Origin: an uncultured virus (IMG/VR IMGVR_UViG_3300027828_000003)
Lineage: Duplodnaviria > Heunggongvirae > Uroviricota > Caudoviricetes
Length of the DNA stretch: 64,000 bases
Reading direction: 5' to 3' (one strand)
IMG/VR virus record: IMGVR_UViG_3300027828_000003
The notes under the pieces are model-generated. The model was given only the letters and a program-made list of their open reading frames with translations, ran no database searches and was not told the origin of the DNA. The position numbers and the translations under genes were made by a program. Shown here piece by piece: positions 1 to 64,000 of the stretch. The first letter of the stretch is position 1. Every line of letters begins with the position of its first letter.

Positions 1-1368
1 GTCCGTGACCTAGCAAATGAAACCGAAAACGTCGCTCCGTGGTTCCGCGACTTCATGAACGACCCGATGGGAACCATGGGAATAGAAACAAGCCAAATGC
101 CGTCAGGCTCATTGCTTGGATCGTCAAGTGATACGAGATCCTTGCAGAAGGACGTGGAGGGAGTTCTTGATCGCATTCGGGCGAAGATCGCCGAAAACAG
201 AGCGGAGGCCGAGGCTGCAGCCGCGACTGCTTCCGCCGGCATTCCTCAGTCTGGAACAGGATCGCCAGCCGACACTCGCATCGACGAACTGAGCCGGGAG
301 CGCGACGAACTGAACCGGTTGGTAGCAGCCCGGAAGATCAGCCAGCAGGCCTATGAAGCGGAAAAGCGCGCGATCGACGCTGAAAACGAGGCGCGCGACG
401 AAGGGATTCAAAGCTCATCCCTCGAATTCAAGCTCATCAACTGGCTGACGAAGGGCAACCTCGAACTCGAACAAACCATCCGCGACCTCGAGCAAGCGGA
501 GAAGGACCACAAGCAGGCCGTCGAAGATATCAACAGCACGATGGCCTCGTTGTTCCCGACCTATGACAATCTGAAGATCGAAGCGGACGAGTGGCGCCGG
601 CAAGCGCTTGAGAACCTGGACGAGACCGCGGCCGGATATGCTGATTTCGCGGCGGACGTCGAGACGATATATGCCGAAATGCTCCGCAAGGCCCGTGACG
701 AGGATCTGGACAACAGCAAGCGGTGGCAGGACGGCGTAACCCGGGCGCTGCGCGACTATGTCAACGATGCGACCGACGCCGCCACGCAATGGGAGAACGT
801 CACTACCAACGCATTGGGCGGCATGGAGGACGCTTTCGTCCAATGGCGCAAGACGGGCGAATTCAACGCCAAAGCCATGGTCGACTCCATTCTCGATGAT
901 CTCACGCGCCTGTCTTTCAGGAAATTCATCACCGGCCCTCTTTTCGACGCGTTCGGCCTTCAGTTCCACACCGGTGGCATCATCGGATCAGGAGGATCGC
1001 CGCGCGGCATCCATCCCGGCGCATTTGCCGGCGCGCAACGGTACCACTCTGGCGGAATGGCCGGCCTCGGGCCGAATGAGGTGCCCATCATCGCGGAGCG
1101 CAATGAAGAGGTCTTGACCCGACAGGATCCACGTCACCGGTTCAACGGCGGGATGATGGGCGGCTACACCTTCGTCTTCCAGAACCAAATCACGATCCAG
1201 GGCGGCGCTGGCGGCGGTAAAGACGACGACCGGCAGGCAATAGCCGAAGAACTCGGCGCGCACCTCGAGAACGCGATGGACGCACGTATGGCCGAATGGA
1301 CCCGACGCCAGCTTCGGCCTGGCGGCATGCTGAACCCTCAAGGCAATCCTATGGCGGGGCACTACTGA
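1..1368 (+). CDS. Tail tape measure protein, C-terminal part (5' truncated by window)
   Basis: Frame open from position 1; helical Ala/Glu-rich; lambda-type C-terminus (WQDGVTRALRDY...FHTGG...NEVPIIAERNEEVL); lies upstream of M-L-K-I-J. Confidence 0.9.
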   Translation, partial: VRDLANETENVAPWFRDFMNDPMGTMGIETSQMPSGSLLGSSSDTRSLQKDVEGVLDRIRAKIAENRAEAEAAAATASAGIPQSGTGSPADTRIDELSRERDELNRLVAARKISQQAYEAEKRAIDAENEARDEGIQSSSLEFKLINWLTKGNLELEQTIRDLEQAEKDHKQAVEDINSTMASLFPTYDNLKIEADEWRRQALENLDETAAGYADFAADVETIYAEMLRKARDEDLDNSKRWQDGVTRALRDYVNDATDAATQWENVTTNALGGMEDAFVQWRKTGEFNAKAMVDSILDDLTRLSFRKFITGPLFDAFGLQFHTGGIIGSGGSPRGIHPGAFAGAQRYHSGGMAGLGPNEVPIIAERNEEVLTRQDPRHRFNGGMMGGYTFVFQNQITIQGGAGGGKDDDRQAIAEELGAHLENAMDARMAEWTRRQLRPGGMLNPQGNPMAGHY

Positions 1369-1369
1369 T

Positions 1370-1723
1370 ATGGTCGAGACCTTCACCCCTCCCCGCGCGC
1401 CGGATCAGTCGTCGTCGAAGGACACCATGTCCAAGACGCTCGAGGTAGAATTCGGCGACGGCTACAGCCAAGGCGCTCCGGACGGGCTGAACCCGGTTCG
1501 AGACAAGTGGAATCTGACGTGGTCGGTACTGACGGATAGCGAGGCCACAGCCATCGAAACCTTCTTCAAGGCCCGCGGTGGTCATGAACCGTTCCTTTGG
1601 ACTGCACCCGACAACAACACCGCTCAACAATGGAAGATTCCGCAAGGTCAATACACGAAGGTTGATACCGGCGGCGCGATGTACCGGATCACGGTAGTCT
1701 TCAAGGAGGACTTCTCGCTGTGA
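1370..1723 (+). CDS. Distal/minor tail protein (lambda gpM-like)
   Basis: FGDGYSQ..PDGLN motif, FFKARGGHEPFLWT; synteny. Confidence 0.9.
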   Translation: MVETFTPPRAPDQSSSKDTMSKTLEVEFGDGYSQGAPDGLNPVRDKWNLTWSVLTDSEATAIETFFKARGGHEPFLWTAPDNNTAQQWKIPQGQYTKVDTGGAMYRITVVFKEDFSL

Positions 1724-2436
1724 CCAACGCCAAGATCGCGGCAGAAAATCAGAAGCTATCCGGCGACACACAAATCCACCTTTACAAACTCGATGCCACG
1801 GCTATCGGCGGTGACGTCTACTGCTTCACGTCGGCAGCATATTCGGACAGCGCAATCGTGTTCGACGGACAGGCTTACACTCCGGTCGACATCAAGGTGG
1901 AGGGCTTTGAGTGGAACGGCCAAGGATCATTGCCTACGCCCCGAGTCCACCTCGAGAAAATCACGCTATCAATGCGCGCCATACTTCGGTCGACGAGCAA
2001 CCTACAAGGCGCGATTTTCACCAGAACACGCACCTATGCGAAGTTCCTTGATGACGGGTCCGATCCCGATCCGGACGCCATCCAATCATACGACGTCTAT
2101 ATCGTCGAACGTCTCATTGGAGCGTCGAAGCGTGAAGTGGAGCTCGAACTGGCGGCGAGCATCGACCAACAGGGTCGCCGCATCGGCAAACAGATGCTTC
2201 GTGACTACTGCCCGCTGATCTACCGGGTTTTCGACCCTGTCACGGAAACGTTCGACTACACCAAGGCCACCTGTCCCTACGACGGCAACGATTTCTTCAA
2301 GGCCGACGGAACCCAAACGGACAACCCGGCAGAAGACGTTCCTTCGAAGACCTTCAACAACTGCTGTCGGAAGCGTTTCGGCAGCGCTCCAAAGCCATTC
2401 GGCGGGTATCCCGGTTTGGCGAAAGTGAGAGCTTGA
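1720..2436 (+). CDS. Minor tail protein L (lambda gpL-like)
   Basis: RTRTYAKFLD, C-terminal Cys cluster and FGGYPG; synteny. Confidence 0.9.
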   Translation: MTNAKIAAENQKLSGDTQIHLYKLDATAIGGDVYCFTSAAYSDSAIVFDGQAYTPVDIKVEGFEWNGQGSLPTPRVHLEKITLSMRAILRSTSNLQGAIFTRTRTYAKFLDDGSDPDPDAIQSYDVYIVERLIGASKREVELELAASIDQQGRRIGKQMLRDYCPLIYRVFDPVTETFDYTKATCPYDGNDFFKADGTQTDNPAEDVPSKTFNNCCRKRFGSAPKPFGGYPGLAKVRA

Positions 2437-3323
2437 TGTTTCCAGAAGCGACAATCTCGGCCGCCGTGCAACATGCGGTCGAGGAATACCCGAACGAATC
2501 CTGCGGTTTCGTGATCGACGGGCAGTATCATCGTTTCGCAAACGTATCGAAAAAGCCGGAATCCGCCTTTGAGATCGACCCTGTCGATTGGGTGACTGCG
2601 GAACTGACCGGCACCATCGAGGCCGTGATCCACTCCCACCCCGACGGGCCGGCCTGCCCTACCGCAGCAGACATGAAGAGCCAGGTTTCGACGGGCGTCC
2701 CTTGGGGCATCATCGTCAGCAGCTCGGAAGGGGCGAAGGACGTCTTCTGGTTCGGTGATCAAGTACCGATCGACATGGGATCAACCGGTACGCCACCGCT
2801 TGTCGGTCGGGGATTCCGGCACGCCGTCACGGATTGTTACGACTGCATCCGCGACTGGTATCGCCTCAACACGTCGCTCGTTCTGCCAAATTTCGCGCGG
2901 GATTGGGAATGGTGGCTGCCGGCAGTAGAATATCAGGGCGAGATCATCGACCGCGTCGCCTACAACGAGACCATGAGATGGTCACATGACGGCCGGGAAT
3001 TCACCTATGAAGGCCGAGTAGACGAACCGGTCGAAGTCGGCAAGTTCACCCTGCTGCCGCCCCACAAGCTCTATGCCGAGAACTTCGAAGAACTGGGGTT
3101 CTATCGCATTTCCCAATCAGAGGTTCGTGAGGGCGATGCCTTTCTCGTCGCGATCGGCTCGAGGGGAAACCTGAACCATGGTGGCGTCTACGTAGGCAAC
3201 GGACTCGCTCTCCACCACCTGACATCCAGAAAGGCCGTGGATCCTACCCGGCTTTCAAAGCGCGATCCGGTCGCGCGTTGGCAACGCAAAATCGACATCT
3301 GGTTGAGGAACGACGATGCGTGA
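2436..3323 (+). CDS. Tail assembly protein K (JAB/MPN + NlpC/P60)
   Basis: YPNESCG, HSHPDG..P+.AD JAB motif; DCY and NHGGVYVG NlpC/P60 motifs. Confidence 0.9.
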   Translation: MFPEATISAAVQHAVEEYPNESCGFVIDGQYHRFANVSKKPESAFEIDPVDWVTAELTGTIEAVIHSHPDGPACPTAADMKSQVSTGVPWGIIVSSSEGAKDVFWFGDQVPIDMGSTGTPPLVGRGFRHAVTDCYDCIRDWYRLNTSLVLPNFARDWEWWLPAVEYQGEIIDRVAYNETMRWSHDGREFTYEGRVDEPVEVGKFTLLPPHKLYAENFEELGFYRISQSEVREGDAFLVAIGSRGNLNHGGVYVGNGLALHHLTSRKAVDPTRLSKRDPVARWQRKIDIWLRNDDA

Positions 3324-3984
3324 CATCTACCTTCATGGGAAGCTCGGTCAGGAGTTCGGCGAACACTATCGCTTGGACGTTCAAACACCGGCCCAAGCGC
3401 TGCGCCTCCTGAACGCCAATTTCCCTGGCTTTCAGCAATCCATTCGCCTCGGCACGTTCCGGATCGTTCGGGGCGACTTGGAAAACGGGTTCGATCACTC
3501 ACACGAAAACCTGAACATGCGGCTCGGTGCGAAAGACCTGCACATCGTCCCCGTCGCCGCGGGCGGTAAGGGCAAGGGCAAGGCGATCGCCGGCATTCTC
3601 ATCGTTGTCGCTGCTTTCGCCTTGGCGCCGGCGACCGGCGGCACGTCCTTCGGCACCCTGGCCAGCGCCGGTCTCAGTGGCGTTGCGCCCGCGGCTACTG
3701 GTCTCGGGGCCACGGCTTTCACGCTGTTCGGCACGTCAATCACCTACGGCAACATCGCGCTGTTCGGTCTGTCCATGGCTTTGACCGGCGTGTCGCAGAT
3801 GCTTTCCCCGCAACCGCAGGCTCCCGCGGCCGGATCGCTTGAACGGCCTGACGAACGGCCTTCGTTCGTCTTCACAAGACCGGTCAACACCGCGGAACAG
3901 GGAAACATCCTGCCCATCGTCGTCGGTAGGCATCTCACTGGCAGTGTCGTGATCTCTGGCGGTTTGGAGGTTGAGCAGATCTGA
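3316..3984 (+). CDS. Tail assembly protein I (lambda gpI-like)
   Basis: IYLHGKLGQEFG, IVPVAAGG, NTAEQGNILPIVVG. Confidence 0.9.
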   Translation: MRDIYLHGKLGQEFGEHYRLDVQTPAQALRLLNANFPGFQQSIRLGTFRIVRGDLENGFDHSHENLNMRLGAKDLHIVPVAAGGKGKGKAIAGILIVVAAFALAPATGGTSFGTLASAGLSGVAPAATGLGATAFTLFGTSITYGNIALFGLSMALTGVSQMLSPQPQAPAAGSLERPDERPSFVFTRPVNTAEQGNILPIVVGRHLTGSVVISGGLEVEQI

Positions 3985-6900
3985 TGAACGCGATTTCCGG
4001 ACGAAAAGCACCCTATCAGGTCAGAGGACGGAAAGGCTGCTTTGCGGCCGGTACATTCCTTCAGACCAAAGATGGTCGACAAGTACCCATCGAGGACATC
4101 ACCATTGGCACGGAGGTCTTGTGCTTCGACGACACGGGCGGCCTGGATTGGGGATCCGTCACCGACGTCCAGAAACATGAAGACGAAGACATCTACCGCT
4201 ATCGCTTTTGGGGTGGGAAGCATCTGGACGCCACGCCGAACCACTGGGTTCTAAATCAGTTCCAGACATTCTCGGCGATTGCCACCCTCACCTTCGAAGA
4301 CGGCATTGTCGACGAGAACGGACATATCAGGCCGTTCATCAATTCGGAACCCGTCGGCGCCGGCGATGTCTTCACCGTTATCGTCGATCCTCATCACACG
4401 TTCGTCGCGAATGGCCTTCGCGTCCACAACGGTGGTCTGGGGGTCGGGGTACGCGACAAGTTCGTTGCGGGTCGCAAGGGCGGCGGCAAAGGTGACGGTG
4501 GCAGCACCAGAACCGCCCAAGAGGCGCCCAACACGCTGCGGTCTAGGTCTACGGCTCGCCTCGTCGATGCCGTCGCGCAGGGCCCTATCAAAGGACTGGT
4601 CGGGGACGCCAAGGGCATCTTTCTGAACGAGACCGCTGTCGAGGCTGACGACGGCACCGCCAACTTCGATGGGGTAGAATGGGATTTCCGGGCTGGGACG
4701 CCTGACCAGGATCACCTGCCGGGATTTCCGAGCATCCAATCGGAAACCGTCGTCGGCGTCGAAGTCACGAATGCAACTCCCGTTATCCGAACCCTGCCAT
4801 CCACGGATATTGACGCCGTCCGGATCACCCTTCAATTCCGCGCCTTGACGTACCAGAACCCAACCAATGGTGACTTGCTGGGAACGTCCGTCAAAATCGC
4901 CATCGACGTCAGAGAAAACGGTGGTTCCTTCCAGGAGGTGATCGCCGATACGATCGAAGGGAAGACAACGTCCCTCTACGAGTATTCGAAACGCATCAAT
5001 CTCGAGCCAGGGACCGGTCCTTGGGATGTTCGAGTCCGTCGTGTCACCGAGGACTACGACAAAGCGATCTACCAAACCGACTTCACTTGGGCCAGGTTCA
5101 CCGAGATTGTCGACGAAAAGCTGATCTATCCGAACACAGCCTTGGTCGGATTGGCGGCGGACAGCGAGTTTTTCGGCGGCAGTCCGCCAGAACGAGCCTA
5201 CCTGCTCGATGGCCTCATTTGCCGCGTCCCTACCAATTACGACCCGGAGACGCGGGAATATACCGGCATTTGGGACGGCACATTCAAGATCGCATGGACA
5301 AACTGCCCGCCGTGGATCCTCCTGGAAATGATCACCAACACCGAATGGGGTGTTGGCGAATTCATCGATATCGACGCCGTCGACACCGCATCGCTCTATA
5401 CAATCGCCCAATATTGCGACGAATTGGTCGATGACGGCTATGGCGGCCAGGAACCGCGATTCACCTGCAACGGCGTGATCCGGACCCAAGAAGAGGTCTA
5501 CCGCCTGATCCAGACCATCACGAGCGTCTTCCGGGGCATGGGGTACTGGTCGAGCGGAGCCGTTTCTTTCAGCAACGACATGCCGAAAGACCCAAGCAAA
5601 CTCGTGACGGCCGCCAACGTGTTGGACGGCGAGTTCATCTACAGCGAGACAGGCCAAAAGGCCCGTCATTCCGTCGCTATCGTCTATTTCAACGATCCCG
5701 ACGACTTCTATCGACCGGCGCCGGAGGTTTACGAAGATACAGCGCTCATCAAGAAGATGGGATGGGTGCCCAAATCCACACAGGCGGCTTTCTGCACGTC
5801 GCGCGGTCAAGCGCACCGGATGGGCCGCTGGCTGATCGAATCCGAGAATTCCGAGAAGGAGACCGTCACCTACAAAGCCTCTATGGACCACGCCGACGTT
5901 GTTCCTGGCGAAATCATCTCCATCCTCGATCCTGATCGTGCTGCAGTTCGTTTCGGCGGACGGACGAAAAATGCCACCCTTTCCTCAGTGACGCTGGACG
6001 CAGAAGTCACCCTCGTCGCAGATGAAACCTATGTCTTGGCGGTAACATTGCCGGACGGCACCATTGAAGAGCGTCCTGTCACCAACACCGCCGGTGTCTA
6101 TTCGGTCCTCAACCTGGAAACGGATCTGTCGGCCGCGCCGGCCGCGAACGCTGTTTGGCTGCTTATCGGTTCTGATGTCGCGCCGACGAACTGGAAAGTC
6201 GTTGCGAACCGAGAGGAAAAAACAAACGTCTTCGAGATCACCGGCCTATATCACGACAAGACCAAATATGCTCGCGTCGAGCAGAACGTCATCCTGGACT
6301 CTGCCAATACGAGCACACTGCCGACTGGGCCGCTTGGCAAGCCGTCCGACATCGATCTGACGGAATACCTATACAAAGCTGGGCCAGCCACGAAAGCTGC
6401 GGTCACAGTGTCGTTCAAAGCGACTTCTGACGTGCGGGCGGTCTACTACGAGAAACAGGTCAAACGCCCGGGCGGAACATTCAAGACCATCGAGCTCAAC
6501 TCTGAACTTTCGTTCGATGTTTTGGATATTACGAAGGGCGAATACAGCTTCCGTATCCGGGCAGTGAACGCACTCGGCGCCCCGAGCGCATGGGAGACAG
6601 AGACCAAAATCCTGCTTGGTACCCAGAATCCCGCATCGGATGTCGAAGAGTTCAACATCAACGTCATTGACGACGAGGCGCATCTGAGTTGGAGACCTGT
6701 CACCGATCTGGATCTTGCCTACTATGTGCTGAAGTTTTCACCGAAAACCAGTGGCGCGATCTATTCGGAAGCGGTGATCCTGGTCGAGAAAATTGCACCG
6801 GATTCCACCACGATCACCGTTCCGGCCATGGTCGGCACTTACTTCATCAAGGCGGTCGATCAATCCGACCCACCTGTTGAATCGCTCAACGCCGCGTCCG

Positions 6901-7694
6901 TCATCAGCAATGTTGCGGGCCTGCGGAACATGAACAGCGTCGAAACCGTCACGGAATCACCAACCTTCGCCGGTGACAAAGAAAACTGCTACGTCGAGAA
7001 CGGTGCGCTGCGAACGATGTCTTCGGACACTATCGCCGATTGGACCAGTCTGGACTTGGTAAAATCCATTGCTGAAGGTCTCTCCGGCACCGCTGCCGTC
7101 GCCTACTATTATCTGGATCAGTATGTCGATCTACTGGCGGCGTACACTTGTCGAGTCTCTGCCTCTGTGAAGGCGTCCGGCGTCAGCTTGGATTACCCCA
7201 TATCGGCGTGGACAACCCTGGACGAGGTAGAGCGGATCGACGGCTTGAACCCTGAAGACTGGGACGTCGTCATTCAAATCCGCACGACCCCGGACGATCC
7301 CAACGACGGTGGCGCCGTCTGGACCAACTGGAAGACGTTCACGATCGGCGATTATCACGCCCGCGGCTTCGATTTTCGCGTGATCCTGACTTCGACGCGC
7401 GGAACCGTTCAGGTGGTGCTTGAAGAGCTTGTCTTCACGATCGACATGCCTGACCGGTTTTACCGGCTGAACGATCAAACCTGTCCGGCCGGCGGTCTCC
7501 ACGTCACTTTCGACCCTGCATTTGCAGTCGCCCCTACAATCGCCATCGATGCGCAGAACATGCAGTCCGGCGATTACTACACGAAGTCGAACATCACCGC
7601 GTCAGGCTTCGATCTTCGATTCTTCAACTCTTCTGATGCCGGGATCGAAAGAACCTTCGATCTGCTGGCTCAAGGCTACGGCTCCGCAACGTAA
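3984..7694 (+). CDS. Host-specificity/central tail tip protein J with N-terminal Hint domain
   Basis: EAPNTLRS, VPTNYDP..R.Y.G.WDGTFK.AWT, AQYCDELV.DG.GG.EPRFTCN gpJ motifs; Hint at aa 19-149. Confidence 0.92.
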   Translation: MNAISGRKAPYQVRGRKGCFAAGTFLQTKDGRQVPIEDITIGTEVLCFDDTGGLDWGSVTDVQKHEDEDIYRYRFWGGKHLDATPNHWVLNQFQTFSAIATLTFEDGIVDENGHIRPFINSEPVGAGDVFTVIVDPHHTFVANGLRVHNGGLGVGVRDKFVAGRKGGGKGDGGSTRTAQEAPNTLRSRSTARLVDAVAQGPIKGLVGDAKGIFLNETAVEADDGTANFDGVEWDFRAGTPDQDHLPGFPSIQSETVVGVEVTNATPVIRTLPSTDIDAVRITLQFRALTYQNPTNGDLLGTSVKIAIDVRENGGSFQEVIADTIEGKTTSLYEYSKRINLEPGTGPWDVRVRRVTEDYDKAIYQTDFTWARFTEIVDEKLIYPNTALVGLAADSEFFGGSPPERAYLLDGLICRVPTNYDPETREYTGIWDGTFKIAWTNCPPWILLEMITNTEWGVGEFIDIDAVDTASLYTIAQYCDELVDDGYGGQEPRFTCNGVIRTQEEVYRLIQTITSVFRGMGYWSSGAVSFSNDMPKDPSKLVTAANVLDGEFIYSETGQKARHSVAIVYFNDPDDFYRPAPEVYEDTALIKKMGWVPKSTQAAFCTSRGQAHRMGRWLIESENSEKETVTYKASMDHADVVPGEIISILDPDRAAVRFGGRTKNATLSSVTLDAEVTLVADETYVLAVTLPDGTIEERPVTNTAGVYSVLNLETDLSAAPAANAVWLLIGSDVAPTNWKVVANREEKTNVFEITGLYHDKTKYARVEQNVILDSANTSTLPTGPLGKPSDIDLTEYLYKAGPATKAAVTVSFKATSDVRAVYYEKQVKRPGGTFKTIELNSELSFDVLDITKGEYSFRIRAVNALGAPSAWETETKILLGTQNPASDVEEFNINVIDDEAHLSWRPVTDLDLAYYVLKFSPKTSGAIYSEAVILVEKIAPDSTTITVPAMVGTYFIKAVDQSDPPVESLNAASVISNVAGLRNMNSVETVTESPTFAGDKENCYVENGALRTMSSDTIADWTSLDLVKSIAEGLSGTAAVAYYYLDQYVDLLAAYTCRVSASVKASGVSLDYPISAWTTLDEVERIDGLNPEDWDVVIQIRTTPDDPNDGGAVWTNWKTFTIGDYHARGFDFRVILTSTRGTVQVVLEELVFTIDMPDRFYRLNDQTCPAGGLHVTFDPAFAVAPTIAIDAQNMQSGDYYTKSNITASGFDLRFFNSSDAGIERTFDLLAQGYGSAT
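4038..4430 (+). other. Hint (intein-like/BIL) domain inside gpJ
   Basis: Block A CFAAGT, block B ATPNH, terminal HTFVANGLRVHN; residue +1 is Gly. Confidence 0.85.
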
Positions 7695-7705
7695 AGGAAA
7701 AGGCG

Positions 7706-8623
7706 ATGACACAGTTCACCCTTGGGGAAATTCTCGGCAGCACTTCCGGGCCGGCGTTGGCCGATATGATTGAAGGCGTCTATGCCGCCTGCAAGACCAT
7801 GCATCGAGGCACCTCGCGGCCTGCCTATGCCGTTAAAGGCATGCTCTGGGCGGATGAGACGAACGACCCGATCATCGTCGTGAACTACTACGACGGGACG
7901 GATGATATACCCGTTTTCGAGGTAGATGAGACCAACAACAAAACGCGGCTCTACAACAACGGGACGGCCTTGCGGACGCTACTGGAAGCCACTTCGGCGA
8001 AATCCGGGGCCTATACGATCCAGACGACCGACCGCGGCAAAGTGATCATCGCTGACGCCAGTTCCGCCGGCTTCACAATCGGACTGCCGGCGGCCGCCAC
8101 AGCGAAGGACGGTTTCGCCGTGACCGTCGTAAAGATCGACTCCACATCAAACGCCGTCACGATCGACGGAAACTCGTCGGAAACACTCAACGGTGCCGCA
8201 ACACGCGATTTGGACGCCCAGTACCAGTCCGAAACCTACATTTGCAACGGCACCGCATGGTTCGTCGCAACTGCCTTTAATGCCAAGAACGTTCGGTCGG
8301 ACAAGACGGCAAACCTCACTGCCGGATATGGGCAGACATGGAAGGACGACGGGAACCAGGCGTCTGGCACCTACACGCCTGACATCACTCAGTCCAACAA
8401 ACACAAGGCTACCGTGACCGGGAACATCTCTATCGGTGCTTTGAGCCAGGATGGCGCCTGCCTCGTGAGGCTGGCAATGGACGGAACCGGTGGACACACG
8501 ATCACGACTACCGCCTTCAGCAAGGTTTATGGCGCGATCAACACGGACGCCAGCAAGGTCAACCTTCTCCTGCTTACAAAAGACGGTTCCACCCACGAAA
8601 TTTGGATCAATCCGGAGTCCTAA
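7706..8623 (+). CDS. Tail fibre-associated protein
   Basis: Thr/Ala-rich; TIGLPAAA..KIDSTSNAVTIDG..ETLNGA module typical of tail fibres; follows gpJ. Confidence 0.65.
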   Translation: MTQFTLGEILGSTSGPALADMIEGVYAACKTMHRGTSRPAYAVKGMLWADETNDPIIVVNYYDGTDDIPVFEVDETNNKTRLYNNGTALRTLLEATSAKSGAYTIQTTDRGKVIIADASSAGFTIGLPAAATAKDGFAVTVVKIDSTSNAVTIDGNSSETLNGAATRDLDAQYQSETYICNGTAWFVATAFNAKNVRSDKTANLTAGYGQTWKDDGNQASGTYTPDITQSNKHKATVTGNISIGALSQDGACLVRLAMDGTGGHTITTTAFSKVYGAINTDASKVNLLLLTKDGSTHEIWINPES

Positions 8624-8625
8624 CC

Positions 8626-11127
8626 ATGTCGCACCCATTTCTGCCGAAGCGTTCGCCGATCGGCTCCAGGCTCGAGGACCGGCTCACGTCCCGTCTGACA
8701 CCGAAACTGGACTTCGGCGCCGAGGCGGCCGGTGTTTTCCGCAAGCCACCTTATGAAACCGGTCGCGTATCCCAATCGGCATGGTTTGACGGAACGGACG
8801 ACCGCCTATCCAAGACGTTCGCCAGCGCAGCCACTAACCTGAAAGAAGGCATCATATCCGCATGGGTGCTGCGGAACTCCTTCTCGAACACCTTCGACAT
8901 GATCATCGACGTCGACACGGCGGGCCGGGACTTCATCGGCTTCAACAGCAGCAACAAGTTGTGTGTGACTGTGAACGGCTCCAACTGGGTGTCGACGCCC
9001 GTGTTCAGAGACATCGGCTGGTACCACATGGTCGCCAGCTGGGATACTTCTCAAGGAACCGCGACTGACCGTCTCAGGGTCTGGGTGAACGGCTCCGAGA
9101 TAACCTCCTGGGACAGCCAGGGCACGATCACTTTGAACGGCAACTCCAAGTTCTTCGGCACCGCAGCGCACTACGTCGGTGGAGGGACCGCCGGCCAGCG
9201 GTTCCACGGATACGTCGCCCAGTTCACCGCTCTGAACGAGGTCTCCATTCAACAAGGCGACTACGCGATTACCGATTTTGGCTCTTTCTACTCCTTCAGC
9301 GCGAACGGGCAGGAATGGACGCCACTTACAGATGCTCAAGCTGAGGCTTTGGCAGCTGGCGTAGGAGGCAACGCCTTCTGCCTGACAAACGAGATCGGCG
9401 ACGGAGTAGATGCGAGCGGCAACGCGAACGGGTTCACCGCAACCAATATGTCCAGTTCTGCGAACGGGTCAGACAACACCCCTTCTCTCCAGTACCCGAT
9501 ATTGAATGTGCTTGATCGGTCGGACACCGGTCTGGCCACTTATGCGGGGGGCTTGGGGTTCACCTTGAGCAACGCAGCCGCAGGCTTCATGCGCACGACG
9601 ATGGGCATGTATGCGGGCAAGTTCTACTCGGAGCTTGAGATAGACGGCTTGCCGACTGCCAATTGGCACTGGGGCATCACAGACGCCGACGCCGTCTGCA
9701 ATACCTCCAATGGCCCCTCTGACGGCGGGGTCACGATAACACTGAACAGTTCCGGCACAGTAACTCTGTACCAAGGCGGCGCCAGCATCGGGACGCTGGA
9801 CACCGGAGTGACGGATGCCGCTCACACGTTCATGTGCGCCGTGGATATCGACAACGGTCGGATCTGGTTCGGCATGGACGGGACTTGGTACAGCAGCGGA
9901 GACCCGGCGGCGGGCACGAACGAGACGGACACATTCGCAACCGGGCTGACATACAAGTTTGTGGTTGGGCGTGAGAGTTCTAATGCCACCGTCGAGGAGC
10001 AGCGACTCGTCTTTTCTGATTTGTCGGAGACGGTGCCGTCGGGCTTTGAAAAGCTGAACAGCGCAACCGTGCTTACACCAGAACACCAAGGCTGTGACTG
10101 GTTCAACGGGGTCGGCCACACTGGCGATGCCACCACTTCACGATCTTTTACCGGCACAGGCTTCCAGCCTGATTGGGAATGGATCAAGGACCGATCTGGC
10201 CCTGGCTCTGGGAACTTGCTTTTCGACGTTCTGCGCGGCGCAGAGGAAGCTATTTTCTCCCAAACCACCACAGTAGAAACGAACCAGCCGACCAACGGCT
10301 ATCTGACTTCGTTTGACAGTGATGGCGCTTCTTACGCGAACGGCGGATCCGGAGACAATAACTACAACGACAATGCCAACACCTATATTCGGTGGTCTTG
10401 GAAGGCGGGCGGCGCCGGCGTTGCAAATACAGACGGCACAATCAGCAGCACCGTGTCTGTGTCAGCACCAAGGCACCTCTCAATCATCAGTTTCACGGGA
10501 ACAGGAGCTAATGCCACTGTCGGTCACGGCATGGGAGGATCCCCCGAGTTGATCCTGTTCAAGAACCTGGACAACGTGGACAACTGGGGCGTCTACGAAG
10601 GATTGGTCGACGGAGGTACACACTACCTGACCCTCGATACCTCTTCCGCAAACGTTGCGGACAGCACCTTCTTCAACAACACAAACGCCAACTCGACGGT
10701 GTTCAGTGTCGGCTCTCAGAACCGCACGAATGGCAGCGGCGACAGAATGATCGCCTACGCCTTCAGGTCAGTTGCAAATGTCTGCAAAGTGGGCAGCTAC
10801 ATAGGAAACGGCAGCACGGACGGCCCCTTTATTCACACGGGCTTCCGACCACGTTGGATACTGATCAAGAGGGTGATAGGAGGAACGTCCAACTGGATCA
10901 TCTTCGACACCGCCAGAAACAAGTTCAACTTGGTGGACGATTACTTGTACGCGAACCTTTCTAACGCTGAGACCGACGTAGGCACGCGCGAAATCGACAT
11001 CCTGGCAAGCGGCTTCAAGCTCCGCGGCATTGAGGATGAAGTAAACACCAGCGGTTCAAGCTACCTCTTCTTGGCTATGGCGGACGTCGCCGGTGGCGGA
11101 ATCGCACCACCGCTCCTGGCGGCCTAG
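8626..11127 (+). CDS. Tail fibre/adhesin with LamG (ConA-like) and SPRY-like domains
   Basis: FDGTDD..ISAWV..WYHMVASWD; GKFYSELE..AVDIDNGRIWFG; GFQPDW.WIK.R and GFRPRWILIK repeats. Confidence 0.75.
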   Translation: MSHPFLPKRSPIGSRLEDRLTSRLTPKLDFGAEAAGVFRKPPYETGRVSQSAWFDGTDDRLSKTFASAATNLKEGIISAWVLRNSFSNTFDMIIDVDTAGRDFIGFNSSNKLCVTVNGSNWVSTPVFRDIGWYHMVASWDTSQGTATDRLRVWVNGSEITSWDSQGTITLNGNSKFFGTAAHYVGGGTAGQRFHGYVAQFTALNEVSIQQGDYAITDFGSFYSFSANGQEWTPLTDAQAEALAAGVGGNAFCLTNEIGDGVDASGNANGFTATNMSSSANGSDNTPSLQYPILNVLDRSDTGLATYAGGLGFTLSNAAAGFMRTTMGMYAGKFYSELEIDGLPTANWHWGITDADAVCNTSNGPSDGGVTITLNSSGTVTLYQGGASIGTLDTGVTDAAHTFMCAVDIDNGRIWFGMDGTWYSSGDPAAGTNETDTFATGLTYKFVVGRESSNATVEEQRLVFSDLSETVPSGFEKLNSATVLTPEHQGCDWFNGVGHTGDATTSRSFTGTGFQPDWEWIKDRSGPGSGNLLFDVLRGAEEAIFSQTTTVETNQPTNGYLTSFDSDGASYANGGSGDNNYNDNANTYIRWSWKAGGAGVANTDGTISSTVSVSAPRHLSIISFTGTGANATVGHGMGGSPELILFKNLDNVDNWGVYEGLVDGGTHYLTLDTSSANVADSTFFNNTNANSTVFSVGSQNRTNGSGDRMIAYAFRSVANVCKVGSYIGNGSTDGPFIHTGFRPRWILIKRVIGGTSNWIIFDTARNKFNLVDDYLYANLSNAETDVGTREIDILASGFKLRGIEDEVNTSGSSYLFLAMADVAGGGIAPPLLAA

Positions 11128-11190
11128 AAACCGCGCGTCATCTAAACCCATCCACCCCTTTTCTCTCTTCAGAACACCAGGAGAAACGCC

Positions 11191-11856
11191 ATGGTGAACA
11201 AGATCGCTGTGACCAATCTGGCCGACGAAATCGTCGTTGGGCCGCGGAACGCATCCGGCACGCTGACCCTGCCGGCTGGCGCGGTAGTGCACCTCGGCCG
11301 CAATTTTCCGGTCACTGTCGTCGATAAGGACGCCACGACTTATGTGGTTCGCGAAGTGTCGATTATCCCTGCGTCGAAACAGACATTTCAGACCATCCAA
11401 ACCGGCGCTCCGTCGGTTTCCGGCAACGTGGTTGAGATCGTCGAGTCAGCTGTCGATATCCCGCTCGAAAACGCCCAGGCCCAGGCGCGCACGACCGTGA
11501 ACAACAAGCGGGTCGGAATTCTCGTCCAGAACGTGCTGGCGCCCTTCCCAGGCGGCGACGCGCCGGTGCAGGTCCGTGACGATCGCGACATCCAGAACAT
11601 TAACGGTGTCGCAACAGCCGCCTTGGCGGCCGTTCTGGCGTCGTCTGGAACCACTTTCAAGTTCCGCGATGCGAACGACGTCACCCACACCCTGACCGCT
11701 GCGGAAGCTATCACGATGGCAAGCACCGTCCTTTCCAAGCTGACCGCGGTCTACGACCACTCCTGGACCTTGAAAGACGATATCGAGAACGCGGCCGATC
11801 TGACGGCACTTCGCGCCATCGACCTCGAGACTGGGTGGCCCGACCCCGGCGCCTAA
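11191..11856 (+). CDS. DUF4376-like tail fibre-associated protein
   Basis: FRDANDVTHTLTAAE...LKDDIENAADL..L.AI..GWP; GGAG RBS. Confidence 0.65.
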   Translation: MVNKIAVTNLADEIVVGPRNASGTLTLPAGAVVHLGRNFPVTVVDKDATTYVVREVSIIPASKQTFQTIQTGAPSVSGNVVEIVESAVDIPLENAQAQARTTVNNKRVGILVQNVLAPFPGGDAPVQVRDDRDIQNINGVATAALAAVLASSGTTFKFRDANDVTHTLTAAEAITMASTVLSKLTAVYDHSWTLKDDIENAADLTALRAIDLETGWPDPGA

Positions 11857-11878
11857 TTTAGCCCCACATATTCACCCC

Positions 11879-11910
11879 GAGAGCCCGCCGTTTGGCGGGT
11901 TCTCTTGTTT
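11879..11910 (+). terminator. Probable intrinsic terminator between tail and lysis genes
   Basis: GAGAGCCCGCC GTTT GGCGGGTTCTC followed by TTGTTT. Confidence 0.55.
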
Positions 11911-11924
11911 ATGGAGATAGAGCT

Positions 11925-12740
11925 ATGGAAGACCTTTCAGCTACAGGAATTGTCATTTTCTCTTTTGCCCTGAAACTTGTTGGTTTCGTCGTCGCCGCCG
12001 TGTTGGTCGTCGCCGTGTCCCGAATCCTGGACAAGAAGACCGGCTTCCCCTTCTCACACATCGCCGGCCTAATCCGGCAGGAATCCAGATCGACCGCTCT
12101 CTACTATGGTCTTCGGATCCTCGCGCTCTGCATCTTGGCTGCGGCTATCCTCGGCTGCGAGCAAGCACAAGAAACGGTCTCTGAGGCTCCTGCAGTTGAG
12201 GTGGAAGCGGCCGCGGTCCCGGCTACCAGCAAATCGTCGATCTTCACCGACGAGTACGATCTGGTCATCGCAGACGCGGTTGGGACCTGGTGGCCAGACT
12301 ATCCCTACAAGAACGCGTGGAAGGCGCAGCTCTACCAGGAGAGCCGTTTGGATCCAGACGCAGTGTCACCGGTCGGCGCACGAGGGCTGGCGCAGTTCAT
12401 GCCCGGTACCTGGCGCGAAGTCGGCGCGAAGCTCGGATACGACGCTCTCAGTCCGCATATGGTCGAACCGGCTATCATGGCAGGCGCCTACTACATGCGG
12501 CAGCTTCGGAAACAATGGTCTGCACCACGACCGCAGGATCAGCGTCACATGCTGGCGCAGGCTTCCTATAACGCCGGATTGGGCAACATCCTGGCCGCGC
12601 AGAAGCAATGCGGCGGGCCCAATCTCTATCCCGAGATTATCGCCTGTCTGCCGGACGTAACCGGGCGGCATTCCGAAGAAACGATCATCTACGTCCAGCG
12701 CATCAAGAAATGGTGGACCATGATGGAGGTGACGTCATGA
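11925..12740 (+). CDS. Endolysin (SLT lytic transglycosylase) with N-terminal membrane segments
   Basis: QES..PDAVSPVGARGLAQFMPGTW, ASYNAGLGN, ET..YV; two hydrophobic helices and ILG-C at N-terminus. Confidence 0.88.
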   Translation: MEDLSATGIVIFSFALKLVGFVVAAVLVVAVSRILDKKTGFPFSHIAGLIRQESRSTALYYGLRILALCILAAAILGCEQAQETVSEAPAVEVEAAAVPATSKSSIFTDEYDLVIADAVGTWWPDYPYKNAWKAQLYQESRLDPDAVSPVGARGLAQFMPGTWREVGAKLGYDALSPHMVEPAIMAGAYYMRQLRKQWSAPRPQDQRHMLAQASYNAGLGNILAAQKQCGGPNLYPEIIACLPDVTGRHSEETIIYVQRIKKWWTMMEVTS

Positions 12741-13033
12741 ACATCGTCAAAGGAAAGCTGGTCGACTCGCTATTCACCAGAACGCCGGATCCAGGAGATT
12801 TCCAGTTCTACAAGGAGTCGGCGACGAGTGATGCCATCGGCGGCATGATGTTCTCTTGCCCGTGCGGCTGTGGTGCCGTCATTGGCGTCAATCTTTCGCC
12901 CAATACCGGCAACGGTCCTCCGTGGAACTGGGACGGCAACAAAGAGGCCCCGACGATCACCCCCAGCGTTCGTCACCTTGACGGATGCAAATGGCAAGGA
13001 TGGATCAAAAACGGGGAGTTTCACACATGCTGA
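12737..13033 (+). CDS. DUF6527-like small Zn-binding protein
   Basis: CPCGCG..W.WDG...PTITPSV...C.W.GWI.NG; GGAGG RBS; ATGA overlap with endolysin. Confidence 0.65.
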   Translation: MNIVKGKLVDSLFTRTPDPGDFQFYKESATSDAIGGMMFSCPCGCGAVIGVNLSPNTGNGPPWNWDGNKEAPTITPSVRHLDGCKWQGWIKNGEFHTC

Positions 13034-13641
13034 CTTCGGCGCTCGGCTTTCTGGGATTTGTTACATCCAGCAAAGGCAAGACCATCGCGATCGTCATCGC
13101 GGTCGTCGTGGGCGTCTTTGGGCTATGGCTCTACATAAACGGTCTGAACGCCGATATCGAAACACTAAAAGCGCAGAAGGCCATTGCCCAAAAGAACCTG
13201 GCGATTGCCTCCGAAGTCGCGCGTCGAAACGCAGAGTCGGCTCAAAGACTGCTCGAGGACGCCAAGCGGCGCGAGGCTGCACTGATGCGCGAACGAGACG
13301 CCTACGCTGCCCGGGCGGCACACCTTCATTCCATGATTGGGGAGATCAAAAATGCGCCAGAAGTCGAAAACGGTCCTGTCGCTCCTGTCTTGCGCGATAC
13401 TCTTGACCGGTTGCGGCACCTCATTGATCCCGCCGCCGGAGGTGATCACGGAGATCAAGGTGGAGAAGACAAAGGTCCCAGAGAGCCTGCTAACGTGCCC
13501 GTCCGCCCCGGCGCCGCCGGCCGCAAACAGCCAGCGCGACGTTGCGCTGTACATTCTCGATCTTTGGGATGCGGGGGAAGAATGCAGGACCAAGTTGCAG
13601 GAAGTCAGAAACCTCGTCGAGGCAGACACCGAAAACGGTGA
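13027..13641 (+). CDS. Inner-membrane spanin (Rz-like)
   Basis: N-terminal TM helix plus coiled coil in lysis cassette; overlaps a lipoprotein gene. Confidence 0.75.
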   Translation: MLTSALGFLGFVTSSKGKTIAIVIAVVVGVFGLWLYINGLNADIETLKAQKAIAQKNLAIASEVARRNAESAQRLLEDAKRREAALMRERDAYAARAAHLHSMIGEIKNAPEVENGPVAPVLRDTLDRLRHLIDPAAGGDHGDQGGEDKGPREPANVPVRPGAAGRKQPARRCAVHSRSLGCGGRMQDQVAGSQKPRRGRHRKR

Positions 13642-13645
13642 CTAG
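13352..13645 (+). CDS. Outer-membrane spanin lipoprotein (Rz1-like)
   Basis: Lipobox LLTG-C, Pro-rich VPESLLTC..P; nested in alternative frame of Rz. Confidence 0.8.
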   Translation: MRQKSKTVLSLLSCAILLTGCGTSLIPPPEVITEIKVEKTKVPESLLTCPSAPAPPAANSQRDVALYILDLWDAGEECRTKLQEVRNLVEADTENGD

Positions 13646-14217
13646 CTCTCGCCGCGGCGCCACCCTTCGCAACTGTATGTCCCTGGCACGCCGCAGCACT
13701 GTTCTCGCGGCAGCCCTGCCTTCGCGTGCGGACATCGGCTTGTGTCACCGTCCTGCCTCAATTCCGAAAAGCCAGCGCTTGGTGCGTCGCCCATCACCAG
13801 CGAGACAATATCGTCGATATCCAGCTTCTTGACGTCGATTGCGATGACAGCGCCAGCGTCGAGCGATTGGCCAGCGAGATAGCGGATGTAGGTTTCCGTC
13901 CCTAGATCCTGGGCCATCGACACGTTCTGGAACGTCTCCCCACGAGCCGCAGCTATAGACCGAATTCTGCGAATTTCTGTCTCGATCGTGGACTGCCGCA
14001 AGACTACGTCTATGCGACCATAGTCCTCCCGTCCAGATACCTTAACGATACCGGGCTGGCGCTTGAACGGCGTCGTTCCATGCAGCAACACGACGTCTGG
14101 CGCACGTTCAAAACGAGCATTTAAGACTTTGATTTCGTCCTGTTCGCCAGTCCGGTACCTGATAAGGGCAAAGGCGTCTAAGACGCTTTTACAAGAGTTT
14201 GGTTCATCATACTGCAT
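13642..14217 (-). CDS. Hypothetical protein (start uncertain)
   Basis: Open frame convergent on lysis cassette; ATG at 14217 chosen. Confidence 0.45.
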   Translation of the reverse strand: MQYDEPNSCKSVLDAFALIRYRTGEQDEIKVLNARFERAPDVVLLHGTTPFKRQPGIVKVSGREDYGRIDVVLRQSTIETEIRRIRSIAAARGETFQNVSMAQDLGTETYIRYLAGQSLDAGAVIAIDVKKLDIDDIVSLVMGDAPSAGFSELRQDGDTSRCPHAKAGLPREQCCGVPGTYSCEGWRRGES

Positions 14218-14433
14218 TGCTACTTTGTCGGGTGTATAACTCAACGTCGAAAAGCAAATGTACACTTGCAAACCGCGTTGGTGACAGCCGCCTCCCGCAA
14301 CTACCCACGATGTGATTTTCCGAACATCGTAGTTTGATATTACGAATTTCACAAACGAATAATTGCAATATTACATCCATTTCGTGTATAATGGATTGTT
14401 TGGAACCGTCTTATATGTACAGAAAGGACTATA

Positions 14434-14895
14434 ATGGGAAACGTGCAAAAAGATATCCACAATTGTGGATGCAACCTCATTCAAGGAATTGGCGATAGAC
14501 TACGCAAGGTGGAGAAGGACCACTTCAAAAATCGTCAAGAGATGGCGGACTTCTGTGGCCGTTCAAAATCCACGGTCCATGCGTGGATGAACGGAACCGA
14601 TGCATCGCTCTCTGCGATCGCCTACCTTTGTCAAAAGAAAGGAATAGATCTGAATTGGCTTGTCTATGGCCTGCCGGCTGTTCCGCATGCTGACGCGGAT
14701 GCCGGTATTGATGTTGCGTTGCTCGAAACTGTGATCCGGGAGCTTACCATCCGTCTGGCCAAGAACGGCATCCAGGTGAATGGTGACAAACTGCCAACCT
14801 TAATAGCTCTTTGCTATGAATTTTTCCGCCGATCCGGAAATGATAGACCGACCAAGGAGGCTGACGCCTTCATGGAAATGCTACTGAGGGTTTGA
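14434..14895 (+). CDS. XRE-family HTH regulator
   Basis: QEMADFCGRSKSTVHAWMNG..IDLNWLVYG; AAGGA RBS. Confidence 0.75.
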   Translation: MGNVQKDIHNCGCNLIQGIGDRLRKVEKDHFKNRQEMADFCGRSKSTVHAWMNGTDASLSAIAYLCQKKGIDLNWLVYGLPAVPHADADAGIDVALLETVIRELTIRLAKNGIQVNGDKLPTLIALCYEFFRRSGNDRPTKEADAFMEMLLRV

Positions 14896-14896
14896 C

Positions 14897-15136
14897 ATGG
14901 ATCATAGACCGGAAAAGATCGCATCAGAAATCCAGGCAATCATTCAAGACGCCATAGACGCACAGGGCGGGTTTCGAACAATGACCCCTGAACTTCGAAC
15001 GGTTATTGAAGAGACCGTTCGGCAACAGTTAAGGTTCGAGCCGAGCAGCGATCGAATGATGGTGCCTATCGAAGAGATACTGGATGTCATTCAAACGGTA
15101 TTGAACCTAGTCGCCAGGACGGAGGGTTCATCATGA
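14897..15136 (+). CDS. Hypothetical protein
   Basis: Coupled ORF in small operon. Confidence 0.5.
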   Translation: MDHRPEKIASEIQAIIQDAIDAQGGFRTMTPELRTVIEETVRQQLRFEPSSDRMMVPIEEILDVIQTVLNLVARTEGSS

Positions 15137-15615
15137 AGTTTGAGCGTGTTCCACTGTCTCGGTTGATCGAGGTCGACAGCAGCTATGCCAAATTTTTCTC
15201 TGACCCAGGAAGCCGGTTCGACAAAACGGGTCTGCTCAGGCAGATGCAGTTCTTCGCCCCCCAGCCGGACGGTACGGCGCCATACATCTTTTGCGGAGAC
15301 AAATCTACTACCGCATTGCTCTACAGCAGGGTGTTCGCCCGTTCGGTAATTGGGAAATCTGCCCTCCCGAGTGTCGATGCGGAATTTCTTGATTTCGTTG
15401 ATCGGGATTTTCGGAACGTAGCTGAAAAACAGCAAATGTCGACTGGTAGGGTCGAATTGGATATCGATGCGCCAGAAGACAAGCCGATCCGGATCAAGTT
15501 TTGGAGGTTGGTTTTCCCATTCGACACCGGACGTGGGACCGCGGTCGGTGCACTGACTAGGTTTTGCGAGGATGGTATGCCCGAAGCATACGATTTAGTT
15601 CACCGGCAGACATAA
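15133..15615 (+). CDS. Hypothetical protein, possibly PAS-like
   Basis: GGAGG RBS, ATGA overlap; C-terminal FWRLVFPF resembles PAS_5-type proteins. Confidence 0.45.
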   Translation: MKFERVPLSRLIEVDSSYAKFFSDPGSRFDKTGLLRQMQFFAPQPDGTAPYIFCGDKSTTALLYSRVFARSVIGKSALPSVDAEFLDFVDRDFRNVAEKQQMSTGRVELDIDAPEDKPIRIKFWRLVFPFDTGRGTAVGALTRFCEDGMPEAYDLVHRQT

Positions 15616-16237
15616 AACCGACGAAGTCGTCATTGTCGAGGAAAGGTGAGCCCCACTGCCATTCGTCGAACAGCGGCTGCCAGTTCAGATAACCTTCTCT
15701 GATGCCGAAGCCCGATAGAAGGACCGGCTTTACCTGAAGGCCGTAGACCCAGTCCAACCGCCATCGAATAGCCGCACATGCCATGGCATATCGTGCAGCG
15801 ACCGCGGCAACGCCGCCGCCCCTGAACCCCTCCTGAACGAACAGGTCGCCGTGATAAGCTACGACGCCAGATATCTCGTCAAGAATGGGTGTTTGGTTCT
15901 CGATCGTGATGGCTGAAATATCGTTCCCATACCATCGTGCGAGTTGGATCTTCCAGAGATCCCGTAAAGACGAGCTCCCAAGGTCGTCCACGCGGATTGC
16001 TTGGGTAATCACGATTTTCTGACTATCTACTGACTTTGCGCCTATCCAAAATCCGCTGTGCGGCAGAAAATCGTTTAGTGTTGAATCGAAGAAGGCACTT
16101 GCTTTCGGCCAACCATCTCCTGACCGCAGTTCGTTATACGCTTTGAAGTCGGTGCTGATGAAAACTGAGAGCCCGCTTTCCCTCAATTCTTCTTCGCAGA
16201 TTGTGATTGCACGGGCTGCTGAAAGCCAAAGCTCCAA
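15557..16237 (-). CDS. GNAT/acyltransferase-fold protein
   Basis: YHGDLFVQEGFRGGG resembles GNAT acyl-CoA binding motif A. Confidence 0.5.
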   Translation of the reverse strand: MELWLSAARAITICEEELRESGLSVFISTDFKAYNELRSGDGWPKASAFFDSTLNDFLPHSGFWIGAKSVDSQKIVITQAIRVDDLGSSSLRDLWKIQLARWYGNDISAITIENQTPILDEISGVVAYHGDLFVQEGFRGGGVAAVAARYAMACAAIRWRLDWVYGLQVKPVLLSGFGIREGYLNWQPLFDEWQWGSPFLDNDDFVGFMSAGELNRMLRAYHPRKT

Positions 16238-16300
16238 AGGATCCCCCCAATTTCCAATACCAATAGTTGAATATTATATATTCACTGCTACGCAACTTTT

Positions 16301-17485
16301 TCACTTTTTCGACTGGTCTTCACCGGATATCCAGTTAGAAATCTCCTTGTGAACAGCATTCCCGACGTCACGATGCGTCGTTTGTTCCAGATGAGCATAG
16401 CGCTTCGTTGACAACGGTGATGAATGGCCGAGCAGTTTACCTATCGCCAGCAGTGACAAACCCCCAGACAACCCCATAGACGCGAAACTGTGGCGAAGAT
16501 CGTGTCGGCGAAGGTCCGAAACGCCTACGGACGTCAACAATCTCTTCCAAAGTTTACCGGCATTGACCAGATGCCGGGCTCGTCTTCGCCCGACGATGAG
16601 ATATGGATTACCATCGACAGACGGAAGTTGATTGATGATCTCCAACGCCAGGTCGTTGAGATGGATCTTCCGGGCACCAGACTTGCTATCATCGAGGTAT
16701 AGGAAGTCTTTCACGATCCATTCGCGCTTCGCTGTTATTATCTCGCTGATCCGCGCGCCGGTCAGGATCAACAACATGACCAATCCGGCGAAGGACCTAT
16801 CCGTTATCGCATCGGACTTCCAGAACGGTTCAAGACCTTCCACGATCTTTTGAAGCTCCGGCCTGGACAGGTAACGCTGTCGCTCGACTTCCTTGAATTT
16901 GTCGACCCCTTTGACTGGGTTAGAGTTTTTCGGCCGCCATTTCCACGACCTCTTTTCACACAGGGCAAAAGCCTTCGACAATAGGGACAAAACGCGGTTC
17001 GCTTGCGTCGGTGTTCCTTTCATTTTCTCTTTCAGGTCCTCGATGTCGTCCGAGGTGATTTCGACAACCTTTTTCTTGATGCCCAAGCGAGGGAGGACAC
17101 ATTGCTTCCACAGCCGTTCATCCTCTTTCCGGGACCGCTCCTTCTTGTTTGGGGCATGTCGCGCCATGTACTCCCTGTATAGGTCATCTATGGTCGGACT
17201 GTTCTTGACTCGCCTGCCGGCGGTCGGATCCTCCCCCTTCGCTGCTTTGTAGGACCAATCCTGGGCGATCTCTCTGGCTTGATCACACGTCATTTGCTGA
17301 CTGTGAACGCCGATCTTCGGCTTGCGATCCGTTCCGTGCTTGTCTCGATATCGAAAGAGATACGTCCGCCGGCCGGACGGCATAATCCGAACGCCGAAAC
17401 CAGCGATCTGGGTGTCCCAGACGATGTATTCCCGCTGACGAGGCTCCAAGGCCTCGACCACACGCTTCGTCAGTTTTGTCGCCAT
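16301..17485 (-). CDS. int: Tyrosine recombinase/integrase with arm-binding domain
   Basis: N-terminal WD...GFGVR..PSG; catalytic TGARISE, HDLRH, LLGH, RYAH. Confidence 0.95.
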   Translation of the reverse strand: MATKLTKRVVEALEPRQREYIVWDTQIAGFGVRIMPSGRRTYLFRYRDKHGTDRKPKIGVHSQQMTCDQAREIAQDWSYKAAKGEDPTAGRRVKNSPTIDDLYREYMARHAPNKKERSRKEDERLWKQCVLPRLGIKKKVVEITSDDIEDLKEKMKGTPTQANRVLSLLSKAFALCEKRSWKWRPKNSNPVKGVDKFKEVERQRYLSRPELQKIVEGLEPFWKSDAITDRSFAGLVMLLILTGARISEIITAKREWIVKDFLYLDDSKSGARKIHLNDLALEIINQLPSVDGNPYLIVGRRRARHLVNAGKLWKRLLTSVGVSDLRRHDLRHSFASMGLSGGLSLLAIGKLLGHSSPLSTKRYAHLEQTTHRDVGNAVHKEISNWISGEDQSKK

Positions 17486-17495
17486 GTTCGGAGCG

Positions 17496-18221
17496 TCAGG
17501 CGGCGCGCGGCATGTCGTTGATATTCATGTGATGGACCTGGAACTTGACCACCATCACCCACGGGTTTTTGTCCCAACTGAAGCCGCGGTCTGCGTTCAA
17601 TCGGTCCCAAAGGTCTTTGTAAGCGTCGACCGCATACTCGAAACCCGATTCCAGATCATCATGAGTACCGGGAACGCGAAAAAGGTATTCGGTGATATCC
17701 ATCGGCTGACCCGTTCCAGGATGCGGCCTAATGTCGACGATCTCCCGATCCTGGACGACTCCTTCTGCAATGGCGCCGGCTTCGGTGATCTCCTGCAGTT
17801 GTTCGATAGAGACGTCCACAACTGTGAGGGTGAGACGGCTCGCCCAACGAGGCATGAACATTCCAGGCCGCGGCCGTCCGGGCAGCTCGTCCTTCTCGTT
17901 CGCATAGAAAATCGTTGTCTGCGGCAATGAACACGGCTTGTAGGAGTCGAACCGTGCGTCGACCGCCCAAGCCTCTCTCACGCAGATGCGATCACCGACC
18001 TGGATCGGCATGGCCCTGACCCACGCCTTCATGATTCCACGGACATTCACCGTATGGAAGTAATCGGCGCCAGCCCCATTGTCGTACCTCCTATGCGACC
18101 AATGCCACGCACCACTTATCAAGTTTGGCTGCGGCTTGATCAATCGGCGTGTTTCCCACTTCATTCCGGCCAACATCTGGCTGACCATAGACCCGCTGAA
18201 AAGCATGAACCTATCCGTCAT
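17496..18221 (-). CDS. Conserved phage protein (ASCH/PUA-like)
   Basis: K.ETRR, GDR..VREAW, MPRWASRLTL.V, W..NPWV.V. Confidence 0.7.
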   Translation of the reverse strand: MTDRFMLFSGSMVSQMLAGMKWETRRLIKPQPNLISGAWHWSHRRYDNGAGADYFHTVNVRGIMKAWVRAMPIQVGDRICVREAWAVDARFDSYKPCSLPQTTIFYANEKDELPGRPRPGMFMPRWASRLTLTVVDVSIEQLQEITEAGAIAEGVVQDREIVDIRPHPGTGQPMDITEYLFRVPGTHDDLESGFEYAVDAYKDLWDRLNADRGFSWDKNPWVMVVKFQVHHMNINDMPRAA

Positions 18222-18744
18222 CGGTTCGTCCCTTCTTTTTGTAGTGTTCATCTCTGTATCGAAACTTCTCCGACACGCTCATGTTGGCCACTGCTTCGTT
18301 GCAGAACTGATGGGCCAGGACCAAATTGGCGATGTGACTTGTTCCGCCGTTCGACCGCTCGAAGACGTGATCCACCGTCATCCGCAACGGATCGTTCCCT
18401 TCGTGATCCGTGTGAGGGAACCCGCCGCCGCAGTAGAAGCACTCGCGGCCGTCACGCTCGATCAACGTCGCGATCTTGTTCGGGGTCGTCTGTTGCCGCT
18501 TTTTCAGCTTGGGAGCGAATGAGGGGCGCCGGCTCTGCTTGTAGCCCAGATAGGCGATCCGCATGCCTTTGTTGACCGCATAAATCCGCTTCGTGTCGCT
18601 CGGGGAGTGCATCGCTATGCCGACAACATTTCCCCAGTTGAACCGGATCACTTCATGCTGTTGAATCGGCACAACCAGTTCGGCGCCGTTGGCCGAAAGC
18701 CATTGTTTGAACGGGTCCAGTTTGTCGATGCGAGCTCCGATCAT
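18211..18744 (-). CDS. HNH endonuclease domain protein
   Basis: RDG..CFYCG..TVDHV..S.GG....NLVLAH..CN. Confidence 0.85.
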   Translation of the reverse strand: MIGARIDKLDPFKQWLSANGAELVVPIQQHEVIRFNWGNVVGIAMHSPSDTKRIYAVNKGMRIAYLGYKQSRRPSFAPKLKKRQQTTPNKIATLIERDGRECFYCGGGFPHTDHEGNDPLRMTVDHVFERSNGGTSHIANLVLAHQFCNEAVANMSVSEKFRYRDEHYKKKGRTDDG

Positions 18745-19015
18745 GACCTATTCCGTTTTGGCACCAAATTGGTCCAGCATGTGGGTGGTAAACAATGCTA
18801 AATCATAGGATTATATGATTTACACTCATACTGTAACACGGCTCTATTGGGCGCAAAACCTCATATTTTGTCATTTTACGACATAGTAATGCACTTGGAG
18901 TGCTGACTTTTAAACTGTTCATCTGCTTTCCAGACTGATAGTAACGTATTGGAGTGATTATACTTTTTTGAACTAACTCGTAAACGTCCAATTTCTGGCA
19001 CCGTATTGGTCCAGG

Positions 19016-19091
19016 GCGCCCGTAGCTCAGCTGGTAGAGCATTCGACTTTTAATCGACAGGTCCCAGGTTCGAATCCTGGCGGGCGCACCA
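19016..19091 (+). tRNA. tRNA-Lys(UUU)
   Basis: Cloverleaf: GCGCCCG/CGGGCGC acceptor, TAGCTCAGCTGGTAGAGC D-arm, CTTTTAA loop, GGTTCGAATCC, encoded CCA. Confidence 0.95.
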
Positions 19092-19171
19092 CCTCCACCT
19101 TTCTACAAAAATGCCGGCCGCACAAACGACGACCGGCACATGATGACCAAAAGGTCGATCATTCAGAAGGG

Positions 19172-19540
19172 TTAGTCGTCTTCTTCCTTGTCTGTGTCCG
19201 GTCGACGAAAATAGTCAATCCCAGTGCAAACGGCGAATTCTGACGTCTCCACACCGGGAAGCGCCTTCTGCACTGATCCTGGTAGTTGATATCGCGCCGT
19301 CGGTGCGTGTCTCAATGCTTGGGCTTTGCTCAAAGGCGTCACCGCGTAGATCGAACCGCTTCCGTACCAGGCCGCCGACAGAAGTTTGCCCTCGAACAGA
19401 GCTTCGACTTGGAGCATTTTTGATCCGAATCGCTCGACCTCTTCTATTCGACCGACTAGCGTCCGATGCCCCAAGAACTCAACGAAGGCATATTCGCCAT
19501 CCGGCAGCGCGTCATGCGGTTCAATCGGTTCTGCTTCCAT
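19172..19540 (-). CDS. Conserved hypothetical phage protein
   Basis: AGGAGG RBS; VEFLGHRTLVG..EVERFG motif. Confidence 0.65.
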   Translation of the reverse strand: MEAEPIEPHDALPDGEYAFVEFLGHRTLVGRIEEVERFGSKMLQVEALFEGKLLSAAWYGSGSIYAVTPLSKAQALRHAPTARYQLPGSVQKALPGVETSEFAVCTGIDYFRRPDTDKEEDD

Positions 19541-19556
19541 GCCCTGGATCCTCCTG

Positions 19557-21206
19557 TTAACGGAATAGCTCGTTCACACGAACGCGACCGTCGCTCGTTT
19601 CTTCGATCAGGCTATTGTCTCTGAGCGTCTTCCGGCCGGTGTTCCAATGCCCGCCCATCGGTTTCAAGGACAGAGCTGCGGCCACGTCGTCCCAAGTGGT
19701 GTGTCTAATGCCACCCTTTGCGATCGTCTCAAGCATTCGGTCGGCGGGCCCGGGCAGCTTTTCCAGCCACATGGCCAGCACTTGTTCCTTGGTATGCGGT
19801 TCCTGCCGGACCCCGCCGACGGCTTCTATTCCTGCTTCCGAAGCGCCGATCAGGTCGGTCCCTTCGACATATCCGCTGTCCAACAGGGATTTACGACCGG
19901 AATTGAAGTGGCCGCCGCGCGGCTTGAGCCCTGACAGGGTGGCGATCTGGGTCCATCCGAACTTGGCCGGGTGATGTTGGACGATCGTCCCAAGCATCTT
20001 GCGGCCAGCAGCATGGAGAGACGCCTCATGCGTTTTGCCGACCCGCCGGCCGCCTTTCATGATGACGGTTTTCACGAAATCGTTAACGGGCCGGTCAAGC
20101 TTTTCTTCGGTTTCTGGAAGGGGGATCGCCGTCCACCCATCCGGCGCCTGTGCATTATCAAACCAAGCCATCACGCCATTCCGAGCTGCTGCAACGCCTT
20201 CCTTGCGGCCGTCTTTCAGCCCGTTCCGATAGGCAATCTCTTCCAACCGGCCCGTGTCTTGCCTTTCCTTCACCAATTGCCTTTCCAAGTCGGCAATGCG
20301 ATGGCTGGTTGCCTGTCCGGTTTCTTGATCGACCGGAACATCCGCGAGGCTGGCCCGAAGCTTTTCGACGAATTCACCGACGTCTACCGCGACAGTCGAG
20401 ACCTCGATATCGCCGCGCATGGCGCGCCGGTCAGGGTGGAACGATGCCTTGGGCTGGACGTGGATGCGCTCTATTGTCTCGGCAGCCTCCAACCACGCCC
20501 AACACTCGCCTTGGGGCAGCGTAGGAAGGCTGGCGATGATTTCCTTGCGGTTCGCCATCTCCGCTAGGTCGAGCCATTTGCCCAACGAGGTGAGCGAATT
20601 CTTGCCCTTCTGCCGGTGCAGGAAGAGATTGTCGCAGAGTTCCAACAGCGCCTTGTTCACCTCTTCGGCACGCTGATTGATCAACGTGTAGCCGAGACGG
20701 GAGTTTCCGCCCATTCGGGCCAGCTTTTCGATTTCGGCGTAGACAAGACCGTCTGTTACCTTCTGCGGCGCGAATTCCGCCGCTTCCTCGATAAAGACGT
20801 GGCGAAGGCCATGGGCGCCGTTCTTGTGAAGCAGCAAACGAACCGATTCCCTGACGATCTTTCGCCAATCGGCTTTGCTCAAGTTGATGTCGAAAAGGTC
20901 GATCACCAAAGAGATACCGTTTTCCATCGCTGCTTCGACGATTTGCGGCGCCGTATCGGGCGTCAGGGCAAGGTCGCCATCCTTCCCGCCCGCCACAACG
21001 ATCGGGTATCCCTTGCCCTGCCCAGGAACCCGCAGAAACCGCCATACGCCGATCGGATCGAACGCGATGAAGGGAATGCCGGCATCGAACAACTGCTCTG
21101 CCAACACCGTTGCGGTGTAGGTTTTTCCGCTGTCTCGAATGCCCAGGATCGCGTTTCCCTGCGACCCATAGGCCACCGGGTCAATGCTCAGGATACCGAG
21201 TTTCAT
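19557..21206 (-). CDS. HerA/DUF87-like P-loop ATPase
   Basis: Walker A GIRDSGKT, FDPIG, Walker B VFIEEA, INQR. Confidence 0.8.
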   Translation of the reverse strand: MKLGILSIDPVAYGSQGNAILGIRDSGKTYTATVLAEQLFDAGIPFIAFDPIGVWRFLRVPGQGKGYPIVVAGGKDGDLALTPDTAPQIVEAAMENGISLVIDLFDINLSKADWRKIVRESVRLLLHKNGAHGLRHVFIEEAAEFAPQKVTDGLVYAEIEKLARMGGNSRLGYTLINQRAEEVNKALLELCDNLFLHRQKGKNSLTSLGKWLDLAEMANRKEIIASLPTLPQGECWAWLEAAETIERIHVQPKASFHPDRRAMRGDIEVSTVAVDVGEFVEKLRASLADVPVDQETGQATSHRIADLERQLVKERQDTGRLEEIAYRNGLKDGRKEGVAAARNGVMAWFDNAQAPDGWTAIPLPETEEKLDRPVNDFVKTVIMKGGRRVGKTHEASLHAAGRKMLGTIVQHHPAKFGWTQIATLSGLKPRGGHFNSGRKSLLDSGYVEGTDLIGASEAGIEAVGGVRQEPHTKEQVLAMWLEKLPGPADRMLETIAKGGIRHTTWDDVAAALSLKPMGGHWNTGRKTLRDNSLIEETSDGRVRVNELFR

Positions 21207-21211
21207 TGTTT

Positions 21212-21691
21212 CTACCCCGCGGCCCCGGAATTCGCTTGCGCCTTCACGAGGTTGAATACCTGCTTGCGGACCGATGGGTCTTTGATCTTGTAGTAGGCCC
21301 GCGCAAGCTCCAAAGTCTCGCGCTTCACCATCGGATCGGCCTCGAATTCGACTTCTGGCGTCGCGGCGCCGGTCACGCCGGCGCGTAGCCGAGGACTGTT
21401 ACCGGAAACGTCGGATGGCATGTTCTCGTAGAAGAACACCAGCGGAACGTCCAAAACGTTGGCCAGATCCCAAAGTCGAGATGCGCCGACGCGGTTCGTG
21501 CCGCGCTCGTACTTCTGCACTTGCTGAAAAGTCAGACCGAGAGAATCGCCTAGTTTCTGCTGGCTCATGCCGAGAATGATGCGACGTTCACGTATGCGCC
21601 TGCCGACATGGATGTCGATCGGATTCGGGACACCAGGCCGACCGGCCGGGATCACCTTCGAGAGGGTTGCAGTGGTTGTTACCTGATCCAT
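21212..21691 (-). CDS. XRE-family HTH regulator
   Basis: IDIHVG.RIR.RR...GMSQ.KLG..LGLTFQQVQKYERG.NRVGASRL. Confidence 0.9.
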   Translation of the reverse strand: MDQVTTTATLSKVIPAGRPGVPNPIDIHVGRRIRERRIILGMSQQKLGDSLGLTFQQVQKYERGTNRVGASRLWDLANVLDVPLVFFYENMPSDVSGNSPRLRAGVTGAATPEVEFEADPMVKRETLELARAYYKIKDPSVRKQVFNLVKAQANSGAAG

Positions 21692-21716
21692 GGTTCTCTC
21701 CTATCTCCGTTCAGGT

Positions 21717-21974
21717 TTACTCAGTGGTTGACGTCCGTTCGTTGGCGTCCACCCAGTCCAGCAAGTCGCCTCGCCGATATCGAACAGGTGCCCGAGGGCC
21801 CTTGCCGAGCTTCAGATACTTCGGACCGATCCCTTTGATCCGATAGTTGCCGAGTGTGCCGGTGCTCAAGTTCAGCAGCTTTGCTGCAGCAGATGGGGTC
21901 AGACGATCCTCCAACCCCTGATCATGCTGGTTATCTCGCCGCTCGTTCGTTTGGGTATGCTCTTGAACCTGCAT
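21717..21974 (-). CDS. Excisionase/AlpA-like HTH protein
   Basis: LTP..AA..L.LS.GTL...R..G.GPKYLK...VRYR. Confidence 0.8.
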   Translation of the reverse strand: MQVQEHTQTNERRDNQHDQGLEDRLTPSAAAKLLNLSTGTLGNYRIKGIGPKYLKLGKGPRAPVRYRRGDLLDWVDANERTSTTE

Positions 21975-23668
21975 CAAGCTGCCTCACGATTCTTGCTTAT
22001 CAGTTGAGAGAACGGCACCGCATTGCCATTTTCCATCCAATAGCTGATACCGGCGCCGGCTTTCTCGAGATCCGGAACGGTCGAGATTTTCTCGGTCATC
22101 AATGCAATGACGGCAGAGATTCCGGTCTTTTGGACCGCACGAATGACGCCACCCCGCGTTGACGGTGGCAAAACATCCAGATCGTCGATCACAACGATCC
22201 CGGAACCATCACACATGGCCATCGCCAATTGCAGGATTATTCGGCCCCTCGCCTTCTCGGAACGGCTCAGGTCCGGATACTCCCGACCGTCGAAGGTCAC
22301 ACTCAAATCTGGCGTGAGTTCGATCGTGGGCCACTTGGCTGCGGCGCACAGCGGTTCCATTTTCTCTTCGTTGAACGCCTTGATCCCGCGCAACAGCACC
22401 AGTTTCCGGACCCCATCTTGCTCCAAGGCGTTGATGATGGACTGGTTCGTCTGGATCGACCGGTGATGCTTGTGCGCCGATGTGTACTTGTTGAAGGCGT
22501 TAATCCGAGAATCCGCCTCGCGCAACGCTTCGCGCGCTTTGTCGACTTCCTCCTGAGAGACGCGCTCCGAACCTTCGATTTCGTCCAGCTCTTTCTGAGC
22601 CTTTTTTGCGTCCTCGACCGCGGTTTCCTGAGTTCGAACGTCACCTTTCGCGGTGGACAGTTCTCGTTGAACCTTCGCCAAGTTGTCCTGCAGTCGGTTC
22701 CGTTGTTCGGTGCGTTCAGCCGGTTCGTCAACGTCGGGATCGTCAAGCTTCACCAACTTGACTTCGAGACCCTTCTCGACCCCGACTTCACAACCACACT
22801 CTGGGCAGATCGTTTTCGGCAATGACGCCGGCGGTGACGGGATTTTGTCCAGTTCTCGCTGGACCCGAGACGCGTCGTCACTCAGCACATCATGGCGTTC
22901 CTTGGCTTTTTCCAAGGCCGCCTCGGCATCTTCCAAGATTGATGCCCGCTGGCGTAGCGATTCCAGCCGGTCTTCGGAGACCGCCGCTTTGCCGATCGCC
23001 TTCTCAAGAACCTGGTTCGCTTCAGAGCGTTCCCGTTGGAGCGAATCCAACGACGTGGCATCCAGCCCGTCGAACCAATCGTCGGGCACCCACGTTTCGG
23101 CTTTCTTCGACCCGTATTCTTGACCGGTGATTTCCCGCCATAAACCCTTCAATTCGATGCGCCGCGCCTTACCCTGTTCCAAGGTGCCGTCCCAGCCATG
23201 CTCCTGGATCTTCTCCCAGACCTTATCGACCACATTTTCATTCACGCCTTCGTCGCCCAGGAAATGGATCAGATCCTTCTTGGTCGGCTCGACAGAGATG
23301 TATTCGCTCATCTCCCCGCCGCGTTTCTTCGGGTCGAGCTCGGGCAAGCTCAGCGTGCCGATCGCGTACGCCGAGGCTGTTACAGGGTCGCCGAAGACAT
23401 TGTATTCAGCTTTTGGGTAGGCGATATCGGCCTGCCCGCCTTCACTCTCGACGATGACGCTTCCTTTCGAACACCCGACACGGATCAGTTCGCCGGCCCG
23501 GGACTTCGCCTTGACGCCGCCGACAACCGGCTGACCGGTGGAAACAGCGGAAATAGCGAAACATGCCGAGGACTTCCCTGCCCCACCGGTACCGGCCAAT
23601 ATCGCGATCGGTGAGACGTCAATGTCGGCGCGCTCGACGCCGCGGATATTCCTGATCTGAAACTTCAT
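21974..23668 (-). CDS. SbcC/Rad50-like ATPase
   Basis: Walker A GTGGAGKSS, coiled coil with CPECG zinc hook, LS..E signature, VVIDD Walker B. Confidence 0.8.
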   Translation of the reverse strand: MKFQIRNIRGVERADIDVSPIAILAGTGGAGKSSACFAISAVSTGQPVVGGVKAKSRAGELIRVGCSKGSVIVESEGGQADIAYPKAEYNVFGDPVTASAYAIGTLSLPELDPKKRGGEMSEYISVEPTKKDLIHFLGDEGVNENVVDKVWEKIQEHGWDGTLEQGKARRIELKGLWREITGQEYGSKKAETWVPDDWFDGLDATSLDSLQRERSEANQVLEKAIGKAAVSEDRLESLRQRASILEDAEAALEKAKERHDVLSDDASRVQRELDKIPSPPASLPKTICPECGCEVGVEKGLEVKLVKLDDPDVDEPAERTEQRNRLQDNLAKVQRELSTAKGDVRTQETAVEDAKKAQKELDEIEGSERVSQEEVDKAREALREADSRINAFNKYTSAHKHHRSIQTNQSIINALEQDGVRKLVLLRGIKAFNEEKMEPLCAAAKWPTIELTPDLSVTFDGREYPDLSRSEKARGRIILQLAMAMCDGSGIVVIDDLDVLPPSTRGGVIRAVQKTGISAVIALMTEKISTVPDLEKAGAGISYWMENGNAVPFSQLISKNREAA

Positions 23669-23671
23669 CGA

Positions 23672-24823
23672 CTATTCTCCGAAATCAAGGCCGTCTTGAT
23701 CCGAAGCGCCTTCGTCATTGGGCTGCGGACGATTAAGAAATTCAGGGATTTGGGGGGCGCCATCGGCAACCGTTTCTTCATCTGCCGACGTTTGCTCTCC
23801 CTCATCGGTATCGGTCTCGTCCGACTCGTCGTCCTCACCTTCGGTAGTAGAGGCCGTCGTCTCAGTGTCGGTTTCTGCTTTCTTCGTCGCGGCTTTCTTG
23901 GCGGCGGCCTTCTTCGCGGGAGGCTTGTTGGCCGGTGGCGCATCGTCTTCAGCGAGCTCTTGCTTCCGCTCGGCCGACCGCCGTTCGTAAACCTCGTTGG
24001 CGTGTTCGGCTGCCGGAAAAACGTCCTGGGCAGAGGCCATTCCTTCCTCGATACTGCGTAGGTTGACCAACACGCGAGCCGTATCGTTGACCAACCATTC
24101 CTTCCGTTTCTTCCCGACCACCGCTTCAATTCGGCTGATGTCGAGATTGTGTCGGGCGCAGACATCGTCGATGAACCGATCAGCCTTTTCCTTGTTGTTC
24201 TCGACCCAGGAGCTCAGATTCTTCTTCGCCTCCTGCATCGCGAAATTCACATAGGTGGAGAGTGCGTTCGTGACGACGTTCCTGATCGCTTTCGACGACC
24301 CAATTTGATAGACGATATCAAGCGCTCGCTCGGCGTCCTTCATGCCGATATTCTGTTCGCGCCGCTGCCTGAACGAACGGGCCATCATGAAACCGGACTC
24401 TCTATCGACAAAGAGAGCGACGAACTCCCAATAGTCGCCCAAGTCCTTGACGTCGATTACACCGGCAAAGCAGTTTCCGTAGAGCCGAGCGATATCGTTC
24501 GCCAATTTGATCGTCGGCCCCTCCACCGTGTCGACCGTACCTTGCCGCCGGTTCTTCACCGGCCAGGAATAGTAATAGGTTTGCGCATTCGCGGCCGCAT
24601 GTGCACGGATTTGGTTGAGGATCCACCCGTGATCGCGAGGCCTTACAATCGGCGTCGTCAACGCCATTCCCAAACCGGCCAGAGCCATCTGGCTTCCCTG
24701 ATTGGGGGACAGTGCCGGCGGCTTGCCGTTCATTTCTACGGACATCTCACCCAGCATCTCGAAATCACCTGCCCCGAACCCTGACGGATGCGCCAGGTCC
24801 GGTGCGTTTCGACCGTTGCTCAT
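23672..24823 (-). CDS. Putative recombination/single-strand annealing protein with acidic tail
   Basis: VEGPTIKLA..IAR.YGN motif; lies between nuclease and SbcC-like genes. Confidence 0.55.
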   Translation of the reverse strand: MSNGRNAPDLAHPSGFGAGDFEMLGEMSVEMNGKPPALSPNQGSQMALAGLGMALTTPIVRPRDHGWILNQIRAHAAANAQTYYYSWPVKNRRQGTVDTVEGPTIKLANDIARLYGNCFAGVIDVKDLGDYWEFVALFVDRESGFMMARSFRQRREQNIGMKDAERALDIVYQIGSSKAIRNVVTNALSTYVNFAMQEAKKNLSSWVENNKEKADRFIDDVCARHNLDISRIEAVVGKKRKEWLVNDTARVLVNLRSIEEGMASAQDVFPAAEHANEVYERRSAERKQELAEDDAPPANKPPAKKAAAKKAATKKAETDTETTASTTEGEDDESDETDTDEGEQTSADEETVADGAPQIPEFLNRPQPNDEGASDQDGLDFGE

Positions 24824-25665
24824 TGCTGCTCCTTGTATTCCCATTCTTTGCAGAAGGAAGTGCCCCATGCAGGACACCACTTGTCGCTGCACAACGACGA
24901 CATGGGGTTGACGTCGAAGGCATATTCAGGTGGACCGAAATCGTGTTCGACACGCGCCCGAAATTCCTTGAGATCGCCGATCACCCTGCGGACGCGGGAA
25001 ATCGCCAACTGCTCGATATCTTTGACTGGATAGGTAGTTGTCACCGCCGGCGGTTGTTCCTTATTCGGCGCGACACGCTGGATGAAATCGACCTTGCCGT
25101 GGTGGATCAGGCGGCCATGCGAACGTGACAGAAGCGAATAGGCTCCCAGCTGCGCCGCGTGCGTTCGCGATGCGACACCTGTCTTCAGATCACGGATTGC
25201 ACCAGGTTCAATGGTTTCGTTGTCGGCGGTGCCGCCAAGGACGAACCCATCCTCGATTTTGGCTTCAAGCCTGGTTTCCACTGCGATGGGAGCGATCTTC
25301 GGCGCCAACTGTTCATGAAATACCCGAACCATTCGCCGGACTTGTTTTTCAGCAACACGGCGCGTTTCGGTTTTCGTATCGAAGACCGCCCCCTTCTGCA
25401 TCGCTTGGTTGAGAGATTCGATGCCGACTTCGGTTCCAGAATCGAGAGACCCAGGCTCGCCGGTTTTGAGTTTTGTTCTCAGGATATCAGCCGCACCTTC
25501 GTGAACGGCCGTCCCGAGGACCGGCGCAATGCCGGTAGCTGTTTCGCGCAAGAGGAAGCCAGCGGCCTCGATTTCAAAACGGAAAAGTTTCGCGGCTTCA
25601 CGCCGCGGACAGTCACCATAACCTGACAGTGAAGACGGACGGATGATGGTTAGGTGTTTGGTCAT
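24820..25665 (-). CDS. PD-(D/E)XK RecB/Cas4-like exonuclease
   Basis: SSL...DCPR, GTAVH, GTAD..IRDLKTG, QL.AY, C-terminal C..KWCP...C. Confidence 0.85.
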   Translation of the reverse strand: MTKHLTIIRPSSLSGYGDCPRREAAKLFRFEIEAAGFLLRETATGIAPVLGTAVHEGAADILRTKLKTGEPGSLDSGTEVGIESLNQAMQKGAVFDTKTETRRVAEKQVRRMVRVFHEQLAPKIAPIAVETRLEAKIEDGFVLGGTADNETIEPGAIRDLKTGVASRTHAAQLGAYSLLSRSHGRLIHHGKVDFIQRVAPNKEQPPAVTTTYPVKDIEQLAISRVRRVIGDLKEFRARVEHDFGPPEYAFDVNPMSSLCSDKWCPAWGTSFCKEWEYKEQQ

Positions 25666-25760
25666 AGGCTCGGCGATAATGTGTTTTGCTCATACTGTAT
25701 TAGTTTTTCTCATACTCCAAGGCAAGTGAAAAAATGATAAATTATGAAAAAAACTCGTAA

Positions 25761-26384
25761 TCAGTCAGTATGATTCTGGGAACGTTTCACCCAAGTGACC
25801 GGTGCGCACCAATCGACCCGGACATTCATCAGCTCCGGCGCGTTGTAGGAAGCAAGGGTATAAACGCCTTTTTTGGATCCAGACATGATCCTCTTTACGA
25901 CGATCGGACCGTCTTTCATTTTCACGACACACTCTCGACCGATGGCATCACCTGCATCGAGAGACTCGTTGTCGTTGTAGAAGATTTGATCGCCGTCGCG
26001 ATAGACCGGCCACATCGAAGTTCCACGGACGATCACGCATTTGGTAGGAGCCGGCGTATCCTTGTCGGCTGCCGGTGGCGCGACTGTATCCTGGATCACC
26101 CCATCACTTACGCCATGCACTTCGTTCCCGGGTCCGACGAACCCAACCACCGGCACGATTTTTTCCTTGGCGCCGTCTCCGCCAGTGTCGCCGAACATCA
26201 AAAATTCAGGCGTCAAATACAGAACGCCGGCAAGTTCGACCAGCTTTTCCTGTCGTGGTTTCGTCTTTCCGGTTTCCCAAAGTGCTATGGACGACTGGTC
26301 GACTCCAACCAATTCCGCCAAACGTGTTTGGGAGATACGAAGTGCAATTCGCGCCTCTTTAATGCGCGTTGCGAAAGTGTTCAT
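25761..26384 (-). CDS. CI-like repressor (XRE HTH + S24 peptidase)
   Basis: HTH N-terminus; VRGTSMWP and VVKR catalytic Ser/Lys; divergent from cro-like gene. Confidence 0.9.
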   Translation of the reverse strand: MNTFATRIKEARIALRISQTRLAELVGVDQSSIALWETGKTKPRQEKLVELAGVLYLTPEFLMFGDTGGDGAKEKIVPVVGFVGPGNEVHGVSDGVIQDTVAPPAADKDTPAPTKCVIVRGTSMWPVYRDGDQIFYNDNESLDAGDAIGRECVVKMKDGPIVVKRIMSGSKKGVYTLASYNAPELMNVRVDWCAPVTWVKRSQNHTD

Positions 26385-26471
26385 GCTCTATCCTAACCTG
26401 CATCCGTCTAACAGGTACCCAACACATAATATGAAATATGCCCATAAGGCAACGCAATGTGCGTTTTTTCA

Positions 26472-26501
26472 TTGACGAATGAGATTAACTCATAATTTAA
26501 T
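26472..26501 (+). promoter_or_regulatory. PR-like promoter with overlapping operator ATGAGATTAACTCAT (26479-26493)
   Basis: TTGACG-N18-TTTAAT upstream of cro-like gene; palindrome in spacer. Confidence 0.6.
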
Positions 26502-26526
26502 CCCTAAGTTAATGCAGAGGTAGACA

Positions 26527-26814
26527 ATGTCTGTTCAGACACAGATCGTTGACAGAATAATCCGACTTTTCGGAACCCAGGAAAAATTGGCGTCTCGGCT
26601 CAATCTCGACCAGTCGACCATTTCCTTGTGGAAGAAGAAAGGCAGTATCCCTTCGGCCAGACAGCCGCAAATCATTGAAGAGTCGCACAAGTTGGTTGCT
26701 GAAAACCAACTCCGGTACCCTCTTGTGCCAGACGACTTCTTTTACCTCCCGACGGATGAGAGGTATCGCGGTCACGGGGAGGATATCGAGATTCCGGTCG
26801 ACACTGCTGCCTGA
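26527..26814 (+). CDS. Cro-like HTH protein
   Basis: FGTQEKLA..L.LDQSTISLWKKKGSIP. Confidence 0.85.
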   Translation: MSVQTQIVDRIIRLFGTQEKLASRLNLDQSTISLWKKKGSIPSARQPQIIEESHKLVAENQLRYPLVPDDFFYLPTDERYRGHGEDIEIPVDTAA

Positions 26815-26834
26815 AGCTGAAAGCGAGGCACAGC

Positions 26835-27278
26835 ATGGACAACCAATCCCAGAACGAAACGGGCGTGAGTCAATCGCTCGGCGTGACCGGCGAAAGACTG
26901 CGGTCGTTCATCGAACGGATCGAGCGGCTGGAAGAGGAAAAGGCCGCCCTGGCGGAAGACATCAAGGAAGTCTTCGCGGAGGCCAAAGACACCGGCTTCG
27001 ATGTGAAGATCATGCGCAAGATCATCCGCATGCGGAAGCAGGACCTGAACGAGCGCAAGGAAGAAGAGGCGCTGCTGGAAACCTACATGGCCGCACTCGG
27101 CATGGACGGCACCCCGCTCGGTGACTATGCGGATCGAGTGAGCGAAAAGATCGATGCTCTCGGAGAACCCCGTGAATTGACTGCCGAAGAGAAGGAAAAA
27201 GGCGTCTTCGCTGCCTTTGAGAAAGACGGCCACAGGATGACCTTGTCGACGGGCCCGGGCCGACCTGAAGCCGCATAG
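26835..27278 (+). CDS. gapR: GapR/DUF2312 DNA-binding protein
   Basis: LRSFIERIERLEEEK..L.EDIKEVFAEAK..GFDVK.MR.II.MRK. Confidence 0.9.
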   Translation: MDNQSQNETGVSQSLGVTGERLRSFIERIERLEEEKAALAEDIKEVFAEAKDTGFDVKIMRKIIRMRKQDLNERKEEEALLETYMAALGMDGTPLGDYADRVSEKIDALGEPRELTAEEKEKGVFAAFEKDGHRMTLSTGPGRPEAA

Positions 27279-27280
27279 CG

Positions 27281-27709
27281 GTGGGCGTCCCTTATCAGTT
27301 GGTCAGGGTACTAAACCGGCCAACACTTTCCCAGAACGTCAAGCTGAAGCCCGAACAAGGCATATGCGTCGATTTGGCGAACCGGCTGCGGGCTTTCTCT
27401 CTTGAAGGGCGTCTTCGGTGCGTTTGGTGGCATACGCCGAACGAGATCGGTTTCGTTCCTGGTCGGTTGGGAAAACTGAAATACGCGGTCGCCCGCGCCA
27501 TGGGGCTCATCGCCGGTGCGCCGGACTACGTGTTTATTGGCGAGAAAGTCGCTCTCCTGGTCGAGATGAAAACCGAAACCGGGACTCGGAGCGAACAACA
27601 GAAGGACTTCGAGACATGGTGTGTATTCATGGGATTACAGGTCCATTTATGCCGCAGCGTGGCCGACGTCGAAACCCTGCTGACGAAAAACGGACTCTTG
27701 CTCAAATAG
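27281..27709 (+). CDS. VRR-NUC family nuclease
   Basis: H.PN, G..AG.PD, EMK...G..S..QK.F. Confidence 0.8.
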   Translation: MGVPYQLVRVLNRPTLSQNVKLKPEQGICVDLANRLRAFSLEGRLRCVWWHTPNEIGFVPGRLGKLKYAVARAMGLIAGAPDYVFIGEKVALLVEMKTETGTRSEQQKDFETWCVFMGLQVHLCRSVADVETLLTKNGLLLK

Positions 27710-27908
27710 AGGCCGAGGCCGAACTCGTGGCGCGCGAGCATGTGGACTACTGCCACAACCAGCTCTGCCATCCCTTTTACGAGATCATCCAAAATGTCGG
27801 TGAGGTTCCGCCGGCGCGGAGCATTGTCGGTCGCGACGACGCCATAGCGGCCGTCGTCATCGCTTGGCGCAAGCTGACACATGACGCTGCGACTGTACTG
27901 GCCGCTTG

Positions 27909-28565
27909 ATGTCCGTCTCTGCCACACGGGCTGGAAACGTCGGCGTCGCCGATCCGGAACGGCACCCCCACAATTTCTACCGGACACAGTCCTACGCCGT
28001 TGATGCGCTATTTGTCGCTCTAGAGCGATCAGGCTTCCCGATCTGCGGGAAAGTCGTCGATCCCTGTTGCGGCGACGGCGCCATCATGGATGCGTTAGCG
28101 AAACACGGCATTCACGTAACTGGGGCCGACTTGCACGATCGCGGCCGCGGCGTGGTCGGACTCAACTACATGGATCCACATTGGTTCGAGCGGACCGGAT
28201 TTCAGAGGCCGGACTGGGTCGTGATGAACCCGCCCTACGGTGACGGCCTCCCAGTTCTCATGCTCGATAGAGCGCTTGGCATGGCCTCGAAAGGTGTCGC
28301 TGCTCTTGTCAGGGCCGGATTCATCCCACCTATCGGCGAGCGCGACATGCCGTGTCAACGCTGGGATTTCCTGGAAGACCCTAGAATGTTCCTTGAGGTT
28401 CATGTCGGCCGGATGCGCTTTCTTCCACCGGGACGAGACAAAGGCAAGAACGGGCTTGCCGATTTCGTGTGGCTCGTTTTTCGCCAAGACAAGACTACGC
28501 CTGGTTTTGTCAGAATGCACTTCAAACGACTGATAGGAGAGAACAATGGCGGTGAACTACAATAA
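27909..28565 (+). CDS. Putative amino-methyltransferase
   Basis: FY.T, DPCCGDGAI SAM motif, MNPPY. Confidence 0.75.
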   Translation: MSVSATRAGNVGVADPERHPHNFYRTQSYAVDALFVALERSGFPICGKVVDPCCGDGAIMDALAKHGIHVTGADLHDRGRGVVGLNYMDPHWFERTGFQRPDWVVMNPPYGDGLPVLMLDRALGMASKGVAALVRAGFIPPIGERDMPCQRWDFLEDPRMFLEVHVGRMRFLPPGRDKGKNGLADFVWLVFRQDKTTPGFVRMHFKRLIGENNGGELQ

Positions 28566-28959
28566 AGCGATCCTGTTGGGGAACGTCGGGAAAGATCCGG
28601 AAATCAGAACGACCCAAGGGGGCACAAAGGTTGCGAATTTCTCTCTCGCGACCAATGAAAGCTGGAAAGACGACAATGGTAACTGGCAACAGTCTACCGA
28701 ATGGCACCGCATTGTCGTTTTCGGGCCCCTCGTCGACATGGTTGCAAATAGAATCCGGTCAGGAAGCATTGTTCACGTCGACGGGAAGATCAAATACCGG
28801 AAATGGACCGATCGGCGCACCAACCAGGAACGCATAACTACAGAGATTCATGTGACCCAGTTCAAAGGCGAATTGAAGGTCTTGGACAAGAGCACCGAAA
28901 GTAATCATCAACAAAACCTACTGCCGGAACCGTCTGACTTCGACGAGCAGTACGGATGA
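28546..28959 (+). CDS. ssb: Single-stranded DNA-binding protein
   Basis: NKAILLGNVGKDPEIR, ANFSLATNESWKD, TEWHRIV. Confidence 0.95.
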   Translation: MAVNYNKAILLGNVGKDPEIRTTQGGTKVANFSLATNESWKDDNGNWQQSTEWHRIVVFGPLVDMVANRIRSGSIVHVDGKIKYRKWTDRRTNQERITTEIHVTQFKGELKVLDKSTESNHQQNLLPEPSDFDEQYG

Positions 28960-29044
28960 TATGAGAAAAAGCCATATCAAATAATTGCTGAACGAAAAAA
29001 CATGAGCTAAACTCATTTTCTAGAGTTGTTTGGGATGAGGATTT

Positions 29045-30067
29045 ATGAGGGACTACGCCAAATTAAAGGTTGGTGTCTGGGGTAGCAGTCAAAAACTGAA
29101 AAGCCTACAAGGCGACAAGCCGAGAATATTCTACTTCTACCTTCACACATGCAGCCACGTTAACTCGATCGGATGCTTCGTGCTTCCGAAAGGGTATGCG
29201 TATACGGACCTAGAGCCTCACGGCTTCGAATTGACTGATATAGATAGGTCTATCCAAGAACTATCGAGAGTTGGATTGATAGGCTGGAACGCCTCGGAAC
29301 AGGTCGTCAGGATCATCAATTTCCTGGTCGAATCCAACATCACGAACGGAAAACATGCCAAGGGTGCTGCGAAGCTGGCTCTAGCACTCCCTGAATGTGA
29401 TCAAAAATGGATGGCGATCAATGAGTTAGCTCAGGACAAGTATTGCCAAGAGCTTGATGAACTGTCGGCTTACCTAACACGTAATCGAAACCGCTACGAT
29501 AGCCCTATCCATACAACCGAGACCGAACCCGAGACCGAGACCGAACCCGAGACCGAGAAAAGTACCCCGCCGCAGAACGGCGGGCCCTCCCCTCGCCCAC
29601 CAGACGATCAGTTGTTCGAAGCGAATGCTCTCGTCACCGACCCGTCATTCGCGAGGCAACAGAACGACGAGGCGATGATCCGGGAATGCGTCGAAGCCTG
29701 GAACGTCATGGCAAGCAAGAACGGCTTGGCCCAGGTCCAACAACTGAACAAAACCCGCAAATCGTCGTTGCGAGTGCGCTTGCGCGAATGCGGCGGGATC
29801 GAAGGCTGGGATTTACTGTTGGAGAAGATCGCCGCTTCCCCCTTCCTGCTCGGCCAGAACAGTCGGAATTGGCGTGCGGATTTCGACTTCGCAGTACGTC
29901 AATCATCGTTCACGAAGATCCTCGAGGGGTCATACGACCCAACCCACACGAATGGCGGCGGCCGATCTTTGGACGATGCTTTCGATCGCATTCGAGACCA
30001 CTCGTCCGACGATGACGATGAACCTGGCCCAACCGGGCCGCAAGACGACGATCCAGAGGCCATCTGA
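29045..30067 (+). CDS. Phage replication initiator protein
   Basis: wHTH-like N-terminus, ETEPETE linker, C-terminal W.ADFDF.....F.KILEG.Y. Confidence 0.75.
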   Translation: MRDYAKLKVGVWGSSQKLKSLQGDKPRIFYFYLHTCSHVNSIGCFVLPKGYAYTDLEPHGFELTDIDRSIQELSRVGLIGWNASEQVVRIINFLVESNITNGKHAKGAAKLALALPECDQKWMAINELAQDKYCQELDELSAYLTRNRNRYDSPIHTTETEPETETEPETEKSTPPQNGGPSPRPPDDQLFEANALVTDPSFARQQNDEAMIRECVEAWNVMASKNGLAQVQQLNKTRKSSLRVRLRECGGIEGWDLLLEKIAASPFLLGQNSRNWRADFDFAVRQSSFTKILEGSYDPTHTNGGGRSLDDAFDRIRDHSSDDDDEPGPTGPQDDDPEAI

Positions 30068-30753
30068 TGAACAACGTTCCCGTAACCTTCAGAAGTGTGA
30101 CCGTCCTGTCACCAAACAAATTTCCGATTTCGGCGGAAAACCAGTCTCGAATCCTCGCAGCTTCCGGCGCCGTGAGCGAATTGACCAAATTGATACCACG
30201 ACACATCTGCGAACAGGTCATCGCTGAACTGGAAGACAGCCTTACGCCGGCCGGAATGAAAACGGCTTCGGCTTGGGCAAAAATGCTCATGGGCGCCTAT
30301 CCGCAAAAGGAACTCCGTGACCCGGAAGTCTTCGCCCTTTCGGTATCATTCGATCTTCAGGAATTTCCCGCGGATGTGATCGAGGCGACGGTTCATCATG
30401 TCAGACGGACGTGCAGATTCACGCCGACTTGCGCTGACGTCTACGACGCCGCAACAAAGCTGTTGAGCGAGCGCACGACGATCCTACGACGCTGTCAGGC
30501 GCATCTGTACGAACACAAGCGCAGACTGGAAGCGAAAACGACCTCACCGCGCCCCAAACAGATGGTAGGCCCAAGACCGGTGGCGCAGATCGAGAAGCAA
30601 GCTGGCGCCAAGGTTAGACACAATTACGAAGATGACGAAACTGTGGCCAGAATGAGAAAGATCCGCGATACCCTGGCCCAACAACAGAATCGAGAAGACA
30701 ACGGTGGCAAAGTCGAAGAAAGCACGGAAGAAAAAGCCGCGGAGCAAGCTTGA
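30067..30753 (+). CDS. Replication-associated hypothetical protein
   Basis: Coupled to initiator; L.EFPADVI......F.PT.A motif. Confidence 0.55.
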   Translation: MNNVPVTFRSVTVLSPNKFPISAENQSRILAASGAVSELTKLIPRHICEQVIAELEDSLTPAGMKTASAWAKMLMGAYPQKELRDPEVFALSVSFDLQEFPADVIEATVHHVRRTCRFTPTCADVYDAATKLLSERTTILRRCQAHLYEHKRRLEAKTTSPRPKQMVGPRPVAQIEKQAGAKVRHNYEDDETVARMRKIRDTLAQQQNREDNGGKVEESTEEKAAEQA

Positions 30754-31555
30754 GACTTTGATCCGGCAAGGTATGGAGGCAAAGGGCTTCCGGTCGATAC
30801 GTCAGCTCGAAATGCACTGCAAATTACCGACGGATTCGGTCCGGGACATGCTCCGCGGTCGAACCATCCGGAACAAGTCCCTAAAGCTCGGCAGGCTCGG
30901 CCGAGTATCGGGCGCCATCGGCATCCCACAAGAGGATTTGGCCATTGCGGCTGGCATAATTGTCGCCGGCAAGAGCAATTTCGACCTTGGGCCCGAACTG
31001 CAGCAGTCAAGAAGGCTTCTCTATGCCCGCGGCGGCGATCCTAGCCTGTGCACGACCCCTCTAGGCCTGTTCAATGCATGGTACCAAGGCGGACACGAAG
31101 GGATCACCTACCAGCAGCACAATGCCGGGTGCGTCTTCGCGTCCCTCTATTTTCGGGTCAAACGCGGCGACGAGATGCAAGCCCGTTCATGCCTGTATCG
31201 TATCCTCTATCCCCAGCTTCTAGGGGAAAACTTGATGGAGACAGAAGAGGAACGGGAAGCACGCGAACGTCGGTACCGGTTCAATTTCCTGCAAGCGCAG
31301 CAGCTCTTCGACGGCGCATGCGCGACACTGGTTTCCGGACAGACAGGAGATGGTGTGTCGAGATACCATATCGTCAAGCAGGCCGCAGTCGACTGCTTCG
31401 TGCCGCCGGGTCTGTTCGTAATCTCTGACGATGGGGATCTCTACTCGGAAACGGTTCTCGACGACGGGGATACGTTCTTGGAACTCTATCTGAAGCAGCT
31501 CAGGGATGGCTTGGACCGGCTGGCGAGCTTCTTCAACATCAACACCAAAGGTTAA
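30704..31555 (+). CDS. Hypothetical protein with N-terminal HTH-like region
   Basis: Last gene of rightward operon. Confidence 0.5.
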   Translation: MAKSKKARKKKPRSKLETLIRQGMEAKGFRSIRQLEMHCKLPTDSVRDMLRGRTIRNKSLKLGRLGRVSGAIGIPQEDLAIAAGIIVAGKSNFDLGPELQQSRRLLYARGGDPSLCTTPLGLFNAWYQGGHEGITYQQHNAGCVFASLYFRVKRGDEMQARSCLYRILYPQLLGENLMETEEEREARERRYRFNFLQAQQLFDGACATLVSGQTGDGVSRYHIVKQAAVDCFVPPGLFVISDDGDLYSETVLDDGDTFLELYLKQLRDGLDRLASFFNINTKG

Positions 31556-33216
31556 CCCCGTTTTGTCAGATAGCGCTCCACGAGCTTCCGCAGGCGATCC
31601 TGGTCACGGTGGATGACTTCCAAACCGCTGCCAGGGTCCACAATCTGCTTCGCCTCGCTCGCTTTGATCCCCAAGACTTCCATCATCGGTGGATCAGATC
31701 CGTCTTCCGACACCAGGAAGAATGCATCGACGTGGTTCTGAACGCCGTCCTCTCGATCGCGGGCCAGCCGGCCGATCCACTGTTTGTGGATTTCAGGCGA
31801 CCAGTCCAGTTCTCCGAAGATCATCGTCTGGCACCGGTACTGAAGTTCGTCCAGCCCGGCGCCGGACCGAAGAGAAGCGAACATCAGGTCCGTTTCTCCG
31901 GACATGAACCGCTTCAACTCCTTCAGCTTTTTCGTGTTCGTCTCCGAGCCGGTGTACATTGCCGGTTCGAAATCCCCAAGCTTTTCGAGCCAGATGTCAT
32001 AGACATCTCGATGCCATCCTATGAGGACGACCGGTACGCCGCTTTCGACGACGATGCGTGTGAATTCGGCGACGCTGGACGCTTTCGACACCCCGGTGAC
32101 GTGACGCATCATCACGTCCAGTTCCCGGGTGGCTTGACCTCTCTCTTCGAATGTTCCGGTCGTAGCCTTGATGGCCAGCTGACGGGCGAGTGCTTCGGCG
32201 TCCTTCACTGCTTTCATGTCATGGGAGACGTGCTCGACGAGCGAGTTGACGGGCGGCAGTTCTCGTCCGACGTCTTTTCTTGTCCGGCGTAGGAAAACGT
32301 GCCGTTCCCGAAGGTAGCTTCCTAGCGCTTCTGGGTCGCGAATCCGCCCCATATACCCACACCACTCCCGGTAAAACTCGTCGTAACTACCGAACACCGA
32401 AGGGTCTATGAAACTGAGAATCTCGAAAATCTCAGATCCATAATTGTAGATCGGCGTTGCTGTCAGGCCGAGCCGATAGCGCGCTGCATCTCTGAGTTTG
32501 ATAGAAGCCCTTCCCTTCTGTGAATCCGTTCCCTTTCTCAAACTCTGGATTTCGTCCCATGCAACCAGACCGACTTTTGTGTCGGCGATCACATCGACCC
32601 AACCGGCAATGTTCGAATATCGGTACAGGTAGACATCGGCTTCTGGCAGGGAAGCGGGCTTGGTCGTCTGTATCTTGTGCGTCCGCAGATCAGTGAACTG
32701 CTGGATCCTGTCTTCCCATTGTTGGTGAACATGACCTTCGACGACAATGTGCGCGGGCAAGGCATCCGGCAGCATCATGCAGCCGATCGTGGATATCGTC
32801 TTCCCAAGCCCGATGTCATCGCCCAACAACAAGGAACCGCGGCGGGCCAGAACTTCCGGGACTTGGCCTTGATAATCACGAAGCCGCTTTCCTTCCTTCA
32901 GCCCGAGAACCGATGGCGGGCGATATTCAGGATGAACAATGCGATCGAGTTCCGCTTGAAATGTCTCGTAGTCCTGTCGACGGTGACGAAGCAACCGCTT
33001 GTCCTCGTCGGTCATCCTCATCGGATAACGTTTCAGGAACCACTCAAGGTCCGCGCAGACTTCCGGTTCGTTTCGGAACATGAAGGGCGCCGTGTCCGTC
33101 TTCCTAATTGAGGCGAATATGTTCTTCAGCTTGATCGCTACGTGAGGGGCGATTTCGTCCATCTCCCACCGTTGTCCGTCTTTCAGGACAAGCGATCCGT
33201 ATGAATGTCTCGCCAT
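31552..33216 (-). CDS. SNF2-family helicase/ATPase
   Basis: LLGDDIGLGKT, WDEIQ, LTATP, RRT, G.GLD.LQ, Q..GRL.R. Confidence 0.9.
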   Translation of the reverse strand: MARHSYGSLVLKDGQRWEMDEIAPHVAIKLKNIFASIRKTDTAPFMFRNEPEVCADLEWFLKRYPMRMTDEDKRLLRHRRQDYETFQAELDRIVHPEYRPPSVLGLKEGKRLRDYQGQVPEVLARRGSLLLGDDIGLGKTISTIGCMMLPDALPAHIVVEGHVHQQWEDRIQQFTDLRTHKIQTTKPASLPEADVYLYRYSNIAGWVDVIADTKVGLVAWDEIQSLRKGTDSQKGRASIKLRDAARYRLGLTATPIYNYGSEIFEILSFIDPSVFGSYDEFYREWCGYMGRIRDPEALGSYLRERHVFLRRTRKDVGRELPPVNSLVEHVSHDMKAVKDAEALARQLAIKATTGTFEERGQATRELDVMMRHVTGVSKASSVAEFTRIVVESGVPVVLIGWHRDVYDIWLEKLGDFEPAMYTGSETNTKKLKELKRFMSGETDLMFASLRSGAGLDELQYRCQTMIFGELDWSPEIHKQWIGRLARDREDGVQNHVDAFFLVSEDGSDPPMMEVLGIKASEAKQIVDPGSGLEVIHRDQDRLRKLVERYLTKRG

Positions 33217-33218
33217 GT

Positions 33219-33608
33219 TCAGATCCACGCCTGCCCGAGCGACAAAACACACGCCGGCTTACCGTCGATTTCTGACGGTAGCGTCATCGCTATGTTCGTG
33301 ACGAGAATGATTGACTCTAGATCGCCGAACTGGGCGTAACGCTTGAGTTGCCGGTAGATACTCTTCTTGACCTGACCCCGGATTTTACACTCCACGCCTA
33401 TCCGTCCGTCGACAAAGAAGTCGATTATATCCGACCTGGAGAACCGATATTCTCGCTCGAAGGCGACTTGATGCTTCATCAGGACGGCCTCGATGTCTTT
33501 CTGCAGAACGGATTCAGATTGAGTGCGAAACCGGTATTGCGACAGAACGGACAGCAGCGTCCGAACCTGAACATCGACTGCCTGCCGATCCATCAACACT
33601 TCCCGCAT
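33219..33608 (-). CDS. PD-(D/E)XK-like small nuclease
   Basis: E..LQ, RE.....IIDF....IGVECK, QL.RY. Confidence 0.6.
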   Translation of the reverse strand: MREVLMDRQAVDVQVRTLLSVLSQYRFRTQSESVLQKDIEAVLMKHQVAFEREYRFSRSDIIDFFVDGRIGVECKIRGQVKKSIYRQLKRYAQFGDLESIILVTNIAMTLPSEIDGKPACVLSLGQAWI

Positions 33609-33862
33609 TTCGCCACCGACAGCCCATCGATCATTGCCTCTTCGACGCTGCTCAGCGACCAAAGACTGAGTTGGCCTGGCAGAGCGGGAGGTTTCGGATT
33701 GTGCTCGCAAAGGACGACCGGCGCCGCATCGTCGTTTCCAGACACCTTTACGACCTCCATCATCTGACCGAACCAGAAAAATGTCTGACCGACGACAAGG
33801 CGCTCGCGCTTCACGATCGCGGTCGGTGCTAGGTGATGGGCCTGAAAGGGAATAATGGACAT
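33593..33862 (-). CDS. Hypothetical protein
   Basis: Coupled ORF downstream of operator at 33918. Confidence 0.45.
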   Translation of the reverse strand: MSIIPFQAHHLAPTAIVKRERLVVGQTFFWFGQMMEVVKVSGNDDAAPVVLCEHNPKPPALPGQLSLWSLSSVEEAMIDGLSVAKCGKC

Positions 33863-33951
33863 CGGTCGAGGCTCTTCGGTCGGATGAAGAACCTAGCACC
33901 GCACGTCATACAAAACAATGAGTAAAACTCATTATTCGTCGTTGACTAAAT

Positions 33952-34401
33952 TCAGGACAGTTTACTGGCTGCCAAATCCAAATTGGTTTTCTGCACCCTA
34001 TCGCGCATGGTCACGCCGTCGAACATCCAAAGGATCACAAGCGCGACCATGAACAACGGCCAAGCAATTCCGGACATCCCCAACCCAAACAACAAGATGT
34101 ACAGGAGCCCTGTTTTCGGAGACCGGAGGTAAAATCGGTGCGCGCCGACTGGGAACAATACGAGCCAAAGAATATAGGCCGTCCCAACCGCCCTTTGCGG
34201 GATACGTATGTCCGCGGTTGCCATGGTTTCACCTTCATTTTTGATTCCATCAGGCATGACAAATTGCACAAACTTCCTGCCACCGTAAAGCATCGGTCCA
34301 GCAAAATAGTCCACCAGTAGACCTATAAATAGTCCTATAGCCACCCAAATCAGCGTTTCATCGTTGCCTGTGCCAAACATCGATTTCACCCTATTTGTCA
34401 C
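33952..34401 (-). CDS. TM2/NINE domain membrane protein (start uncertain)
   Basis: AYILWL....GAHRFYL....G.LY. Confidence 0.75.
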   Translation of the reverse strand: MTNRVKSMFGTGNDETLIWVAIGLFIGLLVDYFAGPMLYGGRKFVQFVMPDGIKNEGETMATADIRIPQRAVGTAYILWLVLFPVGAHRFYLRSPKTGLLYILLFGLGMSGIAWPLFMVALVILWMFDGVTMRDRVQKTNLDLAASKLS

Positions 34402-34696
34402 GCGCGAAAGACCGGTCTCGAATGTCTTTGAGAAAGGCTTGCCCAGCGGGCGTAACCCGGAACACGACTGGACCTGTCCTGCGATCTCCCTCGACTACCG
34501 CATGCAGTCCTTCCCGCTCCCGGTCGTTCATGTTCCGCCATTTTGCGATTAGGATGTTAGGTGTGAACAAGATGCCAACAGGTGCATTCGCTGAGGTTTG
34601 ACCAACGGAGAATCGATGCATCTTCAGCCAATTACAGCAAGCATTCCACGCCTCGAAAGTGCCGCGCTCATTAAAGCATTGGTCTTCTATTCTCAT
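34391..34696 (-). CDS. Hypothetical protein
   Basis: Coupled ORF, GGAGG RBS. Confidence 0.55.
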   Translation of the reverse strand: MRIEDQCFNERGTFEAWNACCNWLKMHRFSVGQTSANAPVGILFTPNILIAKWRNMNDREREGLHAVVEGDRRTGPVVFRVTPAGQAFLKDIRDRSFARDK

Positions 34697-34895
34697 GCGG
34701 TATGCCCTCCGATCTTCGTCACTTCATGGACAACCAAGAGACAGCGGCGCTTTCGGTCCTCGTCCAGACGATCCCAAAACTCCATCGATCCACCTTTCTG
34801 CGCGGCATATTCTCGCCCCCAGATAATCATGGCGACACGCGCTGCCGGCGTCGGATTCAGATTTCTCTTTTGATCTTGCATTGGGACTCCGAAGC

Positions 34896-35630
34896 TCAAA
34901 TTGCCAATTGATATTGTGCCGTTCCCACACGGCGGGCGCCGGCTAGAACGACCGACTGACGTACCTTCGCCTTCCAGTGCATACGGCCTCTGGTTTTCGG
35001 GTGGTCTTCGATCCTCTGGTATATCTGTTGCAAACTGGCTTTTCCGCCCAAATCCTTAAATATCTCCCGGACAAGCTCGATCCATGTCTGTTCGGTGTAA
35101 CGCTCAATCTCTTTTGCGAAGACGAACAGGGCTGCATGAGGTGCGATCGGAATGAAGCGACCGTCCAGTTCACATTGATGAAGGCATTCGGCGTTGTCGG
35201 CACCATAGGCCACCAGGACGGACGGGGCGCCTGCATTACGCCGAGACCGTTTTCCGTCCGGCCGGTGGAAGTTCAAGCGGCCGCGCAGAAACAAGGCGGC
35301 ATCCGCTCTGCTCCAAATGTAGTCCTGGAAGAAACTTGTTTCGGTGCGCGCGAAGATCAAAGCTACACCGTTGTGCCTAGACAACTTCTCCATCCAGCGA
35401 CCGATCACGTTTCTGGAATACGGCGGATTTAGCCAAATCCGTTGATTAGTCCAGTCGGCAACCAGGCCGTCATCCGGCAGCGTGATATGTGCCTTTGCGG
35501 TCGGCCACAAATGGAAATCGGGCGCGGCGGCCGGATCAAGGTCAAACTCTCCGAGCGCGTCCAAGATGTACCGCGGCGTGAGCCAAATATCCGTCTCACC
35601 GAATGTTTTTTCATGCGATCCCATCCCCAC
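34896..35630 (-). CDS. Phage DNA N6-adenine methyltransferase
   Basis: W.TP, FDLDPAA, DGL..DW, WLNPPY, ARTET, GRL.F. Confidence 0.85.
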   Translation of the reverse strand: MGMGSHEKTFGETDIWLTPRYILDALGEFDLDPAAAPDFHLWPTAKAHITLPDDGLVADWTNQRIWLNPPYSRNVIGRWMEKLSRHNGVALIFARTETSFFQDYIWSRADAALFLRGRLNFHRPDGKRSRRNAGAPSVLVAYGADNAECLHQCELDGRFIPIAPHAALFVFAKEIERYTEQTWIELVREIFKDLGGKASLQQIYQRIEDHPKTRGRMHWKAKVRQSVVLAGARRVGTAQYQLAI

Positions 35631-36287
35631 GGCTTGTTCCTATCCGCACCTGTTCAACGCTTCGGTCGCGTTTTTCGCTATCCATATGTGAAGCCCAAGC
35701 ATCTTTCTGCCTACCCAAGCGAACGGATAAGCCAACACAAAGGCGGTAGACCAAACGATCAACTTGAATGTATTCATGAAATGTTCCTACATCATCCGTA
35801 CCAAACAAAGAACATTGTCACGCCGACCCCAAAAGGGATTCCTGCCGCAAGCCCGGCCAGGAAGAAGTCCAGGCGATCCGCTGGCGGTATATCGGGCGGG
35901 TCGATGTCGAAATACTCGTAGTGGCGACGCATCTTTCAGCCCTCCTTCATCTAAAGACATTCACGAAGGAGCGAACCGGCCCTTGCACCGCGCTGCGTGC
36001 ACGTCCCGGGTGTTCGCCTTTCGGAGGACCATCGTTTTTCATGCCCGGTCGCTCCTTCGTGAATGTCCGTCAATCGACTATCCTTCATTTCCAGTATTGG
36101 CGTAGATCGGCGTTGACGATGACCTGCGTGTCCAAACAGGCAAAGCGCCAGCGACCCCACTTCCACGATCCAGGCCCGCCGACATCAGCAGGGACCGCCT
36201 GCCGCACCATCAGGACCGGGATAAACCCGAAGATTTCGCGAACTTCGATCTGTTGGCTATCGTGCCTAACCATAGCGATCCCCCATC

Positions 36288-36527
36288 CTATTTGATTGCG
36301 TCGTAGGGCAGGCGCGCGACGGGGAAGTCCGCCACAAAGGCGTTCCAGGCCCGGCACAGGTTTCCGAACGCTTCCGTTGACCGCAGGTCCAGGCACGGGC
36401 CTAGCGCCGGTTCGTTTCGAAACCGCTGGATGGCGTAAGCCAGTTCCAGGGCGTGTTCCTCTGTCGTCATGCCGGAAGGTTCCCGGCTGTCTGCCGTGGC
36501 AAGGAAGTCTCTTAGCCATTCATCCAT
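36288..36527 (-). CDS. Hypothetical protein
   Basis: ORF in leftward operon. Confidence 0.4.
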   Translation of the reverse strand: MDEWLRDFLATADSREPSGMTTEEHALELAYAIQRFRNEPALGPCLDLRSTEAFGNLCRAWNAFVADFPVARLPYDAIK

Positions 36528-36540
36528 CGCTCAGCCATCC

Positions 36541-37053
36541 CTAATTTACATACGGCTGCGGAACGATACCGCGCCTCTGATAGAGCGGGTGCGCAGGCTG
36601 ACCAGAAGCCGTCACAGCAAGACAAAGCGGGTCCGCACCCATCTTGCGAAGCCCTTCCGCGACTTCTGTGCCACGCCCCAAATAGGCCCCGTGGTTGCCC
36701 CATGCGCAGACCAATTTCCCGCCGCGCTCTCTACTGTCCTGGGCGGCTAGAATGATGTAGGAATTGTTGAACGGTCCAACCGGGTCTTTGGCCATCTTGA
36801 TGGCCGCTGGGTTGACCGAACGGATAGCAAAGAGATTGACGACTACGATCCCGCCGCAGCCCCATTCACGGGCGAAACCCATACACCGCCGGATAGTGGC
36901 GTCGTCTTCGCGTTCGTCTGCCGTTGAAGGGTTGAGCATCACGAACACGGCGGCAGGATCGGAACTCCACATCCGACGCAGCCGATAACGGTATTTCCGG
37001 CAATCGGACAAGACCGCATCGGCTTCCATGAGTAAGTCGTCCATCCGGGTCAA
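36541..37053 (-). CDS. DUF1643 family protein
   Basis: YRY.L.R.W, MLNPSTAD...DD.TIRRC, NLFA, CAWG, HPLY. Confidence 0.85.
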   Translation of the reverse strand: MTRMDDLLMEADAVLSDCRKYRYRLRRMWSSDPAAVFVMLNPSTADEREDDATIRRCMGFAREWGCGGIVVVNLFAIRSVNPAAIKMAKDPVGPFNNSYIILAAQDSRERGGKLVCAWGNHGAYLGRGTEVAEGLRKMGADPLCLAVTASGQPAHPLYQRRGIVPQPYVN

Positions 37054-37544
37054 CCCTCCCTATCGGTTGCCCGAAATAGTCTTGCCGCACTTTGGACATT
37101 TCGTTGACCAGATCGGAATTTTCTTCCGGCAGTGCGGGCACTTTTCTTTCGGTTCTTTGCTCATCGCGATCACCTCTCCCAATTCAGATGATTTGTTGAA
37201 GCCGGTACACCCAGCCGTCCATCCTGATGAACGTGTAGATGCCGGCAAGGAACATCGTTTCCATCGTAATCTTGATTTCATGCTCAAGTTCGGTGATCTG
37301 CTCCGGCCCTAGAACGTGGTCGATGGTGTCGCGCTCATGCCGTGCGGTAACTCTAATCAGTGCCATCGGTCAGCCCTCCTAGAATGGGAGTTCGATTTCG
37401 TCGTGCGGGTCGATGCCGCGCCATTGTAGGCGATGTCCGACCGCTTCGAACCACGTCCCGACTTTCCATTGCGCCCAGCGCCAGCACGAAACCGGCGCGT
37501 CGCAGTAAGGGTGATCTATCCAGAACGTCATTGGATGCTCCCAA

Positions 37545-37874
37545 TCAGGTGCCGACTTTTTCATCGGTGCCGTCCCAAACAAATTCGCCATCGGCACCAA
37601 CCGGGAAGTGCGCGCCGCAGCCGACGCAGAATGTCCCGGAATAGAAGTGCGGATCGCGGGCGTAGGTTTCCGCCAGGGCTTGCCCCATCTTCGTGACAGT
37701 GCCGCATTTCTCATGCACGTAGGACCGCCGGACGGGTCGCACGAAACCCTTGGCGCGTTCCTCTGCCGAAAGGACGATGTAGCCTTTCTGCATCCCTGTC
37801 TTGGGGTCGATTTCGCGGTGATCCGGTGTTACCGGCGTGCCGTCCGTCATAGTCACTTTCGGTTCTTCGCTCAT
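37545..37874 (-). CDS. Conserved hypothetical phage protein (Cys/His-rich)
   Basis: RAKGFVRPVR..Y.H..CG, AETYARDP.FY..TFC..C. Confidence 0.65.
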   Translation of the reverse strand: MSEEPKVTMTDGTPVTPDHREIDPKTGMQKGYIVLSAEERAKGFVRPVRRSYVHEKCGTVTKMGQALAETYARDPHFYSGTFCVGCGAHFPVGADGEFVWDGTDEKVGT

Positions 37875-38083
37875 TGCTTCCTCTGTGCTTTGAAGTGGAA
37901 AACGCCGTCTGTGACGCTGAACGCCAGCGTATAGCCGCCAGTCGCGTCAACGTCGGCAACGGGAAGGTCCAGGGTGCCGCCGTTCTTCACGACCATTGCG
38001 ATAAGCAACTGGTCTTTGAAGTCGTCCAGCAACGCCGCGTGTTCGGGTCCGATAGACCGCGCCAAGTCAATTCCCTTACCCAT
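37871..38083 (-). CDS. Hypothetical protein
   Basis: AGGAGAGG RBS, ATGA coupling. Confidence 0.55.
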   Translation of the reverse strand: MGKGIDLARSIGPEHAALLDDFKDQLLIAMVVKNGGTLDLPVADVDATGGYTLAFSVTDGVFHFKAQRKQ

Positions 38084-38099
38084 GTCTTTGTCCTCTCCT

Positions 38100-38738
38100 T
38101 CACTTGGCTAGGGCGGCGGCGACCAGATCTAAGCGGTATTCTTCCGCCGCCTGGATCGCCTGCTCATGTGTGGCGGTGTGTTCACCGACGAACCGCGCAA
38201 CCTCCTGCTCGCCTTGCGGCTTGGTTAGGTCGCGAACCACATTTCTGGTTTCACGTCCCGCCCCATACGTGAACGTCTGGACTTGGCTTCGATGGTATTC
38301 AGTCGCGGCCAATGCGGCCATCAAATCGGCCCCTCGCAACTGCGTACCGTTATGGGATGGGTCGGAATCACCCTCCAGGGGACGGGGCGGGACCGGTTCT
38401 GGCATAGCGGTTTTGGCAGTGTCGTTGAGGGTCTCCGGTGCGTAGAAAGACCGCAGAACTAGTTCTTCTTCGAGCGCATTCAGTGGCTCAAAATCCCGTG
38501 CGTCTGACACGTCCGACGTTTTGACAGTCTCAGGTGTGTCAATTCCCTGGCCGCCATCGGCGGTGTTCTGCGGATCGGGTGCGGTTTCAGGGTGTCGTGA
38601 GCATTCCACGGTTTGGGGCAAGCCGCAGAAATTATTGCCGCCGTTCGATCCGCAGTTCAGATTGACGCAATTGATAATTCCGTCTTCCTTGCGCATGTCC
38701 GGTTCGTCGCATATGGGGCAGTTGACCCAATCACGCAT
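38100..38738 (-). CDS. Hypothetical protein with N-terminal Zn-finger
   Basis: CPIC..C....C; starts after junction repeat. Confidence 0.5.
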   Translation of the reverse strand: MRDWVNCPICDEPDMRKEDGIINCVNLNCGSNGGNNFCGLPQTVECSRHPETAPDPQNTADGGQGIDTPETVKTSDVSDARDFEPLNALEEELVLRSFYAPETLNDTAKTAMPEPVPPRPLEGDSDPSHNGTQLRGADLMAALAATEYHRSQVQTFTYGAGRETRNVVRDLTKPQGEQEVARFVGEHTATHEQAIQAAEEYRLDLVAAALAK

Positions 38739-39027
38739 TGTTCTGTTCCTCTCGCTGGACGGATCGGGTGGCTCTGACCCGCGCATCAACGACTTCAATC
38801 ATCGCCCGCCCTACGGAATTCAGCGCGAACGAGTAGAATGTATGGTCAACGCCCTGCCCGGTGTCGGCGTAGCTACCGAGGCCCAACCGCCGCAGCACGT
38901 CCGTCGATGCGTCCATGCCAACTAGACCGGTCGCGGCCATCTGCATGACCGCCTTTTGCGGGGCAGATAATTGGTCGTAAGATGCCACCAAAAACGCCTG
39001 CAATTCGTCTTCGTTGATTTCAGTCAT
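38731..39027 (-). CDS. Hypothetical protein
   Basis: Coupled ORF ending SVQREEQNNA. Confidence 0.5.
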   Translation of the reverse strand: MTEINEDELQAFLVASYDQLSAPQKAVMQMAATGLVGMDASTDVLRRLGLGSYADTGQGVDHTFYSFALNSVGRAMIEVVDARVRATRSVQREEQNNA

Positions 39028-39373
39028 TTTTGCTCACATCCTGATAGGGGGACCGGGCCTGCATCTTGGCGATGAAGGCTTTCTGTTTCCCGTCAACGGT
39101 TTCCAGAAGGTCCAGGGGCGACATGCCCAGCGCGTCGGCGAGCATGATGTTGTAGGCGAACACGTCCGCGCACTCTTTGCGCAGGTCGGTCAGGTGCGCG
39201 TCACCGTCGCGCCACCGCTTCTTGATGAAGTTCGCGACCTCGCCCGCTTCGCCGGCCAGACCCAGCCCGAAAAAGCGGATATCTTCTTCGGTCGATCCGG
39301 TCGCGGAATACTGGGCATGGTTCCGCTGGGCCTGTGCCCAAACGTCCAAGAATTTTTCGCCTAACTCACCCAT
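39020..39373 (-). CDS. MazG-like nucleotide pyrophosphohydrolase
   Basis: LGLAGEAGEVAN..KK, ECADV. Confidence 0.85.
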   Translation of the reverse strand: MGELGEKFLDVWAQAQRNHAQYSATGSTEEDIRFFGLGLAGEAGEVANFIKKRWRDGDAHLTDLRKECADVFAYNIMLADALGMSPLDLLETVDGKQKAFIAKMQARSPYQDVSKND

Positions 39374-39656
39374 CGGGGTTTTCTCCTGTGTGTCGATCAA
39401 GGGACCGGTCCCGCAGCCGTTTCGCGGCCTTCCTGGCGCGTTTCGACGCGGCGCGGTAATACCGCGTTATGTCTTCCGTGGATGGCTCGCGCGGCCTTGC
39501 CTGCGGCGGCGCGCGGCGCTTCCGGGGACGGTCGTCGATCAGGTCAAAGTCATCGTCCGCGTCGATCCGTATGACGTTCGGCACGCTTCTTTCGTCCGCC
39601 CAAGCCATTGCGGCCATCGCCAGCGCCATTGGCCCAACCATCGCGGACCTGCGTCG

Positions 39657-39887
39657 ATCAGCCATTTTCTTGACCCTCTCGCTGGACGGACCGTGTTTCG
39701 CGCACGTCTTTCCAGTCGATAACATCCCAGCAACCGGGGCATGTCCGCTCGGTTAGTCCCTTGTGCCGGTGGAACGCGGCAACCGATCCGTCGCCGCCTT
39801 TCGGCACGCAGACCGCAATATCTTTTCCGCAATTCGAACAGGTAGCGTAGCCATCAGCCATTTTCTTGACCCTCTCGCTGGACGGAC
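39657..39887. repeat. 35-bp exact direct repeats (39657-39691, 39853-39887) flanking a 67-aa ORF
   Basis: ATCAGCCATTTTCTTGACCCTCTCGCTGGACGGAC twice; 16-bp core again at 38748-38763. Confidence 0.9.
39658..39861 (-). CDS. Small Zn-finger hypothetical protein
   Basis: CSNCG..H..C; bounded by the direct repeats. Confidence 0.55.
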   Translation of the reverse strand: MADGYATCSNCGKDIAVCVPKGGDGSVAAFHRHKGLTERTCPGCWDVIDWKDVRETRSVQREGQENG

Positions 39888-40225
39888 GGCCAACCCGGCT
39901 CTACGTCGAGCGGATGGCTGTTCATCACGCGGTCGCAGCCGGGGCGGGCGAATTGGACGTAATGCCCGTCATAGGAAACCTTGAATGCCGGTTTTCCGCC
40001 GACCGTGATTTTATCGCCCATTCCTGGTGTGTTTGGTGCGCGGATGACGCGTGATATTTTTAGAAAGTCGCCAAACTTGCAGCGGCTATCGCAGTGCGTG
40101 TAACTCAGCCAAGCATCACGGCGGGCCTTTCCGTGCGACGCGGCAAAGTAGTGACCAGGGTCGAACCCGTCGACGACGACCAGATATCGCTTGATCAGAA
40201 ATGCGCCCATTATCGCCTCTGTCAT
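39854..40225 (-). CDS. Hypothetical protein
   Basis: Coupled ORF ending SVQREGQENG. Confidence 0.55.
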   Translation of the reverse strand: MTEAIMGAFLIKRYLVVVDGFDPGHYFAASHGKARRDAWLSYTHCDSRCKFGDFLKISRVIRAPNTPGMGDKITVGGKPAFKVSYDGHYVQFARPGCDRVMNSHPLDVEPGWPSVQREGQENG

Positions 40226-40518
40226 CTAGGGGGCCGGCCCGCCGCCTTATCCAGCGCGGCTTGCGCCCGTTTCTGCCAGCCCTTCCTTCCGTCCAAAGCC
40301 GCCTGCAAAGCGGCCTTCATTTCCGGTGCGGCAGTAGCCACCTGAGCGCATGAAATCCGGGCGTTAAAATCCTGAATGTCGGAACTGTCGAAGCCGGGCC
40401 AAGCGATCACTTCAAACGGCCGGCCGTCTTTCCGTGTGCGTTGTTCGTGGAAGATCGCGATAGTCTTTGCGCTCCAACCGACAAACAGTTTCCACGGCCC
40501 GTCCGCGTACCTAGTCAT
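40222..40518 (-). CDS. Hypothetical phage protein
   Basis: GPW...A.AAPEM..AL...A.AAL.KA motif common in phage early proteins. Confidence 0.6.
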   Translation of the reverse strand: MTRYADGPWKLFVGWSAKTIAIFHEQRTRKDGRPFEVIAWPGFDSSDIQDFNARISCAQVATAAPEMKAALQAALDGRKGWQKRAQAALDKAAGRPPR

Positions 40519-40862
40519 CGTTCGTCGCTCCGAGATACCTCGCGAAGGAGCAACCCGCCCTTGCGAACGTGCTGACGCTCCCCGTCGGATATTTGCTGGG
40601 CGGCCGGCGGCCGGTACCATTCGAAGTCCGCACGCATCGTTTGGTCGAAGACGCGATACAAGCTGCTCGTCATCTTGCCTTCGCAACCAGGTGTCGACCT
40701 GCAACGAGAAACGATGAAAGGAGTCACACCGGCGTCAATATCGACCGTCACGATATGTCCGCGGCAAGTGTCGCAGACATAGATGTTCTTCTTGCCGACC
40801 GGGCACTGTGCAGCGAAGTCATCCGGTACGCCGTTCGAATAGTCAGGTTCTTCGGACCGCAT
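40515..40862 (-). CDS. Hypothetical Cys-rich protein
   Basis: NIY.C..C, GVTPF, EWYRP. Confidence 0.55.
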   Translation of the reverse strand: MRSEEPDYSNGVPDDFAAQCPVGKKNIYVCDTCRGHIVTVDIDAGVTPFIVSRCRSTPGCEGKMTSSLYRVFDQTMRADFEWYRPPAAQQISDGERQHVRKGGLLLREVSRSDER

Positions 40863-41085
40863 GCGATCTTTCCTTTCCTGTTACTGCGAAGAATGCGTCG
40901 GGCATGATCTCGCGACACGGTGATGAGCGCCGGCCTCAACATGCGTCGTGAGGATTCGATCCGCCTCCCGGCATGCCTTGTCTCGACGGGCCCGGGCGGC
41001 GGTAAGCTGACGTTCGACGTCAGCGACTTCCCGTTCGCACAAAGTCACGAAATGCAAAACCTGCATCGGTGTCATCTTGGATGGA

Positions 41086-41490
41086 TCAGCCACGGTTCTT
41101 CCTCCGAGACCACATGAAGTCCGGCGGCTCCGGCAGGATGAAAAGATGCCGCATGTTCGCGACGTTTATGACCTCGTCGTCTGGCGGGAATACTTCGACT
41201 GCGCATCGATCGCCGCGACCGCATTCGGACTTGAGCCGTTGCAGCTCTTCCCATTCGATACAGTCGTCCCAGCCGCCGCCCTTTAGACGGGTTCGGTTGA
41301 CACTCAAACGCTCGAAACCGTTCCCCAAGGCGAATACCTGAACCAGGAAATGCCGTGATCGCCATACCTCTACGCGGTTGGAATCTGCCTGATACAAGTC
41401 CAGGTCAATGCCTTGCACCAAGATCAACTTGTTTGGCCATCGCCTGTTTTCAGCAGCAATTGCCTGACGTTCCCGCTTTGTCGGACCCAT
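41086..41490 (-). CDS. Conserved hypothetical phage protein
   Basis: W.ELQ.LK.E...AVEVFPP...IN.ANM.HL. Confidence 0.65.
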   Translation of the reverse strand: MGPTKRERQAIAAENRRWPNKLILVQGIDLDLYQADSNRVEVWRSRHFLVQVFALGNGFERLSVNRTRLKGGGWDDCIEWEELQRLKSECGRGDRCAVEVFPPDDEVINVANMRHLFILPEPPDFMWSRRKNRG

Positions 41491-41503
41491 AGAAAAATCC
41501 CAA

Positions 41504-41734
41504 CTATCGAATGCTCAAGGCGTTGAAGACGGTGCAACGAATGCTGCTCGACAGGTTGAAGGAACCTCTGTTGTCGTCGATCTCAGTGACAATCTGGTTC
41601 ACGGACTTCTTCCGCAGTGCAGACAACTTGCACAGGCCGTCCCAAAACACTTCCTCGAGCGAAACACTGGTCCGATGACCGTTGACGATCACCGAACGTT
41701 TTTTGATCAGGCAAGGATTACTGACTTGCGACAT
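41504..41734 (-). CDS. Ribbon-helix-helix (RHH_4) DNA-binding protein
   Basis: KRSV.V.GHRTSVSLE..FW..L...NLSS.IR. Confidence 0.9.
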   Translation of the reverse strand: MSQVSNPCLIKKRSVIVNGHRTSVSLEEVFWDGLCKLSALRKKSVNQIVTEIDDNRGSFNLSSSIRCTVFNALSIR

Positions 41735-42130
41735 TTTTGTGTCCTCCCGTTCCGGCGCCGTCCAAATGCTCTTTCAACGCAACAAGTGTCTCTTCCTGCC
41801 GCTTGAGCTTTGCGAGCCGATCTTCAGCGAGCCGACGATCGAACCGAACGTCGTTCAGGAGCAGTTCGATCCCGACCCGAAGTTGATGGATGCTTTTCCC
41901 CATTGGGCCGGCCTAACTGGTGTATTCGATGAACTTGAACTCACCGCCGCCGAAACTTTCCATCCGCCCGCCCAAGGGACCGGTGAAGCGTTCCTCGATT
42001 TCGTGCCGCTGCACACCTTCCTGATAGCGTCCGCTGATTTCCCTGCCGGCGCGTGTGTTGATGTCGCGGATGACCTGGATCCTCTGGTCAATACTGTCTT
42101 GCATGTCTCTACTCCCTACCATGATATGAA

Positions 42131-42208
42131 AGAATATCATCTGATTTATGAGTGTCAATCATATTTATGTGTACTTCTCATTGACTTTGCCAGCCAGACA
42201 ATCATAAT
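42131..42208. promoter_or_regulatory. Divergent sigma70-like promoters with two operator-like palindromes
   Basis: Minus TTGACA-N16-TATTCT; plus TTGACT-N16-CATAAT; ATGAGTGTCAATCAT (42148) and ATGTGTACTTCTCAT (42167). Confidence 0.6.
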
Positions 42209-42344
42209 CGGCAAATCGGCACGCACACCGATTCCTACCCAAACCACTTCCCAAGGCCGGGCCTGAAATATGGTCCGGCCAATTTTTCTTGACCCTATGA
42301 ACGCCGTCGATAATGATTTTTCCTCATTATCCATGAGGGAACGA

Positions 42345-42923
42345 ATGTCTGAAAAACTTAAAATCGCCACCGTTGGCATCGGCAGCATAATCGCAAACCC
42401 CAAGAATGCTCGATCTCATCCGGATGAGCAGATTCAACACTTGGTCGCGAGCATCAAACGGTTCGGTCAACCGCGTCCGATCCTCGTCCGTAAAGAAAAC
42501 AAGATGATTGTCGGTGGTCACGGCATCTTTACGGCCTGTAAACTTGCCGGCCTCGAGCATGTCTCCGCCATTCTATGGGACGTCGATCAAGCGACGGCGG
42601 ATGCCTACATGCTCGCCGACAACCGGCTCGGCGATCTGTCGACCGATGACGAAGATCGAGTGGCCGCCCTTCTCCGCGAAATCAACGCAGACGACTATTT
42701 CGCGATCGGTTTCGACGACACTGAGGTGTCTCGGCTTCTGGATGAACTGGAAGAAGACGCGATCGAAGTCGAGGAACTTTCCGCAGACTTGGTTTCGGAT
42801 AGCTTCTGGATCACCATCAGAGGGCCGCTCGCGAACCAAGCCGCGGCACTCGACCGATTGAAGGCCGCGATGGTGGACCTCGAAGATGTCGACGTGGAGC
42901 TCGGCACGACGCCGGGAATGTAG
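42345..42923 (+). CDS. ParB/Srx N-terminal domain protein
   Basis: NPKNARSH..QI..L..SI..FG..PI, I.GHG, Y..ADNR. Confidence 0.85.
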   Translation: MSEKLKIATVGIGSIIANPKNARSHPDEQIQHLVASIKRFGQPRPILVRKENKMIVGGHGIFTACKLAGLEHVSAILWDVDQATADAYMLADNRLGDLSTDDEDRVAALLREINADDYFAIGFDDTEVSRLLDELEEDAIEVEELSADLVSDSFWITIRGPLANQAAALDRLKAAMVDLEDVDVELGTTPGM

Positions 42924-42925
42924 GG

Positions 42926-43558
42926 ATGAAGAAACTGAACCGATTTTCGTCGACTCTGAATAAGAATAAGAAAAAGGCCAACAACCACCCTGCAGCCGAG
43001 AAGGCCAAGGCACAGATCCGCCAGAACGTCCTGGACGTTATCGGCGCCGACGATGCTTCCGTCTTCGACGCTTTCGCCGGCGAGGGCGTCATGCATACCG
43101 CGGTCTGGCATGCCGCAAAGAGCTATATCGGCTGCGATCTGGTCTGGTACCGAGACACGCGAACCGCCTTCGTCTGCGACAACACCCGCGTCTTGCGAGC
43201 GGTCGACCTTCAGCAGTTCAACATCTTCGATTTCGATGCTTACGGGTCGCCATGGGAACAGGCGTTCATCCTCGCTTCGAGGCGTGAGGTCAAACCGGGC
43301 GAACGCATCGGTCTGATTCTCACAGAGGGAAGCGGACTCAATCTGAAGCTGGGGGGATTGCCGATCGCCCTCCGCAAGCTGGCTGGCGTGCGGAAGACCT
43401 TCGCCGGGGGGAACCGGCATCATGACGACCTGATCGACATGGCATTGGCCGGCGTGTGCCGGCGCATGAACGTCAAGATCGTGAAGCGGTGGCGGGCGGT
43501 CCGCAAAGGCGGCGCTGCCATGCGCTATATCGGCGTTGTGTTGGAAGGAATCTCCTGA
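42926..43558 (+). CDS. SAM-dependent methyltransferase-like protein
   Basis: VFDAFAGEG motif I; FDFDAYGSPW. Confidence 0.55.
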   Translation: MKKLNRFSSTLNKNKKKANNHPAAEKAKAQIRQNVLDVIGADDASVFDAFAGEGVMHTAVWHAAKSYIGCDLVWYRDTRTAFVCDNTRVLRAVDLQQFNIFDFDAYGSPWEQAFILASRREVKPGERIGLILTEGSGLNLKLGGLPIALRKLAGVRKTFAGGNRHHDDLIDMALAGVCRRMNVKIVKRWRAVRKGGAAMRYIGVVLEGIS

Positions 43559-43624
43559 GCCGCAGGCGCCGCCCAGATCGAAACCTGGACGGCTCCCCTG
43601 CAACGGAGATCTGACTTGGCGGCT

Positions 43625-43683
43625 GCCTCATCAGGCCACGGGTACCACCCGTGACGACCAGCCCGAAAAGGGCTGGTTTCGGC
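43625..43683 (-). ncRNA. Hammerhead ribozyme, type II; predicted cleavage 3' of C at 43656
   Basis: GCC-GAAA-CCAGCCC UUUUC GGGCUGG-UC-GUCACGGG UGGUA CCCGUGGC-CUGAUGA-GGC. Confidence 0.8.
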
Positions 43684-43702
43684 TTGTTCCGGCCGATGCC
43701 GG

Positions 43703-43885
43703 TCAGTCCTGGCTCATCCTGGCCTTGAATGACCGGATGGTCATGGTTTCGACTTCACCTTTCGGGTCCGTCGGATAGAACTCACCGTGGATGCAGTCTT
43801 TCGCGAAAGCCACGGCTTCCGAACGTGTACAGGGTTTGTCCGTCTTGAGGACGATGCAGATTTCATGGCGTCTGCTTTTGGCCAT
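43703..43885 (-). CDS. Hypothetical protein
   Basis: AAGGAG RBS; last gene of leftward operon. Confidence 0.5.
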   Translation of the reverse strand: MAKSRRHEICIVLKTDKPCTRSEAVAFAKDCIHGEFYPTDPKGEVETMTIRSFKARMSQD

Positions 43886-44129
43886 GGGTTTCTCCTTTCT
43901 CGCTGAAGAGCGGTAAATCCAGACCCTGTCTCTCCGAAGGCAGCGGCCGCTCATCCGGACGGCAGATATTCCAGGGACATTCCTTGAAGTGCCCTTCGTC
44001 GTAAGCCTGCAAAATCCGGGGTTTGTGGTAGGTGCATTCGTGGCCGGACGGCCGCCGGCAGTGACTACCGACTTTCGCTTTGCACTCCGAACACGGGACT
44101 TCCAACGCGGGATGGCGCCGCCAAGTCAT
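43863..44129 (-). CDS. Zn-finger domain protein
   Basis: AL.V.C..C.A..G..C.RPSG...H..R. Confidence 0.55.
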   Translation of the reverse strand: MTWRRHPALEVPCSECKAKVGSHCRRPSGHECTYHKPRILQAYDEGHFKECPWNICRPDERPLPSERQGLDLPLFSEKGETHGQKQTP

Positions 44130-44155
44130 GCCGCACCCTTTGTTGCACCCGACCG

Positions 44156-44575
44156 TCATAACAGACCGATCCGGTTGTCGGGCCCGGTCCATTCCATCAA
44201 GGCAACGCCCTTCAGGAATTCATGGTCCACGATGTCCGACTCCAACACCGACTTGGCGCGGTGCAGAGCCTGATGGTCGATATCGCCGCCGCGGCGGGCG
44301 ACAATCTCGATCATCATTCCATCGTAGTCGTCGGAGAACCGGAACACGCCCGGCCAACAGTCGAAGTGGATGTCCGGCGTTGCGCCGGCGCCGCCCCAGT
44401 TCTCCCAATCTCCATCGGGATTCTTGATGAGGTCCGGATAGCCGTACATGCCATGCGGCGCCAACCGGTCCTTGACCCAGAGCCATGCCGCATGTTGCCG
44501 TTCACGCAGCTTCGCCTCGATCAAATCCGGATGGGATTGGCTCCCGACTTCCGTATCAAACAGACTTTGCTGCAT
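44156..44575 (-). CDS. Hypothetical protein
   Basis: GGAGG RBS before ATG. Confidence 0.5.
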   Translation of the reverse strand: MQQSLFDTEVGSQSHPDLIEAKLRERQHAAWLWVKDRLAPHGMYGYPDLIKNPDGDWENWGGAGATPDIHFDCWPGVFRFSDDYDGMMIEIVARRGGDIDHQALHRAKSVLESDIVDHEFLKGVALMEWTGPDNRIGLL

Positions 44576-44891
44576 GGCTGCCTCCCATTGGTCGATGGTC
44601 GAAAAGCGGCAGGCCATCCCCCAATTCGGGTTTGGTCTCGTAACGCCGGATTCCTTCCTCGGTCACATAGTAATCACCGGCCGGGCCTGGTCCTTTCAGG
44701 CTGCCGTTTCCCATCAGGACTTCGAAAGCCGCATAAATGCGCGTCCTCTTCCAGCCATAGGGATCGGCACCCGGCCGTCCACCCATCTGGTGTTGAATGG
44801 CGAACATAGACATGGCGCCTATACCAGACGGGCTCCACCGACGGATACGCGCAAAAAGCACGGCATCGTCCGGTTTCTTTTCGTCTTTCAT
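44556..44891 (-). CDS. Hypothetical protein
   Basis: Starts after shared CUGCAACAUGGAGG motif. Confidence 0.55.
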   Translation of the reverse strand: MKDEKKPDDAVLFARIRRWSPSGIGAMSMFAIQHQMGGRPGADPYGWKRTRIYAAFEVLMGNGSLKGPGPAGDYYVTEEGIRRYETKPELGDGLPLFDHRPMGGSHAAKSV

Positions 44892-44917
44892 TTCTACCTC
44901 CATGTTGCAGTGTGGTT

Positions 44918-44979
44918 TCCCACTACCGACCCCGCAGGGCCGGTTTCGACCAGTCACCAACTGGTCTCGTCAGGCAGGA
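44918..44979 (-). ncRNA. Hammerhead ribozyme, type I (GUA triplet, cleavage after 44924)
   Basis: UCCUGC-CUGACGA-GACCAG UUGGUGA CUGGUC-GAAA-CCGGCCC UGCG GGGUCGG-UA-GUGGGA. Confidence 0.9.
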
Positions 44980-47048
44980 TTTCTTGATTGGCTTACCGAT
45001 AGCGCGGTGGCGATCGGCTGCACCCAGATCGGTTCGTTCGACAGCGAAAAGGTCTGTCCGCTCCATGCCATCAGCAAGGTGCGTCCCATGGTCGAGGCGA
45101 TGGCCTGCGCTGCGGGCGGCGGGACCGCGTTTCCGATCCGTTCCCGCCATGCCGAGTCCGAAAGCCCCTCGAGCTCCATATGCTCTTCGGGACAAACGAG
45201 CCCTTGTAAAGCGGCCAACTCCAAGGTCGTGAACGGGCGATGCCACGTATTGTCGAGGGAGTGGATCACCACCACCAACCGGTCTTCCGGCGCCGGCAGT
45301 TGACAAATCGGGTCGATATTCGGATCCGGTTGCACACGCGGGTCCGCAACCGACCATCGCCCGTTGTCATGCTGAGCCGCCGCCGAGACCGCGCCGGCCG
45401 AGTCCCACCACGGGACAACACCGTAGTGCCCGCCCGATTGGTAGTGTTCCCGGCCGTCCTTGGTGAATTCAGGCCGGGGATCGGCAACGGAGAAGGCCCC
45501 GTTCCCGGTTCCGCTGGCCCCGATGACGGTGCCTGCCTGTCCATCCCAGTCGACGACACGATACTTGCCTTTCCCCTGGTAGGACGAATCCGGCCGCGGA
45601 TCGGCCACGCTCAACGCACCGGATGCAACCTGTTGGGCGCCAGTGATGGTGTAGGCCGGGTCTCCCCAGTCCGTGACCTTCAACTTGGCGCTCGATGCAC
45701 CTGGATGCCAATTGTTGTAGCGAGGATCGGCCACCGAGAACTTTCCGTTCGTCGGGAAGCTTTCCCCCGCGACAGTACCGGCCTGCTCGTTCCAGTCCGT
45801 GACGCCCATATGGCCATTGAAATGACCGCCACGGGGATCGGCCACGGACATTGCGGCGCCACCGACATGCTTCGCGCCGGTGACGACATGGGCGCTCCGG
45901 TCCCATCGCACGACACGATAGAACCCGTTGTGCCGGTTCTTCGATGGAGGCATGCGCGGATCGGCCACCGAATGGGGCCCACCACCGACCAACATCTTGC
46001 CGGTGACGACACCCGTCGATTGATCCCATTTCCGAACGCCATGCTGAACCGATCGAGGATGACCGTCGATGCGCGGGTCCGCCACGCTGTAACAGCCGTT
46101 CGTCGGCGTGCTGCGACCCTTCACCGTCACCGCCGGGCTGCCCCATGGAGTGACCCCCATGACGCCCTGGTGATAGCTTTGGTCGGGCATGATCCCGAAA
46201 TCCTTGAGAAAGCCGTCTTCAACATTCAGACGTTTCAAGGATCGCCAATCGCTACCGGCCTCGATGAAGGCCAGCCGAACCCAGGTTTTCCATTGAAGCG
46301 ACGGGATGCGATGCATGGGCCCCGCGGCCGCGACATCGCCGGGCAACGGGAAGCGTTCCAAGACCTCCCCTACCCCTTTCAAAGGCCTATGCATAGGCTC
46401 ATAGAGGAAGGGCGGAATCTTCTCCGCGTGCCGTGCCACGAGCAGGAAACGCTTCCGGCTCTGGGCCAAGCCGCCGAGATGGCCGCAATCGTGCGTCGTC
46501 TCCGCGACCAGATAGCCGTAATGCGCCAGGAGCGCGACAATCCGGTCGAGAAGCTTCCGACCGCGGTTCATGATGCGGGGAACGTTCTCAAACACGATCA
46601 GTTCCGGCGGATCATCCTGCCAGGCCTCGAGCATGAGCCAGACCCCGCGAAGGGTAAGGCTGTTCAACGCCTGATACTTGTCGCCCTTGCTGGCCGCTTC
46701 GGGCAACAAGCCCGAGAAGCCTTTGCAGGGAGCGGACAGGAACACGATATGCGGACGTTCGCCGCCCGCCGCGCGCTGGATGTCTGCCGCCGTGGCTTCG
46801 GTCCACCCATAAGGCGGCTCCTTGCCATGAAACGCCATGTACTGCTGGCGATTGAACAGGTCCAAGACCGTTCCTTTCACGCCGGCCAGCTGATCGAAAT
46901 CAGCAATGGCGCCTTGGTCGACATCGATTCCACCGATGCATTTGAACTTCGCGTTCAGGCTACCAACGCGGGCTTCGCCTTTGTTGAAGCCTTTCGCGCC
47001 GCCACCCAATCCGCAGAATAGGTGGAAGTGCCTAATCTCTACATCCAT
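44970..47048 (-). CDS. DNA (cytosine-5) methyltransferase with internal repeats
   Basis: HLFCGLGG, APCKGFS, ENV, Q.R.R, IGNAVP; seven SVADPR repeats; start moved to ATG after shared RBS. Confidence 0.9.
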   Translation of the reverse strand: MDVEIRHFHLFCGLGGGAKGFNKGEARVGSLNAKFKCIGGIDVDQGAIADFDQLAGVKGTVLDLFNRQQYMAFHGKEPPYGWTEATAADIQRAAGGERPHIVFLSAPCKGFSGLLPEAASKGDKYQALNSLTLRGVWLMLEAWQDDPPELIVFENVPRIMNRGRKLLDRIVALLAHYGYLVAETTHDCGHLGGLAQSRKRFLLVARHAEKIPPFLYEPMHRPLKGVGEVLERFPLPGDVAAAGPMHRIPSLQWKTWVRLAFIEAGSDWRSLKRLNVEDGFLKDFGIMPDQSYHQGVMGVTPWGSPAVTVKGRSTPTNGCYSVADPRIDGHPRSVQHGVRKWDQSTGVVTGKMLVGGGPHSVADPRMPPSKNRHNGFYRVVRWDRSAHVVTGAKHVGGAAMSVADPRGGHFNGHMGVTDWNEQAGTVAGESFPTNGKFSVADPRYNNWHPGASSAKLKVTDWGDPAYTITGAQQVASGALSVADPRPDSSYQGKGKYRVVDWDGQAGTVIGASGTGNGAFSVADPRPEFTKDGREHYQSGGHYGVVPWWDSAGAVSAAAQHDNGRWSVADPRVQPDPNIDPICQLPAPEDRLVVVIHSLDNTWHRPFTTLELAALQGLVCPEEHMELEGLSDSAWRERIGNAVPPPAAQAIASTMGRTLLMAWSGQTFSLSNEPIWVQPIATALSVSQSRNPA

Positions 47049-47081
47049 AACAGTTTCTCCTTGTTGCAGTTTGCGGGACAT

Positions 47082-47143
47082 CCCGCGACCGGGCGCCGAA
47101 GCACCCGGTTTCGGCTGTGTGTCAAACAGCCTCATCAGGCGGG
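47082..47143 (-). ncRNA. Hammerhead ribozyme, type I (GUC, cleavage after 47087)
   Basis: CCCGC-CUGAUGA-GGCUGU UUGACAC ACAGCC-GAAA-CCGGGUGC UUCG GCGCCCGG-UC-GCGGG. Confidence 0.92.
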
Positions 47144-47183
47144 TAATGAGTTTTACTCATTCTCACAGGTAAAAAAACACCGA

Positions 47184-48659
47184 TCATCTGTATGGAAAGG
47201 ATTTGTCCTTGTTCAGGCAGACGATCACCGTGTTGACGTTCGTGCCAACAGGCAGAAACGAGCCCGGCGGGAGATCATCCATCCGGGCCTTGTATTCATC
47301 CAGCAGCTTCCGGAAGGCCACGCTCTTCTTCGTCATCCTGAATTCCGTTCCGGCGCTCATGATCGAGATCAGATAGCCGTTCGGATTCAGGAATTTCATC
47401 GCGTGCAAGACGTGGTCAATGTCCCGTTCGAGGTCGAACGGTGGATTCATCACGACCCGGTCGTAGATCGGCTTTGGCTCGACATCCAGGAAATCACCGC
47501 AAGTCACCTTGCGGAACTTCCCGGATGCATCGAGTTCGGCCGCCAAATCTGTCTGGATTTCGACACAATCGACAACACCGCCATTCTCGACCGCTCTATA
47601 GGCCAAGCTGCCGTTACCGGCGGACGGTTCTAGAACGAGCAAAGGTCTTCGGTCTTCAGTAGGACGCCAAATCTTCGCTTGCCTCATGACGATCTCCGCG
47701 GCGTCCTCCGGCGTCGGGTAGAAGCCCCACCCTTTCGCCGGCGTGCGCTTGACCTTGAAGAGGCTGTCTTCCTCTTCCGCGGCCTTGCGGTACTTTTCGC
47801 TGCGCTCTTCGGGAATCACGTCGCCGTAGTATTCCGCCAAGAGCTTGTTGACCCGTTCAACCAGGTCGTCGCGCTGGAACCAGACGTGACAGTTTCCGTT
47901 CTTGAAAATACGGATCTTGAAATACTCTGAATCGACTTCGGTTTGACGGGGTGAAAGAGAATGACCGTCATTCCTTCGCGCTGTCTCTATGGCGTTTAGG
48001 AGTTGGCTATAAGCCGGGTTGTCCCGTTCGTCGTCGAGAACACGAAAAGTTCGCTCGATGTCGATCAGCGTGTCACGCATGTTGCTGTAATGGTTCCAAG
48101 TGCCCCACTCATCGAAACACCGGTCCAGGATCACACGGTTGCCGATTTTCCAACCGTCGTGGCTTCTGAACCGTCGATCCAGCTTGGAAAAGCAAGTGGC
48201 GATTCCGCGCTTGAAGATCGTGTCACGGTCCAGGAACAGCTGCTCTATGGTGGCAATGACGTTTTCTTCAGTGATGTCGGGTGGATCATCCACCAACTGC
48301 CTCCGAAGATCGTCCTTCGCCGTTTTGTCCATCAGCTGCTCAAGAGCCGTGATTTCGATGATCCTGGACCAGCAGTCGGAGTCGACCGCGCGCCGAACCG
48401 TCGTTTCAAAGAATTCACGCGACGGAACATTGAAGTCCGTCAGGTGGCATTTCTGAAGATGTTTCGACGAACCGTAATTGAAGCCGGTCGTGCCGGCCGC
48501 CATACGGGTTTTGGTCTTGTGCGCTTCATCGATCGCCTGCCGAGCCGATTCCAAGGCGTCATAGGCGCAACCGTAGAGACGGAGCGCCTCGTCCCTGTAC
48601 CGGACCAGTTCGGCGACAGTGATGCGAAGTGCTGGAAGTTGACCGTCAGGCATGACCAT
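47184..48659 (-). CDS. DUF4942 domain + amino-methyltransferase
   Basis: YF..R.FKNGN.H..F.R.DLV...N; FYPTP, LEPSAG.G, MNPPF. Confidence 0.85.
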   Translation of the reverse strand: MVMPDGQLPALRITVAELVRYRDEALRLYGCAYDALESARQAIDEAHKTKTRMAAGTTGFNYGSSKHLQKCHLTDFNVPSREFFETTVRRAVDSDCWSRIIEITALEQLMDKTAKDDLRRQLVDDPPDITEENVIATIEQLFLDRDTIFKRGIATCFSKLDRRFRSHDGWKIGNRVILDRCFDEWGTWNHYSNMRDTLIDIERTFRVLDDERDNPAYSQLLNAIETARRNDGHSLSPRQTEVDSEYFKIRIFKNGNCHVWFQRDDLVERVNKLLAEYYGDVIPEERSEKYRKAAEEEDSLFKVKRTPAKGWGFYPTPEDAAEIVMRQAKIWRPTEDRRPLLVLEPSAGNGSLAYRAVENGGVVDCVEIQTDLAAELDASGKFRKVTCGDFLDVEPKPIYDRVVMNPPFDLERDIDHVLHAMKFLNPNGYLISIMSAGTEFRMTKKSVAFRKLLDEYKARMDDLPPGSFLPVGTNVNTVIVCLNKDKSFPYR

Positions 48660-48727
48660 GGCCCCCTTCCCGCTTTTTCAAGTGTTTCATCGTAGTTCTC
48701 CATGTTGCAGTTGTGGGGTAGTGACTT

Positions 48728-48785
48728 CCCACGACCGCCCCAAAAGGGCGGTTTCGGCCCGTGTCACGGGGCCTCGTCAGGTGGG
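48728..48785 (-). ncRNA. Hammerhead ribozyme, type I (GUC, cleavage after 48733)
   Basis: CCCAC-CUGACGA-GGCCC CGUGACAC GGGCC-GAAA-CCGCCC UUUUG GGGCGG-UC-GUGGG. Confidence 0.92.
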
Positions 48786-49454
48786 TTTGAGATCGAACGG
48801 TGGCGGCGTTTGGGAGATTTTGTGAATCCAGCCGCCGGGTTGCCAGTCCGGATCGTCTTTTGGCGCTTCCGGCATGATCAACTCCGCTTCCTCGCCGGAA
48901 TGCCTCTTGTACCCGAGCGGGACAGTTCCGTCTTTTCGGTCAAGCTGGATCGTCTTCACGACCTGATCGACCAGACCTGTCTTCTCGGCAAATGATCCGA
49001 AGAAATTCGCATAGGAGCGATAACCGGTCGGCGATATGAAAGGACGGTCGAAGTCGACCGCATGGGCGCTGAACCCCAAACCGAACAAACCCCGATAGTC
49101 GATCAACACACGGCATTCGAGGACATTCACAATGAACCGTCCCGGCTGACCGAACATTGGCACTTCGCCGCCACTGGATTGAATGGCGTCGATAATGCGA
49201 CCGTAGGCACCTTCCTTCGTGGCGATTGCGAAAATGGTGCCGTCATTCATGCGAACAGCCAGGTTTCGAACCTGTTCCAAGATCGCCACACCGGTCTCGC
49301 CGTCCCCATTGAGGACCGCTTGATCGTAACGGACAAGTTCGTCCCAGATCGCGGCGATCAGGTCGTCCTCATCCGTCGGTAGAGCGTCCAAGGCAGCGCG
49401 TTGCGCCCGTTCTGCGTCAGTGGGAAGGTCCATTCCCAAAGCAAGCTGTGTCAT
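48777..49454 (-). CDS. KlcB-like protein
   Basis: GEVPMFGQ.G.F..., HAVDFDRPFIS.TGYRS resembles IncP KlcB (recognised by eye). Confidence 0.6.
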   Translation of the reverse strand: MTQLALGMDLPTDAERAQRAALDALPTDEDDLIAAIWDELVRYDQAVLNGDGETGVAILEQVRNLAVRMNDGTIFAIATKEGAYGRIIDAIQSSGGEVPMFGQPGRFIVNVLECRVLIDYRGLFGLGFSAHAVDFDRPFISPTGYRSYANFFGSFAEKTGLVDQVVKTIQLDRKDGTVPLGYKRHSGEEAELIMPEAPKDDPDWQPGGWIHKISQTPPPFDLKPT

Positions 49455-49488
49455 ATTGGTCTCCGTGTTGCAGTTACGGTATCGGCTA

Positions 49489-49558
49489 CCGCGACGGCCA
49501 ACTTAACGCATGACGTTAAGTTGACCGTTTCGGCCCCGCCACGGGCCTCGTCAGGCGG
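49489..49558 (-). ncRNA. Hammerhead ribozyme, type I (GUC, cleavage after 49493)
   Basis: CCGC-CUGACGA-GGCCC GUGGCG GGGCC-GAAA-long stem III-UC-GCGG. Confidence 0.92.
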
Positions 49559-50369
49559 ATCCATGGTGTTGCGGAACCCGAAGCGGATTCGGGTATCCTT
49601 CCGGCAGGAACGGCTGAAGGTCTTTCTTGATGTAGTGCCGTGCCCCAAGCTCCTGCAGGAGCTCGATCATCCGGTGGGTATAGTCTTCCCAGTCGGTCGT
49701 TTTCGTCATGGACAGGTAGTTCACCCGCCCGACCTTGTAGAGATCGACGAATTCATGGGTTTCGCGAACGATTTCCATGCTGCTTTCGACATCCAGGGTC
49801 GGCTCGAGGCTGACCCAGGTGAAGATGCCGGCCGCATGAAAGGCCTTGATCGCTTCAATCCGATCTGCCGGCGCCGCGGCGTCGCGTTCCCATTTCCGGG
49901 AAAATCCTTCGTCGAGGCTGGTCAGTGTCGAGGCAAAAGCATCACGATCGCGTCGAAACAGGTCGATATCCCGCAACGCCCTGGTTCCACCCTTGGTCAA
50001 GGTGCAGAAGCCCAGACCATGATCCCGCAGGACGATCAGGGTTTCCCGGGTCAGCGAATTGTCGCCCGGGTGATACGGATCGGTCGTGAACGAGAGCATG
50101 ACCTGGCCCGTCAATCCGGCCGCCCTGTACTTCTTGGCGTCCTTGACGAGGTTGGCCATGTAGTTCTTGCGCGGCACCGCGCCGGCATCGAACTCTTTCC
50201 GGTCCTGCTTGGTGACGCGCGGCACATAGCAATAGGCGCATTTGTGCCCGCAGCCGCGATATGGGTTTGCGGCCAGTGGCGCATATTCTCCGGCCTGACC
50301 TTTCGGCGCGTAGATATGCGTGCATCCCTTCAGCGAAAGGCCATCGGGATTGATTGTTGGTGTATGCAT
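49551..50369 (-). CDS. Radical SAM protein (SPL-like)
   Basis: NPYRGCGHKCAYCY CxxxCxxC; TDPY; LTK; WVSLEP. Confidence 0.85.
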   Translation of the reverse strand: MHTPTINPDGLSLKGCTHIYAPKGQAGEYAPLAANPYRGCGHKCAYCYVPRVTKQDRKEFDAGAVPRKNYMANLVKDAKKYRAAGLTGQVMLSFTTDPYHPGDNSLTRETLIVLRDHGLGFCTLTKGGTRALRDIDLFRRDRDAFASTLTSLDEGFSRKWERDAAAPADRIEAIKAFHAAGIFTWVSLEPTLDVESSMEIVRETHEFVDLYKVGRVNYLSMTKTTDWEDYTHRMIELLQELGARHYIKKDLQPFLPEGYPNPLRVPQHHGSA

Positions 50370-50390
50370 TCAAATTCTCCATGTTGCACG

Positions 50391-50419
50391 ATAGTATGAG
50401 TTTAACTCATTATTGCGAA
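50391..50419 (-). promoter_or_regulatory. Putative promoter with operator ATGAGTTTAACTCAT (50396-50410)
   Basis: TTCGCA-N17-TACTAT on minus strand. Confidence 0.5.
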
Positions 50420-50637
50420 GATGCCAAAACATATGTAACTGCCTGCATCTTCACGATTTTCTTGGATAAACGATATGTCTACTTATAGCCCTATTGAATA
50501 CCTATTTAGAGAGCCTTCCTATTGACTATTCGGGCGACTTCCCCAATTAAGAAACATCCATGTTGCAGTGGATTTCACCGACCTTGATCGGTGCATCTAC
50601 ACCCGAGCCGGATCACTCCGCGCTCGGGTGTTGTGCA

Positions 50638-50943
50638 TCAGGACATCAGGTTGTCGAAATAGGCCTTCGCCGACTCGTAGTCGCGATATTGCCGACCGTG
50701 CTGCGCGCCACCCATTTCGAAGTGGACCGCATAATGGCCGTTCGTCCATCGCATCATCGAGCCGGCAGCATGCCAACCGGCAGTCACGGCCTTCAACTGA
50801 ACCTCTCGGCCGCCGAGCGCCTTTCTGGTTTCCAAAACGGTGATCTCCGGCCGCGGTTCAAGCCTGCTATTCGGCTCTTCAAGCAAGCACTTCCCTGCCG
50901 GGATGTACTTATCTCGAAAATGGACATTCGGGATTTCAAGCAT
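50638..50943 (-). CDS. Hypothetical protein
   Basis: Starts after shared RBS motif. Confidence 0.6.
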   Translation of the reverse strand: MLEIPNVHFRDKYIPAGKCLLEEPNSRLEPRPEITVLETRKALGGREVQLKAVTAGWHAAGSMMRWTNGHYAVHFEMGGAQHGRQYRDYESAKAYFDNLMS

Positions 50944-50969
50944 ATCGGTTCTCCATGTTGCAGTTGCGG

Positions 50970-51035
50970 TTTCCCACGACCGACCCCGCAGGGCCGGTTT
51001 CGGCCAGTCACCAACTGGCCTCGTCAGGCAGGAAA
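50970..51035 (-). ncRNA. Hammerhead ribozyme, type I (GUC, cleavage after 50978)
   Basis: UUUCCUGC-CUGACGA-GGCCAG UUGGUGA CUGGCC-GAAA-CCGGCCC UGCG GGGUCGG-UC-GUGGGAAA. Confidence 0.92.
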
Positions 51036-51452
51036 GTAGTCACAGGCGATCTGCTCGTCGGTGATCTCGAGTTCGAAGGTCGAACCCGGTTTGAGCTTTT
51101 CGGGCAGTTCGTCCAAATGGAAGACTTCGACGAAATCGTCGCCGCCGACCGCATCCCGGCTCCGTTCCCAGAACCCTGGATCATCAGGCGAATATCCGAG
51201 CGCGTAGACGACCTTCTTCTTGCCCGGCCGGTCCGGATCGAGCATGGCCGGGAAGCCATTCGATACCAAGTAGATGCCGTCGTCTTTGACGATCAACAAA
51301 CCCGGCTGTCCCAGTTTTTCCTCGCCGTCCTGGGGATCAATACTCCCGGTCAGGTCGAGACGTTCGCCGAAAGTCAGGCTATGTTCGTTCGAAGCGCGTG
51401 CATGCACCATCAACAAATTGACCGAGTCGGCAGGGAAACGAAGTTTCGTCAT
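51024..51452 (-). CDS. DUF3085-like protein
   Basis: L.VKDDGIYL.SNG, VYA.G..P, GGDDFVE. Confidence 0.7.
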   Translation of the reverse strand: MTKLRFPADSVNLLMVHARASNEHSLTFGERLDLTGSIDPQDGEEKLGQPGLLIVKDDGIYLVSNGFPAMLDPDRPGKKKVVYALGYSPDDPGFWERSRDAVGGDDFVEVFHLDELPEKLKPGSTFELEITDEQIACDYFPA

Positions 51453-51958
51453 TTCCTGTCCTCCTCGATCGACTGTTGGACGCCCGGCAGACGATAGATG
51501 TTCTCCGGATCCGTGTCCGACGCGTTGAAGTAGTCGATCTGCGCCTTGACCTCTTTGATGTCATCAGCCTCGTCCTCCTGCCACCGATAGCTATACCGGC
51601 GTTCCGTATCACCCTTCTCGGGCGGCACGAGGTAGACCGAAAATCCACCATACTTGAAGGCTTCGACCTCGCCGGCCGGCCGCCGCATGCTCGACATCAC
51701 GATCTCCGCGGCGCGTTTTTGACCGATCAGGAGAATGTCCCGGTTCAGTTCGTCCGCGTGCTGCGCCATCTCGTCGTAGCTATCGCCGTTGCACCAGAAC
51801 ACCGGTACAGGGTGGTAACCTGGCTCGTTCTCGACAGCGATACCGAGGCCGAACCCTTCAGATTTGGCAACCACTGGGACAAACGCCCAGTTCTTGCCGT
51901 CGACGACCGTAAAAAGGTCACATTCGGCCATGCCTTCCGTTGTCAATTGTTTCAGCAT
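51449..51958 (-). CDS. Hypothetical protein
   Basis: Starts after shared RBS motif; GIAVENEPGY. Confidence 0.6.
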   Translation of the reverse strand: MLKQLTTEGMAECDLFTVVDGKNWAFVPVVAKSEGFGLGIAVENEPGYHPVPVFWCNGDSYDEMAQHADELNRDILLIGQKRAAEIVMSSMRRPAGEVEAFKYGGFSVYLVPPEKGDTERRYSYRWQEDEADDIKEVKAQIDYFNASDTDPENIYRLPGVQQSIEEDRK

Positions 51959-51993
51959 TTCAGCTTCTCCATGTTGCAGTTACGGTAATGCAT

Positions 51994-52064
51994 ACCGCGA
52001 CCATCACCCCCGGCTGGCGCCGGGGGCTAGGTTTCGCCGGGATTGCACCGGCTCGTCAGGCGGC
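51994..52064 (-). ncRNA. Hammerhead ribozyme, type I (GUC, cleavage after 51999)
   Basis: GCCGC-CUGACGA-GCCGG UGCAAUC CCGGC-GAAA-CC..GCCCCCGGC GCCA GCCGGGGGU..GG-UC-GCGGU. Confidence 0.9.
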
Positions 52065-52469
52065 TTCTGCTTCTTCGGGCTGATGACCCTGCATGATGAT
52101 GTTCTGCAGCCATTGGGCCAGGAAATCGTTCTGGCCCTTCTTTTCCTTCGGATAGACCTTGCCCGGTTCGGGGTAGACCTCCCGGAAGGAGCTCAGGTAG
52201 TCCTGCTGAATGTGAAGGGCTTCCGCCATCTTCAGCTTCGGGACGACCGCGACCAGCATTTCGGGATCCGCCATGAGATCGCCGTTTTGCAGCCCATAGT
52301 GCGCCAGGGAGACCTTGACCCGGTCCTTCTCGCGCTCGACGACCTCGACGCACAGATCCATGAATCCGGACGCCTTCAACTTGGTGTGGAAGCCGACCTC
52401 ACGGTCCTCGATCCCCGGAATGATTTTCGTCAAACGGGCGTAGATCGTCTTGTAGATTTTGTGTTCCAT
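52056..52469 (-). CDS. DUF1249/DUF6908-like protein
   Basis: GFMDL.VE, SLAHY..QNGDLMADPEM, FL..WL.NI..QG. Confidence 0.7.
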   Translation of the reverse strand: MEHKIYKTIYARLTKIIPGIEDREVGFHTKLKASGFMDLCVEVVEREKDRVKVSLAHYGLQNGDLMADPEMLVAVVPKLKMAEALHIQQDYLSSFREVYPEPGKVYPKEKKGQNDFLAQWLQNIIMQGHQPEEAEAA

Positions 52470-52505
52470 CTCGAAATTCTCCATGTTGCAGTTACGGTAT
52501 TGGCT

Positions 52506-52562
52506 ACCGCGACCGGTCCCGAAGAACCGGTTTCGGCCCCGCCACGGGCCTCGTCAGGCGGC
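52506..52562 (-). ncRNA. Hammerhead ribozyme, type I (GUC, cleavage after 52511)
   Basis: GCCGC-CUGACGA-GGCCC GUGGCG GGGCC-GAAA-CCGGUUC UUCG GGACCGG-UC-GCGGU. Confidence 0.93.
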
Positions 52563-53027
52563 GTTCAATTCGCGATTGACGCGCGATCTGAAATCAATAA
52601 GAGCGGGCGCATATGCCTCGTGATAGTGCCCATGGTACCGGCCACCATCCTCGAGGTTCTGCCACCATGTCGCGTAGGGATGGCGCACGTTGTCGATGCA
52701 GCAGAGCAGAAAACGACCGGGGGCCGTCATTTGACCGTCTGGTGACGGGTGTTCCGCTACAATGAAGCCGGTCGACCCGGCGCCCTTGACCCCCTCGATA
52801 ATCGAGCCAGGGAACACGTATTTCGTCCGCTCCTGGATTTGAGCTTCGGAAACGCTGCCGACCTTTTCGAAGTCAATGCCCTTGTGGATGCACCACAGTT
52901 CGGCGATTTCCTCGACTTGGGTCTGATTTTCGCCCTCGATGTGCTTATGCAGCCAATTCGTGAAGCCGACCCCTGGCCCGCCGTGAACGGTCTCGGCCAG
53001 CTTGATCGACGCAAAATAGATCGTCAT
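52554..53027 (-). CDS. Hypothetical protein
   Basis: Starts after shared RBS; HPYATW....G...GHY. Confidence 0.6.
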   Translation of the reverse strand: MTIYFASIKLAETVHGGPGVGFTNWLHKHIEGENQTQVEEIAELWCIHKGIDFEKVGSVSEAQIQERTKYVFPGSIIEGVKGAGSTGFIVAEHPSPDGQMTAPGRFLLCCIDNVRHPYATWWQNLEDGGRYHGHYHEAYAPALIDFRSRVNRELNAA

Positions 53028-53058
53028 TAGATTCTCCCATGTTGCAGTTTGCGGACAT

Positions 53059-53127
53059 ACCGCGACCAGCCGTCGCACAACTTGCGACAACTGGTTTCGC
53101 CGGGATTGCACCGGCTCATCAGGCGGC
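53059..53127 (-). ncRNA. Hammerhead ribozyme, type I (GUC, cleavage after 53064)
   Basis: GCCGC-CUGAUGA-GCCGG UGCAAUC CCGGC-GAAA-CCAGUUGUCGCA AGUUG UGCGACGGCUGG-UC-GCGGU. Confidence 0.92.
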
Positions 53128-53601
53128 TTGATTGACCTGGCGCGGGTCGTTCCAGACCTGGGCGCCGGCGTCGACGTAAAGGCCGACGTAATGGTCAAGG
53201 GGACAGTGAGAAAACCCGTTGTAGGGTGGTGCGTCGGGTGTCACGCCTGTGATGAAAGACGGGCCGGAAATGACCAGATCGATCAGCTTTTCATGCGGTA
53301 TTTGACGCATATCGACCACAGGGACACCTAGACCTTTCAGAATGCTGGCGTAGGGCTCGCCCTCGCCATATCCTTCCAGTCGGCATCCTGAAACGCGCGT
53401 ATTGGCGTCTTCATAGTGGACTGTCCAGCCACCGTGGCCGATGGTCATCAAGACCGCCCGACGGATGGTCGCCAAACTCGACTTGATCGAAAAACGCTCC
53501 TTTGTCCGCGCCTCGATGTGTTTTCCGTTTTCCCGCAATTCCATGTGATACCACCAAGTTTTGGCATGGTGATTCAACTTTTTGTAAATGACGGTTCTCA
53601 T
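53119..53601 (-). CDS. Hypothetical protein
   Basis: Starts after shared RBS motif. Confidence 0.6.
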   Translation of the reverse strand: MRTVIYKKLNHHAKTWWYHMELRENGKHIEARTKERFSIKSSLATIRRAVLMTIGHGGWTVHYEDANTRVSGCRLEGYGEGEPYASILKGLGVPVVDMRQIPHEKLIDLVISGPSFITGVTPDAPPYNGFSHCPLDHYVGLYVDAGAQVWNDPRQVNQAA

Positions 53602-53646
53602 CGTGGACTCCGTGTTGCAGATGGCGAAATTGCCTAACGAATTCAG

Positions 53647-53687
53647 GAGAAAAGGCCGGGGGCGAGCGATGAATAAGCCCGCCCCCG
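53647..53687 (-). terminator. Putative intrinsic terminator after clamp-like gene
   Basis: CGGGGGCGGGC UUAUUCAUC GCUCGCCCCCG then GCCUUUUCUC. Confidence 0.5.
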
Positions 53688-53707
53688 ATTGATTGACCTA
53701 GTGAAGT

Positions 53708-54943
53708 TTAAGCGGCGATTGCTTCCGCCTGTTCGGCCGCCTTGGCTGCCTTACGGCCCCGATTGTTCCGGCCTTTGGTGGCCTTGGGGGCCTTCGTGGT
53801 CTCGGCCTTGGCAGCTGCCGGCGCCGTTTCGGGCTCCGGCTTGGCTTCCGGTTCCGCCTTGGGCTCGGGTTGCGGTTCCTGTTCCGGTTCCGCCGGTTCC
53901 GTGGTTTCTGGTTCGGACGTTTCCGGCTCCGTGGTTTCGGGTTCCGTTTCCGTCGTTTCCTCGCCAAGTTCCATCCCGAGCGGCTGCCCGTCGATCGCCT
54001 CGTCGCCACCCTGTTCGGGCGCGGGCAAGGCTTTCTCGCTCGTGCGAGCCATCAAGGCTTCAATCCGTTCCCGGTATTCGTCGGCCTTCGCGGAAAGCTT
54101 GGCCTTCTCAAGCGGGTCCGTCGTTTCGTCCGCCCATGCCTGATTGCGCGTTTGATGCGCCTTCAGAGCGGCGAGCGTCCGATTGACGGCCGGACTGATA
54201 AGACGTGCCGTCTCCGGCGCGATGCTTTGCTTGACCCTGACGGGCATCAGAATAAGCATCGCCCCCGGATATTCCGGAAACGTCGCCATGGCCGCTTCCG
54301 TCGCGGAATGGGCGTACAGGCTCACGTTTCCGTCCTTCCCGCCCAAGAGCTTCGCGATATCGCCAACGGATTTGAGATATTTTCCGTTGAACGACACCGG
54401 TTCGAAGTCCTTAGCGCGGGCGTCGTCTTTGTCCGTCACCCCGCCGGTCAGACTTTCCATGATCATTTGGTAATCAGGAAACGTGCCGGACACGATCGGG
54501 CACTTGATGCGCGCGTCTTGCTTGGCGTCCGTGAGGTACGCGCTCGACGCGTTCACCGCGTTCTCGATCTTGATCAGCTCATCCTCGCCGAGCTTCTGCA
54601 AAAGCTTCAGCTTGGGAGCGAGATTTTCGCTGTGCAGGATCGCGCCTTGTTCCAGCCATGCCGGGGCTTGCCCGACAAGCGGCTGAGTGGCGATGAACAA
54701 ACGGTGACCATCCGTGGCCACGGCCCGGATCCTGTCCTCGACGACATGGAAAAAGATTCCGTTGAGATAGTAGCGGGTCTCTTCCGTGCTGGCGCACGCC
54801 AAAGCGGCATGCATCAGGGTCGCCGGAAACAGGATCGATTCGGAGGCTCCGACCTCGACGGCCTGGGCGTTGTCGTCCTGGCGCGCGTTGTTCTCGGCTT
54901 CCGTGGTCTGTTCCGTGGTGGTGACGTGGTTTTGGTCAGTCAT
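53708..54943 (-). CDS. DNA polymerase III beta-clamp-like protein with acidic/Pro-rich tail
   Basis: EETRYYLNGI, AVATDGHRL, GTFPDY, FNGKYL, LMPVR. Confidence 0.75.
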   Translation of the reverse strand: MTDQNHVTTTEQTTEAENNARQDDNAQAVEVGASESILFPATLMHAALACASTEETRYYLNGIFFHVVEDRIRAVATDGHRLFIATQPLVGQAPAWLEQGAILHSENLAPKLKLLQKLGEDELIKIENAVNASSAYLTDAKQDARIKCPIVSGTFPDYQMIMESLTGGVTDKDDARAKDFEPVSFNGKYLKSVGDIAKLLGGKDGNVSLYAHSATEAAMATFPEYPGAMLILMPVRVKQSIAPETARLISPAVNRTLAALKAHQTRNQAWADETTDPLEKAKLSAKADEYRERIEALMARTSEKALPAPEQGGDEAIDGQPLGMELGEETTETEPETTEPETSEPETTEPAEPEQEPQPEPKAEPEAKPEPETAPAAAKAETTKAPKATKGRNNRGRKAAKAAEQAEAIAA

Positions 54944-54965
54944 TGGATTTTCTCCGTGTTGCAGT

Positions 54966-55335
54966 GTGACCGGCGGCGGATGCGCTGCCGGGGCCTAGTT
55001 TGAAAATGGCCTAAGCGGGCGCACCCTCGCGGGCGCGCCCAATGGAGAATCTGCAATGTGGAGAATGTCGTTATTCACAATGTCCGAGAACGGGACGAAA
55101 GCGGGCGGCGGCTGCCTGTCGCGTTGTGGAATGCCGGATAAACGGACTGGATACCGCCGCACCGGTCACTGCCTTCCCAGCCGATCCCGTAGGACCGTGC
55201 CACGTTCCGAAAGCCTTGACGCGAAGGCCTAGCCCAAAGGGCCAGAGCCGATCCCGATTCACGATGTCCAATAACCAGACCCGAGGGGCCTGACGGCGCT
55301 CTGACCGCCGCGCACGGCGCAGGCATTGCCCTAAC
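54966..55335 (-). ncRNA. Long structured 5' leader/putative sRNA containing antisense copy of the shared RBS motif
   Basis: About 370 nt with no credible ORF; several hairpins; AUUCUCCACAUUGCAG at 55066-55051. Confidence 0.55.
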
Positions 55336-55339
55336 CGAT

Positions 55340-55373
55340 ATGAGATAGTCTCATATTATGGGGTATAGTTCAA
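55340..55373 (-). promoter_or_regulatory. Promoter for the ribozyme-punctuated operon with overlapping operator
   Basis: TTGAAC-N17-(TGn)GACTAT; ATGAGATAGTCTCAT at 55340-55354. Confidence 0.6.
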
Positions 55374-55530
55374 GGCTTTTTATCGCAAACTCATATGGTT
55401 ATGGTTGGGCATTAATGAGCCGGTTTAAGGGCCGTTGGTGGCTGTAGGGGTATGTGAGGGGTAGACGTAGGGGTATGAGGTTGCGCGAATGTGGGGGCGT
55501 TAGAGAGGCTGTAGACCTGGCTTTGTATGA

Positions 55531-55801
55531 GGCAGGGAGAGAGAGCCGTAGGGGCTGGGCTGGGTGTAGGGACAGGGAGAGAGAGCCGTAGGGGCTGGGC
55601 CGGGTGTAGGGACAGGGAGAGAAGGCCGTAGGGGCTGGGCTGGGTGTAGGGACAGGGAGAGAGAGCCGTAGGGGCTGGGCTGGGTGTAGGGACAGGGAGA
55701 GAGAGCCGTAGGGGCTGGGCCGGGTGTAGGGACAGGGAGAGAGAGCCGTAGGGGCTGGGCCGGGTGTAGGGACAGGGAGAGAAGGCCGTAGGGGCTGGGC
55801 T
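55531..55801. repeat. Tandem array of 40-bp G-rich unit, about 6.8 copies
   Basis: GACAGGGAGAGA(GA/AG)GCCGTAGGGGCTGGGC(T/C)GGGTGTAGG at 40-nt period. Confidence 0.97.
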
Positions 55802-55835
55802 GATGGTGCCCGATGTGTTGGGGCTTGAGGTAGGG

Positions 55836-55869
55836 CAAAAGAAAAGGGCCCGCGCAGCGGCGGGCCCTT
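55836..55869 (-). terminator. Intrinsic terminator
   Basis: AAGGGCCCGC..GCGGGCCC UUUUCUUUUG. Confidence 0.8.
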
Positions 55870-55892
55870 GGTGGTGTAGGTGACGGCGCTTG

Positions 55893-56129
55893 TTAGGCGG
55901 CGGCTTCCAGGGTGCCCCCGGTCTCGAGCGTTTCAAGTTTCGCATAGAGCGGATTCAATTGCTTGGTCACAAGGCCCTTATCGTAGCCGGTCAAGGCGTC
56001 GCGGGTGCGTTCCAGCCGGGTGATGCGGGCCTTGGTGGCGGCGATCTGGTGGCCGATGGTGCCCTTGGTGGCGGCCGCCTTGGCGCCGGCGTTCAAACGG
56101 GTCTGGCTGTCGATGTTCACGTTACGCAT
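55893..56129 (-). CDS. Small hypothetical protein (early)
   Basis: Own promoter, shared RBS motif and terminator. Confidence 0.65.
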   Translation of the reverse strand: MRNVNIDSQTRLNAGAKAAATKGTIGHQIAATKARITRLERTRDALTGYDKGLVTKQLNPLYAKLETLETGGTLEAAA

Positions 56130-56185
56130 GGTTCAATCTCCTGTTGCAGTGTCCGGCGGGGACCGTCCCCGTCGTCGATGGTTAG

Positions 56186-56214
56186 AATATAGGGTGTGAT
56201 ATGAATTTTGTCAA
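56186..56214 (-). promoter_or_regulatory. Near-consensus sigma70 promoter
   Basis: TTGACA-N17-TATATT. Confidence 0.75.
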
Positions 56215-56960
56215 TATTATCAGCAATCTAGCGGCCATCCTGCATCCGTTGTAAACCGGGCGATCTGGCGCGGCGCGAAATTTTTTTGAAAAAAAATGCA
56301 CGGGCTGGTTGCGGTTTTTGTGGGGCGAAGGCCGGGGGCGATCGTATGGGGCGCGTATATATAAGGGCTATGTGTAGGCCTATGGATAGGGCTGATGTTA
56401 TGGGCGCCGGGTGTATGGGTAGCGGTATGCCTAGTCGGGCTGTAGGGCTTCCAGGGTTGCGCCTGGCTGAGGGGCGAGGAAACGGACCGGCGAAAATCTC
56501 AAGGCGCTATGCGCGCGGCGGGCGGCGGGCCTGTGTGGGTTTAGGTTGTGATCCATGGGCGATCCATGCCCAGCTGGCACGTAGGCGGCTGCGCACCCAC
56601 GGCCCGAGCGAACGGCGCAATAAACTATCAGCTTTTTATAAATATTATTTCAATTGGAGAGTATTAAATATGAATCCAGTTTAAGAAAGAGTGACACCCT
56701 ACCCCCCTTCCCTGTCAAGAGACCGCGACCAAATCTCACAGCTCTTTGCTCTACCCAGGTCCAAACCGAGAGATAGTCGGCGACACCACAACTAGGTGTG
56801 ACGACTTGAACGACTTGAAACGACTTGCAGATCGCCACTATTGCCTCGGTTATGAGAAAGATACATAAATAGCGACTTGTTTATGGCGGCGTAATGAGAG
56901 GGACTCATGTCTCTCTCGCTGGACCGGAGGAACGGCACGCGCGTGGGAAAGGGTCAGCCG

Positions 56961-57572
56961 GTGGCTGAGAACTCAGACAGCCCTATGGAAGGCAAACTGG
57001 TATGCGGAGCGAAGACCAGGAGCGGCGGCACCTGTCAGAAACCGCCTATCAAGGGGAAAAAGCGGTGTCGTCTTCATGGCGGCGCCAGCAACAACCCTGC
57101 GCCGAAGGGCAACACCCGCGCTCTCAAGCACGGCCTCTACAGCTCGGTCATATCCGACGAGGAAAAGCGGCTTTGGGAACACATCGAGCTCGGCACGATC
57201 GACGACGAGCTTCGACTGGCTCGGGTCAAGCTACGACGCCTGTTGGCCTTCGAGAACGCCCAGAACACGCCCCAGGACGCCGGTGGGGCGACGAATTCGT
57301 CTCGAAAAGGCATGACGCTCGAGGAAGTCCGCGTCTTGACCGACGGCCGCAGCCGGCAAACCGAGATGGTTCAACGCCGAGTCGATTACACACCAGAGAT
57401 CCGCGGCTTACTCAAAACGATCGGCGATCTCGAGAAAACGCGCGCGGCAATCGGAACCGGAGCGGACGACCCGGAAACGATGGCCAGAAAGGTCCAGGAC
57501 GCATTGCACGCGATTCATCTGATCCAGGAAGGAATACCGGTTGGACCCGATGAGGCATATGAGGCCGCTTGA
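56961..57572 (+). CDS. Terminase small subunit-like protein (HGGxSTG domain); start uncertain
   Basis: CGAKTRSG..C.......RC.LHGG, GN..ALKHGLYS; directly upstream of TerL. Confidence 0.75.
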   Translation: MAENSDSPMEGKLVCGAKTRSGGTCQKPPIKGKKRCRLHGGASNNPAPKGNTRALKHGLYSSVISDEEKRLWEHIELGTIDDELRLARVKLRRLLAFENAQNTPQDAGGATNSSRKGMTLEEVRVLTDGRSRQTEMVQRRVDYTPEIRGLLKTIGDLEKTRAAIGTGADDPETMARKVQDALHAIHLIQEGIPVGPDEAYEAA

Positions 57573-58930
57573 TGCAGCCGCCAGACGCTTTTCTGACCGC
57601 GCAGCAGAAGGCAGCTATGGCGACGCTTGGGCCGCGGTGGTACCCACTGCGGCAGCATCCTGTTCAACTGCGGCTTTGGAACGACGACTACCGATTCAAG
57701 GTCGTCCCGGCCGGCCGGCGTTCGGGCAAGACCGAGAACGCCAAACGCCGCATTGTGAACTGCGCCATTCGATCAAATCGGTACGGAAACGCCAGGTTCT
57801 TCGCCGCGGCGCCGACTTGGGCCCAGGCCAAACGCATCTTCTGGGCCGATCTGAAGGCGATGGTGCCGAAATGGCTGCTTGCCGGCGCGCCGTCGGAAGG
57901 CGAGCTGACGATCAGGCTCAACACCGGCTCGGAAATCTGCGTTTTCGGCATGGACAAGCCGGAACGCATCGAGGGTTCACCTTGGGATGGCGGCGTCCTC
58001 GACGAATACGCCAACATGAAGGAACAAGCCTGGGGGGCGCACGTCCGCCCTGCCCTCTCGGATCGCCGCGGCTGGTGTTGGCTGACCGGCGTCCCGGAAG
58101 GCCGCAACCACTACTACGACATCTACAAACGGGCCCAGGCCGACACGACCGGCGAATGGGGACACTACACCTGGAAATCGTCCGAAGTTCTGCCGCTTTC
58201 AGAAATCGAAGCGGCGCGAAAGGACCTCGACGAACTGACCTTCCTGCAGGAATACGAAGCGAGTTTCGTCAACTTCCTGGGTCAGGCCTACTATTCGTTC
58301 GACGACAAAATTCATTGCGCGCCTCTGACGTACCGGCCGGACGATCTGATCGTCTTCTGCTTCGACTTCAACGTGGCGCCGGGCATAGCTGCGATCTGCC
58401 AGGAGCAGCACTTGCCGTCCGGTCAGTACGGCACAGGCGTGATCGGCGAAGTTCACATCCCACAACATTCGAACACGGTTCGGGTCTGCAACCGATTAAT
58501 TCAGGATTGGGGGCACCATCGCGGGAAAATCCTCTGCTACGGCGACGCATCCGGCGGCGCGGGTGGCAGTGCGAAGGTAGCCGGCTCGGACTGGGACCTG
58601 GTCCGAAAGACGCTCAAAGAGAAGTTCGGCGATCGGCTCGATTTTCGGGTGCCGTCCGCCAACCCGTCGGAACGCGCCCGCATCAACGCGGTCAACACGC
58701 GACTGAAGTCGATAAGCGGCGAGGTTCGTCTGATGGTCGATCCACGATTTGCACCGAATGTCGTCATCGACTTCGAGGGTGTGCGCCTCGTCAAGGGTGG
58801 TTCGGGCGAGATCGACAAGAAAGCCACCCCGAAGCTGACGCATGTCACCGACGCGATCGGCTACTACGTCTTCTACGAATTCCCGGTCATCAAACAAACG
58901 GCGACGCAAGCCACCATCATCGGAGTCTGA
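57572..58930 (+). CDS. terL: Terminase large subunit
   Basis: AGRRSGKT, APT..QA, LDEYA, GVP.G.NHYY, F.QEY.ASF, DFN, H..DA. Confidence 0.95.
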   Translation: MQPPDAFLTAQQKAAMATLGPRWYPLRQHPVQLRLWNDDYRFKVVPAGRRSGKTENAKRRIVNCAIRSNRYGNARFFAAAPTWAQAKRIFWADLKAMVPKWLLAGAPSEGELTIRLNTGSEICVFGMDKPERIEGSPWDGGVLDEYANMKEQAWGAHVRPALSDRRGWCWLTGVPEGRNHYYDIYKRAQADTTGEWGHYTWKSSEVLPLSEIEAARKDLDELTFLQEYEASFVNFLGQAYYSFDDKIHCAPLTYRPDDLIVFCFDFNVAPGIAAICQEQHLPSGQYGTGVIGEVHIPQHSNTVRVCNRLIQDWGHHRGKILCYGDASGGAGGSAKVAGSDWDLVRKTLKEKFGDRLDFRVPSANPSERARINAVNTRLKSISGEVRLMVDPRFAPNVVIDFEGVRLVKGGSGEIDKKATPKLTHVTDAIGYYVFYEFPVIKQTATQATIIGV

Positions 58931-58934
58931 TCCA

Positions 58935-60365
58935 ATGCCGGTAAACACCCCCCACAACGAGTATTTGGCGAACAAACCAGATTGGGAACTCATGCGCGAC
59001 GCCATCGCCGGCGAACGCACCATCAAGGAACGCGGCACGACCTACTTGCCCAAACTGTCGGGCCAGACCGACGAGGAATACAACGCCTATAGGACCCGGG
59101 CGATGTTCTTCGGCGCGACCGGTCGCACCCATGACGGCTTGCTCGGCGCGGTATTCCGCAAAGCGCCGAGCTACGAACTGCCGAGCCGCATCGACGCTAT
59201 CGCGAAGGATGCCGATCTGAATGGCACGCCGCTCGAAATGCTCGCCGTGTCGCTCGTCTCTGAAATTCTCGGCGTCGGCCGCGTCGCGATTCTGACAGAT
59301 TGGCCTGAGAATCCGGTTGCCGAGCAAGCCAGGCCATACCTCTCCCTCTACTTGACCGAACAGATCACCAACTGGCGCACGCGAGTGATTAACGATGTTC
59401 CGGTCCTCGACCAAGTCATTCTCTACGAAACCACCGACGAGCCCGCAGAAGACGGCTATGGCACGGTCGTCAAGCAGAACTATCGTGTCCTGAAACTCGA
59501 CGACACTTCCGGATCCCTCGTGTACACGGTCGAAATCTGGGAGAAAATGAAGGAAAAGGAGGAATGGTTCCTTTCCGAGACGCACATTCCGACCCACCGT
59601 GGCAAACCACTCGACTGGATACCGATCACCATTTTCTCACCGCACGATCTGTCGCCGAAAGTCGAAAAGCCGCCACTGCTCGACCTGGCCACCGTTAACG
59701 TCTCGCACTACCGGACCTCCGCCGACCTGGAACATGGTTGCCACTGGACGGCGATCCCGACGCCTTGGGTCTCTGGTCTCACCGACCACACCACGACCTT
59801 ACACGTCGGCGGGCAAACGGCATGGGTGCTGCCGGAAAACGCTCAAGCTGGCATGCTCGAGTTCACCGGAACCGGCCTTGCGGCGCTCGAAAAGCGTCTT
59901 CAGGAGAAACAGGCGAATATGGCCCGTTTGGGCGCTCGGCTCCTGGAAGACCAAAAGCGCGCCGCCGAGACCGAGGGATCGAAGCGCCTGGACTATTCCG
60001 GCGACAATTCAGTCCTAGCCTCCGTGGCGAACGCTGCGAGCGAAGGCTTAACGCGAAACCTCAACTGGGCCAACTATTGGGCCGGCGGCGGCGAGGAAGA
60101 GGTCGAGTTCGCGGTCAACAAGGACTTCTTCGACAACCCGCTCGGGGCGCAGGATGTGCTTCACCTTGTCGCCGCATGGCAATCCGGCGGACTGCCGCGA
60201 TCGGCGCTCTACTGGAACCTGCATCAGGGCGAGCGGCTGCCTCCCGACATGACGGAGGATGAATTCGTTCGCCAGATCGAACAGGAAGGGCCGGCACTCG
60301 GTACGATCGGCGAGAACGACGAGGACGATCCTGAACCGTCGCCGGACCCAATCGAAGACGAATAG
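58935..60365 (+). CDS. Portal protein (DUF4055 family)
   Basis: YLP.....Y..Y..RA.F, PPLLDLA..N..HY..SAD; follows TerL. Confidence 0.9.
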   Translation: MPVNTPHNEYLANKPDWELMRDAIAGERTIKERGTTYLPKLSGQTDEEYNAYRTRAMFFGATGRTHDGLLGAVFRKAPSYELPSRIDAIAKDADLNGTPLEMLAVSLVSEILGVGRVAILTDWPENPVAEQARPYLSLYLTEQITNWRTRVINDVPVLDQVILYETTDEPAEDGYGTVVKQNYRVLKLDDTSGSLVYTVEIWEKMKEKEEWFLSETHIPTHRGKPLDWIPITIFSPHDLSPKVEKPPLLDLATVNVSHYRTSADLEHGCHWTAIPTPWVSGLTDHTTTLHVGGQTAWVLPENAQAGMLEFTGTGLAALEKRLQEKQANMARLGARLLEDQKRAAETEGSKRLDYSGDNSVLASVANAASEGLTRNLNWANYWAGGGEEEVEFAVNKDFFDNPLGAQDVLHLVAAWQSGGLPRSALYWNLHQGERLPPDMTEDEFVRQIEQEGPALGTIGENDEDDPEPSPDPIEDE

Positions 60366-60373
60366 GACCGATC

Positions 60374-60820
60374 ATGACCTATGCTCGGGACCAATTCACC
60401 GGCAACATTATTGCGCTCGACTTCTTCTCGACGTTCTGCGGAGATTTGATCTCGAAGGGCACAGCGAGGGAGGTCTACGTCTATGCGCCAGACCCGCGAT
60501 ACGTCGTGAAAATCGAAGTCGCCGCCAAGAGCTTCCAGAACATGCGGGAATGGGAGTTCTGGCGCGATTTCAATTTCGTCGACGACATCGCCAAATGGCT
60601 GGCGCCATGCAAGAGCATAAGTCCCTCCGGGATCATTCTCATTCAGCGGCGCACCAAGCCGATACCTGCCCACCGGTATCCCGATCGTCTGCCCCAATTC
60701 CTGACCGACATCAAACGAGAAAATTTCGGACTTATCGGCAACAGAGTGGTTGCCCACGACTATGGACGAGTTGTGACTTCGGCCCCAACCACCGCCCGGA
60801 AAGCGCTTTGGAGGTACTAG
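60374..60820 (+). CDS. Protein kinase-like protein
   Basis: G..R.VY, VVK, N..E, D.K..N.G, DYG. Confidence 0.6.
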   Translation: MTYARDQFTGNIIALDFFSTFCGDLISKGTAREVYVYAPDPRYVVKIEVAAKSFQNMREWEFWRDFNFVDDIAKWLAPCKSISPSGIILIQRRTKPIPAHRYPDRLPQFLTDIKRENFGLIGNRVVAHDYGRVVTSAPTTARKALWRY

Positions 60821-61894
60821 ATGCCCCAATCCCTGAACGAAGAACTGCTCGACGCCGTTGTCCGCCATCAGATCTACCTTCAGCGATACTCCACGAGCGT
60901 CGTTCGGAAGATCATCAAACTCCTGAACAAGACGGATGCCGACATCGTCTCCCAGATCCTTGAGAAAGACCCGCTGAACCAAAACGGCACTTGGTCGGCC
61001 CGGCGCCTGAAAGCCCTGCTCAATGCGATCCGCGGCATCAACCGGGACGCCTTCAATCGGGTCGAGAACGCCGTCAGGTCGGAATTGACGGCCGCGGCCG
61101 CCTACGAGGCAGACTTTTCCGCCCGTATGATCACGCTCAACCTGCCGGTCGAGTTCAACATCGTGCAGCCTTCTGAAGAGCTTTTGGCAACGGTTGTGAC
61201 CAAGAACCCCATCCACGGCCAATTGATCGGCGGATGGGTCGATCACCTGAGCAACAGCCGCATTCGCTCGATCGAGCAACAGCTTAGGATCGGCCTCGTC
61301 GAGGGCGAGACAATCGATCAGCTCGTCCGGCGCCTGCGCGGGACCAAAGCACGACAGTATCGCGATGGCGTGCTCGATCTCGGCCGCCGGCACGCCGAGT
61401 CCTTCGTTAGAACCGCGGTCAACCATGCAACGACACAAGCCCGCGAAGCACTTTACGGCCACAACCGAGACCTCATCAAAAAAGTGAAATGGGTATCGAC
61501 GCTCGATTCCCGCACCACACCTATCTGCCGGGCCCGGGACGGCAAACTGTTCGAAGTCGACAAAGGCCCACGACCGCCGGCGCATCCTGGATGCCGGTCC
61601 ACGACCGTCCCGATCGTGCCAAGTTGGCGTGAACTCGGGTTCGACCTGGATGAACTCGACCCCGGCACGCGCGCGAGCATGAACGGCCAGGTTCCGGCCG
61701 ATCTGACCTATGGCCCATGGTTGAAGCGGCAGCCGACGGAATTCGTCGAAGACGTTCTCGGCAAGACAAAGGCGAAACTGTTCCTCAAGGGAGAACTGCC
61801 CATCGACCGCTTCGTCGACGATCGGGGATTCGAACTGACCTTGGATCAGTTACGGCAGCGCGAGGCGGCAGCTTTCGCGAAAGCGGGCCTGTAA
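60821..61894 (+). CDS. Minor head protein (SPP1 gp7/Mu F family)
   Basis: RTA.NH, W.STLD.RT..IC..RDG, PPAH..CRS. Confidence 0.9.
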   Translation: MPQSLNEELLDAVVRHQIYLQRYSTSVVRKIIKLLNKTDADIVSQILEKDPLNQNGTWSARRLKALLNAIRGINRDAFNRVENAVRSELTAAAAYEADFSARMITLNLPVEFNIVQPSEELLATVVTKNPIHGQLIGGWVDHLSNSRIRSIEQQLRIGLVEGETIDQLVRRLRGTKARQYRDGVLDLGRRHAESFVRTAVNHATTQAREALYGHNRDLIKKVKWVSTLDSRTTPICRARDGKLFEVDKGPRPPAHPGCRSTTVPIVPSWRELGFDLDELDPGTRASMNGQVPADLTYGPWLKRQPTEFVEDVLGKTKAKLFLKGELPIDRFVDDRGFELTLDQLRQREAAAFAKAGL

Positions 61895-62026
61895 CGACGG
61901 CGATCAACGACAAGTAATGATTTACTGTGAACGACTATGAGTAACGTCAATATTACTTGGATCGACTTTGTCGACTTTGCATGAGATTCTTGCATATGGA
62001 TCGAATTCGGGTATTATTCCCGCGTC

Positions 62027-62278
62027 ATGGAAGGCTCACACAATCGTCTCACGATCATTCGAGGCGGTTGCCAGGGGAAGCCTTACGCGAGACGGACGAA
62101 AGGGGAAGCTGAACAACTGGTATGCCGAACTTGCGAACACGACATTGGTGTCGCTACTTCGGAATGGCTGGAAATTCAGATTGCCCCCATGATCCAAGGG
62201 AACGAAGTGAAACCCGGTACGCCAGGTTTGATCTGCGTTCACTGCCTGTCTCGCGGAAAGGTAACGCGGGCGACATGA
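62027..62278 (+). CDS. Small Zn-finger hypothetical protein
   Basis: CxxC...CxxC. Confidence 0.45.
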   Translation: MEGSHNRLTIIRGGCQGKPYARRTKGEAEQLVCRTCEHDIGVATSEWLEIQIAPMIQGNEVKPGTPGLICVHCLSRGKVTRAT

Positions 62279-62318
62279 CTTTTTTTGCAACAGGAAATGA
62301 GTAAAACTCATTTATTGT

Positions 62319-62395
62319 AGCGGGTTGGCGCAGTCTGGTAGCGCGGTTGGCTCATTACCAACAGGACGTCGGTTCGAATCCGACACCCGCCCCCA
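62319..62395 (+). tRNA. tRNA with CAU anticodon (Met/fMet-like, atypical)
   Basis: GCGGGT/ACCCGC acceptor with 1:72 mismatch, GCGC D-stem, GTTGG CTCATTA CCAAC, GGTTCGAATCC, CCA. Confidence 0.85.
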
Positions 62396-62506
62396 ATGCC
62401 AGAGAGAGGCCGTCCGGCGCGTCCCACACATATTCGGGCCGTCGGGCGGCCAAATATCTAAACAAAGACCATCGCGGCGCGATGGCATCTAAGCCGGAGG
62501 CGGACC

Positions 62507-63304
62507 ATGAAGCTTAAACCGACCATCAAGGATCTCTCGGAAGTCGACGAAAAGTATCGCGACCTCTACGTCGAAACCGACGGGGGTTATGTGCTCGAAG
62601 TCGAAGGGATGGTCGATCGCGCGAAAGTGGCCGAATTCCGCGACAACAACATCAAACTTCAGAAAGACCTGACCGACACGCAGGAAAAGCTGACCGCGTT
62701 GAGCGCCAAGTTCGAAGGCATCGACCCGGAAAAGATCAAGGAACTTCAGGAAACCGAAGCCAAACTCCGCGACAAGCAGTTGATCGACGCCGGCCGCGTG
62801 GACGAATTGATCGACATGAAGCTCGCCGAACAGCGGAAGAACTTCCAGAAGGACTTGGCCCAGCGCGACGAAACGATCGGCAACCTGACCAAAGAACGCG
62901 ACGAATCACGCGGCACCGTGAAACGCCTGCACGTCGAGAAAGTCGTCGGAGACGCCGCTCTCAAACACGGCGTTCGTGAAGGCGCGTTGGATGACGTCTT
63001 CAATCATGCTCATGCCTACGGCTTCGATCTCGCCGAAGACGGCAACGACGTCGTCATCAAGGGTCCGAGCGGAGATCCGCGCCGCTCTTTGTCGGACCCG
63101 AGCAAAACAATGTCGGTGGAGGAATACTTCAACGACGTTCTCGCCGAGTCCAAGCCCTTCTACTTCAAGGAGAGCGCGGGCGGTGGCAGCAAGGGTGGCG
63201 GCGGCGGCCCGGCGGGTCGGCGTGTCAGCTTGTCTGACTCTGGCGCCATCAACGCAAACATCGAAGGCATCGCGTCCGGGAAAGTCCAAGTCTCCGACAA
63301 CTAG
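62507..63304 (+). CDS. Capsid scaffolding protein
   Basis: YRDLY.E..G.YVL.VEG, coiled coil, GGG tail; precedes capsid gene. Confidence 0.8.
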   Translation: MKLKPTIKDLSEVDEKYRDLYVETDGGYVLEVEGMVDRAKVAEFRDNNIKLQKDLTDTQEKLTALSAKFEGIDPEKIKELQETEAKLRDKQLIDAGRVDELIDMKLAEQRKNFQKDLAQRDETIGNLTKERDESRGTVKRLHVEKVVGDAALKHGVREGALDDVFNHAHAYGFDLAEDGNDVVIKGPSGDPRRSLSDPSKTMSVEEYFNDVLAESKPFYFKESAGGGSKGGGGGPAGRRVSLSDSGAINANIEGIASGKVQVSDN

Positions 63305-63405
63305 CCTTCCTTCAGCGCATCCGGCGGCTGCGCTAGTCCGGACCCGGTGGGTCCAATTCACCTGAAAACTGACCTCCCACCGGGGTCGAACTAGGAGTAT
63401 TGGCT

Positions 63406-64000
63406 ATGTCCAACACCATTACCGCCATCATGCCGAAAATCCTTGCGCGCGGCCTTCTGGCCCTTCGCGAGCGCGTTGTCATGCCGCGCCTCGTCAACGG
63501 CGATTACTCCGCCGAGGCGGCGCAGAAAGGCGCGACCATCGACGTCCCGTACAGCCAGTCCAAGACGGCCAAGGACGTCACGCCGAGCAACACGGATCCG
63601 GCCGCGGACAATTCCGAGCCGAAGTTCGTGCAGATCACGCTCGACCACTGGAAGCACTCCGACTTCCATCTGACCGACAAGGAAATGGCCCAGATCGACG
63701 CCAACGAGCACTTCATCCCGCTCGAAATGCAGGAATCGATCAACGCGCTGGCCACCTTCGTCAACGCCACCATCCTCGCCGAGTACAAGGGCGTCTACGG
63801 CTACGCCGGTACCGCCGGCACCACGCCGTTCGGCGGCTCCGGTGACGCGGCTGGCGTCAAGGGTGCGACCCTGGCTCGGAAAGTTCTGAACGAGCAGAAA
63901 GCGCCGCTTGCCTCCCGGTTCGGCGTTCTCGACTTCACGGCGGAAGCTGAAGCCCTTGGCCTGTCTGCCTTCTCCGACGCCGAGAAGATCGGTTCCAACG
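63406..64000 (+). CDS. Major capsid protein (P22 coat-like), 3' truncated
   Basis: AGGAG RBS; MSNTITAIMPKILARGLLALRERVVMPRLVNGDY..GATIDVP..ITLDHWK. Confidence 0.85.
   Translation, partial: MSNTITAIMPKILARGLLALRERVVMPRLVNGDYSAEAAQKGATIDVPYSQSKTAKDVTPSNTDPAADNSEPKFVQITLDHWKHSDFHLTDKEMAQIDANEHFIPLEMQESINALATFVNATILAEYKGVYGYAGTAGTTPFGGSGDAAGVKGATLARKVLNEQKAPLASRFGVLDFTAEAEALGLSAFSDAEKIGSN

Follow-up and report, generated by a model that had tools for sequence, protein, structure and literature searches.

A terminal type II hammerhead in a phage early operon, and an antisense copy of the operon's ribosome-site tag in its predicted cleavage product

The DNA considered here is a stretch of 64,000 nucleotides (the window) from an uncultured virus of the Caudoviricetes (IMG/VR record IMGVR_UViG_3300027828_000003). 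On its minus strand lies an early operon of the phage that carries nine ribozymes. Eight of these are type I hammerheads, of which two were visible at first; the ninth, at the end of the operon, is a type II hammerhead. The operon also carries 11 copies of a ribosome-site tag, CUGCAAC-N(1-3)-GGAG, whose consensus over the 11 is, in DNA letters, aACTGCAACA.GGAGaa. The positions of these and of the other features are collected in Table 1.

The last ORF of the operon would encode 60 amino acids. Its start at 43885 was chosen for the AGGAGA upstream of it, and a Pfam search with the 60-aa product gave no family match. Facing it from the other strand is a gene for a 210-aa protein that contains a SAM-motif-like FAGEG and belongs to a conserved family with a conserved C-terminal VLEG[IL]. 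At the far end of the operon, the leader contains the only other antisense-type copy of the tag on the minus-strand RNA, and the leader fold is predicted to sequester a ribosome site in cis (z -5.3). An 83-aa ORF in this leader, at 55075-55326, was rejected as a gene; its GC by codon position is 0.62/0.69/0.63. Three sequencing runs carry the stretch, all of them DNA, with no variant in 42800-44436.

Table 1. Features of the ribozyme-bearing operon and of the module at its 3' end, in window positions.
Feature	Position	Strand	Remarks
Tag copy CTGCAACAGGAGAT of first small ORF	56138-56149	-	best match to the 13-mer, 1-nt bulge
Leader anti-tag CUCCACAUUGCAG (looser antisense copy, CTCCACATTGCAG)	55063-55051	-	GC hairpin next
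Tag copy of beta-clamp-like gene	54952-54964	-	predicted cis pairing with leader anti-tag
Tag copy	53608-53620	-	without preceding hammerhead
Type I hammerhead 1	53058-53127 (span as analysed)	-	stop codon of upstream ORF inside CUGAUGA
Tag copy	53034-53047	-	spacer 3 nt
Type I hammerhead 2	52505-52562	-	core CUGACGA
Tag copy	52479-52491	-	
Probable type I hammerhead 3	51993-52064	-	interrupted stem III; missed by automatic finder, read by eye
Tag copy	51967-51979	-	
Type I hammerhead 4	50972-51032	-	
Tag copy	50951-50963	-	
Type I hammerhead 5	49487-49559	-	
Tag copy	49461-49473	-	
Type I hammerhead 6	48727-48785	-	
Tag copy	48698-48710	-	ahead of DUF4942 methylase gene
Type I hammerhead 7	47081-47143	-	sole type I without stop-codon overlap
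Tag copy CTGCAACAAGGAG	47057-47069	-	ahead of C5 methylase gene
Type I hammerhead 8	44918-44978	-	cleavage site GUA
Tag copy CTGCAACATGGAG	44898-44910	-	follows type I hammerhead
Last operon ORF, 60 aa	43703-43885	-	UGA 43705-43703; GC by codon position 0.48/0.46/0.69
Type II hammerhead ribozyme	43617-43684	-	RF02276; stems read from sequence, Rfam alignment and fold
Stem II strands	GCC 43683-43681 and GGC 43627-43625	-	
Core GAAA	43680-43677	-	
Stem III hairpin	43677-43657	-	
Predicted self-cleavage site GUC/G	43655-43656	-	position of C17 in Rfam alignment
Stem I hairpin	43655-43635	-	
Core CUGAUGA	43634-43628	-	
Ribozyme tail AGCCGCCA	43624-43617	-	
Linker AGUCAG	43611-43616	-	between ribozyme tail and anti-tag
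Anti-tag 13-mer AUCUCCGUUGCAG	43598-43610	-	exact complement of CUGCAAC plus GGAGAU
Inner hairpin	43568-43593	-	11 bp, UUCG loop, 2 G.U pairs
3' arm CCUGCGGC-UCA-GGAGAU	43551-43567	-	predicted to pair with the 13-mer, masking it
Convergent gene, 210 aa	42926-43558	+	GC by codon position 0.60/0.42/0.76; 516 relatives at E<=1e-3

The terminal ribozyme matches Rfam family RF02276 over the full length of the model (1-66 of 66), scoring 52.6 bits (E 5.8e-8) where the gathering score is 37, and it is the sole hammerhead in the window at or above a gathering score. A search of 43480-43720 at a permissive threshold returned the same family (E 2.2e-10), with no other family beside it. The conserved core, CUGAUGA ... 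GAAA, is present, and the cleavage triplet GUC at 43658-43656 has the form NUH. Cleavage is predicted to give a 5' product that stops at C43656 and a 3' product that starts at G43655.

The initial annotation of this DNA had described the last ribozyme as having a different topology, with stem II open, as overlapping no stop codon, and as having no gene after it. This description holds in each part. In the Rfam alignment and in the fold, stems I and III are closed by loops and stem II (GCC/GGC) is open, as in type II hammerheads. The ribozyme begins 18 nt past the stop codon of the last operon ORF, and the only long minus-strand ORF that follows (42695-43603) is the shadow of the plus-strand gene. 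UGGU in loop I could pair with GCCA at 43620-43617, a pairing that was read by eye from the alignment and carries no score. In the fold predicted for the 3' product, the linker contributes GUCAG to a pairing with the core strand CUGAU.

Six nucleotides beyond the ribozyme tail begins the 13-mer that the initial annotation had seen as complementary to the common motif. It lies where that annotation put it, and the window has no second exact complement of the tag (the pattern match proper, CTGCAAC-N(0-3)-GGAG, spans 43598-43608). With every one of the 11 tags, it can form 7 plus 5 or 6 Watson-Crick pairs around a bulge of 1-3 nt, with duplex energies from -17.6 to -21.5 kcal/mol. The bulge, given earlier as 2 nt, has that size in nine of the 11 tags; of the other two, one has a bulge of 1 nt and the other a bulge of 3 nt.

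The pattern CTGCAAC-N(0-3)-GGAG has 11 minus-strand copies in the window, each ahead of a start codon, and one antisense copy. Dinucleotide shuffles of the whole window contain, on both strands together, a mean of 0.17 matches, and none of 100 shuffles reaches 12. Moreover, the antisense copy falls inside the 144-nt gap directly after the last ribozyme, where, by scaling from the shuffles of the window, about 2e-4 exact tag complements would be expected. Other phage loci, about 2.3 Mb in all, gave 2 distinct, chance-like matches to the same motif.

Energies alone do not single out the site. When the operon region is scanned for duplex energy only, the anti-tag site comes third (-18.7), with an intragenic site ahead of it at -20.0, and a control using the reversed tag reaches -19.6. 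The energy-only scan has no outlier, which leaves the exact-pattern test as the only significant one. Local alignment of the element with all 11 tag regions found no similarity beyond the motif. Surveys of about 14 other hammerhead arrays for anti-leader elements, by 9-mers and by duplex energy, found no general pattern; the duplex-energy survey is powerless in GC-rich DNA.

The initial annotation had placed the 13-mer ahead of a UUCG hairpin. The hairpin folds as proposed, with 11 bp; the 13-mer, however, is predicted to be paired with 43567-43551. A 60-nt hairpin (43610-43551) results, in which the 13-mer is the 5' arm and the UUCG hairpin is enclosed. The 3' arm of this larger hairpin reaches into the convergent gene, covering its final two codons and its stop, and the GGAGAU of the arm derives from Ile-Ser codons within the conserved C-terminus. 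The likeness that had been drawn to the leader is borne out in so far as an anti-tag and then a hairpin occur in both; the leader fold, however, sequesters a ribosome site in cis.

In its predicted folding, this large hairpin is specific to the minus-strand RNA. Its energy is -37.9 kcal/mol there, against -26.8 kcal/mol on the plus strand. Its z is -5.9, against -1.2 on the plus strand, where 23 of 200 shuffles fold equally well. All four non-Watson-Crick pairs of its stem are G.U on the minus-strand RNA.

Unmasking the 13-mer is predicted to take 12.96 kcal/mol, and the window offers no accessible seed of the kind looked for in a base-pairing sRNA; nor is a single-stranded toehold visible in its predicted fold. 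Opening the target tags costs 1.2-6.8 kcal/mol. Because opening the 13-mer costs some 13 kcal/mol, only weak net binding to the tags is predicted, at about -6 to +0.4 kcal/mol when the duplex and the opening of both partners are counted, and cofolding gains only 0 to -5.5 kcal/mol for 10 of the 11 targets. An RNA that ended at 43568 would still retain a 5-bp local mask, worth 6.6 kcal/mol.

Where would such an RNA end? The tail after the hairpin reads UUCCUUCC. There is no T-run beside the hairpin on either strand, and a scan of 41500-44200 for intrinsic terminators listed 3 sites, with none at 43540-43620, where a U-run is lacking. Neither a U-tract nor a terminator-like site thus marks a 3' end of the trailer. 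As nothing at 43568 resembles a terminator, the stable 3' product is expected to measure at least 105 nt, and the length of roughly 90 nt proposed in the initial annotation does not stand.

A distant relative, a phage genome of 114,801 nt (G001), has the same end module, its parts following in the order of terminal type II hammerhead, antisense to its own tag, and hairpin. Its tag, CCATCTGCAA, has 10 copies on the reverse strand and one on the forward strand, at 103449-103458; the reversed-pattern control gives 0/0. The single antisense copy in the whole genome, against 10 sense copies, is of the phage's own tag, CCAUCUGCAA, and it lies 8 nt past an RF02276-type match (103467-103543, 41.8 bits) that marks the terminal hammerhead. 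The consensus of 13 tags there is cCATCTGCAA..G.ga, and the anti-tag is the complement of CCATCTGCAA.

The two modules can be compared part by part. The stems of the ribozyme and the stem of the inner hairpin differ. What is identical is UCAG, the partner of the invariant core; GUUGCAG, the partner of the invariant tag; and GGUUUCG, which forms the loop region of the hairpin in both. In each phage the anti-tag spans the part of the tag that is invariant in that phage, the window's anti-tag being the complement of CTGCAAC plus GGAGAT. In the two phages, then, the seed GUUGCAG is conserved and its extensions match the tag at hand. An RNAalifold analysis of the two terminal elements was discarded; MAFFT had shifted GUUGCAG by two columns.

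Predicted energetics are favourable in G001, with an opening cost of 6.5-6.8 kcal/mol and duplexes of -17.4 to -25.6 kcal/mol. Its anti-tag is less masked, the 5' half of the seed being free in one predicted fold. A partner in cis exists there also, as the GG of AUGG sits in the base of the hairpin; the lineage-specific extensions of the anti-tag thus have cis partners in both phages. The comparison involves one relative, whose module is homologous to that of the window, and common descent could account for the core that both have. A third phage with the same family of tags (G403) has no terminal ribozyme, and its lone antisense copy lies inside a real gene.

The observation made in the initial annotation, a terminal type II hammerhead followed by an antisense copy of the tag, is confirmed; the interpretation placed on it is, overall, partly supported. 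We read the element, tentatively and with somewhat less than even confidence, as a conserved anti-ribosome-site RNA that is released by the terminal ribozyme. It would then be the 3' end module of an early operon punctuated by ribozymes. The ribozyme would sever a trailer from the last mRNA, and the 5'-OH of this trailer, together with the stable hairpins at both of its ends, might let it outlive the mRNAs. Its anti-tag would pair with the tag and the Shine-Dalgarno region of the processed mRNAs, lowering their translation. The outcome would be a feedback, presumably negative, or a timer, in either case dependent on transcription that reaches the end of the operon.

In the window, the anti-tag has a predicted partner in cis, a tag-like stretch 30 nt downstream (with two G.U pairs), so that unmasking or strand exchange would be required; the window's version may accordingly be weak or attenuated. 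That of G001 is only half masked. It also counts against the released-RNA reading that each transcript would yield one trailer and carries 11 tags.

A more ambitious form of the released-RNA reading is possible but leans toward the unlikely. Here, a long-lived master anti-tag RNA, released by the hammerhead, would recognise the invariant leader common to all cistrons of the operon (and, in G001, to 13 genes genome-wide). It would silence their translation as it accumulates, and so act as an autonomous, RNA-only timer for leaving early gene expression. On this view, the window's tag-like lock would serve either as a built-in attenuator or as a switch that depends on a trigger.

A simpler account, which we consider unlikely, assigns the terminal hammerhead to the mRNA that precedes it. 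The ribozyme would give the last mRNA a protected 3' end (the stem III hairpin and a 2',3'-cyclic phosphate), as the other cistrons have, and would detach it from read-through RNA that is antisense to the convergent genes (ParB-like and methylase-like). On the trailer, the long hairpin would be a structural cap or a barrier to exonucleases, and its likeness to the tag would have no function in trans. The locking of the anti-tag in the 60-nt hairpin fits this account, as does the lack of a terminator, from which read-through would be expected, and the lack of an outlier in the energy scan. Precedents exist as well. By a crude gene test, 11 of 121 distinct hammerheads in the loci examined have no gene after them, a low frequency, and another array (L268/L302) likewise ends with a hammerhead that strong hairpins follow. 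The account leaves unexplained, however, an exact tag complement in so short a gap, the invariance of GUUGCAG where other stems co-vary, and the match of the G001 version to the tag flavour of G001 itself.

It is improbable that the element is a relic or a recombination scar, that is, the remnant of a 5' UTR that sequestered the tag of a lost downstream or plus-strand gene, with no present function, the conserved tag having served as a point of recombination between modules. A gene does seem to be the normal downstream partner, as a ribosome site and an ORF follow within 70 nt in 17 of the 19 distinct type II hammerheads that share this tail. The anti-tag, hairpin and tag-like stretch also repeat the architecture of the leader, and the plus strand reads hairpin, CUGCAAC, GGAGAU, 5 nt, UUG and a 12-codon ORF. 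Yet the GGAGAU arm belongs to the conserved C-terminus of the convergent gene and is no leftover ribosome site, and the four wobble pairs all favour the minus-strand RNA. Nothing beyond the motif resembles any of the 11 tag regions; a perfect motif between unrelated flanks argues for selection. The element is also kept in G001, where the neighbouring protein is 62% identical.

The anti-tag might instead act in cis as part of a 3' UTR and, until the hammerhead has cut, fold back on a tag elsewhere in the transcript, such as that of the last cistron block, from 44910. Cleavage would then relieve repression in cis, so that the ribozyme switches translation on and releases no repressor. This is decidedly improbable. 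Anti-tag and tag do share one transcript, 1.3 kb apart, and the leader uses a predicted anti-tag pairing in cis. However, the masking of the 13-mer applies here too, the local partner at 43551-43567 is far closer than any tag, and hammerheads whose core is complete and whose tail forms a pseudoknot generally cleave rapidly (PMC3088659, in its accessible part). Least probable of all is a hairpin that serves the plus-strand gene 42926-43558 as a terminator, as the initial annotation had allowed, or as a 3' stabiliser, or that is a bidirectional terminator: its base does overlap the end of that gene, but neither strand offers a T-run or a listed terminator site, the plus-strand fold is no better than its shuffles, and in G001 the element still adjoins the hammerhead although another ORF parts it from the homologous gene.

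Several known RNAs resemble the proposed one in part. The c4 antisense RNA of phages P1 and P7 is processed from the transcript of its targets, and its short pairings cover a ribosome-binding site; it lies upstream of its target and is excised by host RNase P. The trailer would be similar as a small antisense RNA, here a predicted one, from a target-bearing transcript, with a short pairing over the ribosome site. It would differ in its position at the 3' end, in its release by its own ribozyme, and in its 11 identical targets. In the icaR mRNA of Staphylococcus aureus, a pyrimidine-rich stretch of the 3' UTR is complementary to the mRNA's own ribosome-binding site. Here also, a 3' UTR stretch is complementary to a ribosome-binding site on the same transcript; the icaR pairing, however, acts within a single mRNA that has no ribozyme, whereas cleavage here would part the stretch from its mRNA.

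DicF, from the dicBF operon of the Qin prophage (PMC10448788, in its accessible part), and the sRNAs that RNase E generates from 3' UTRs are regulatory RNAs cut out of the last part of an operon's mRNA, their supply being tied to transcription of the operon, and in this the trailer would be like them. They are cut by host RNases, however, have a U-tailed terminator as their 3' end, and for the most part have targets in other operons. The trailer would be processed autocatalytically, has no U-tail, and has the operon's own cistrons as predicted targets.

Hammerheads arranged in clusters have been described in prophages, where they flank single genes or short blocks, anti-restriction genes included; such arrays at other loci cleave in vitro and in E. 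coli, and the purpose of bacterial and phage hammerheads was left open (Perreault et al., 2011, PMC3088659, in its accessible part). The operon here is like those arrays in having several hammerheads in one phage operon. The type II topology includes a pseudoknot from loop I to the tail, and here a candidate pairing of that kind can be drawn. The operon is unlike those arrays in that its terminal ribozyme is gene-less and yields a product that carries the complement of the operon's common tag, whereas the accessible part of that paper describes no antisense element in a cleavage product. A literature search for a hammerhead-released anti-ribosome-site RNA found no such description.

Bacterial and phage hammerheads have, of course, already been catalogued in large numbers. 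If the released-RNA reading is true, one phage hammerhead gains a concrete job, in that its cut would create the 5' end with which a regulatory RNA begins. Operons diced by ribozymes would then have identical ribosome-site leaders because these are a common address for the RNA released, and a host-independent route to regulatory RNAs would be added. If that reading fails, the locus remains a clean nine-ribozyme operon with a predicted cis lock on a ribosome site in its leader.

Relatives of the locus were sought in several collections. A DNA search of a plasmid collection with 43400-44300 found no match, the leader pattern CCGCAAACTGCAAC..GGAGA had 0 matches in viral contigs, and no match came from those of the 401 genomes of the class of G002 that were searched. 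The 153-aa ORF at 44156-44617 matches only itself among 5.8 billion proteins. Among 80 viral loci in a DUF4942 alignment, only 2 to 4 have a hammerhead and none has the tag. The C5 methylase, a promiscuous gene, was rejected as a search anchor; it gave one locus in genome contigs, without hammerheads, and one in viral contigs, and on plasmids, as in phages such as PBC5, its homologues stand in a different context. A type II hammerhead at another locus (L370) proved ordinary, lying upstream of a gene.

The stem II pattern of the type I ribozymes occurs at more than 128 loci, and being common in phages, it is usable only as a comparison set. A scan of metagenomes for a ribozyme end plus a tag gave 8 loci; this contig accounts for three, and the other 5 match by chance within coding DNA. 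A 14-mer from the ribozyme tail occurs at no fewer than 118 loci in viral contigs, 13 of the 118 listed being hammerhead-like; among the loci listed, one fragment is 100% identical to the window phage. That fragment and G001 alone were recovered by a viral scan for the tail, N20-50 and GGTTTCG.

The window is phage DNA, annotated with tail genes (55-12740), an integrase gene (16301-17485) and genes for SSB, Cro-like and Dam proteins. An 80,225-nt metagenome contig includes the window's sequence at 100% identity, and three marine-sediment DNA runs contain it. The products of the ribozyme-bearing operon are a beta-clamp-like protein, DUF6908/DUF1249 and DUF3085 proteins, a radical SAM protein, a DUF4942 methylase, a 692-aa C5 cytosine methylase and those of several orphan ORFs.

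The type II hammerhead at 43617-43684 (-) scores 52.6 bits against a gathering score of 37, and no other hammerhead in the window passes an Rfam gathering threshold. A descriptor script demanding CUGAnGA, GAAA, a UH site and three stems located seven type I hammerheads on this strand; an eighth, whose stem III is interrupted, was recognised by eye. None of the eight reaches an Rfam gathering score. They have a common core, and their stem II differs by compensatory changes. The type II element is thus the ninth and last ribozyme. In seven of the eight, the UGA stop of the upstream ORF is inside the CUGAnGA core, so that a ribosome in the act of terminating would occupy the catalytic strand. The type II ribozyme begins 18 nt after the last stop codon, with its cut predicted from sequence between C43656 and G43655. 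Contigs of two DNA runs match the window over no more than ~40 nt at 43647-43686 (GAAAC plus ribozyme stem III) and then diverge from it; a similar ribozyme piece is therefore present in another genome of the same samples.

Positions of features in the window and in the relative phage G001
Feature	Position	Strand	Remark
Window: portal and Mu-F-like genes	58842-61894		annotation
Window: ribozyme-bearing operon	56150 to 43700	minus	converges on ParB-like and 210-aa genes
Window: type I hammerheads (n=8)	44918-53127	minus	spread through one operon
Window: 210-aa protein gene	42926-43558	plus	SAM-motif-like sequence; convergent to operon
Window: ParB-like protein gene	42270-42923	plus
G001: type I hammerheads	111306, 109155, 105514		in converging operon
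G001: probable internal type II	110321		script only; absent from Rfam gathering list
G001: terminal type II	103467-103543		RF02276, 41.8 bits

Each type I cleavage site is followed by a short 5' hairpin, the ribosome-site leader shared by the operon genes (the tag), (A)ACUGCAAC-N(1-3)-GGAG(A), and then a start codon. A search of the window for CTGCAAC-N(0-3)-GGAG gives 11 minus-strand copies, all in the operon, and one copy in the opposite sense (43598-43608); window shuffles lead one to expect 0.17 matches in all. The motif has two distinct, chance-like matches in ~2.3 Mb of other fetched phage loci. Thus the complementarity to the tag that the initial annotation had noted in the 13-mer at 43598-43610 (-), in the 3' product of the terminal ribozyme, is real and exact, and as a pattern it far exceeds chance expectation. 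The 13-mer can pair with the tag through 7 plus 5 or 6 base pairs, with a 2-nt bulge in nine of the 11 targets. Relaxing the pattern brings in one further antisense-type copy, CUCCACAUUGCAG, which lies in the beta-clamp-like gene's leader (55063-55051). On the plus strand, the terminal element reads hairpin, CUGCAAC, GGAGAU, 5 nt, UUG and a 12-codon ORF (43616-43654) antisense to the ribozyme, which is a complete tag module in the wrong orientation.

The stretch 55836-56215 (-) looks like a separate first unit, with a sigma-70-like promoter (TTGACA, 17 nt, TATATT), a tag, a 78-aa ORF (GC3 0.84) and a hairpin with a U-run at 55866-55836; the hairpin region has weak Rfam matches (ctRNA_p42d and suhB-like). 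Between this small ORF's terminator and the leader of the beta-clamp-like gene, ~5 tandem copies of a ~60-nt pyrimidine-rich unit (..CCCUACGGCUCUCUCUCCCUGUCCCUACACCC..) occupy 55530-55830 (-), where contig depth is 3-4x that of the flanks in two runs.

The 3' product (116 nt) is predicted to fold at -65.3 kcal/mol (z -5.9, with 0 of 200 shuffles as stable) into the stem I hairpin, a small GUCAG:CUGAU hairpin in which the core strand is paired, and a 60-nt hairpin at 43610-43551. In the last of these, AUCUCC-GUUGCAGG would pair with CCUGCGGC-UCA-GGAGAU, enclosing a UUCG hairpin. In the predicted fold of the leader at 54930-55085 (-), the anti-tag UUCUCC..UUGCAG is paired in cis with the gene's own tag, CUGCAA..GGAGAA at 54964, around three hairpins (z -5.3). 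The initial annotation had described an antisense-then-hairpin layout in both places. The two do fold alike, but the layout that they share is really anti-tag, hairpin(s), and tag or tag-like stretch. For the beta-clamp-like gene, this makes the leader a predicted cis ribosome-site lock, with no key apparent; the 83-aa ORF that ends at 55075 looks non-coding.

Folding assigns the terminal hairpin to the minus-strand RNA: there, each of the four stem pairs that are not Watson-Crick is G.U, the energy is -37.9 kcal/mol versus -26.8 kcal/mol on the plus strand, and the plus-strand fold does not stand out from shuffled sequences. A terminator scan found no terminator-like site at or near it. Its 3' arm covers the convergent gene's last two codons and stop. 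The GGAGAU arm might have been a leftover ribosome site; this is ruled out, because it is part of the C-terminus (VLEG[IL]) conserved in the family of the convergent gene, which has 516 relatives at E<=1e-3.

On predicted thermodynamics alone, the model of pairing in trans is weak in the window. Opening the 13-mer would cost 12.96 kcal/mol (a mask of 6.6 kcal/mol would remain if the RNA ended at 43568), opening the tag targets 1.2 to 6.8 kcal/mol, and the duplexes with the 11 tag regions would return -17.6 to -21.5 kcal/mol, for sums of about -6 to +0.4 kcal/mol. The predicted cofolding gain for 10 of the 11 targets is 0 to -5.5 kcal/mol. Along the operon region, a sliding scan of duplex energy did not single out the 13-mer site, which came third at -18.7; the reversed-tag control reached -19.6.

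A family alignment of the convergent 210-aa protein led to 80 viral loci, four of them with hammerheads. One of the four, L367, is part of G001, a phage record of 114,801 nt with terminal repeats, where a minus-strand operon converges on a homologue 62% identical to the window's convergent gene. After the terminal ribozyme, the parts follow in the same order as in the window: CUGAUGAGGCAGCC-UUA-UCAG-UCCU-GUUGCAG-AUGG, then a hairpin with a GGUUUCG loop region. The tag of G001 is (C)CAUCUGCAA-N(1-3)-GGAG (13 tags). Its 10-mer CCATCTGCAA occurs in 10 reverse-strand copies and one forward copy (103449-103458), the latter 8 nt past the terminal ribozyme match; the reversed pattern, as a control, gave 0/0 matches. 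Each anti-tag spans the part that does not vary between the tags of its own phage, namely CUGCAAC plus GGAGA in the window and CCAUCUGCAA in G001. From one phage to the other, the stems of the ribozyme and of the inner hairpin differ; UCAG, GUUGCAG and GGUUUCG are identical, and the closing pairs beside the inner hairpin change from GCAGG:CCUGC in the window to GCAGA:UCUGC. Opening the G001 seed is predicted to cost 6.5-6.8 kcal/mol, with duplexes of -17.4 to -25.6 kcal/mol, and energies of this kind are within the range usual for working sRNA-target pairs. Right after the G001 ribozyme tail (L367 4958-4974, -), CCUUAUCAG is a nearly perfect complement of the core strand CUGAUGAGG, which predicts a post-cleavage fold hiding the core; the window version is shorter (GUCAG:CUGAU).

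The antisense copy is exact, unique, positionally conserved and matched to each phage's leader. Such a copy is hard to account for as no more than a structural hairpin, as a terminator or as a relic in decay. It indicates a constraint that is specific to sequence, and the tag is the only partner in sight for it. The best single explanation is therefore the one proposed in the initial annotation, a released antisense RNA: the terminal ribozyme would free a stable trailer RNA, whose anti-tag would base-pair with the leader regions of the processed mRNAs from the operon and would reduce their translation. The ribozyme match, the complementarity, its uniqueness and conservation, and the predicted folds are results of the analysis, and cleavage in vivo, accumulation of the trailer, pairing and the direction of the effect are inferred. 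We hold this reading tentatively, with doubt slightly the stronger, because support comes from two modules that are homologous, the window's seed is locked in the predicted fold, and the lineage-specific extensions have cis partners too. A full-text literature search, screened at result level, found no report of a hammerhead-released anti-ribosome-site RNA. Perreault et al. (2011; PMC3088659) describe clustered hammerheads that flank prophage genes, including ardA; cleavage is shown for three arrays, and their purpose is stated there as unknown.

A third phage, G403 (locus L288), has CUGCAAUGGAG tags behind six type I hammerheads, with six reverse copies and a single forward, antisense one. 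This lies ~200 nt past the last minus-strand gene (L288 8460-8472; contig 45989-46001, +), inside a real plus-strand gene of 412 aa, ATPase/GNAT-like, and with no ribozyme near it, and is ambiguous as a parallel to the terminal module.

A type II pattern that includes the tail of the window's ribozyme has 31 matches in viral contigs, representing 19 distinct ribozymes. A ribosome site and ORF follow <=70 nt downstream in 17 of these; the exceptions are the window's ribozyme and one family with an ATG but no recognised Shine-Dalgarno. By a crude gene test on loci fetched by the type I pattern, a gene is directly downstream in 110 of 121 distinct hammerheads, and arrays with a common leader are frequent among the fetched loci. 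A ribozyme that closes an array with no gene after it is unusual but occurs elsewhere too, as in L268/L302. The array there (+) ends in a type I hammerhead, then two very strong hairpins and no gene (L268 7839-7990); the locus-best duplex with its own leaders (-22.5, control -19.0) falls within this hairpin region, in a G/C run. Locus L261, from another phage with four type I hammerheads, has 15 tandem copies of the 9-mer complement of the leader that follows its cleavage sites (AGCCAACCA); they immediately precede the array on the reverse strand (8232-8469 of the reversed locus). Finally, the unrelated contig L316 (+) has at 350-420 a hammerhead, then GUUCUCC, a GC hairpin and CACAGGAGAC, an anti-Shine-Dalgarno, hairpin, Shine-Dalgarno layout like that of the window's leader.

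Follow-up and report, generated by a model that had tools for sequence, protein, structure and literature searches.

Nine hammerhead ribozymes at the gene junctions of a minus-strand operon in a temperate phage

Cutting of RNA by a hammerhead ribozyme leaves 5'-OH and 2',3'-cyclic-phosphate ends. A 2019 review (PMC6765202) describes the role of hammerheads in bacteria and phages as still largely elusive. Clusters were described by Perreault et al. in 2011 (PMC3088659) for prophages, in which multiple hammerheads flank single genes. Among the examples are a triple around ardA in Agrobacterium tumefaciens and clusters in Clostridium scindens and Azorhizobium caulinodans. Prophage transcripts with two and three ribozymes cleave in vitro, the clustered examples doing so efficiently during plain in vitro transcription, and cleavage in vivo was seen in E. 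coli. The flanked genes are not constant. The same paper describes a hammerhead in the haloviruses HF1 and HF2, which lies 13 nt upstream of the helicase start codon and for which a 5' end was mapped within three nucleotides of the cut site. In synthetic biology a hammerhead followed by a hairpin before the ribosome-binding site is known as RiboJ, which raises expression (PMC6206723).

Here we analysed a 64,000-base stretch of viral DNA (the window), which carries a ribozyme array within a minus-strand operon of about 12 kb. The operon belongs to a temperate phage of marine sediment source: tail genes, an integrase, a portal and a Mu F-like protein are found within the same window, placing the array in a phage or prophage context. 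Its products include a clamp-like protein, DUF6908, DUF3085, a radical SAM enzyme and two DNA methyltransferases. From this gene content only, the operon may be an early one, as the first-pass annotation had called it. The genes and related features, in order of transcription, are:

53708..54943, minus strand: g1, 411 aa, sliding-clamp-like, DNA_pol3_beta_2 domain
53119..53601, minus strand: g2, 160 aa, no family match
52554..53027, minus strand: g3, 157 aa, no family match, between HH9 and HH8
52056..52469, minus strand: g4, 137 aa, DUF6908/DUF1249
51449-51958, minus strand: g5, 169 aa, overlaps g6
51024-51452, minus strand: g6, DUF3085, overlaps g5
50638-50943, minus strand: g7, 101 aa
50399-50427, minus strand: promoter-like site in the AT-rich spacer between g7 and g8
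49551-50369, minus strand: g8, radical SAM protein
48777..49454, minus strand: g9, 225 aa, no family match
48646-48690, minus strand: upstream ORF of 14 codons, overlaps the g10 start
47184-48659, minus strand: g10, DUF4942 plus methyltransferase protein
44970..47048, minus strand: g11, 692 aa, C5 cytosine DNA methyltransferase
44556-44891, 44156-44617, 43863-44192 and 43703-43954, minus strand: g12-g15, small ORFs between HH2 and HH1, starts provisional
42695..43603, minus strand: g16, 302-codon ORF after the type II ribozyme, start putative

Ribozymes were detected with a flexible descriptor that asks for three stems, the motifs CUGANGA and GAAA, A15.1 paired to U16.1, and any base but G at H17. 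The window returned nine hammerheads, all complete, eight of type I and one of type II. They all lie on the minus strand, the strand of the Pfam-supported genes, while the plus strand of the whole 64-kb window gave no match. The resulting density is nine copies per 9.5 kb. The first-pass annotation had listed nine full-core elements on this strand, the one at 43625 as type II, and had predicted nine cut positions. The descriptor returned exactly these elements, with every start, type and cut site in agreement. The copies are as follows; bit scores of type I copies are from the covariance model described below:

53059..53127, minus strand: HH9, type I, cut after 53064, 45.6 bits; the UGA within the CUGAUGA core terminates the upstream 160-aa gene
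52506..52562, minus strand: HH8, type I, cut after 52511, 70.3 bits, UUCG loop on stem III; core UGA terminates the 157-aa gene
51994..52064, minus strand: HH7, type I, cut after 51999, 39 bits, internal loop in stem III; core UGA terminates the DUF6908 gene
50970..51035, minus strand: HH6, type I, cut after 50978, 75.6 bits, near-identical to HH2; core UGA terminates the DUF3085 gene
49489..49558, minus strand: HH5, type I, cut after 49493, 45.4 bits, long stem III, stem II the same as in HH8; core UGA terminates the radical SAM gene
48728..48785, minus strand: HH4, type I, cut after 48733, 77 bits; core UGA terminates the 225-aa gene
47082..47143, minus strand: HH3, type I, cut after 47087, 69.8 bits, UUCG loop on stem III; the sole type I copy with an upstream gene that ends before the core, at 47184
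44918..44979, minus strand: HH2, type I, cut after 44924 with A as H17, 72.4 bits; core UGA terminates the C5 methyltransferase gene
43617..43684 (Rfam) or 43625-43683 (descriptor), minus strand: HH1, type II, cut after 43656, 52.6 bits (Rfam); upstream of the 302-codon ORF at 42695-43603

The conserved core of hammerhead ribozymes in Rfam clan CL00010 (C3 U4 G5 A6 N7 G8 A9 together with G12 A13 A14) is present in 9/9 copies. The same holds for the A15.1-U16.1 pair followed by a non-G H17, which is C in all copies except HH2, and for three helices joining at the core with the core-adjacent pairs 1.1-2.1 and 10.1-11.1 (descriptor). A stricter descriptor with internal loops disallowed recovered 7 of the 8 type I copies in the window and gave no match in 200 second-order Markov randomisations of it. 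We also built a type I covariance model seeded with five window copies and three related copies. This model finds all eight type I copies of the window, the three non-seed ones at 39-46 bits, and elsewhere in the window it gives no match above 17 bits. The comparison with Rfam, which the first-pass annotation had proposed as a check, came out differently for the two types: Hammerhead_II at 43617-43684 reached 52.6 bits against a gathering score of 37, such that the type II copy passes, whereas none of the eight type I copies reaches the gathering score of any Rfam hammerhead model. The latter are called from our own descriptor and covariance model. A permissive Rfam scan returned in addition three sub-threshold partial matches of the wrong type, which were rejected: Hammerhead_3 on HH9 (22.4 bits, gathering score 48.5), Hammerhead_II on HH4 (20.3 bits) and a Twister-sister match (23.6 versus 34) that overlaps a true hammerhead.

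That stems differ between copies while pairing is kept had been noticed before and is borne out by an alignment of 13 type I copies. Pairing was kept in 95.9% of the cells. Compensatory changes were found in 10 of 17 pairs (37 cells), and the covariation score was reached by 0 of 500 shuffles, the alignment having been fitted to the covariance model such that the structure is favoured. The core-adjacent pairs (stem I columns 8/91, stem II columns 16/36) were invariant. The stable loops mentioned in the earlier annotation were also recovered: in the copies at 47082 and 52506 stem III carries a UUCG loop, in those at 44918 and 50970 a UGCG loop. If the elements were chance motifs or dead relics without present function, neither the strong covariation nor the empty randomisations would be expected, nor the confinement to one strand and to gene junctions. 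The design is moreover kept in a diverged syntenic operon (L005/L004), the proteins of which are only 29-76% identical to those of the window, and we regard an origin as chance motifs or relics as improbable in the extreme. Judged from their sequences, the nine elements are genuine hammerhead ribozymes and are probably active in self-cleavage.

The placement of the ribozymes between genes, also claimed earlier, holds in a specific manner: type I cores overlap or adjoin the ends of the upstream genes, and for 7 of the 8 type I copies in the window the UGA of the core is the stop codon of the upstream gene. Downstream of all eight come a common 14-base leader and the AUG with which the next ORF begins. 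Each type I copy has a Shine-Dalgarno-like GGAG and an AUG downstream, in line with the earlier statement that each unit carries its own ribosome-binding site. The leader also occurs at junctions that are free of ribozymes:

44892..44923, minus strand: 5' module after HH2, consisting of a hairpin from the 3' strand of stem I and the leader ACUGCAACAUGGAG at 44898-44911, with the AUG at 44891
47057-47070, 48698-48711, 49461-49474, 50951-50964, 51967-51980, 52479-52492 and 53035-53048, minus strand: leaders after the other type I copies
54952..54965, minus strand: ribozyme-free leader with a hairpin before it, precedes the first large gene
53608-53621, 50377-50390, 50556-50569 (degenerate, ORF absent) and 56137-56150: other ribozyme-free leaders

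A 5' hairpin is predicted on the downstream product in 13 of 13 units. Conservation is higher in the leader than in the stems of the ribozyme. The coupling to gene ends extends beyond the window. In 88 of 99 unique type I units in phage contigs, an ORF of 50 codons or more ends between -15 and +6 of the core; the same was true for 186 of 1,980 positions chosen at random and for 81 of 272 CUGANGA sites outside ribozymes. We add to the earlier description that the repeated unit comprises a stop codon in or adjoining the core, the ribozyme, the 5' hairpin, a CUGCAA..GGAG leader and a start codon. This composite design is common to the diverged syntenic operon and to other arrays. Our literature search found no description of a unit combining the stop in the core with hairpin and leader, and the term "stop codon" occurs 0 times in the main text of PMC3088659. 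By analogy, the unit resembles RiboJ in function, not as a member of the same family. In both cases the downstream mRNA keeps, or here would keep, the hairpin after the hammerhead as its 5' end, directly ahead of the ribosome-binding site, providing a uniform 5' end for every gene regardless of the upstream sequence. RiboJ was engineered from the sTRSV ribozyme and put after promoters (PMC6206723), whereas the units described here are located between natural genes and their hairpin reuses the ribozyme's own stem I strand.

Compared to the prophage clusters of Perreault et al. (PMC3088659), the array shares the presence of both type I and type II copies, their common orientation at short distances (nine in 9.5 kb here) and their position between single genes or short blocks. 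The variable flanked genes are likewise tied to DNA modification or anti-restriction, and the processing role proposed in that paper, i.e. the cutting of long phage transcripts into mRNAs of single-gene or operon length, is the same as considered here. The copy number differs, with nine here versus two or three in the constructs assayed in PMC3088659. The HF1/HF2 ribozyme also closely precedes the start codon of an early gene that is part of a polycistronic phage transcript, but it is a single variant ribozyme of an archaeal virus instead of an array. Equally dense arrays are present in other viral contigs, e.g. 8 copies in 3.4 kb or 9 in 8.2 kb. The earlier remark that no described system with such a layout was known is thus not supported; with arrays on record since 2011 and present in further phage contigs, the locus is a clear, dense example of a known layout.

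The eight segments between the ribozymes contain one gene in five cases, two genes in two cases and four genes in one case, such that the "mostly single-gene" units of the first-pass annotation are roughly right. We consider it likely, from sequence evidence, that the ribozymes self-cut the operon RNA into units of one to four genes, with each downstream unit starting with the hairpin and the leader; self-processing without a host RNase is the likeliest function. Each ribozyme would fold and cut itself as the operon is transcribed. The upstream unit would then end a few dozen bases past its stop codon with the two stable hairpins of stems II and III and a 2',3'-cyclic phosphate. The downstream unit would start with a 5'-hydroxyl and the hairpin of the released stem I strand, followed by the standard leader CUGCAACAUGGAG, 5-9 bases and the AUG. 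Owing to the common 5' module, internal genes would obtain the same 5' end as promoter-proximal ones, and the junction unit would work as a natural version of the synthetic RiboJ insulator. In phage T7, RNase III sites between the early genes cut the long early transcript into gene-sized mRNAs with stabilising 3' hairpins. The T7 early region relies on a host enzyme, whereas here the RNA would cut itself and leave 5'-OH and cyclic-phosphate ends. We infer a continuous transcript, its cleavage and effects on stability and translation. Given a terminator-like hairpin 3' of g1 and a promoter-like site ahead of the radical SAM gene, the RNA may, however, not be one continuous polycistron.

Nearest-neighbour energies provide a mixed picture of the folding. 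Once transcription has proceeded just past stem I, the active fold is the minimum-energy fold in 7 of 13 units, and by 24-28 nt past the cut site the downstream hairpin displaces it in 11 of 13 units. The cutting efficiency is therefore uncertain and may depend on tertiary contacts or kinetics. For the tertiary contact between stems I and II (loop-loop or pseudoknot), a position-restricted comparison revealed a candidate pairing of 4-6 bp between loop II and the 3' flank in 11 of 13 units, as opposed to 89 of 156 swapped partners (equalled by 257 of 20,000 permutations); the pairing is absent in the other 2 units. A pseudoknot scan with wide flanks did not discriminate own from swapped partners. 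The competition for the stem I strand could alternatively reflect conditional switches, in which cleavage depends on ribosome traffic or a putative leader-bound factor and thereby tunes each cassette. Such switches would agree with the overlap of stem I and core with the last codons and the stop of the upstream gene, with the frequent stop in or adjoining the core, with a competing hairpin that is predicted in every unit and dominates thermodynamically in most, and with a leader that is conserved beyond the stems. Genome compaction could simply explain the stop-codon overlap, though, and the published clustered examples cleaved efficiently in plain in vitro transcription (PMC3088659), such that we find conditional switching unlikely.

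The L005/L004 operon keeps five type I copies and one type II copy of the same design, the latter before the homolog of g16, as in the window. One further descriptor match of "type II" at 9021-8971 in L005 was rejected, as its stems are weak and Rfam support is absent. The gene order of window and L005 differs at ribozyme-bounded cassettes. Each carries a C5 methyltransferase with a ribozyme on either side, at different positions, and the two enzymes are not close homologs. Within the array, HH2/HH6, HH5/HH8 and HH7/HH9 share near-identical parts, with stems II and III recombined. Together with the inconstant flanked genes reported in PMC3088659, these observations would suit repeated modules that serve mainly as recombination junctions, at which phages gain, lose or swap single-gene cassettes, RNA cutting being a secondary role. 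The stretches in common are short, however, and the catalytic nucleotides are all strictly conserved with compensatory changes in the stems, which shows that selection acts on the RNA fold, not on DNA homology alone. We rate recombination as the primary role as quite improbable.

Ligation of the segments after cutting, by an RtcB-type ligase or the reverse reaction, would give circular or spliced RNAs. The ends expected from hammerhead cutting are those that ligation needs, and Perreault et al. raised this possibility, yet they did not find such products (PMC3088659). Here the predicted 5' hairpin on the downstream product would sequester one of the needed ends, and ligation appears highly improbable.

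Returning to self-cutting as the preferred reading, a rather unlikely extension would make the junction unit a portable, standardised cassette junction of a phage operon family. Its ribozyme plus hairpin would insulate each cassette and protect the ends without a host RNase, and its leader would be a candidate site for a shared translational regulator. The leader is proposed for this role because it is more conserved than the stems and is present at ribozyme-free junctions. Proteins of the CsrA/RsmA family are host proteins that bind GGA motifs. A phage-encoded regulator or a host GGA-binding protein would turn all of the cut mRNAs on or off in concert, which, if true, would amount to a two-layer, RNA-encoded control of accessory phage genes. 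The knowledge of the hammerhead ribozyme itself is unchanged by these data. The operon and its relatives provide a clean, repeated natural design, in which a ribozyme is fused to a gene end and to the hairpin-leader of the next gene. It sharpens the vague term "mRNA processing" into questions of mRNA end protection, translational insulation and leader binding, and offers the array as ready natural insulator parts for synthetic biology.

The search for the same layout in related phages, suggested in the first-pass annotation, succeeded with L005/L004 and the other dense viral-contig arrays. Weighing against the self-cutting reading, homologous genes get by without ribozymes in other phage contigs: radical SAM loci there carried hammerheads in 0 of 50 cases (descriptor and covariance model; 10 were also clean by Rfam). 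At clamp-like loci in other phage contigs, the descriptor found a single type II copy in 4 of 80, only one of which passes Rfam. The cultured phages 16-3, AmM-1, Psul1 and RR1-A (4 of 20 records matching the clamp-like gene) gave no descriptor match, and a near-identity DNA search of the operon against cultured phages as well as a distant search with one ribozyme-leader unit returned none. Viral-contig scans with the DUF4942 protein, two exact ribozyme patterns and a ribozyme-plus-leader pattern were empty. A genome-contig scan with the C5 methyltransferase gave one locus (L002), where a hammerhead is absent. No match of the covariance model came from G001 or from the 151 genomes of its class, which shows little, because only about 34 candidates per genome were scored. 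Three DNA runs gave identical sequence with no variants, and assembly contigs break at the repeat common to HH5 and HH8.

A flexible descriptor covering all three hammerhead topologies found exactly nine ribozymes in the 64 kb, all on the minus strand. Their boundaries and cut sites were identical to those of the nine elements proposed in the first-pass annotation: one type II (HH1) and eight type I (HH2 to HH9, numbered by rising coordinate). At each site the minus strand shows the CUGANGA and GAAA motifs and three stems, stem III being closed by an A-U pair; the nucleotide at the cut site is never G. With a strict descriptor without internal loops, seven of the eight type I copies were recovered; it had no match on the plus strand and none when the window was randomised 200 times with a second-order Markov model. 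The Rfam search suggested by the annotation succeeded for the type II copy (Hammerhead_II, 52.6 bits at a gathering score of 37, 43617-43684), but no Rfam hammerhead model reached gathering on the type I copies, whose assignment therefore rests on the descriptor and a purpose-built covariance model. A permissive Rfam scan gave only sub-threshold, wrong-type matches, on HH9 and HH4.

The seed of the covariance model comprised five copies from the window and three from a related element (L005, see below). The model retrieved every one of the eight window copies, scoring the three outside the seed at 39-46 bits, as well as five copies in the relative (two outside the seed), while nothing in the rest of the window exceeded 17 bits. 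That stem sequences differ with pairing kept was borne out over these 13 type I copies: 95.9% of the cells pair and compensatory changes occur in 10 of 17 pairs. The observed covariation was reached by none of 500 shuffles, and sliding the partner columns by 1-3 positions collapsed the pairing to 22-50%. Fitting the alignment to the model favours structure; the margin is nonetheless large. The nine elements are genuine hammerhead motifs and, judging from their sequences, very probably active. In another contig (L003, 2469-2560, minus strand) the type I model weakly matched an element with a greatly expanded stem II (19.6 bits, E 0.008), which could be a variant hammerhead or chance.

By gene content the window is a temperate, siphovirus-like phage, encoding a tape-measure C-terminus, tail proteins L and J, an integrase, SSB, an SNF2 helicase, Dam, a portal, a Mu F-like protein and two tRNAs. 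Its host is likely alphaproteobacterial, since the best annotated single-protein relatives are found in a Rhizobium phage and alphaproteobacterial plasmids (37-52% identity). The ribozymes sit within a minus-strand operon, which we infer to be early. It encodes a sliding-clamp-like protein, DUF6908/DUF1249, DUF3085, a radical SAM enzyme, a DUF4942 plus methyltransferase protein, a 692-aa C5 cytosine methyltransferase and several proteins without family, and looks like a DNA-modification or anti-restriction module. The expectation of mostly single-gene segments held for five of eight; two segments carry two genes and one carries four. The window sequence occurs in three DNA runs, each with the label marine sediment metagenome. 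For every one of them, the public assembly contigs are interrupted at 49529-49556 and 52530-52561, a near-identical stretch of stem I, core and stem II common to HH5 and HH8, such that the ribozyme repeats account for the fragmentation.

The type I ribozymes are embedded in a recurring arrangement. In seven of the eight window copies the stop codon of the upstream gene is the UGA within CUGANGA, and for several genes stopping in the core the Pfam domains reach almost to the protein end. All eight are followed 3' by a leader, ACUGCAACA(N)GGAG, and after 5-9 nt by the AUG of the next ORF. Allowing up to 2 mismatches, the minus strand carries 12 leader copies in the interval 44.9-55.0 kb, the opposite strand only one match; a 13th copy with 3 mismatches is found at 56137-56150. 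Within 3 mismatches there are 38 matches vs 14.6 ± 4.2 in shuffles. Five leader copies lack a ribozyme and are preceded by a predicted promoter and/or hairpin. The leader after HH4 opens an ORF of merely 14 codons (48646-48690), whose stop codon falls in the start region of the DUF4942/methyltransferase gene, an overlap that could reflect translational coupling or an assembly frameshift.

The 3' strand of stem I, i.e. the first 4-6 nt of each downstream product, can pair with a nearby downstream copy of the stem I 5' strand, giving a predicted 5'-terminal hairpin in 13/13 units. In 11 of these the hairpin loop has 4-6 bases pairable with loop II, vs 89/156 swapped partners, a count equalled by 257 of 20,000 permutations; support for this contact is modest. 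Such a candidate pairing fits the pseudoknots that Perreault et al. 2011 (PMC3088659) describe for all three hammerhead types. Taken from sequence, the likeliest function, and in our judgement a probable one, would be to divide the operon RNA, independently of the host, into units of gene size whose ends are protected and standardised.

Searching a metagenome collection with a pattern of the ribozyme 3' half plus leader retrieved one independent element, represented by L005 and L004, whose sequences agree fully over 8.4 kb. Its operon is diverged and largely syntenic with that of the window:

Protein identity between L005/L004 and the window
Radical SAM, 76%
Clamp-like, 52%
DUF3085, 41%
g9 (225-aa gene without family), 38%
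DUF6908, 33%
g16 (302-codon ORF after HH1), 31%
DUF4942 methyltransferase, 29%

Its hammerheads number five of type I and one of type II (Rfam pass, 42.3 bits), the latter directly 5' of the g16 homolog like HH1. One unit has the stop codon within the core and three have it 0-2 nt ahead of stem I, and the units repeat the predicted hairpin, the candidate loop II pairing and a GCAACAUGGAG leader. Ribozyme positions before DUF6908 and after radical SAM are common to both operons; at rearranged cassettes they differ. That the units are cassette junctions is one of two main alternatives to host-independent cutting.

Homologous genes alone are no predictor of ribozymes. No hammerhead was found in 50 viral loci with 61-78% identical radical SAM genes, and among 80 loci with distant clamp-like genes the descriptor gave a single type II in each of only four, one of which passes Rfam. 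In three other viral contigs, a single type II hammerhead lies just upstream of the clamp-like gene: L073 (1435-1504, Rfam pass at 37.9 bits), L072 (4248-4306) and L106 (9104-9202), the last two being descriptor matches only.

The annotation had known no described system of this density and layout and had proposed a search for it in related phages. A generic type I pattern matched at least 78 viral loci. Among the matches listed, the full scan counted 0 hammerheads in 16 loci, 1 in 41, 2 in 9, 3 in 2, 4 in 3, 5 in 3, 6 in 1, 8 in 2 and 9 in 1. After merging loci with identical units, three or more hammerheads occur in at least nine distinct elements other than the window and L005, including these arrays with the same composite unit:

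L213, 8 type I in 3.4 kb
L220/L221, 8 type I and 1 type II in 8.2 kb
L184/L160/L205, 6 hammerheads
L189, 5 hammerheads; closest relative of the window among the matches listed (clamp-like 48%, DUF6908 52%, radical SAM 75% identical)

In these arrays the stop codon lies just before or within stem I and core, a hairpin follows 3' of the cut, and then comes an array-wide leader: CUGCAAUGGAG in L221 and L184, UCUGCAA..GGAG in L189 and a different one, CCAGAAGGAGC, in L213. Among the matches listed, which are a biased phage sample because they were retrieved with a pattern modelled on the window ribozymes, an ORF of at least 50 codons ends at -15 to +6 of the core in 88 of 99 unique type I units (controls: 186/1,980 random positions and 81/272 non-ribozyme CUGANGA sites), with the core UGA used as stop in 36 of the 88. 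The downstream product opens with a hairpin in 77/99 of these listed units, and 68/99 have, within 90 nt, a Shine-Dalgarno-like site together with a start codon followed by at least 40 open codons. The density of the window array is thus not unique, and arrays of this kind were already described in 2011 (Perreault et al., PMC3088659).

Nearest-neighbour energies make the active fold the one of minimum energy in 7/13 units when the transcript ends just past stem I; it is displaced in 11/13 once 24-28 nt beyond the cut site are present. This modelled displacement fits a cut-then-trap order of events; it also makes the cutting efficiency uncertain. Conditional cutting is the other main alternative to host-independent processing.

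According to Perreault et al. 2011 (PMC3088659), transcripts with two and three ribozymes were cleaved in vitro, the A. tumefaciens case also in E. coli, and spliced or circular products were sought but none found. A 2019 review (PMC6765202) restates the idea of transcript processing and describes the biology of bacterial ribozymes as largely elusive. A description of the RiboJ insulator is given in PMC6206723. Our literature search, whose coverage excluded Felletti et al. 2017, Weinberg et al. 2015 and Figure 3 of Perreault et al., returned no account of the composite unit. The window array is a new, dense example of the kind described in 2011, to which we add the recurring module of stop codon, ribozyme, hairpin and leader. 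This module renders the long-open question of the role of these ribozymes experimentally approachable.

Further features lie within or near the operon:

50377-50569, degenerate leader copy with GGAU replacing GGAG and no ORF behind
53648-53686, GC-rich hairpin then U-rich run directly after the clamp-like gene, terminator- or attenuator-like
55338-55356, perfect 19-base palindrome, operator-like, adjoining promoter-like hexamers
55533-55802, tandem repeat of a 40-base unit, 6.8 copies, 95% identity
55893-56214, small transcription unit of its own that shares the operon leader

The hairpin after the clamp-like gene could limit read-through into the ribozyme array. The palindrome lies within a non-coding stretch of ~400 bases 5' of the first operon gene. 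The 40-base repeat sits between a strong minus-strand terminator (55844-55869) and the operon start, and could represent origin iterons or a regulatory array. The small unit consists of a promoter-like site (56186-56214, 11/12 matches), the leader at 56137-56150, a 78-aa ORF (55893-56129) and a terminator; a 59% identical homolog of the ORF lies beside the L189 array. Behind the degenerate leader come an AT-rich spacer that contains a promoter-like site (50399-50427) and then, ahead of the radical SAM gene, a leader lacking a ribozyme; the region looks like the scar of a lost cassette. L189 has a type II hammerhead before its radical SAM gene, where the window has this ribozyme-free leader.

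Follow-up and report, generated by a model that had tools for sequence, protein, structure and literature searches.

What keeps a common leader of 13–17 bases in front of 13 genes of a single phage operon punctuated by ribozymes? The operon lies in the 64,000-nucleotide stretch of DNA analyzed here as a whole (the window), which comes from a temperate phage in a marine-sediment metagenome. Its leaders carry the motif (A)CUGCAACAYGGAG, which the minus strand holds 13 times from 44.9 to 56.1 kb. An earlier note on this DNA took the motif for the target of an RNA or protein regulator and perhaps also a homology site at which cassettes are shuffled. The reading favored below, to which we give an even chance on the strength of sequence comparisons and predicted folds, is that the motif may be an RNA-pairing handle, used in cis by a leader and in trans by an RNA that a ribozyme would release.

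Start Sites with an Extended Motif

All 13 sites of the earlier note are present, the one placed at 53034 occupying 53035–53047. Between 44898 and 54964 the minus strand holds nine exact and three near copies, and an extra copy, one base shorter (CTGCAACAGGAG), lies at 56138–56149. A search of the window with CTGCAACANGGAG, allowing up to two mismatches, gave 21 matches, against a mean of 4.9 and a maximum of 13 in shuffled sequences (none of 100 shuffles reached 21). The heptamer TGCAACA occurs at 15 places on the minus strand, namely the 13 motif sites, 44147, and 35032, and twice on the plus strand of the window; the statement that the motif is not found elsewhere in this orientation was thus nearly right. 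At 44136..44148 (minus strand) there is GUGCAACAAAGGG, 19 nt before an internal AUG (44128) of the same operon, which may be a 14th, degenerate copy. As the note had described, the motif nearly always stands just ahead of an AUG: GGAG or GGGAG lies 6–9 nt 5′ of an AUG that opens an ORF (14 to 692 codons) at 12 of the 13 sites, the exception being the site at 50556, which ends in GGAU and has no ORF behind it. The information content is about 2 bits from A-1 through GGAG, so that conservation does reach well past the Shine-Dalgarno sequence, by 9–10 nt.

In the order of transcription, copy 1 (56138..56149, CUGCAACAGGAG) starts a 78-aa ORF (55893–56129) and lies 3′ of a promoter-like TTGACA-N17-TATATT and a hairpin; copy 2 (54952..54964) starts a DnaN-like gene (53708–54943) and is predicted to pair in cis with an anti-motif in the leader of that gene; and copy 3 (53608..53620) starts a 160-aa ORF (53119–53601). 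None of these three follows a ribozyme. Copy 4 (53035..53047, ..CAUGGGAG), which starts a 157-aa ORF (52554–53027), begins 16 nt 3′ of a hammerhead cleavage site. Copies 5 (52479..52491), 6 (51967..51979), and 7 (50951..50963), also behind hammerheads, start a DUF6908 gene (52056–52469), a 169-aa ORF (51449–51958), and a 101-aa ORF (50638–50943), respectively; a DUF3085 gene (51024–51452) that overlaps the 169-aa ORF at ATGA has no motif. Copy 8 (50556..50568) is the one with GGAU, and would be a decoy or the vestige of a start site. Copy 9 (50377..50389, GUGCAACAUGGAG, beginning with GUGCAAC) starts a radical SAM gene (49551–50369) and stands directly 3′ of a promoter-like TTGGCA-N17-TAAACT, which overlaps the palindrome ATGAGTTAAACTCAT. 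The last four copies are again behind hammerheads. Copy 10 (49461..49473) starts a 225-aa ORF (48777–49454), and copy 11 (48698..48710) stands before an ORF of 14 codons, the stop of which overlaps with the first codon of a DUF4942 methyltransferase gene (47184–48659). Copy 12 (47057..47069, with CAAGGAG) starts a C5 cytosine methyltransferase gene (44970–47048), and copy 13 (44898..44910), whose hammerhead has the cleavage triplet GUA, starts a 111-aa ORF (44556–44891). Hence a type I hammerhead precedes eight of the 13 sites, its cleavage site lying 13–22 nt 5′ of the motif, and none precedes the other five; genes without a ribozyme do share the motif, as had been claimed.

Hammerheads between the Genes

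The eight type I hammerheads, all on the minus strand, were delimited by pattern and core parsing, from C3 to H17, at 53122–53064, 52557–52511, 52059–51999, 51027–50978, 49554–49493, 48780–48733, 47138–47087, and 44973–44924. The cores CUGANGA, GAAA, and UH are present in all of them, with stems I, II, and III of 4–8, 5–8, and 3–16 bp. The core CUGA contains the stop codon of the upstream gene, and the six bases 5′ of it co-vary with the bases after the cut. The Rfam type I model has no match in the window at E values up to 1, and the sole weak Rfam match is to type III (53089–53141, 22.4 bits against a cut-off of 48.5).

Some of these modules resemble each other closely. The ribozyme and motif of the pair 51027/44973 are near-identical, stem II is common to 52557 and 49554 and likewise to 53122 and 52059, and public assemblies are interrupted right at the repeated ribozyme, in pieces ending at 49529–49556 and 52532–52559. 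Two DNA sequencing runs over the stretch show no variant letters, and none of the runs listed as RNA contains it. Such repeats, together with differences in gene content between motif copies in the related phage described below, would be expected if the motif were kept mainly at the DNA level, as a homology patch for swapping or copying cassettes that gene conversion homogenizes. We consider this very improbable. Thirteen bases are short for homologous exchange, and the motif is strictly strand-specific, fixed in position relative to the Shine-Dalgarno and AUG, and retained at sites that lack a ribozyme as well as between phages with only 45–75% protein identity, while the ribozyme stems around it have diverged. 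Nor does it resemble an integron attC site, as it is asymmetric and found on one strand. No recombinase is associated with it: the only integrase of the window, a phage tyrosine integrase (16301–17485), is 27 kb off. A DNA-level patch would also leave unexplained the RNAs complementary to the motif.

A Complement in the Leader of the DnaN-like Gene

The first complement lies about 90 nt 5′ of motif copy 2, at 55042..55065 on the minus strand, and reads UUCUCC-ACA-UUGCAG-AUUCUCCAU. As a complement of the motif it ranks third among 21,326 windows (-18.3 kcal/mol). In both the minimum-energy and the centroid folds it pairs with 54964–54950, that is, UUCUCC..UUGCAG with CUGCAA..GGAGAA of the DnaN-like start site, with a probability of about 1 and a z-score of -4.6; none of 200 shuffled sequences folds as stably. 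The leader would thus fold onto its own start site and sequester it in cis. The relative G003 keeps the leader block, in which a GAUUCCC/GGGAAUC pair represents a compensatory change. The surroundings are conserved and non-coding, with 40-bp tandem repeats and a DnaA-box-like TTATTCACA, so this conservation may in part act at the DNA level.

Sequestration in cis by anti-Shine-Dalgarno sequences is familiar from the leaders that form riboswitch expression platforms and RNA thermometers. The sequence at 55065–55042 is like these in being predicted to pair with the Shine-Dalgarno of the next gene and the bases upstream of it. It differs from riboswitch leaders in that Rfam recognizes no ligand-binding fold in it. 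Because the sequestered sequence is common to 12 other sites, the leader could also compete in trans.

A Complement in the Tail of the Operon

The second complement follows the operon's terminal type II hammerhead (43617..43684, minus strand; RF02276, 52.6 bits against a cut-off of 37), which is the only one at Rfam level in the window and for which cleavage is predicted between 43656 and 43655; a single type II hammerhead also ends the operon of G003 (RF02276, 41.8 bits). The predicted 3′ cleavage product, 43558..43655 on the minus strand, is a candidate trans-acting RNA with a fold of -58.4 kcal/mol (z = -4.65). The first element of this tail is the stem I hairpin, followed by a second hairpin in which the CUGAU core pairs with GUCAG further 3′; next comes the anti-motif, and then a last hairpin, which serves at the same time as the end of the convergent gene on the plus strand. 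The anti-motif (43598..43610, minus strand) reads AUCUCC-GUUGCAG and complements CUGCAAC(AY)GGAGAU if two nucleotides of the motif bulge out. In both phages the tail comes after the last ORF and is non-coding rather than part of a gene, reading ..AUCUCCGUUGCAG.. in the window and ..UCCUGUUGCAGAUGG.. in G003, with the hairpin next in each and abutting the convergent gene. After the hairpin G003 has a weak U-tract and the window has none.

How specific is this complementarity? The anti-motif ranks fourth among 21,326 minus-strand windows (-18.0 kcal/mol, z = -4.9), two sites within coding sequences being better (-20.4 and -18.3 kcal/mol). Pairing of the tail with the 12 start sites of the window is predicted at -18.6 to -23.7 kcal/mol, compared with a mean of -14.2 (sd 3.4) for the 48 other ORF starts, the best of which (-23.0) pairs as well as the motif sites do. 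After intramolecular structure is accounted for, the net co-folding gain is -5.3 to -9.3, where shuffled sequences give -3.7 on average (sd 2.1), so that the predicted gain is modest. In the predicted fold of the tail, GUUGCAGG and CCUGCGGC form a helix at the hairpin's base that partly masks the anti-motif, so that the anti-Shine-Dalgarno AUCUCC is free and GUUGCAG is paired; in a transcript 12 nt longer, AUCUCC is also predicted to pair with a downstream GGAGAU. Given this internal pairing, the tail could be no more than the remnant of a cis module, or a terminator that works in both directions.

Relatives with Their Own Version of the Motif

Two other phage lineages have their own version of the motif, CCAUCUGCAA-N0-4-GGAG in G003 and CUGCAAUGGAG in G002. 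G003 is syntenic with the window, at 48–75% protein identity for four operon genes and 48% for the portal, and has different genes between the conserved ones, each with a motif. In it AUCUGCAA occurs 13 times on the operon strand and three times on the opposite one, and 11 of the 13 copies are start sites, with the consensus CCAUCUGCAA-N0-4-GGAG. Against this consensus the G003 tail ranks first among the 38,259 windows of that strand of the 114.8-kb genome (-21.9 kcal/mol, z = -6.8; the runner-up has -18.1), and the net co-folding gain is -11.6 to -19.4. Start sites of G003 pair better with their own tail (mean -26.1) than with that of the window (mean -19.9); those of the window show no preference (-21.6 with their own tail, -21.7 with that of G003). 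The flanks differ accordingly: in the window the 3′ side of the motif is conserved (CAUGGAGA) and the tail extends by UCUCC, and in G003 the 5′ side is conserved (CCAU) and the tail extends by AUGG. The conserved flank of the motif thus appears to track the complement of each phage. Because the two phages are homologous, the common GUUGCAG could partly reflect inheritance.

With two conserved complements in the same transcription unit and matching changes in G003, the RNA half of the earlier proposal of an RNA or protein regulator gains support from sequence; the protein half does not, there being no RegA or CsrA among the 81 ORFs of the window. T4 RegA, a protein, represses the translation of phage early mRNAs, and the RNA proposed here would resemble it as one trans factor for many early-gene start sites, while differing from it in kind. 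An operator for a phage or host RNA-binding protein, by which the start sites would be jointly repressed or activated, is nevertheless worth weighing in view of G002, where CUGCAAUGGAG stands at seven start sites and no type II hammerhead exceeds the Rfam cut-off. A candidate anti-motif at 46001–45989 of G002 was rejected as weak, since it lies antisense inside a real convergent ATPase/GNAT gene, and a scan of both strands of that genome gave no better complement. Some other factor may therefore hold CUGCAA in place there. The CUGCAA core is found in three lineages at variable spacing to GGAG, a single sequence overlaps many start sites of one early-type operon, and many operon ORFs belong to no known family, all of which would suit a protein. 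Yet neither RegA and CsrA nor other RNA-binding families were found among the 81 ORFs (Pfam, E up to 0.01 or 0.001), which leaves a protein factor unsupported. By tblastn, only the DnaN-like protein and the 225-aa ORF of the operon were found in G002, and the DnaN-like protein is the only operon protein common to all three lineages. As a protein operator would not predict complementary RNAs either, we regard it as unlikely.

Distribution in Other Genomes

The motif scan confirmed that the motif is not common elsewhere. Exact matches in IMG/VR are 74 singletons, none behind a hammerhead, and the pattern of hammerhead plus motif gives 50 chance-level singletons among 185,579 GTDB species genomes. 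In four alphaproteobacterial genomes, CTGCAA-N0-3-GGAG-N4-10-ATG occurs 2–6 times each (control, 0–3). By these counts, the motif is no general property of hosts. The tail pattern was found in IMG/VR in the window phage, G003, and three chance matches; in JGI metagenomes in the window's own contig and one chance match; and in none of 401 sampled alphaproteobacterial genomes. It was absent from all others among 388 loci examined, so that the tail is seen in only two independent lineages, the window and G003. In IMG/VR, 30 further type II hammerheads found by pattern share the 3′ core; all of them lack TTGCAG, and by eye nearly all lead straight into a Shine-Dalgarno and start codon. These pattern scans are not exhaustive, as the one for type II hammerheads missed G003 despite a fit to the pattern.

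Protein searches gave few further loci. The DUF4942 protein has no match in IMG/VR or the species genomes; its best GenBank phage is Rhizobium phage RHph_TM3_3_3 (52% identity), and it is also found in three alphaproteobacterial plasmids, all four being devoid of hammerheads and motif. Searches of GenBank phages with the portal and the DnaN-like protein returned distant matches only, and three fragments of the same phage were recovered (L129, the sole IMG/VR portal match, L266, and L301). Among 80 phage loci aligned for radical SAM (66–78% identity), only G003 has ribozymes and motif, and the DnaN-like alignment holds only G003 and three distant loci without these features.

Another account of the leader is that it is a standardized, insulated ribosome-binding site, read directly by the ribosome with no dedicated regulator: cleavage and the 5′ hairpin would strip away the upstream context, an unstructured CA-rich leader would equalize translation efficiency, and the complementary stretches would be incidental or of local use only. 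RiboJ, a synthetic insulator, consists of a hammerhead and hairpin ahead of a standard ribosome-binding site, and the present leaders share with it self-cleavage that strips upstream context, a hairpin after the cut, and then a defined site; they differ in being natural, repeated eight times in one operon, and accompanied by complementary RNAs. All 12 sites with an ORF have the canonical spacing from Shine-Dalgarno to AUG (6–9 nt), folding predictions leave the motif unpaired in the processed mRNAs, and G002 retains CUGCAAUGGAG with no convincing complement. The layout of hammerhead, hairpin, spacer, and Shine-Dalgarno is moreover widespread in phage contigs, with group-specific spacers such as CCGC-AAAUCA(A) (141 matches). 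However, an enhancer read by the ribosome would be expected in host-like genomes, where the motif is rare. Pairing of the motif with the 3′ end of 16S rRNA beyond GGAG was rejected as improbable given the alphaproteobacterial 3′ end, and an insulated site leaves unexplained the nearly 2-bit positions that cannot pair there, the conserved flank, which changes together with the tail from the window to G003, and the first-ranked complement in G003. We therefore judge an insulated site to be rather improbable and return to the pairing handle.

Proposed Mechanism and Known Systems

Under the pairing-handle reading, the motif would be a common translation-initiation leader, and the hammerheads would cut the operon into single-gene mRNAs, each with a short 5′ hairpin, a single-stranded (A)ACUGCAACAYGGAGAA, and an AUG 6–9 nt past GGAG. 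The 9–10 bases 5′ of the Shine-Dalgarno would be kept because of their role in pairing. Beside the cis-acting leader, the last ~100 nt of the operon would be freed as a small RNA by the terminal type II hammerhead and would accumulate as such. Its free AUCUCC would act as a toehold, after which GUUGCAG would exchange a weak helix with two G·U pairs for perfect Watson-Crick pairing with CUGCAAC, and pairing of this kind in the cell would be repressive. As the tail would be made only after transcription of the whole operon, repression of the 12–13 start sites would be delayed and collective, which suggests a single RNA as a possible translational switch for all these genes. The full scheme, in which the last hammerhead matures an anti-ribosome-binding-site RNA that works by toehold and switch for a self-timed, all-at-once translational shut-off, is offered tentatively, and we would put it at somewhat under an even chance.

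Small RNAs such as CpxQ and SroC of enterobacteria derive from mRNA 3′ ends and act as repressors by base-pairing with ribosome-binding sites. The putative tail RNA would likewise carry the terminator hairpin of its mRNA, be released by processing, and have a seed for start sites. Unlike these, it would be released by a self-cleaving ribozyme instead of RNase E, and its targets would be the 12–13 genes of the parent operon itself, under one standard leader.

Clustered type I and type II hammerheads flanking prophage genes have been described, with processing into single-gene mRNAs proposed and their function left open, and hammerheads were found to be common in phage genomes, where their role was unclear (Perreault et al. 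2011, PMC3088659). The window shares with the prophages described there several hammerheads, of both type I and type II, placed between genes of a single phage transcript; cargo of the anti-restriction type, DNA methyltransferases among it; and a short stem I stabilized by a pseudoknot with loop II. It differs in the start-site motif and in the terminal ribozyme that would release a complementary RNA; the main text of PMC3088659 contains neither "Shine-Dalgarno" nor "ribosome binding." Full-text searches of the literature turned up no account of a conserved start-site motif in hammerhead operons, nor of a ribozyme-released anti-ribosome-binding-site RNA.

The locus offers a testable circuit of operon-cutting ribozymes, a common start-site leader, and complementary RNAs. 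Should the proposal prove false, it still documents lineage-specific, strongly conserved leaders on ribozyme-processed phage mRNAs. If it is true, self-cleaving ribozymes would be tied both to the making of small RNAs and to the timing of translation across whole operons of phages, the first defined role of phage hammerheads beyond cutting mRNAs apart. The locus would then parallel in nature the synthetic circuits that combine a ribozyme insulator with a standard RBS and an sRNA, and would supply synthetic biology with natural parts of a kind that it otherwise constructs by hand (insulating ribozyme, standard leader, and matching repressor RNA).

The Operon and Its Start-Site Motif

Genes preceded by a leader of the (A)CUGCAACAYGGAG type form a single minus-strand operon, running from ~56.2 kb to 43.6 kb, that codes for a 78-aa ORF, a DnaN-like protein, DUF6908, DUF3085, a radical SAM protein, a DUF4942 methyltransferase, a C5 cytosine methyltransferase, and several ORFs without family. 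All 13 motif sites of the earlier note are present, and its coordinates are right except that 53034 should read 53035. Between 44898 and 54964 the minus strand holds nine exact and three near copies, and a copy shorter by one base lies at 56138-56149. The word TGCAACA occurs at 15 places on the minus strand (13 of which are the motif sites) versus two on the plus strand. With up to two mismatches, CTGCAACANGGAG matches 21 times in the window; 100 dinucleotide-preserving shuffles gave a mean of 4.9 and a maximum of 13, none reaching 21. Aligned on CUGCAA, the 13 sites yield the consensus aACUGCAACAuGGAGaa, with ~2 bits of information from A-1 through GGAG, which bears out the claim that conservation extends beyond the Shine-Dalgarno (SD). 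The motif had also been placed nearly always just ahead of an AUG, and indeed an AUG opening an ORF stands 6-9 nt after it at 12 of the 13 sites.

The exception, at 50556-50568, has a spoiled SD (GGAU) and no ORF, with a hairpin before it and an AT-rich promoter region after it; it may be what is left of a lost cassette, or it may serve as a decoy for complementary RNAs. The copy at 48698 leads to a 14-codon ORF (MKHLKKREGGHGHA, 48648-48692). The stop codon of this ORF and the AUG of the DUF4942 methyltransferase gene share bases, an arrangement suggestive of a leader peptide and translational coupling.

The phage is temperate and siphovirus-like. Besides tail genes L, I, and J, it encodes a portal (DUF4055), a Mu F-like protein, a lambda-type tape measure, a tyrosine integrase, Dam, SSB, an SNF2 helicase, CI/Cro-like regulators, and a tRNA-Met. 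The window lies within an 80-kb JGI metagenome contig (L301), with 100% identity over 20,062 bases, and is present in three DNA runs labelled marine sediment, whereas none of the runs containing it is catalogued as RNA; the two DNA runs compared with it show no sequence variants. The 15-bp palindrome ATGAGTNAAACTCAT, allowing one mismatch, occurs at six places (26479, 29002, 33918, 47146, 50396, and 62297) versus 0.01 expected. Of these, two lie in the operon and overlap promoter-like sites, one just before the hammerhead at 47138 and the other before the radical SAM gene, and one copy lies just before tRNA-Met; the palindrome resembles a phage repressor operator or a component of a phage promoter. 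Behind the 78-aa ORF stands a clean intrinsic terminator (GGGCCCGC..GCGGGCCC followed by UUUUCUUUUGC, 55835-55870), and its weak Rfam matches to ctRNA_p42d and mmgR (22-23 bits, under the cut-offs) are probably due to the terminator alone. The radical SAM gene (49551-50369) has IMG/VR homologues at 66-78% protein identity (best 80 of 182 confirmed); nearly all contigs of these best 80 of 182 lack ribozymes, and hence it is an accessory gene widespread among phages.

Hammerhead Ribozymes

Type I hammerheads precede eight motif copies. All eight show CUGANGA, GAAA, and a cleavage triplet of the form UH (seven GUC, one GUA), with stems I, II, and III of 4-8, 5-8, and 3-16 bp; the gene upstream ends within the core, its stop codon sitting in the CUGA, and the cut falls 13-22 nt before the motif. 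The Rfam models gave no score to any of the eight, so that the type I assignment rests on our own parsing and on the co-variation of stem I. Clustered hammerheads in prophages were already known, as reported by Perreault et al. 2011 (PMC3088659).

Within these units (44924-53122), the bases after the cut can pair either with bases before CUGA, forming stem I, or with downstream bases, forming a hairpin of 4-6 bp. By eye, all eight units show complementarity between the loop of this alternative hairpin and loop II (e.g., GCCA/UGGC, GUCAC/GUGAC, and UGCA/UGCA), which fits the pseudoknot type described by Perreault et al. 2011 (PMC3088659). This suggests a fold that a pseudoknot stabilises while active and that gives way, once cleavage has occurred, to a hairpin at the 5' end, a switch that would release the product and cap its 5'-OH end.

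Two public assemblies have contigs whose ends fall exactly on two identical copies of a single hammerhead, 49529-49556 and 52532-52559: repeated ribozyme modules break short-read assemblies. Near-identical module pairs, and assembly breaks at these pairs, are compatible with a motif that serves mainly as a patch of homology, at the DNA level, through which cassettes are exchanged, a function that we nonetheless hold to be very improbable as the main one.

Distribution and Relatives

The earlier note had held that a motif common genome-wide would refute its reading; as far as the collections allow, the motif is not common, since scans of IMG/VR and of species genomes gave only isolated matches. 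The exact 15-mer has 74 single matches in IMG/VR, none behind a hammerhead. Hammerhead plus motif has 50 single matches in species genomes, about the number expected by chance on our own estimate, of which one has CUGANGA nearby and none has a second motif copy. In four alphaproteobacterial genomes, CTGCAA-N0-3-GGAG-N4-10-ATG occurs 2-6 times per genome, versus 0-3 for the reversed control.

Among the generic hammerhead matches listed, CUGCAA stands directly before the SD in three contig groups. One phage, G003 (114.8 kb), carries AUCUGCAA 13 times on the operon strand versus three times on the opposite one; 11 of these 13 are start sites, with the consensus CCAUCUGCAA-N0-4-GGAG, three lying behind hammerheads and four outside the ribozyme cluster. 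Protein identities with the window (78-aa ORF 59%, DnaN-like 48%, DUF6908 52%, radical SAM 75%, portal 48%) mark G003 as a true but diverged relative. The G001/G002 group has seven start sites of the form YCUGCAAUGGAGNCC, six of them behind hammerheads; G002, a 53.7-kb record with terminal repeats, is much farther from the window (DnaN-like 31%, 225-aa ORF 29%). Searches with the DUF4942, portal, and DnaN-like proteins, with radical SAM and DnaN-like alignments, and with three patterns found, apart from the window phage itself, no relatives beyond these.

A Candidate RNA at the Operon End

The sole type II hammerhead of the window at Rfam level (43684-43617, 52.6 bits) comes after the last ORF. 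Its core is followed by GCCAAGUCAG-AUCUCC-GUUGCAG-GGGA, then by a hairpin adjoining a convergent plus-strand gene. The arrangement is the same in G003: behind a type II hammerhead scoring 41.8 bits come UUAUCAG-UCCU-GUUGCAG-AUGG, then a hairpin and a convergent gene. The cut predicted in the window falls at 43656/43655 and would leave a 3' fragment of 98 nt. In the tail, the RNA 3' of the predicted cleavage site, AUCUCC-GUUGCAG of the window complements CUGCAAC(AY)GGAGAU, and UCCU-GUUGCAGAUGG of G003 complements CCAUCUGCAAC-AGGA. The window start sites are conserved on their 3' side and its tail complement extends as UCUCC; those of G003 are conserved on their 5' side and its tail complement extends as AUGG. 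In both phages, therefore, the conserved side of the start sites is the one to which the complement of their own tail extends. TTGCAG is absent from the other 30 IMG/VR type II loci with the same 3' core, found in a scan that is not exhaustive since it missed G003 itself; by eye, nearly all 30 lead directly to an SD and start codon.

When sliding 24-nt windows along the operon strand are ranked as complements of each phage's own motif, the G003 tail comes first of 38,259 (-21.9 kcal/mol, z -6.8; runner-up -18.1) and the window tail fourth of 21,326 (-18.0 kcal/mol, z -4.9), behind two sites in coding sequence and, in third place, the leader of the DnaN-like gene. Pairing of the window tail with 12 window start sites gives -18.6 to -23.7 kcal/mol (mean -21.6), versus a mean of -14.2 (sd 3.4, best -23.0) for 48 other ORF starts. 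G003 sites favour their own tail (-26.1 versus -19.9 with the window tail), whereas window sites have no preference (-21.6 versus -21.7 with that of G003). Net of intramolecular structure, co-folding in the window gains -5.3 to -9.3, versus -3.7 (sd 2.1, best -9.5) for shuffled targets, and -11.6 to -19.4 in G003.

The 3' product predicted in both phages consists of a stem I hairpin, a CUGAU/(A/G)UCAG hairpin, a free anti-SD, and a hairpin based on GCAG/CUGC (z -4.65). The base helix in the window is GUUGCAGG/CCUGCGGC, with two G.U pairs, and pairing with start sites would be all Watson-Crick; we read the modelled tail as a toehold-and-switch design. The predicted fold would mask the anti-motif core in the window, which the GUUGCAGG/CCUGCGGC helix equally implies, and a transcript longer by 12 nt would mask the anti-SD too. 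The folds predict that, after cleavage, the type II core's CUGAU pairs with the downstream (A/G)UCAG (window 43630-43611; G003, locus L263, 8484-8464), so that the released fragment would hold no active core.

The Leader of the DnaN-like Gene

A non-coding stretch of ~330 nt separates a promoter-like site near 55.38 kb from the DnaN-like gene and ends with UUCUCC-ACA-UUGCAG-AUUCUCCAU and a hairpin (55065-55011). In the predicted fold of 55095-54932, both minimum-energy and centroid, the partner of UUCUCC..UUGCAG is CUGCAA..GGAGAA at the DnaN-like start site, with pairing probabilities of ~1 (-65.8 kcal/mol, z -4.6; none of 200 shuffles as stable). G003 retains the block as GGACAUUGUGAAUAA...CACAUGCAGAUUCCCCAUUGGG, and the GAUUCCC there is predicted to pair with GGGAAUC at the start site of that phage's DnaN-like gene; this is a compensatory change.

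A tandem repeat (55533-55802) of 6.8 copies of a 40-bp unit, with 95% matches, separates this leader from the terminator that follows the first small ORF. The plus strand of the conserved block contains TTATTCACA, which we take to be a DnaA-box-like word, and the region may be a replication origin with iterons. Because of this word and the neighbouring repeats, conservation of the leader may be partly at the DNA level.

Possible Roles of the Motif

The extended motif would be an RNA-pairing handle with two uses: in cis at the operon's first large gene (DnaN-like), and in trans through the end fragment that the ribozyme would release and that would act on every start site after transcription of the full operon. 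This is the most economical explanation of these sequences, and our confidence in it is evenly poised; the trans part taken alone is more doubtful. Of the earlier proposal that the motif is the target of an RNA or protein regulator, the complementary tail and leader favour the RNA half. The absence of RegA and CsrA families among the 81 ORFs argues against the other half, and we regard a protein operator as distinctly unlikely.

Several points count against the pairing handle: the complementary tail occurs in only two lineages, which are homologous to each other; specificity in the window is modest; and the seed would be masked in the modelled fold. G002, moreover, keeps CUGCAAUGGAG strictly and has neither a type II hammerhead nor a credible complement. 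The motif could instead be a standardised, insulated ribosome-binding site (RBS) that the ribosome reads directly, which we think unlikely. The systems compared were 3'-end-derived sRNAs, T4 RegA, and RiboJ. Full-text literature searching found no paper describing hammerhead operons with a start-site motif in common, or an anti-RBS RNA released by a ribozyme.

The succession of stop codon in the core, ribozyme, G(C/U)GG hairpin, spacer, SD, and AUG is widespread in IMG/VR phage contigs (at least 141 matches at no fewer than 132 loci). Among the matches listed, the spacer differs between contig groups, e.g., CCGC-AAAUCA(A). One other group (L158, L176, L177, L192, L237, L233, L250, L251, L164, L147, and L242) has a conserved AAAUCAA before the SD, behind hammerhead and hairpin and often after a second hairpin. 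Lineage-specific standard leaders seem to be a feature of ribozyme-processed phage mRNAs in general.
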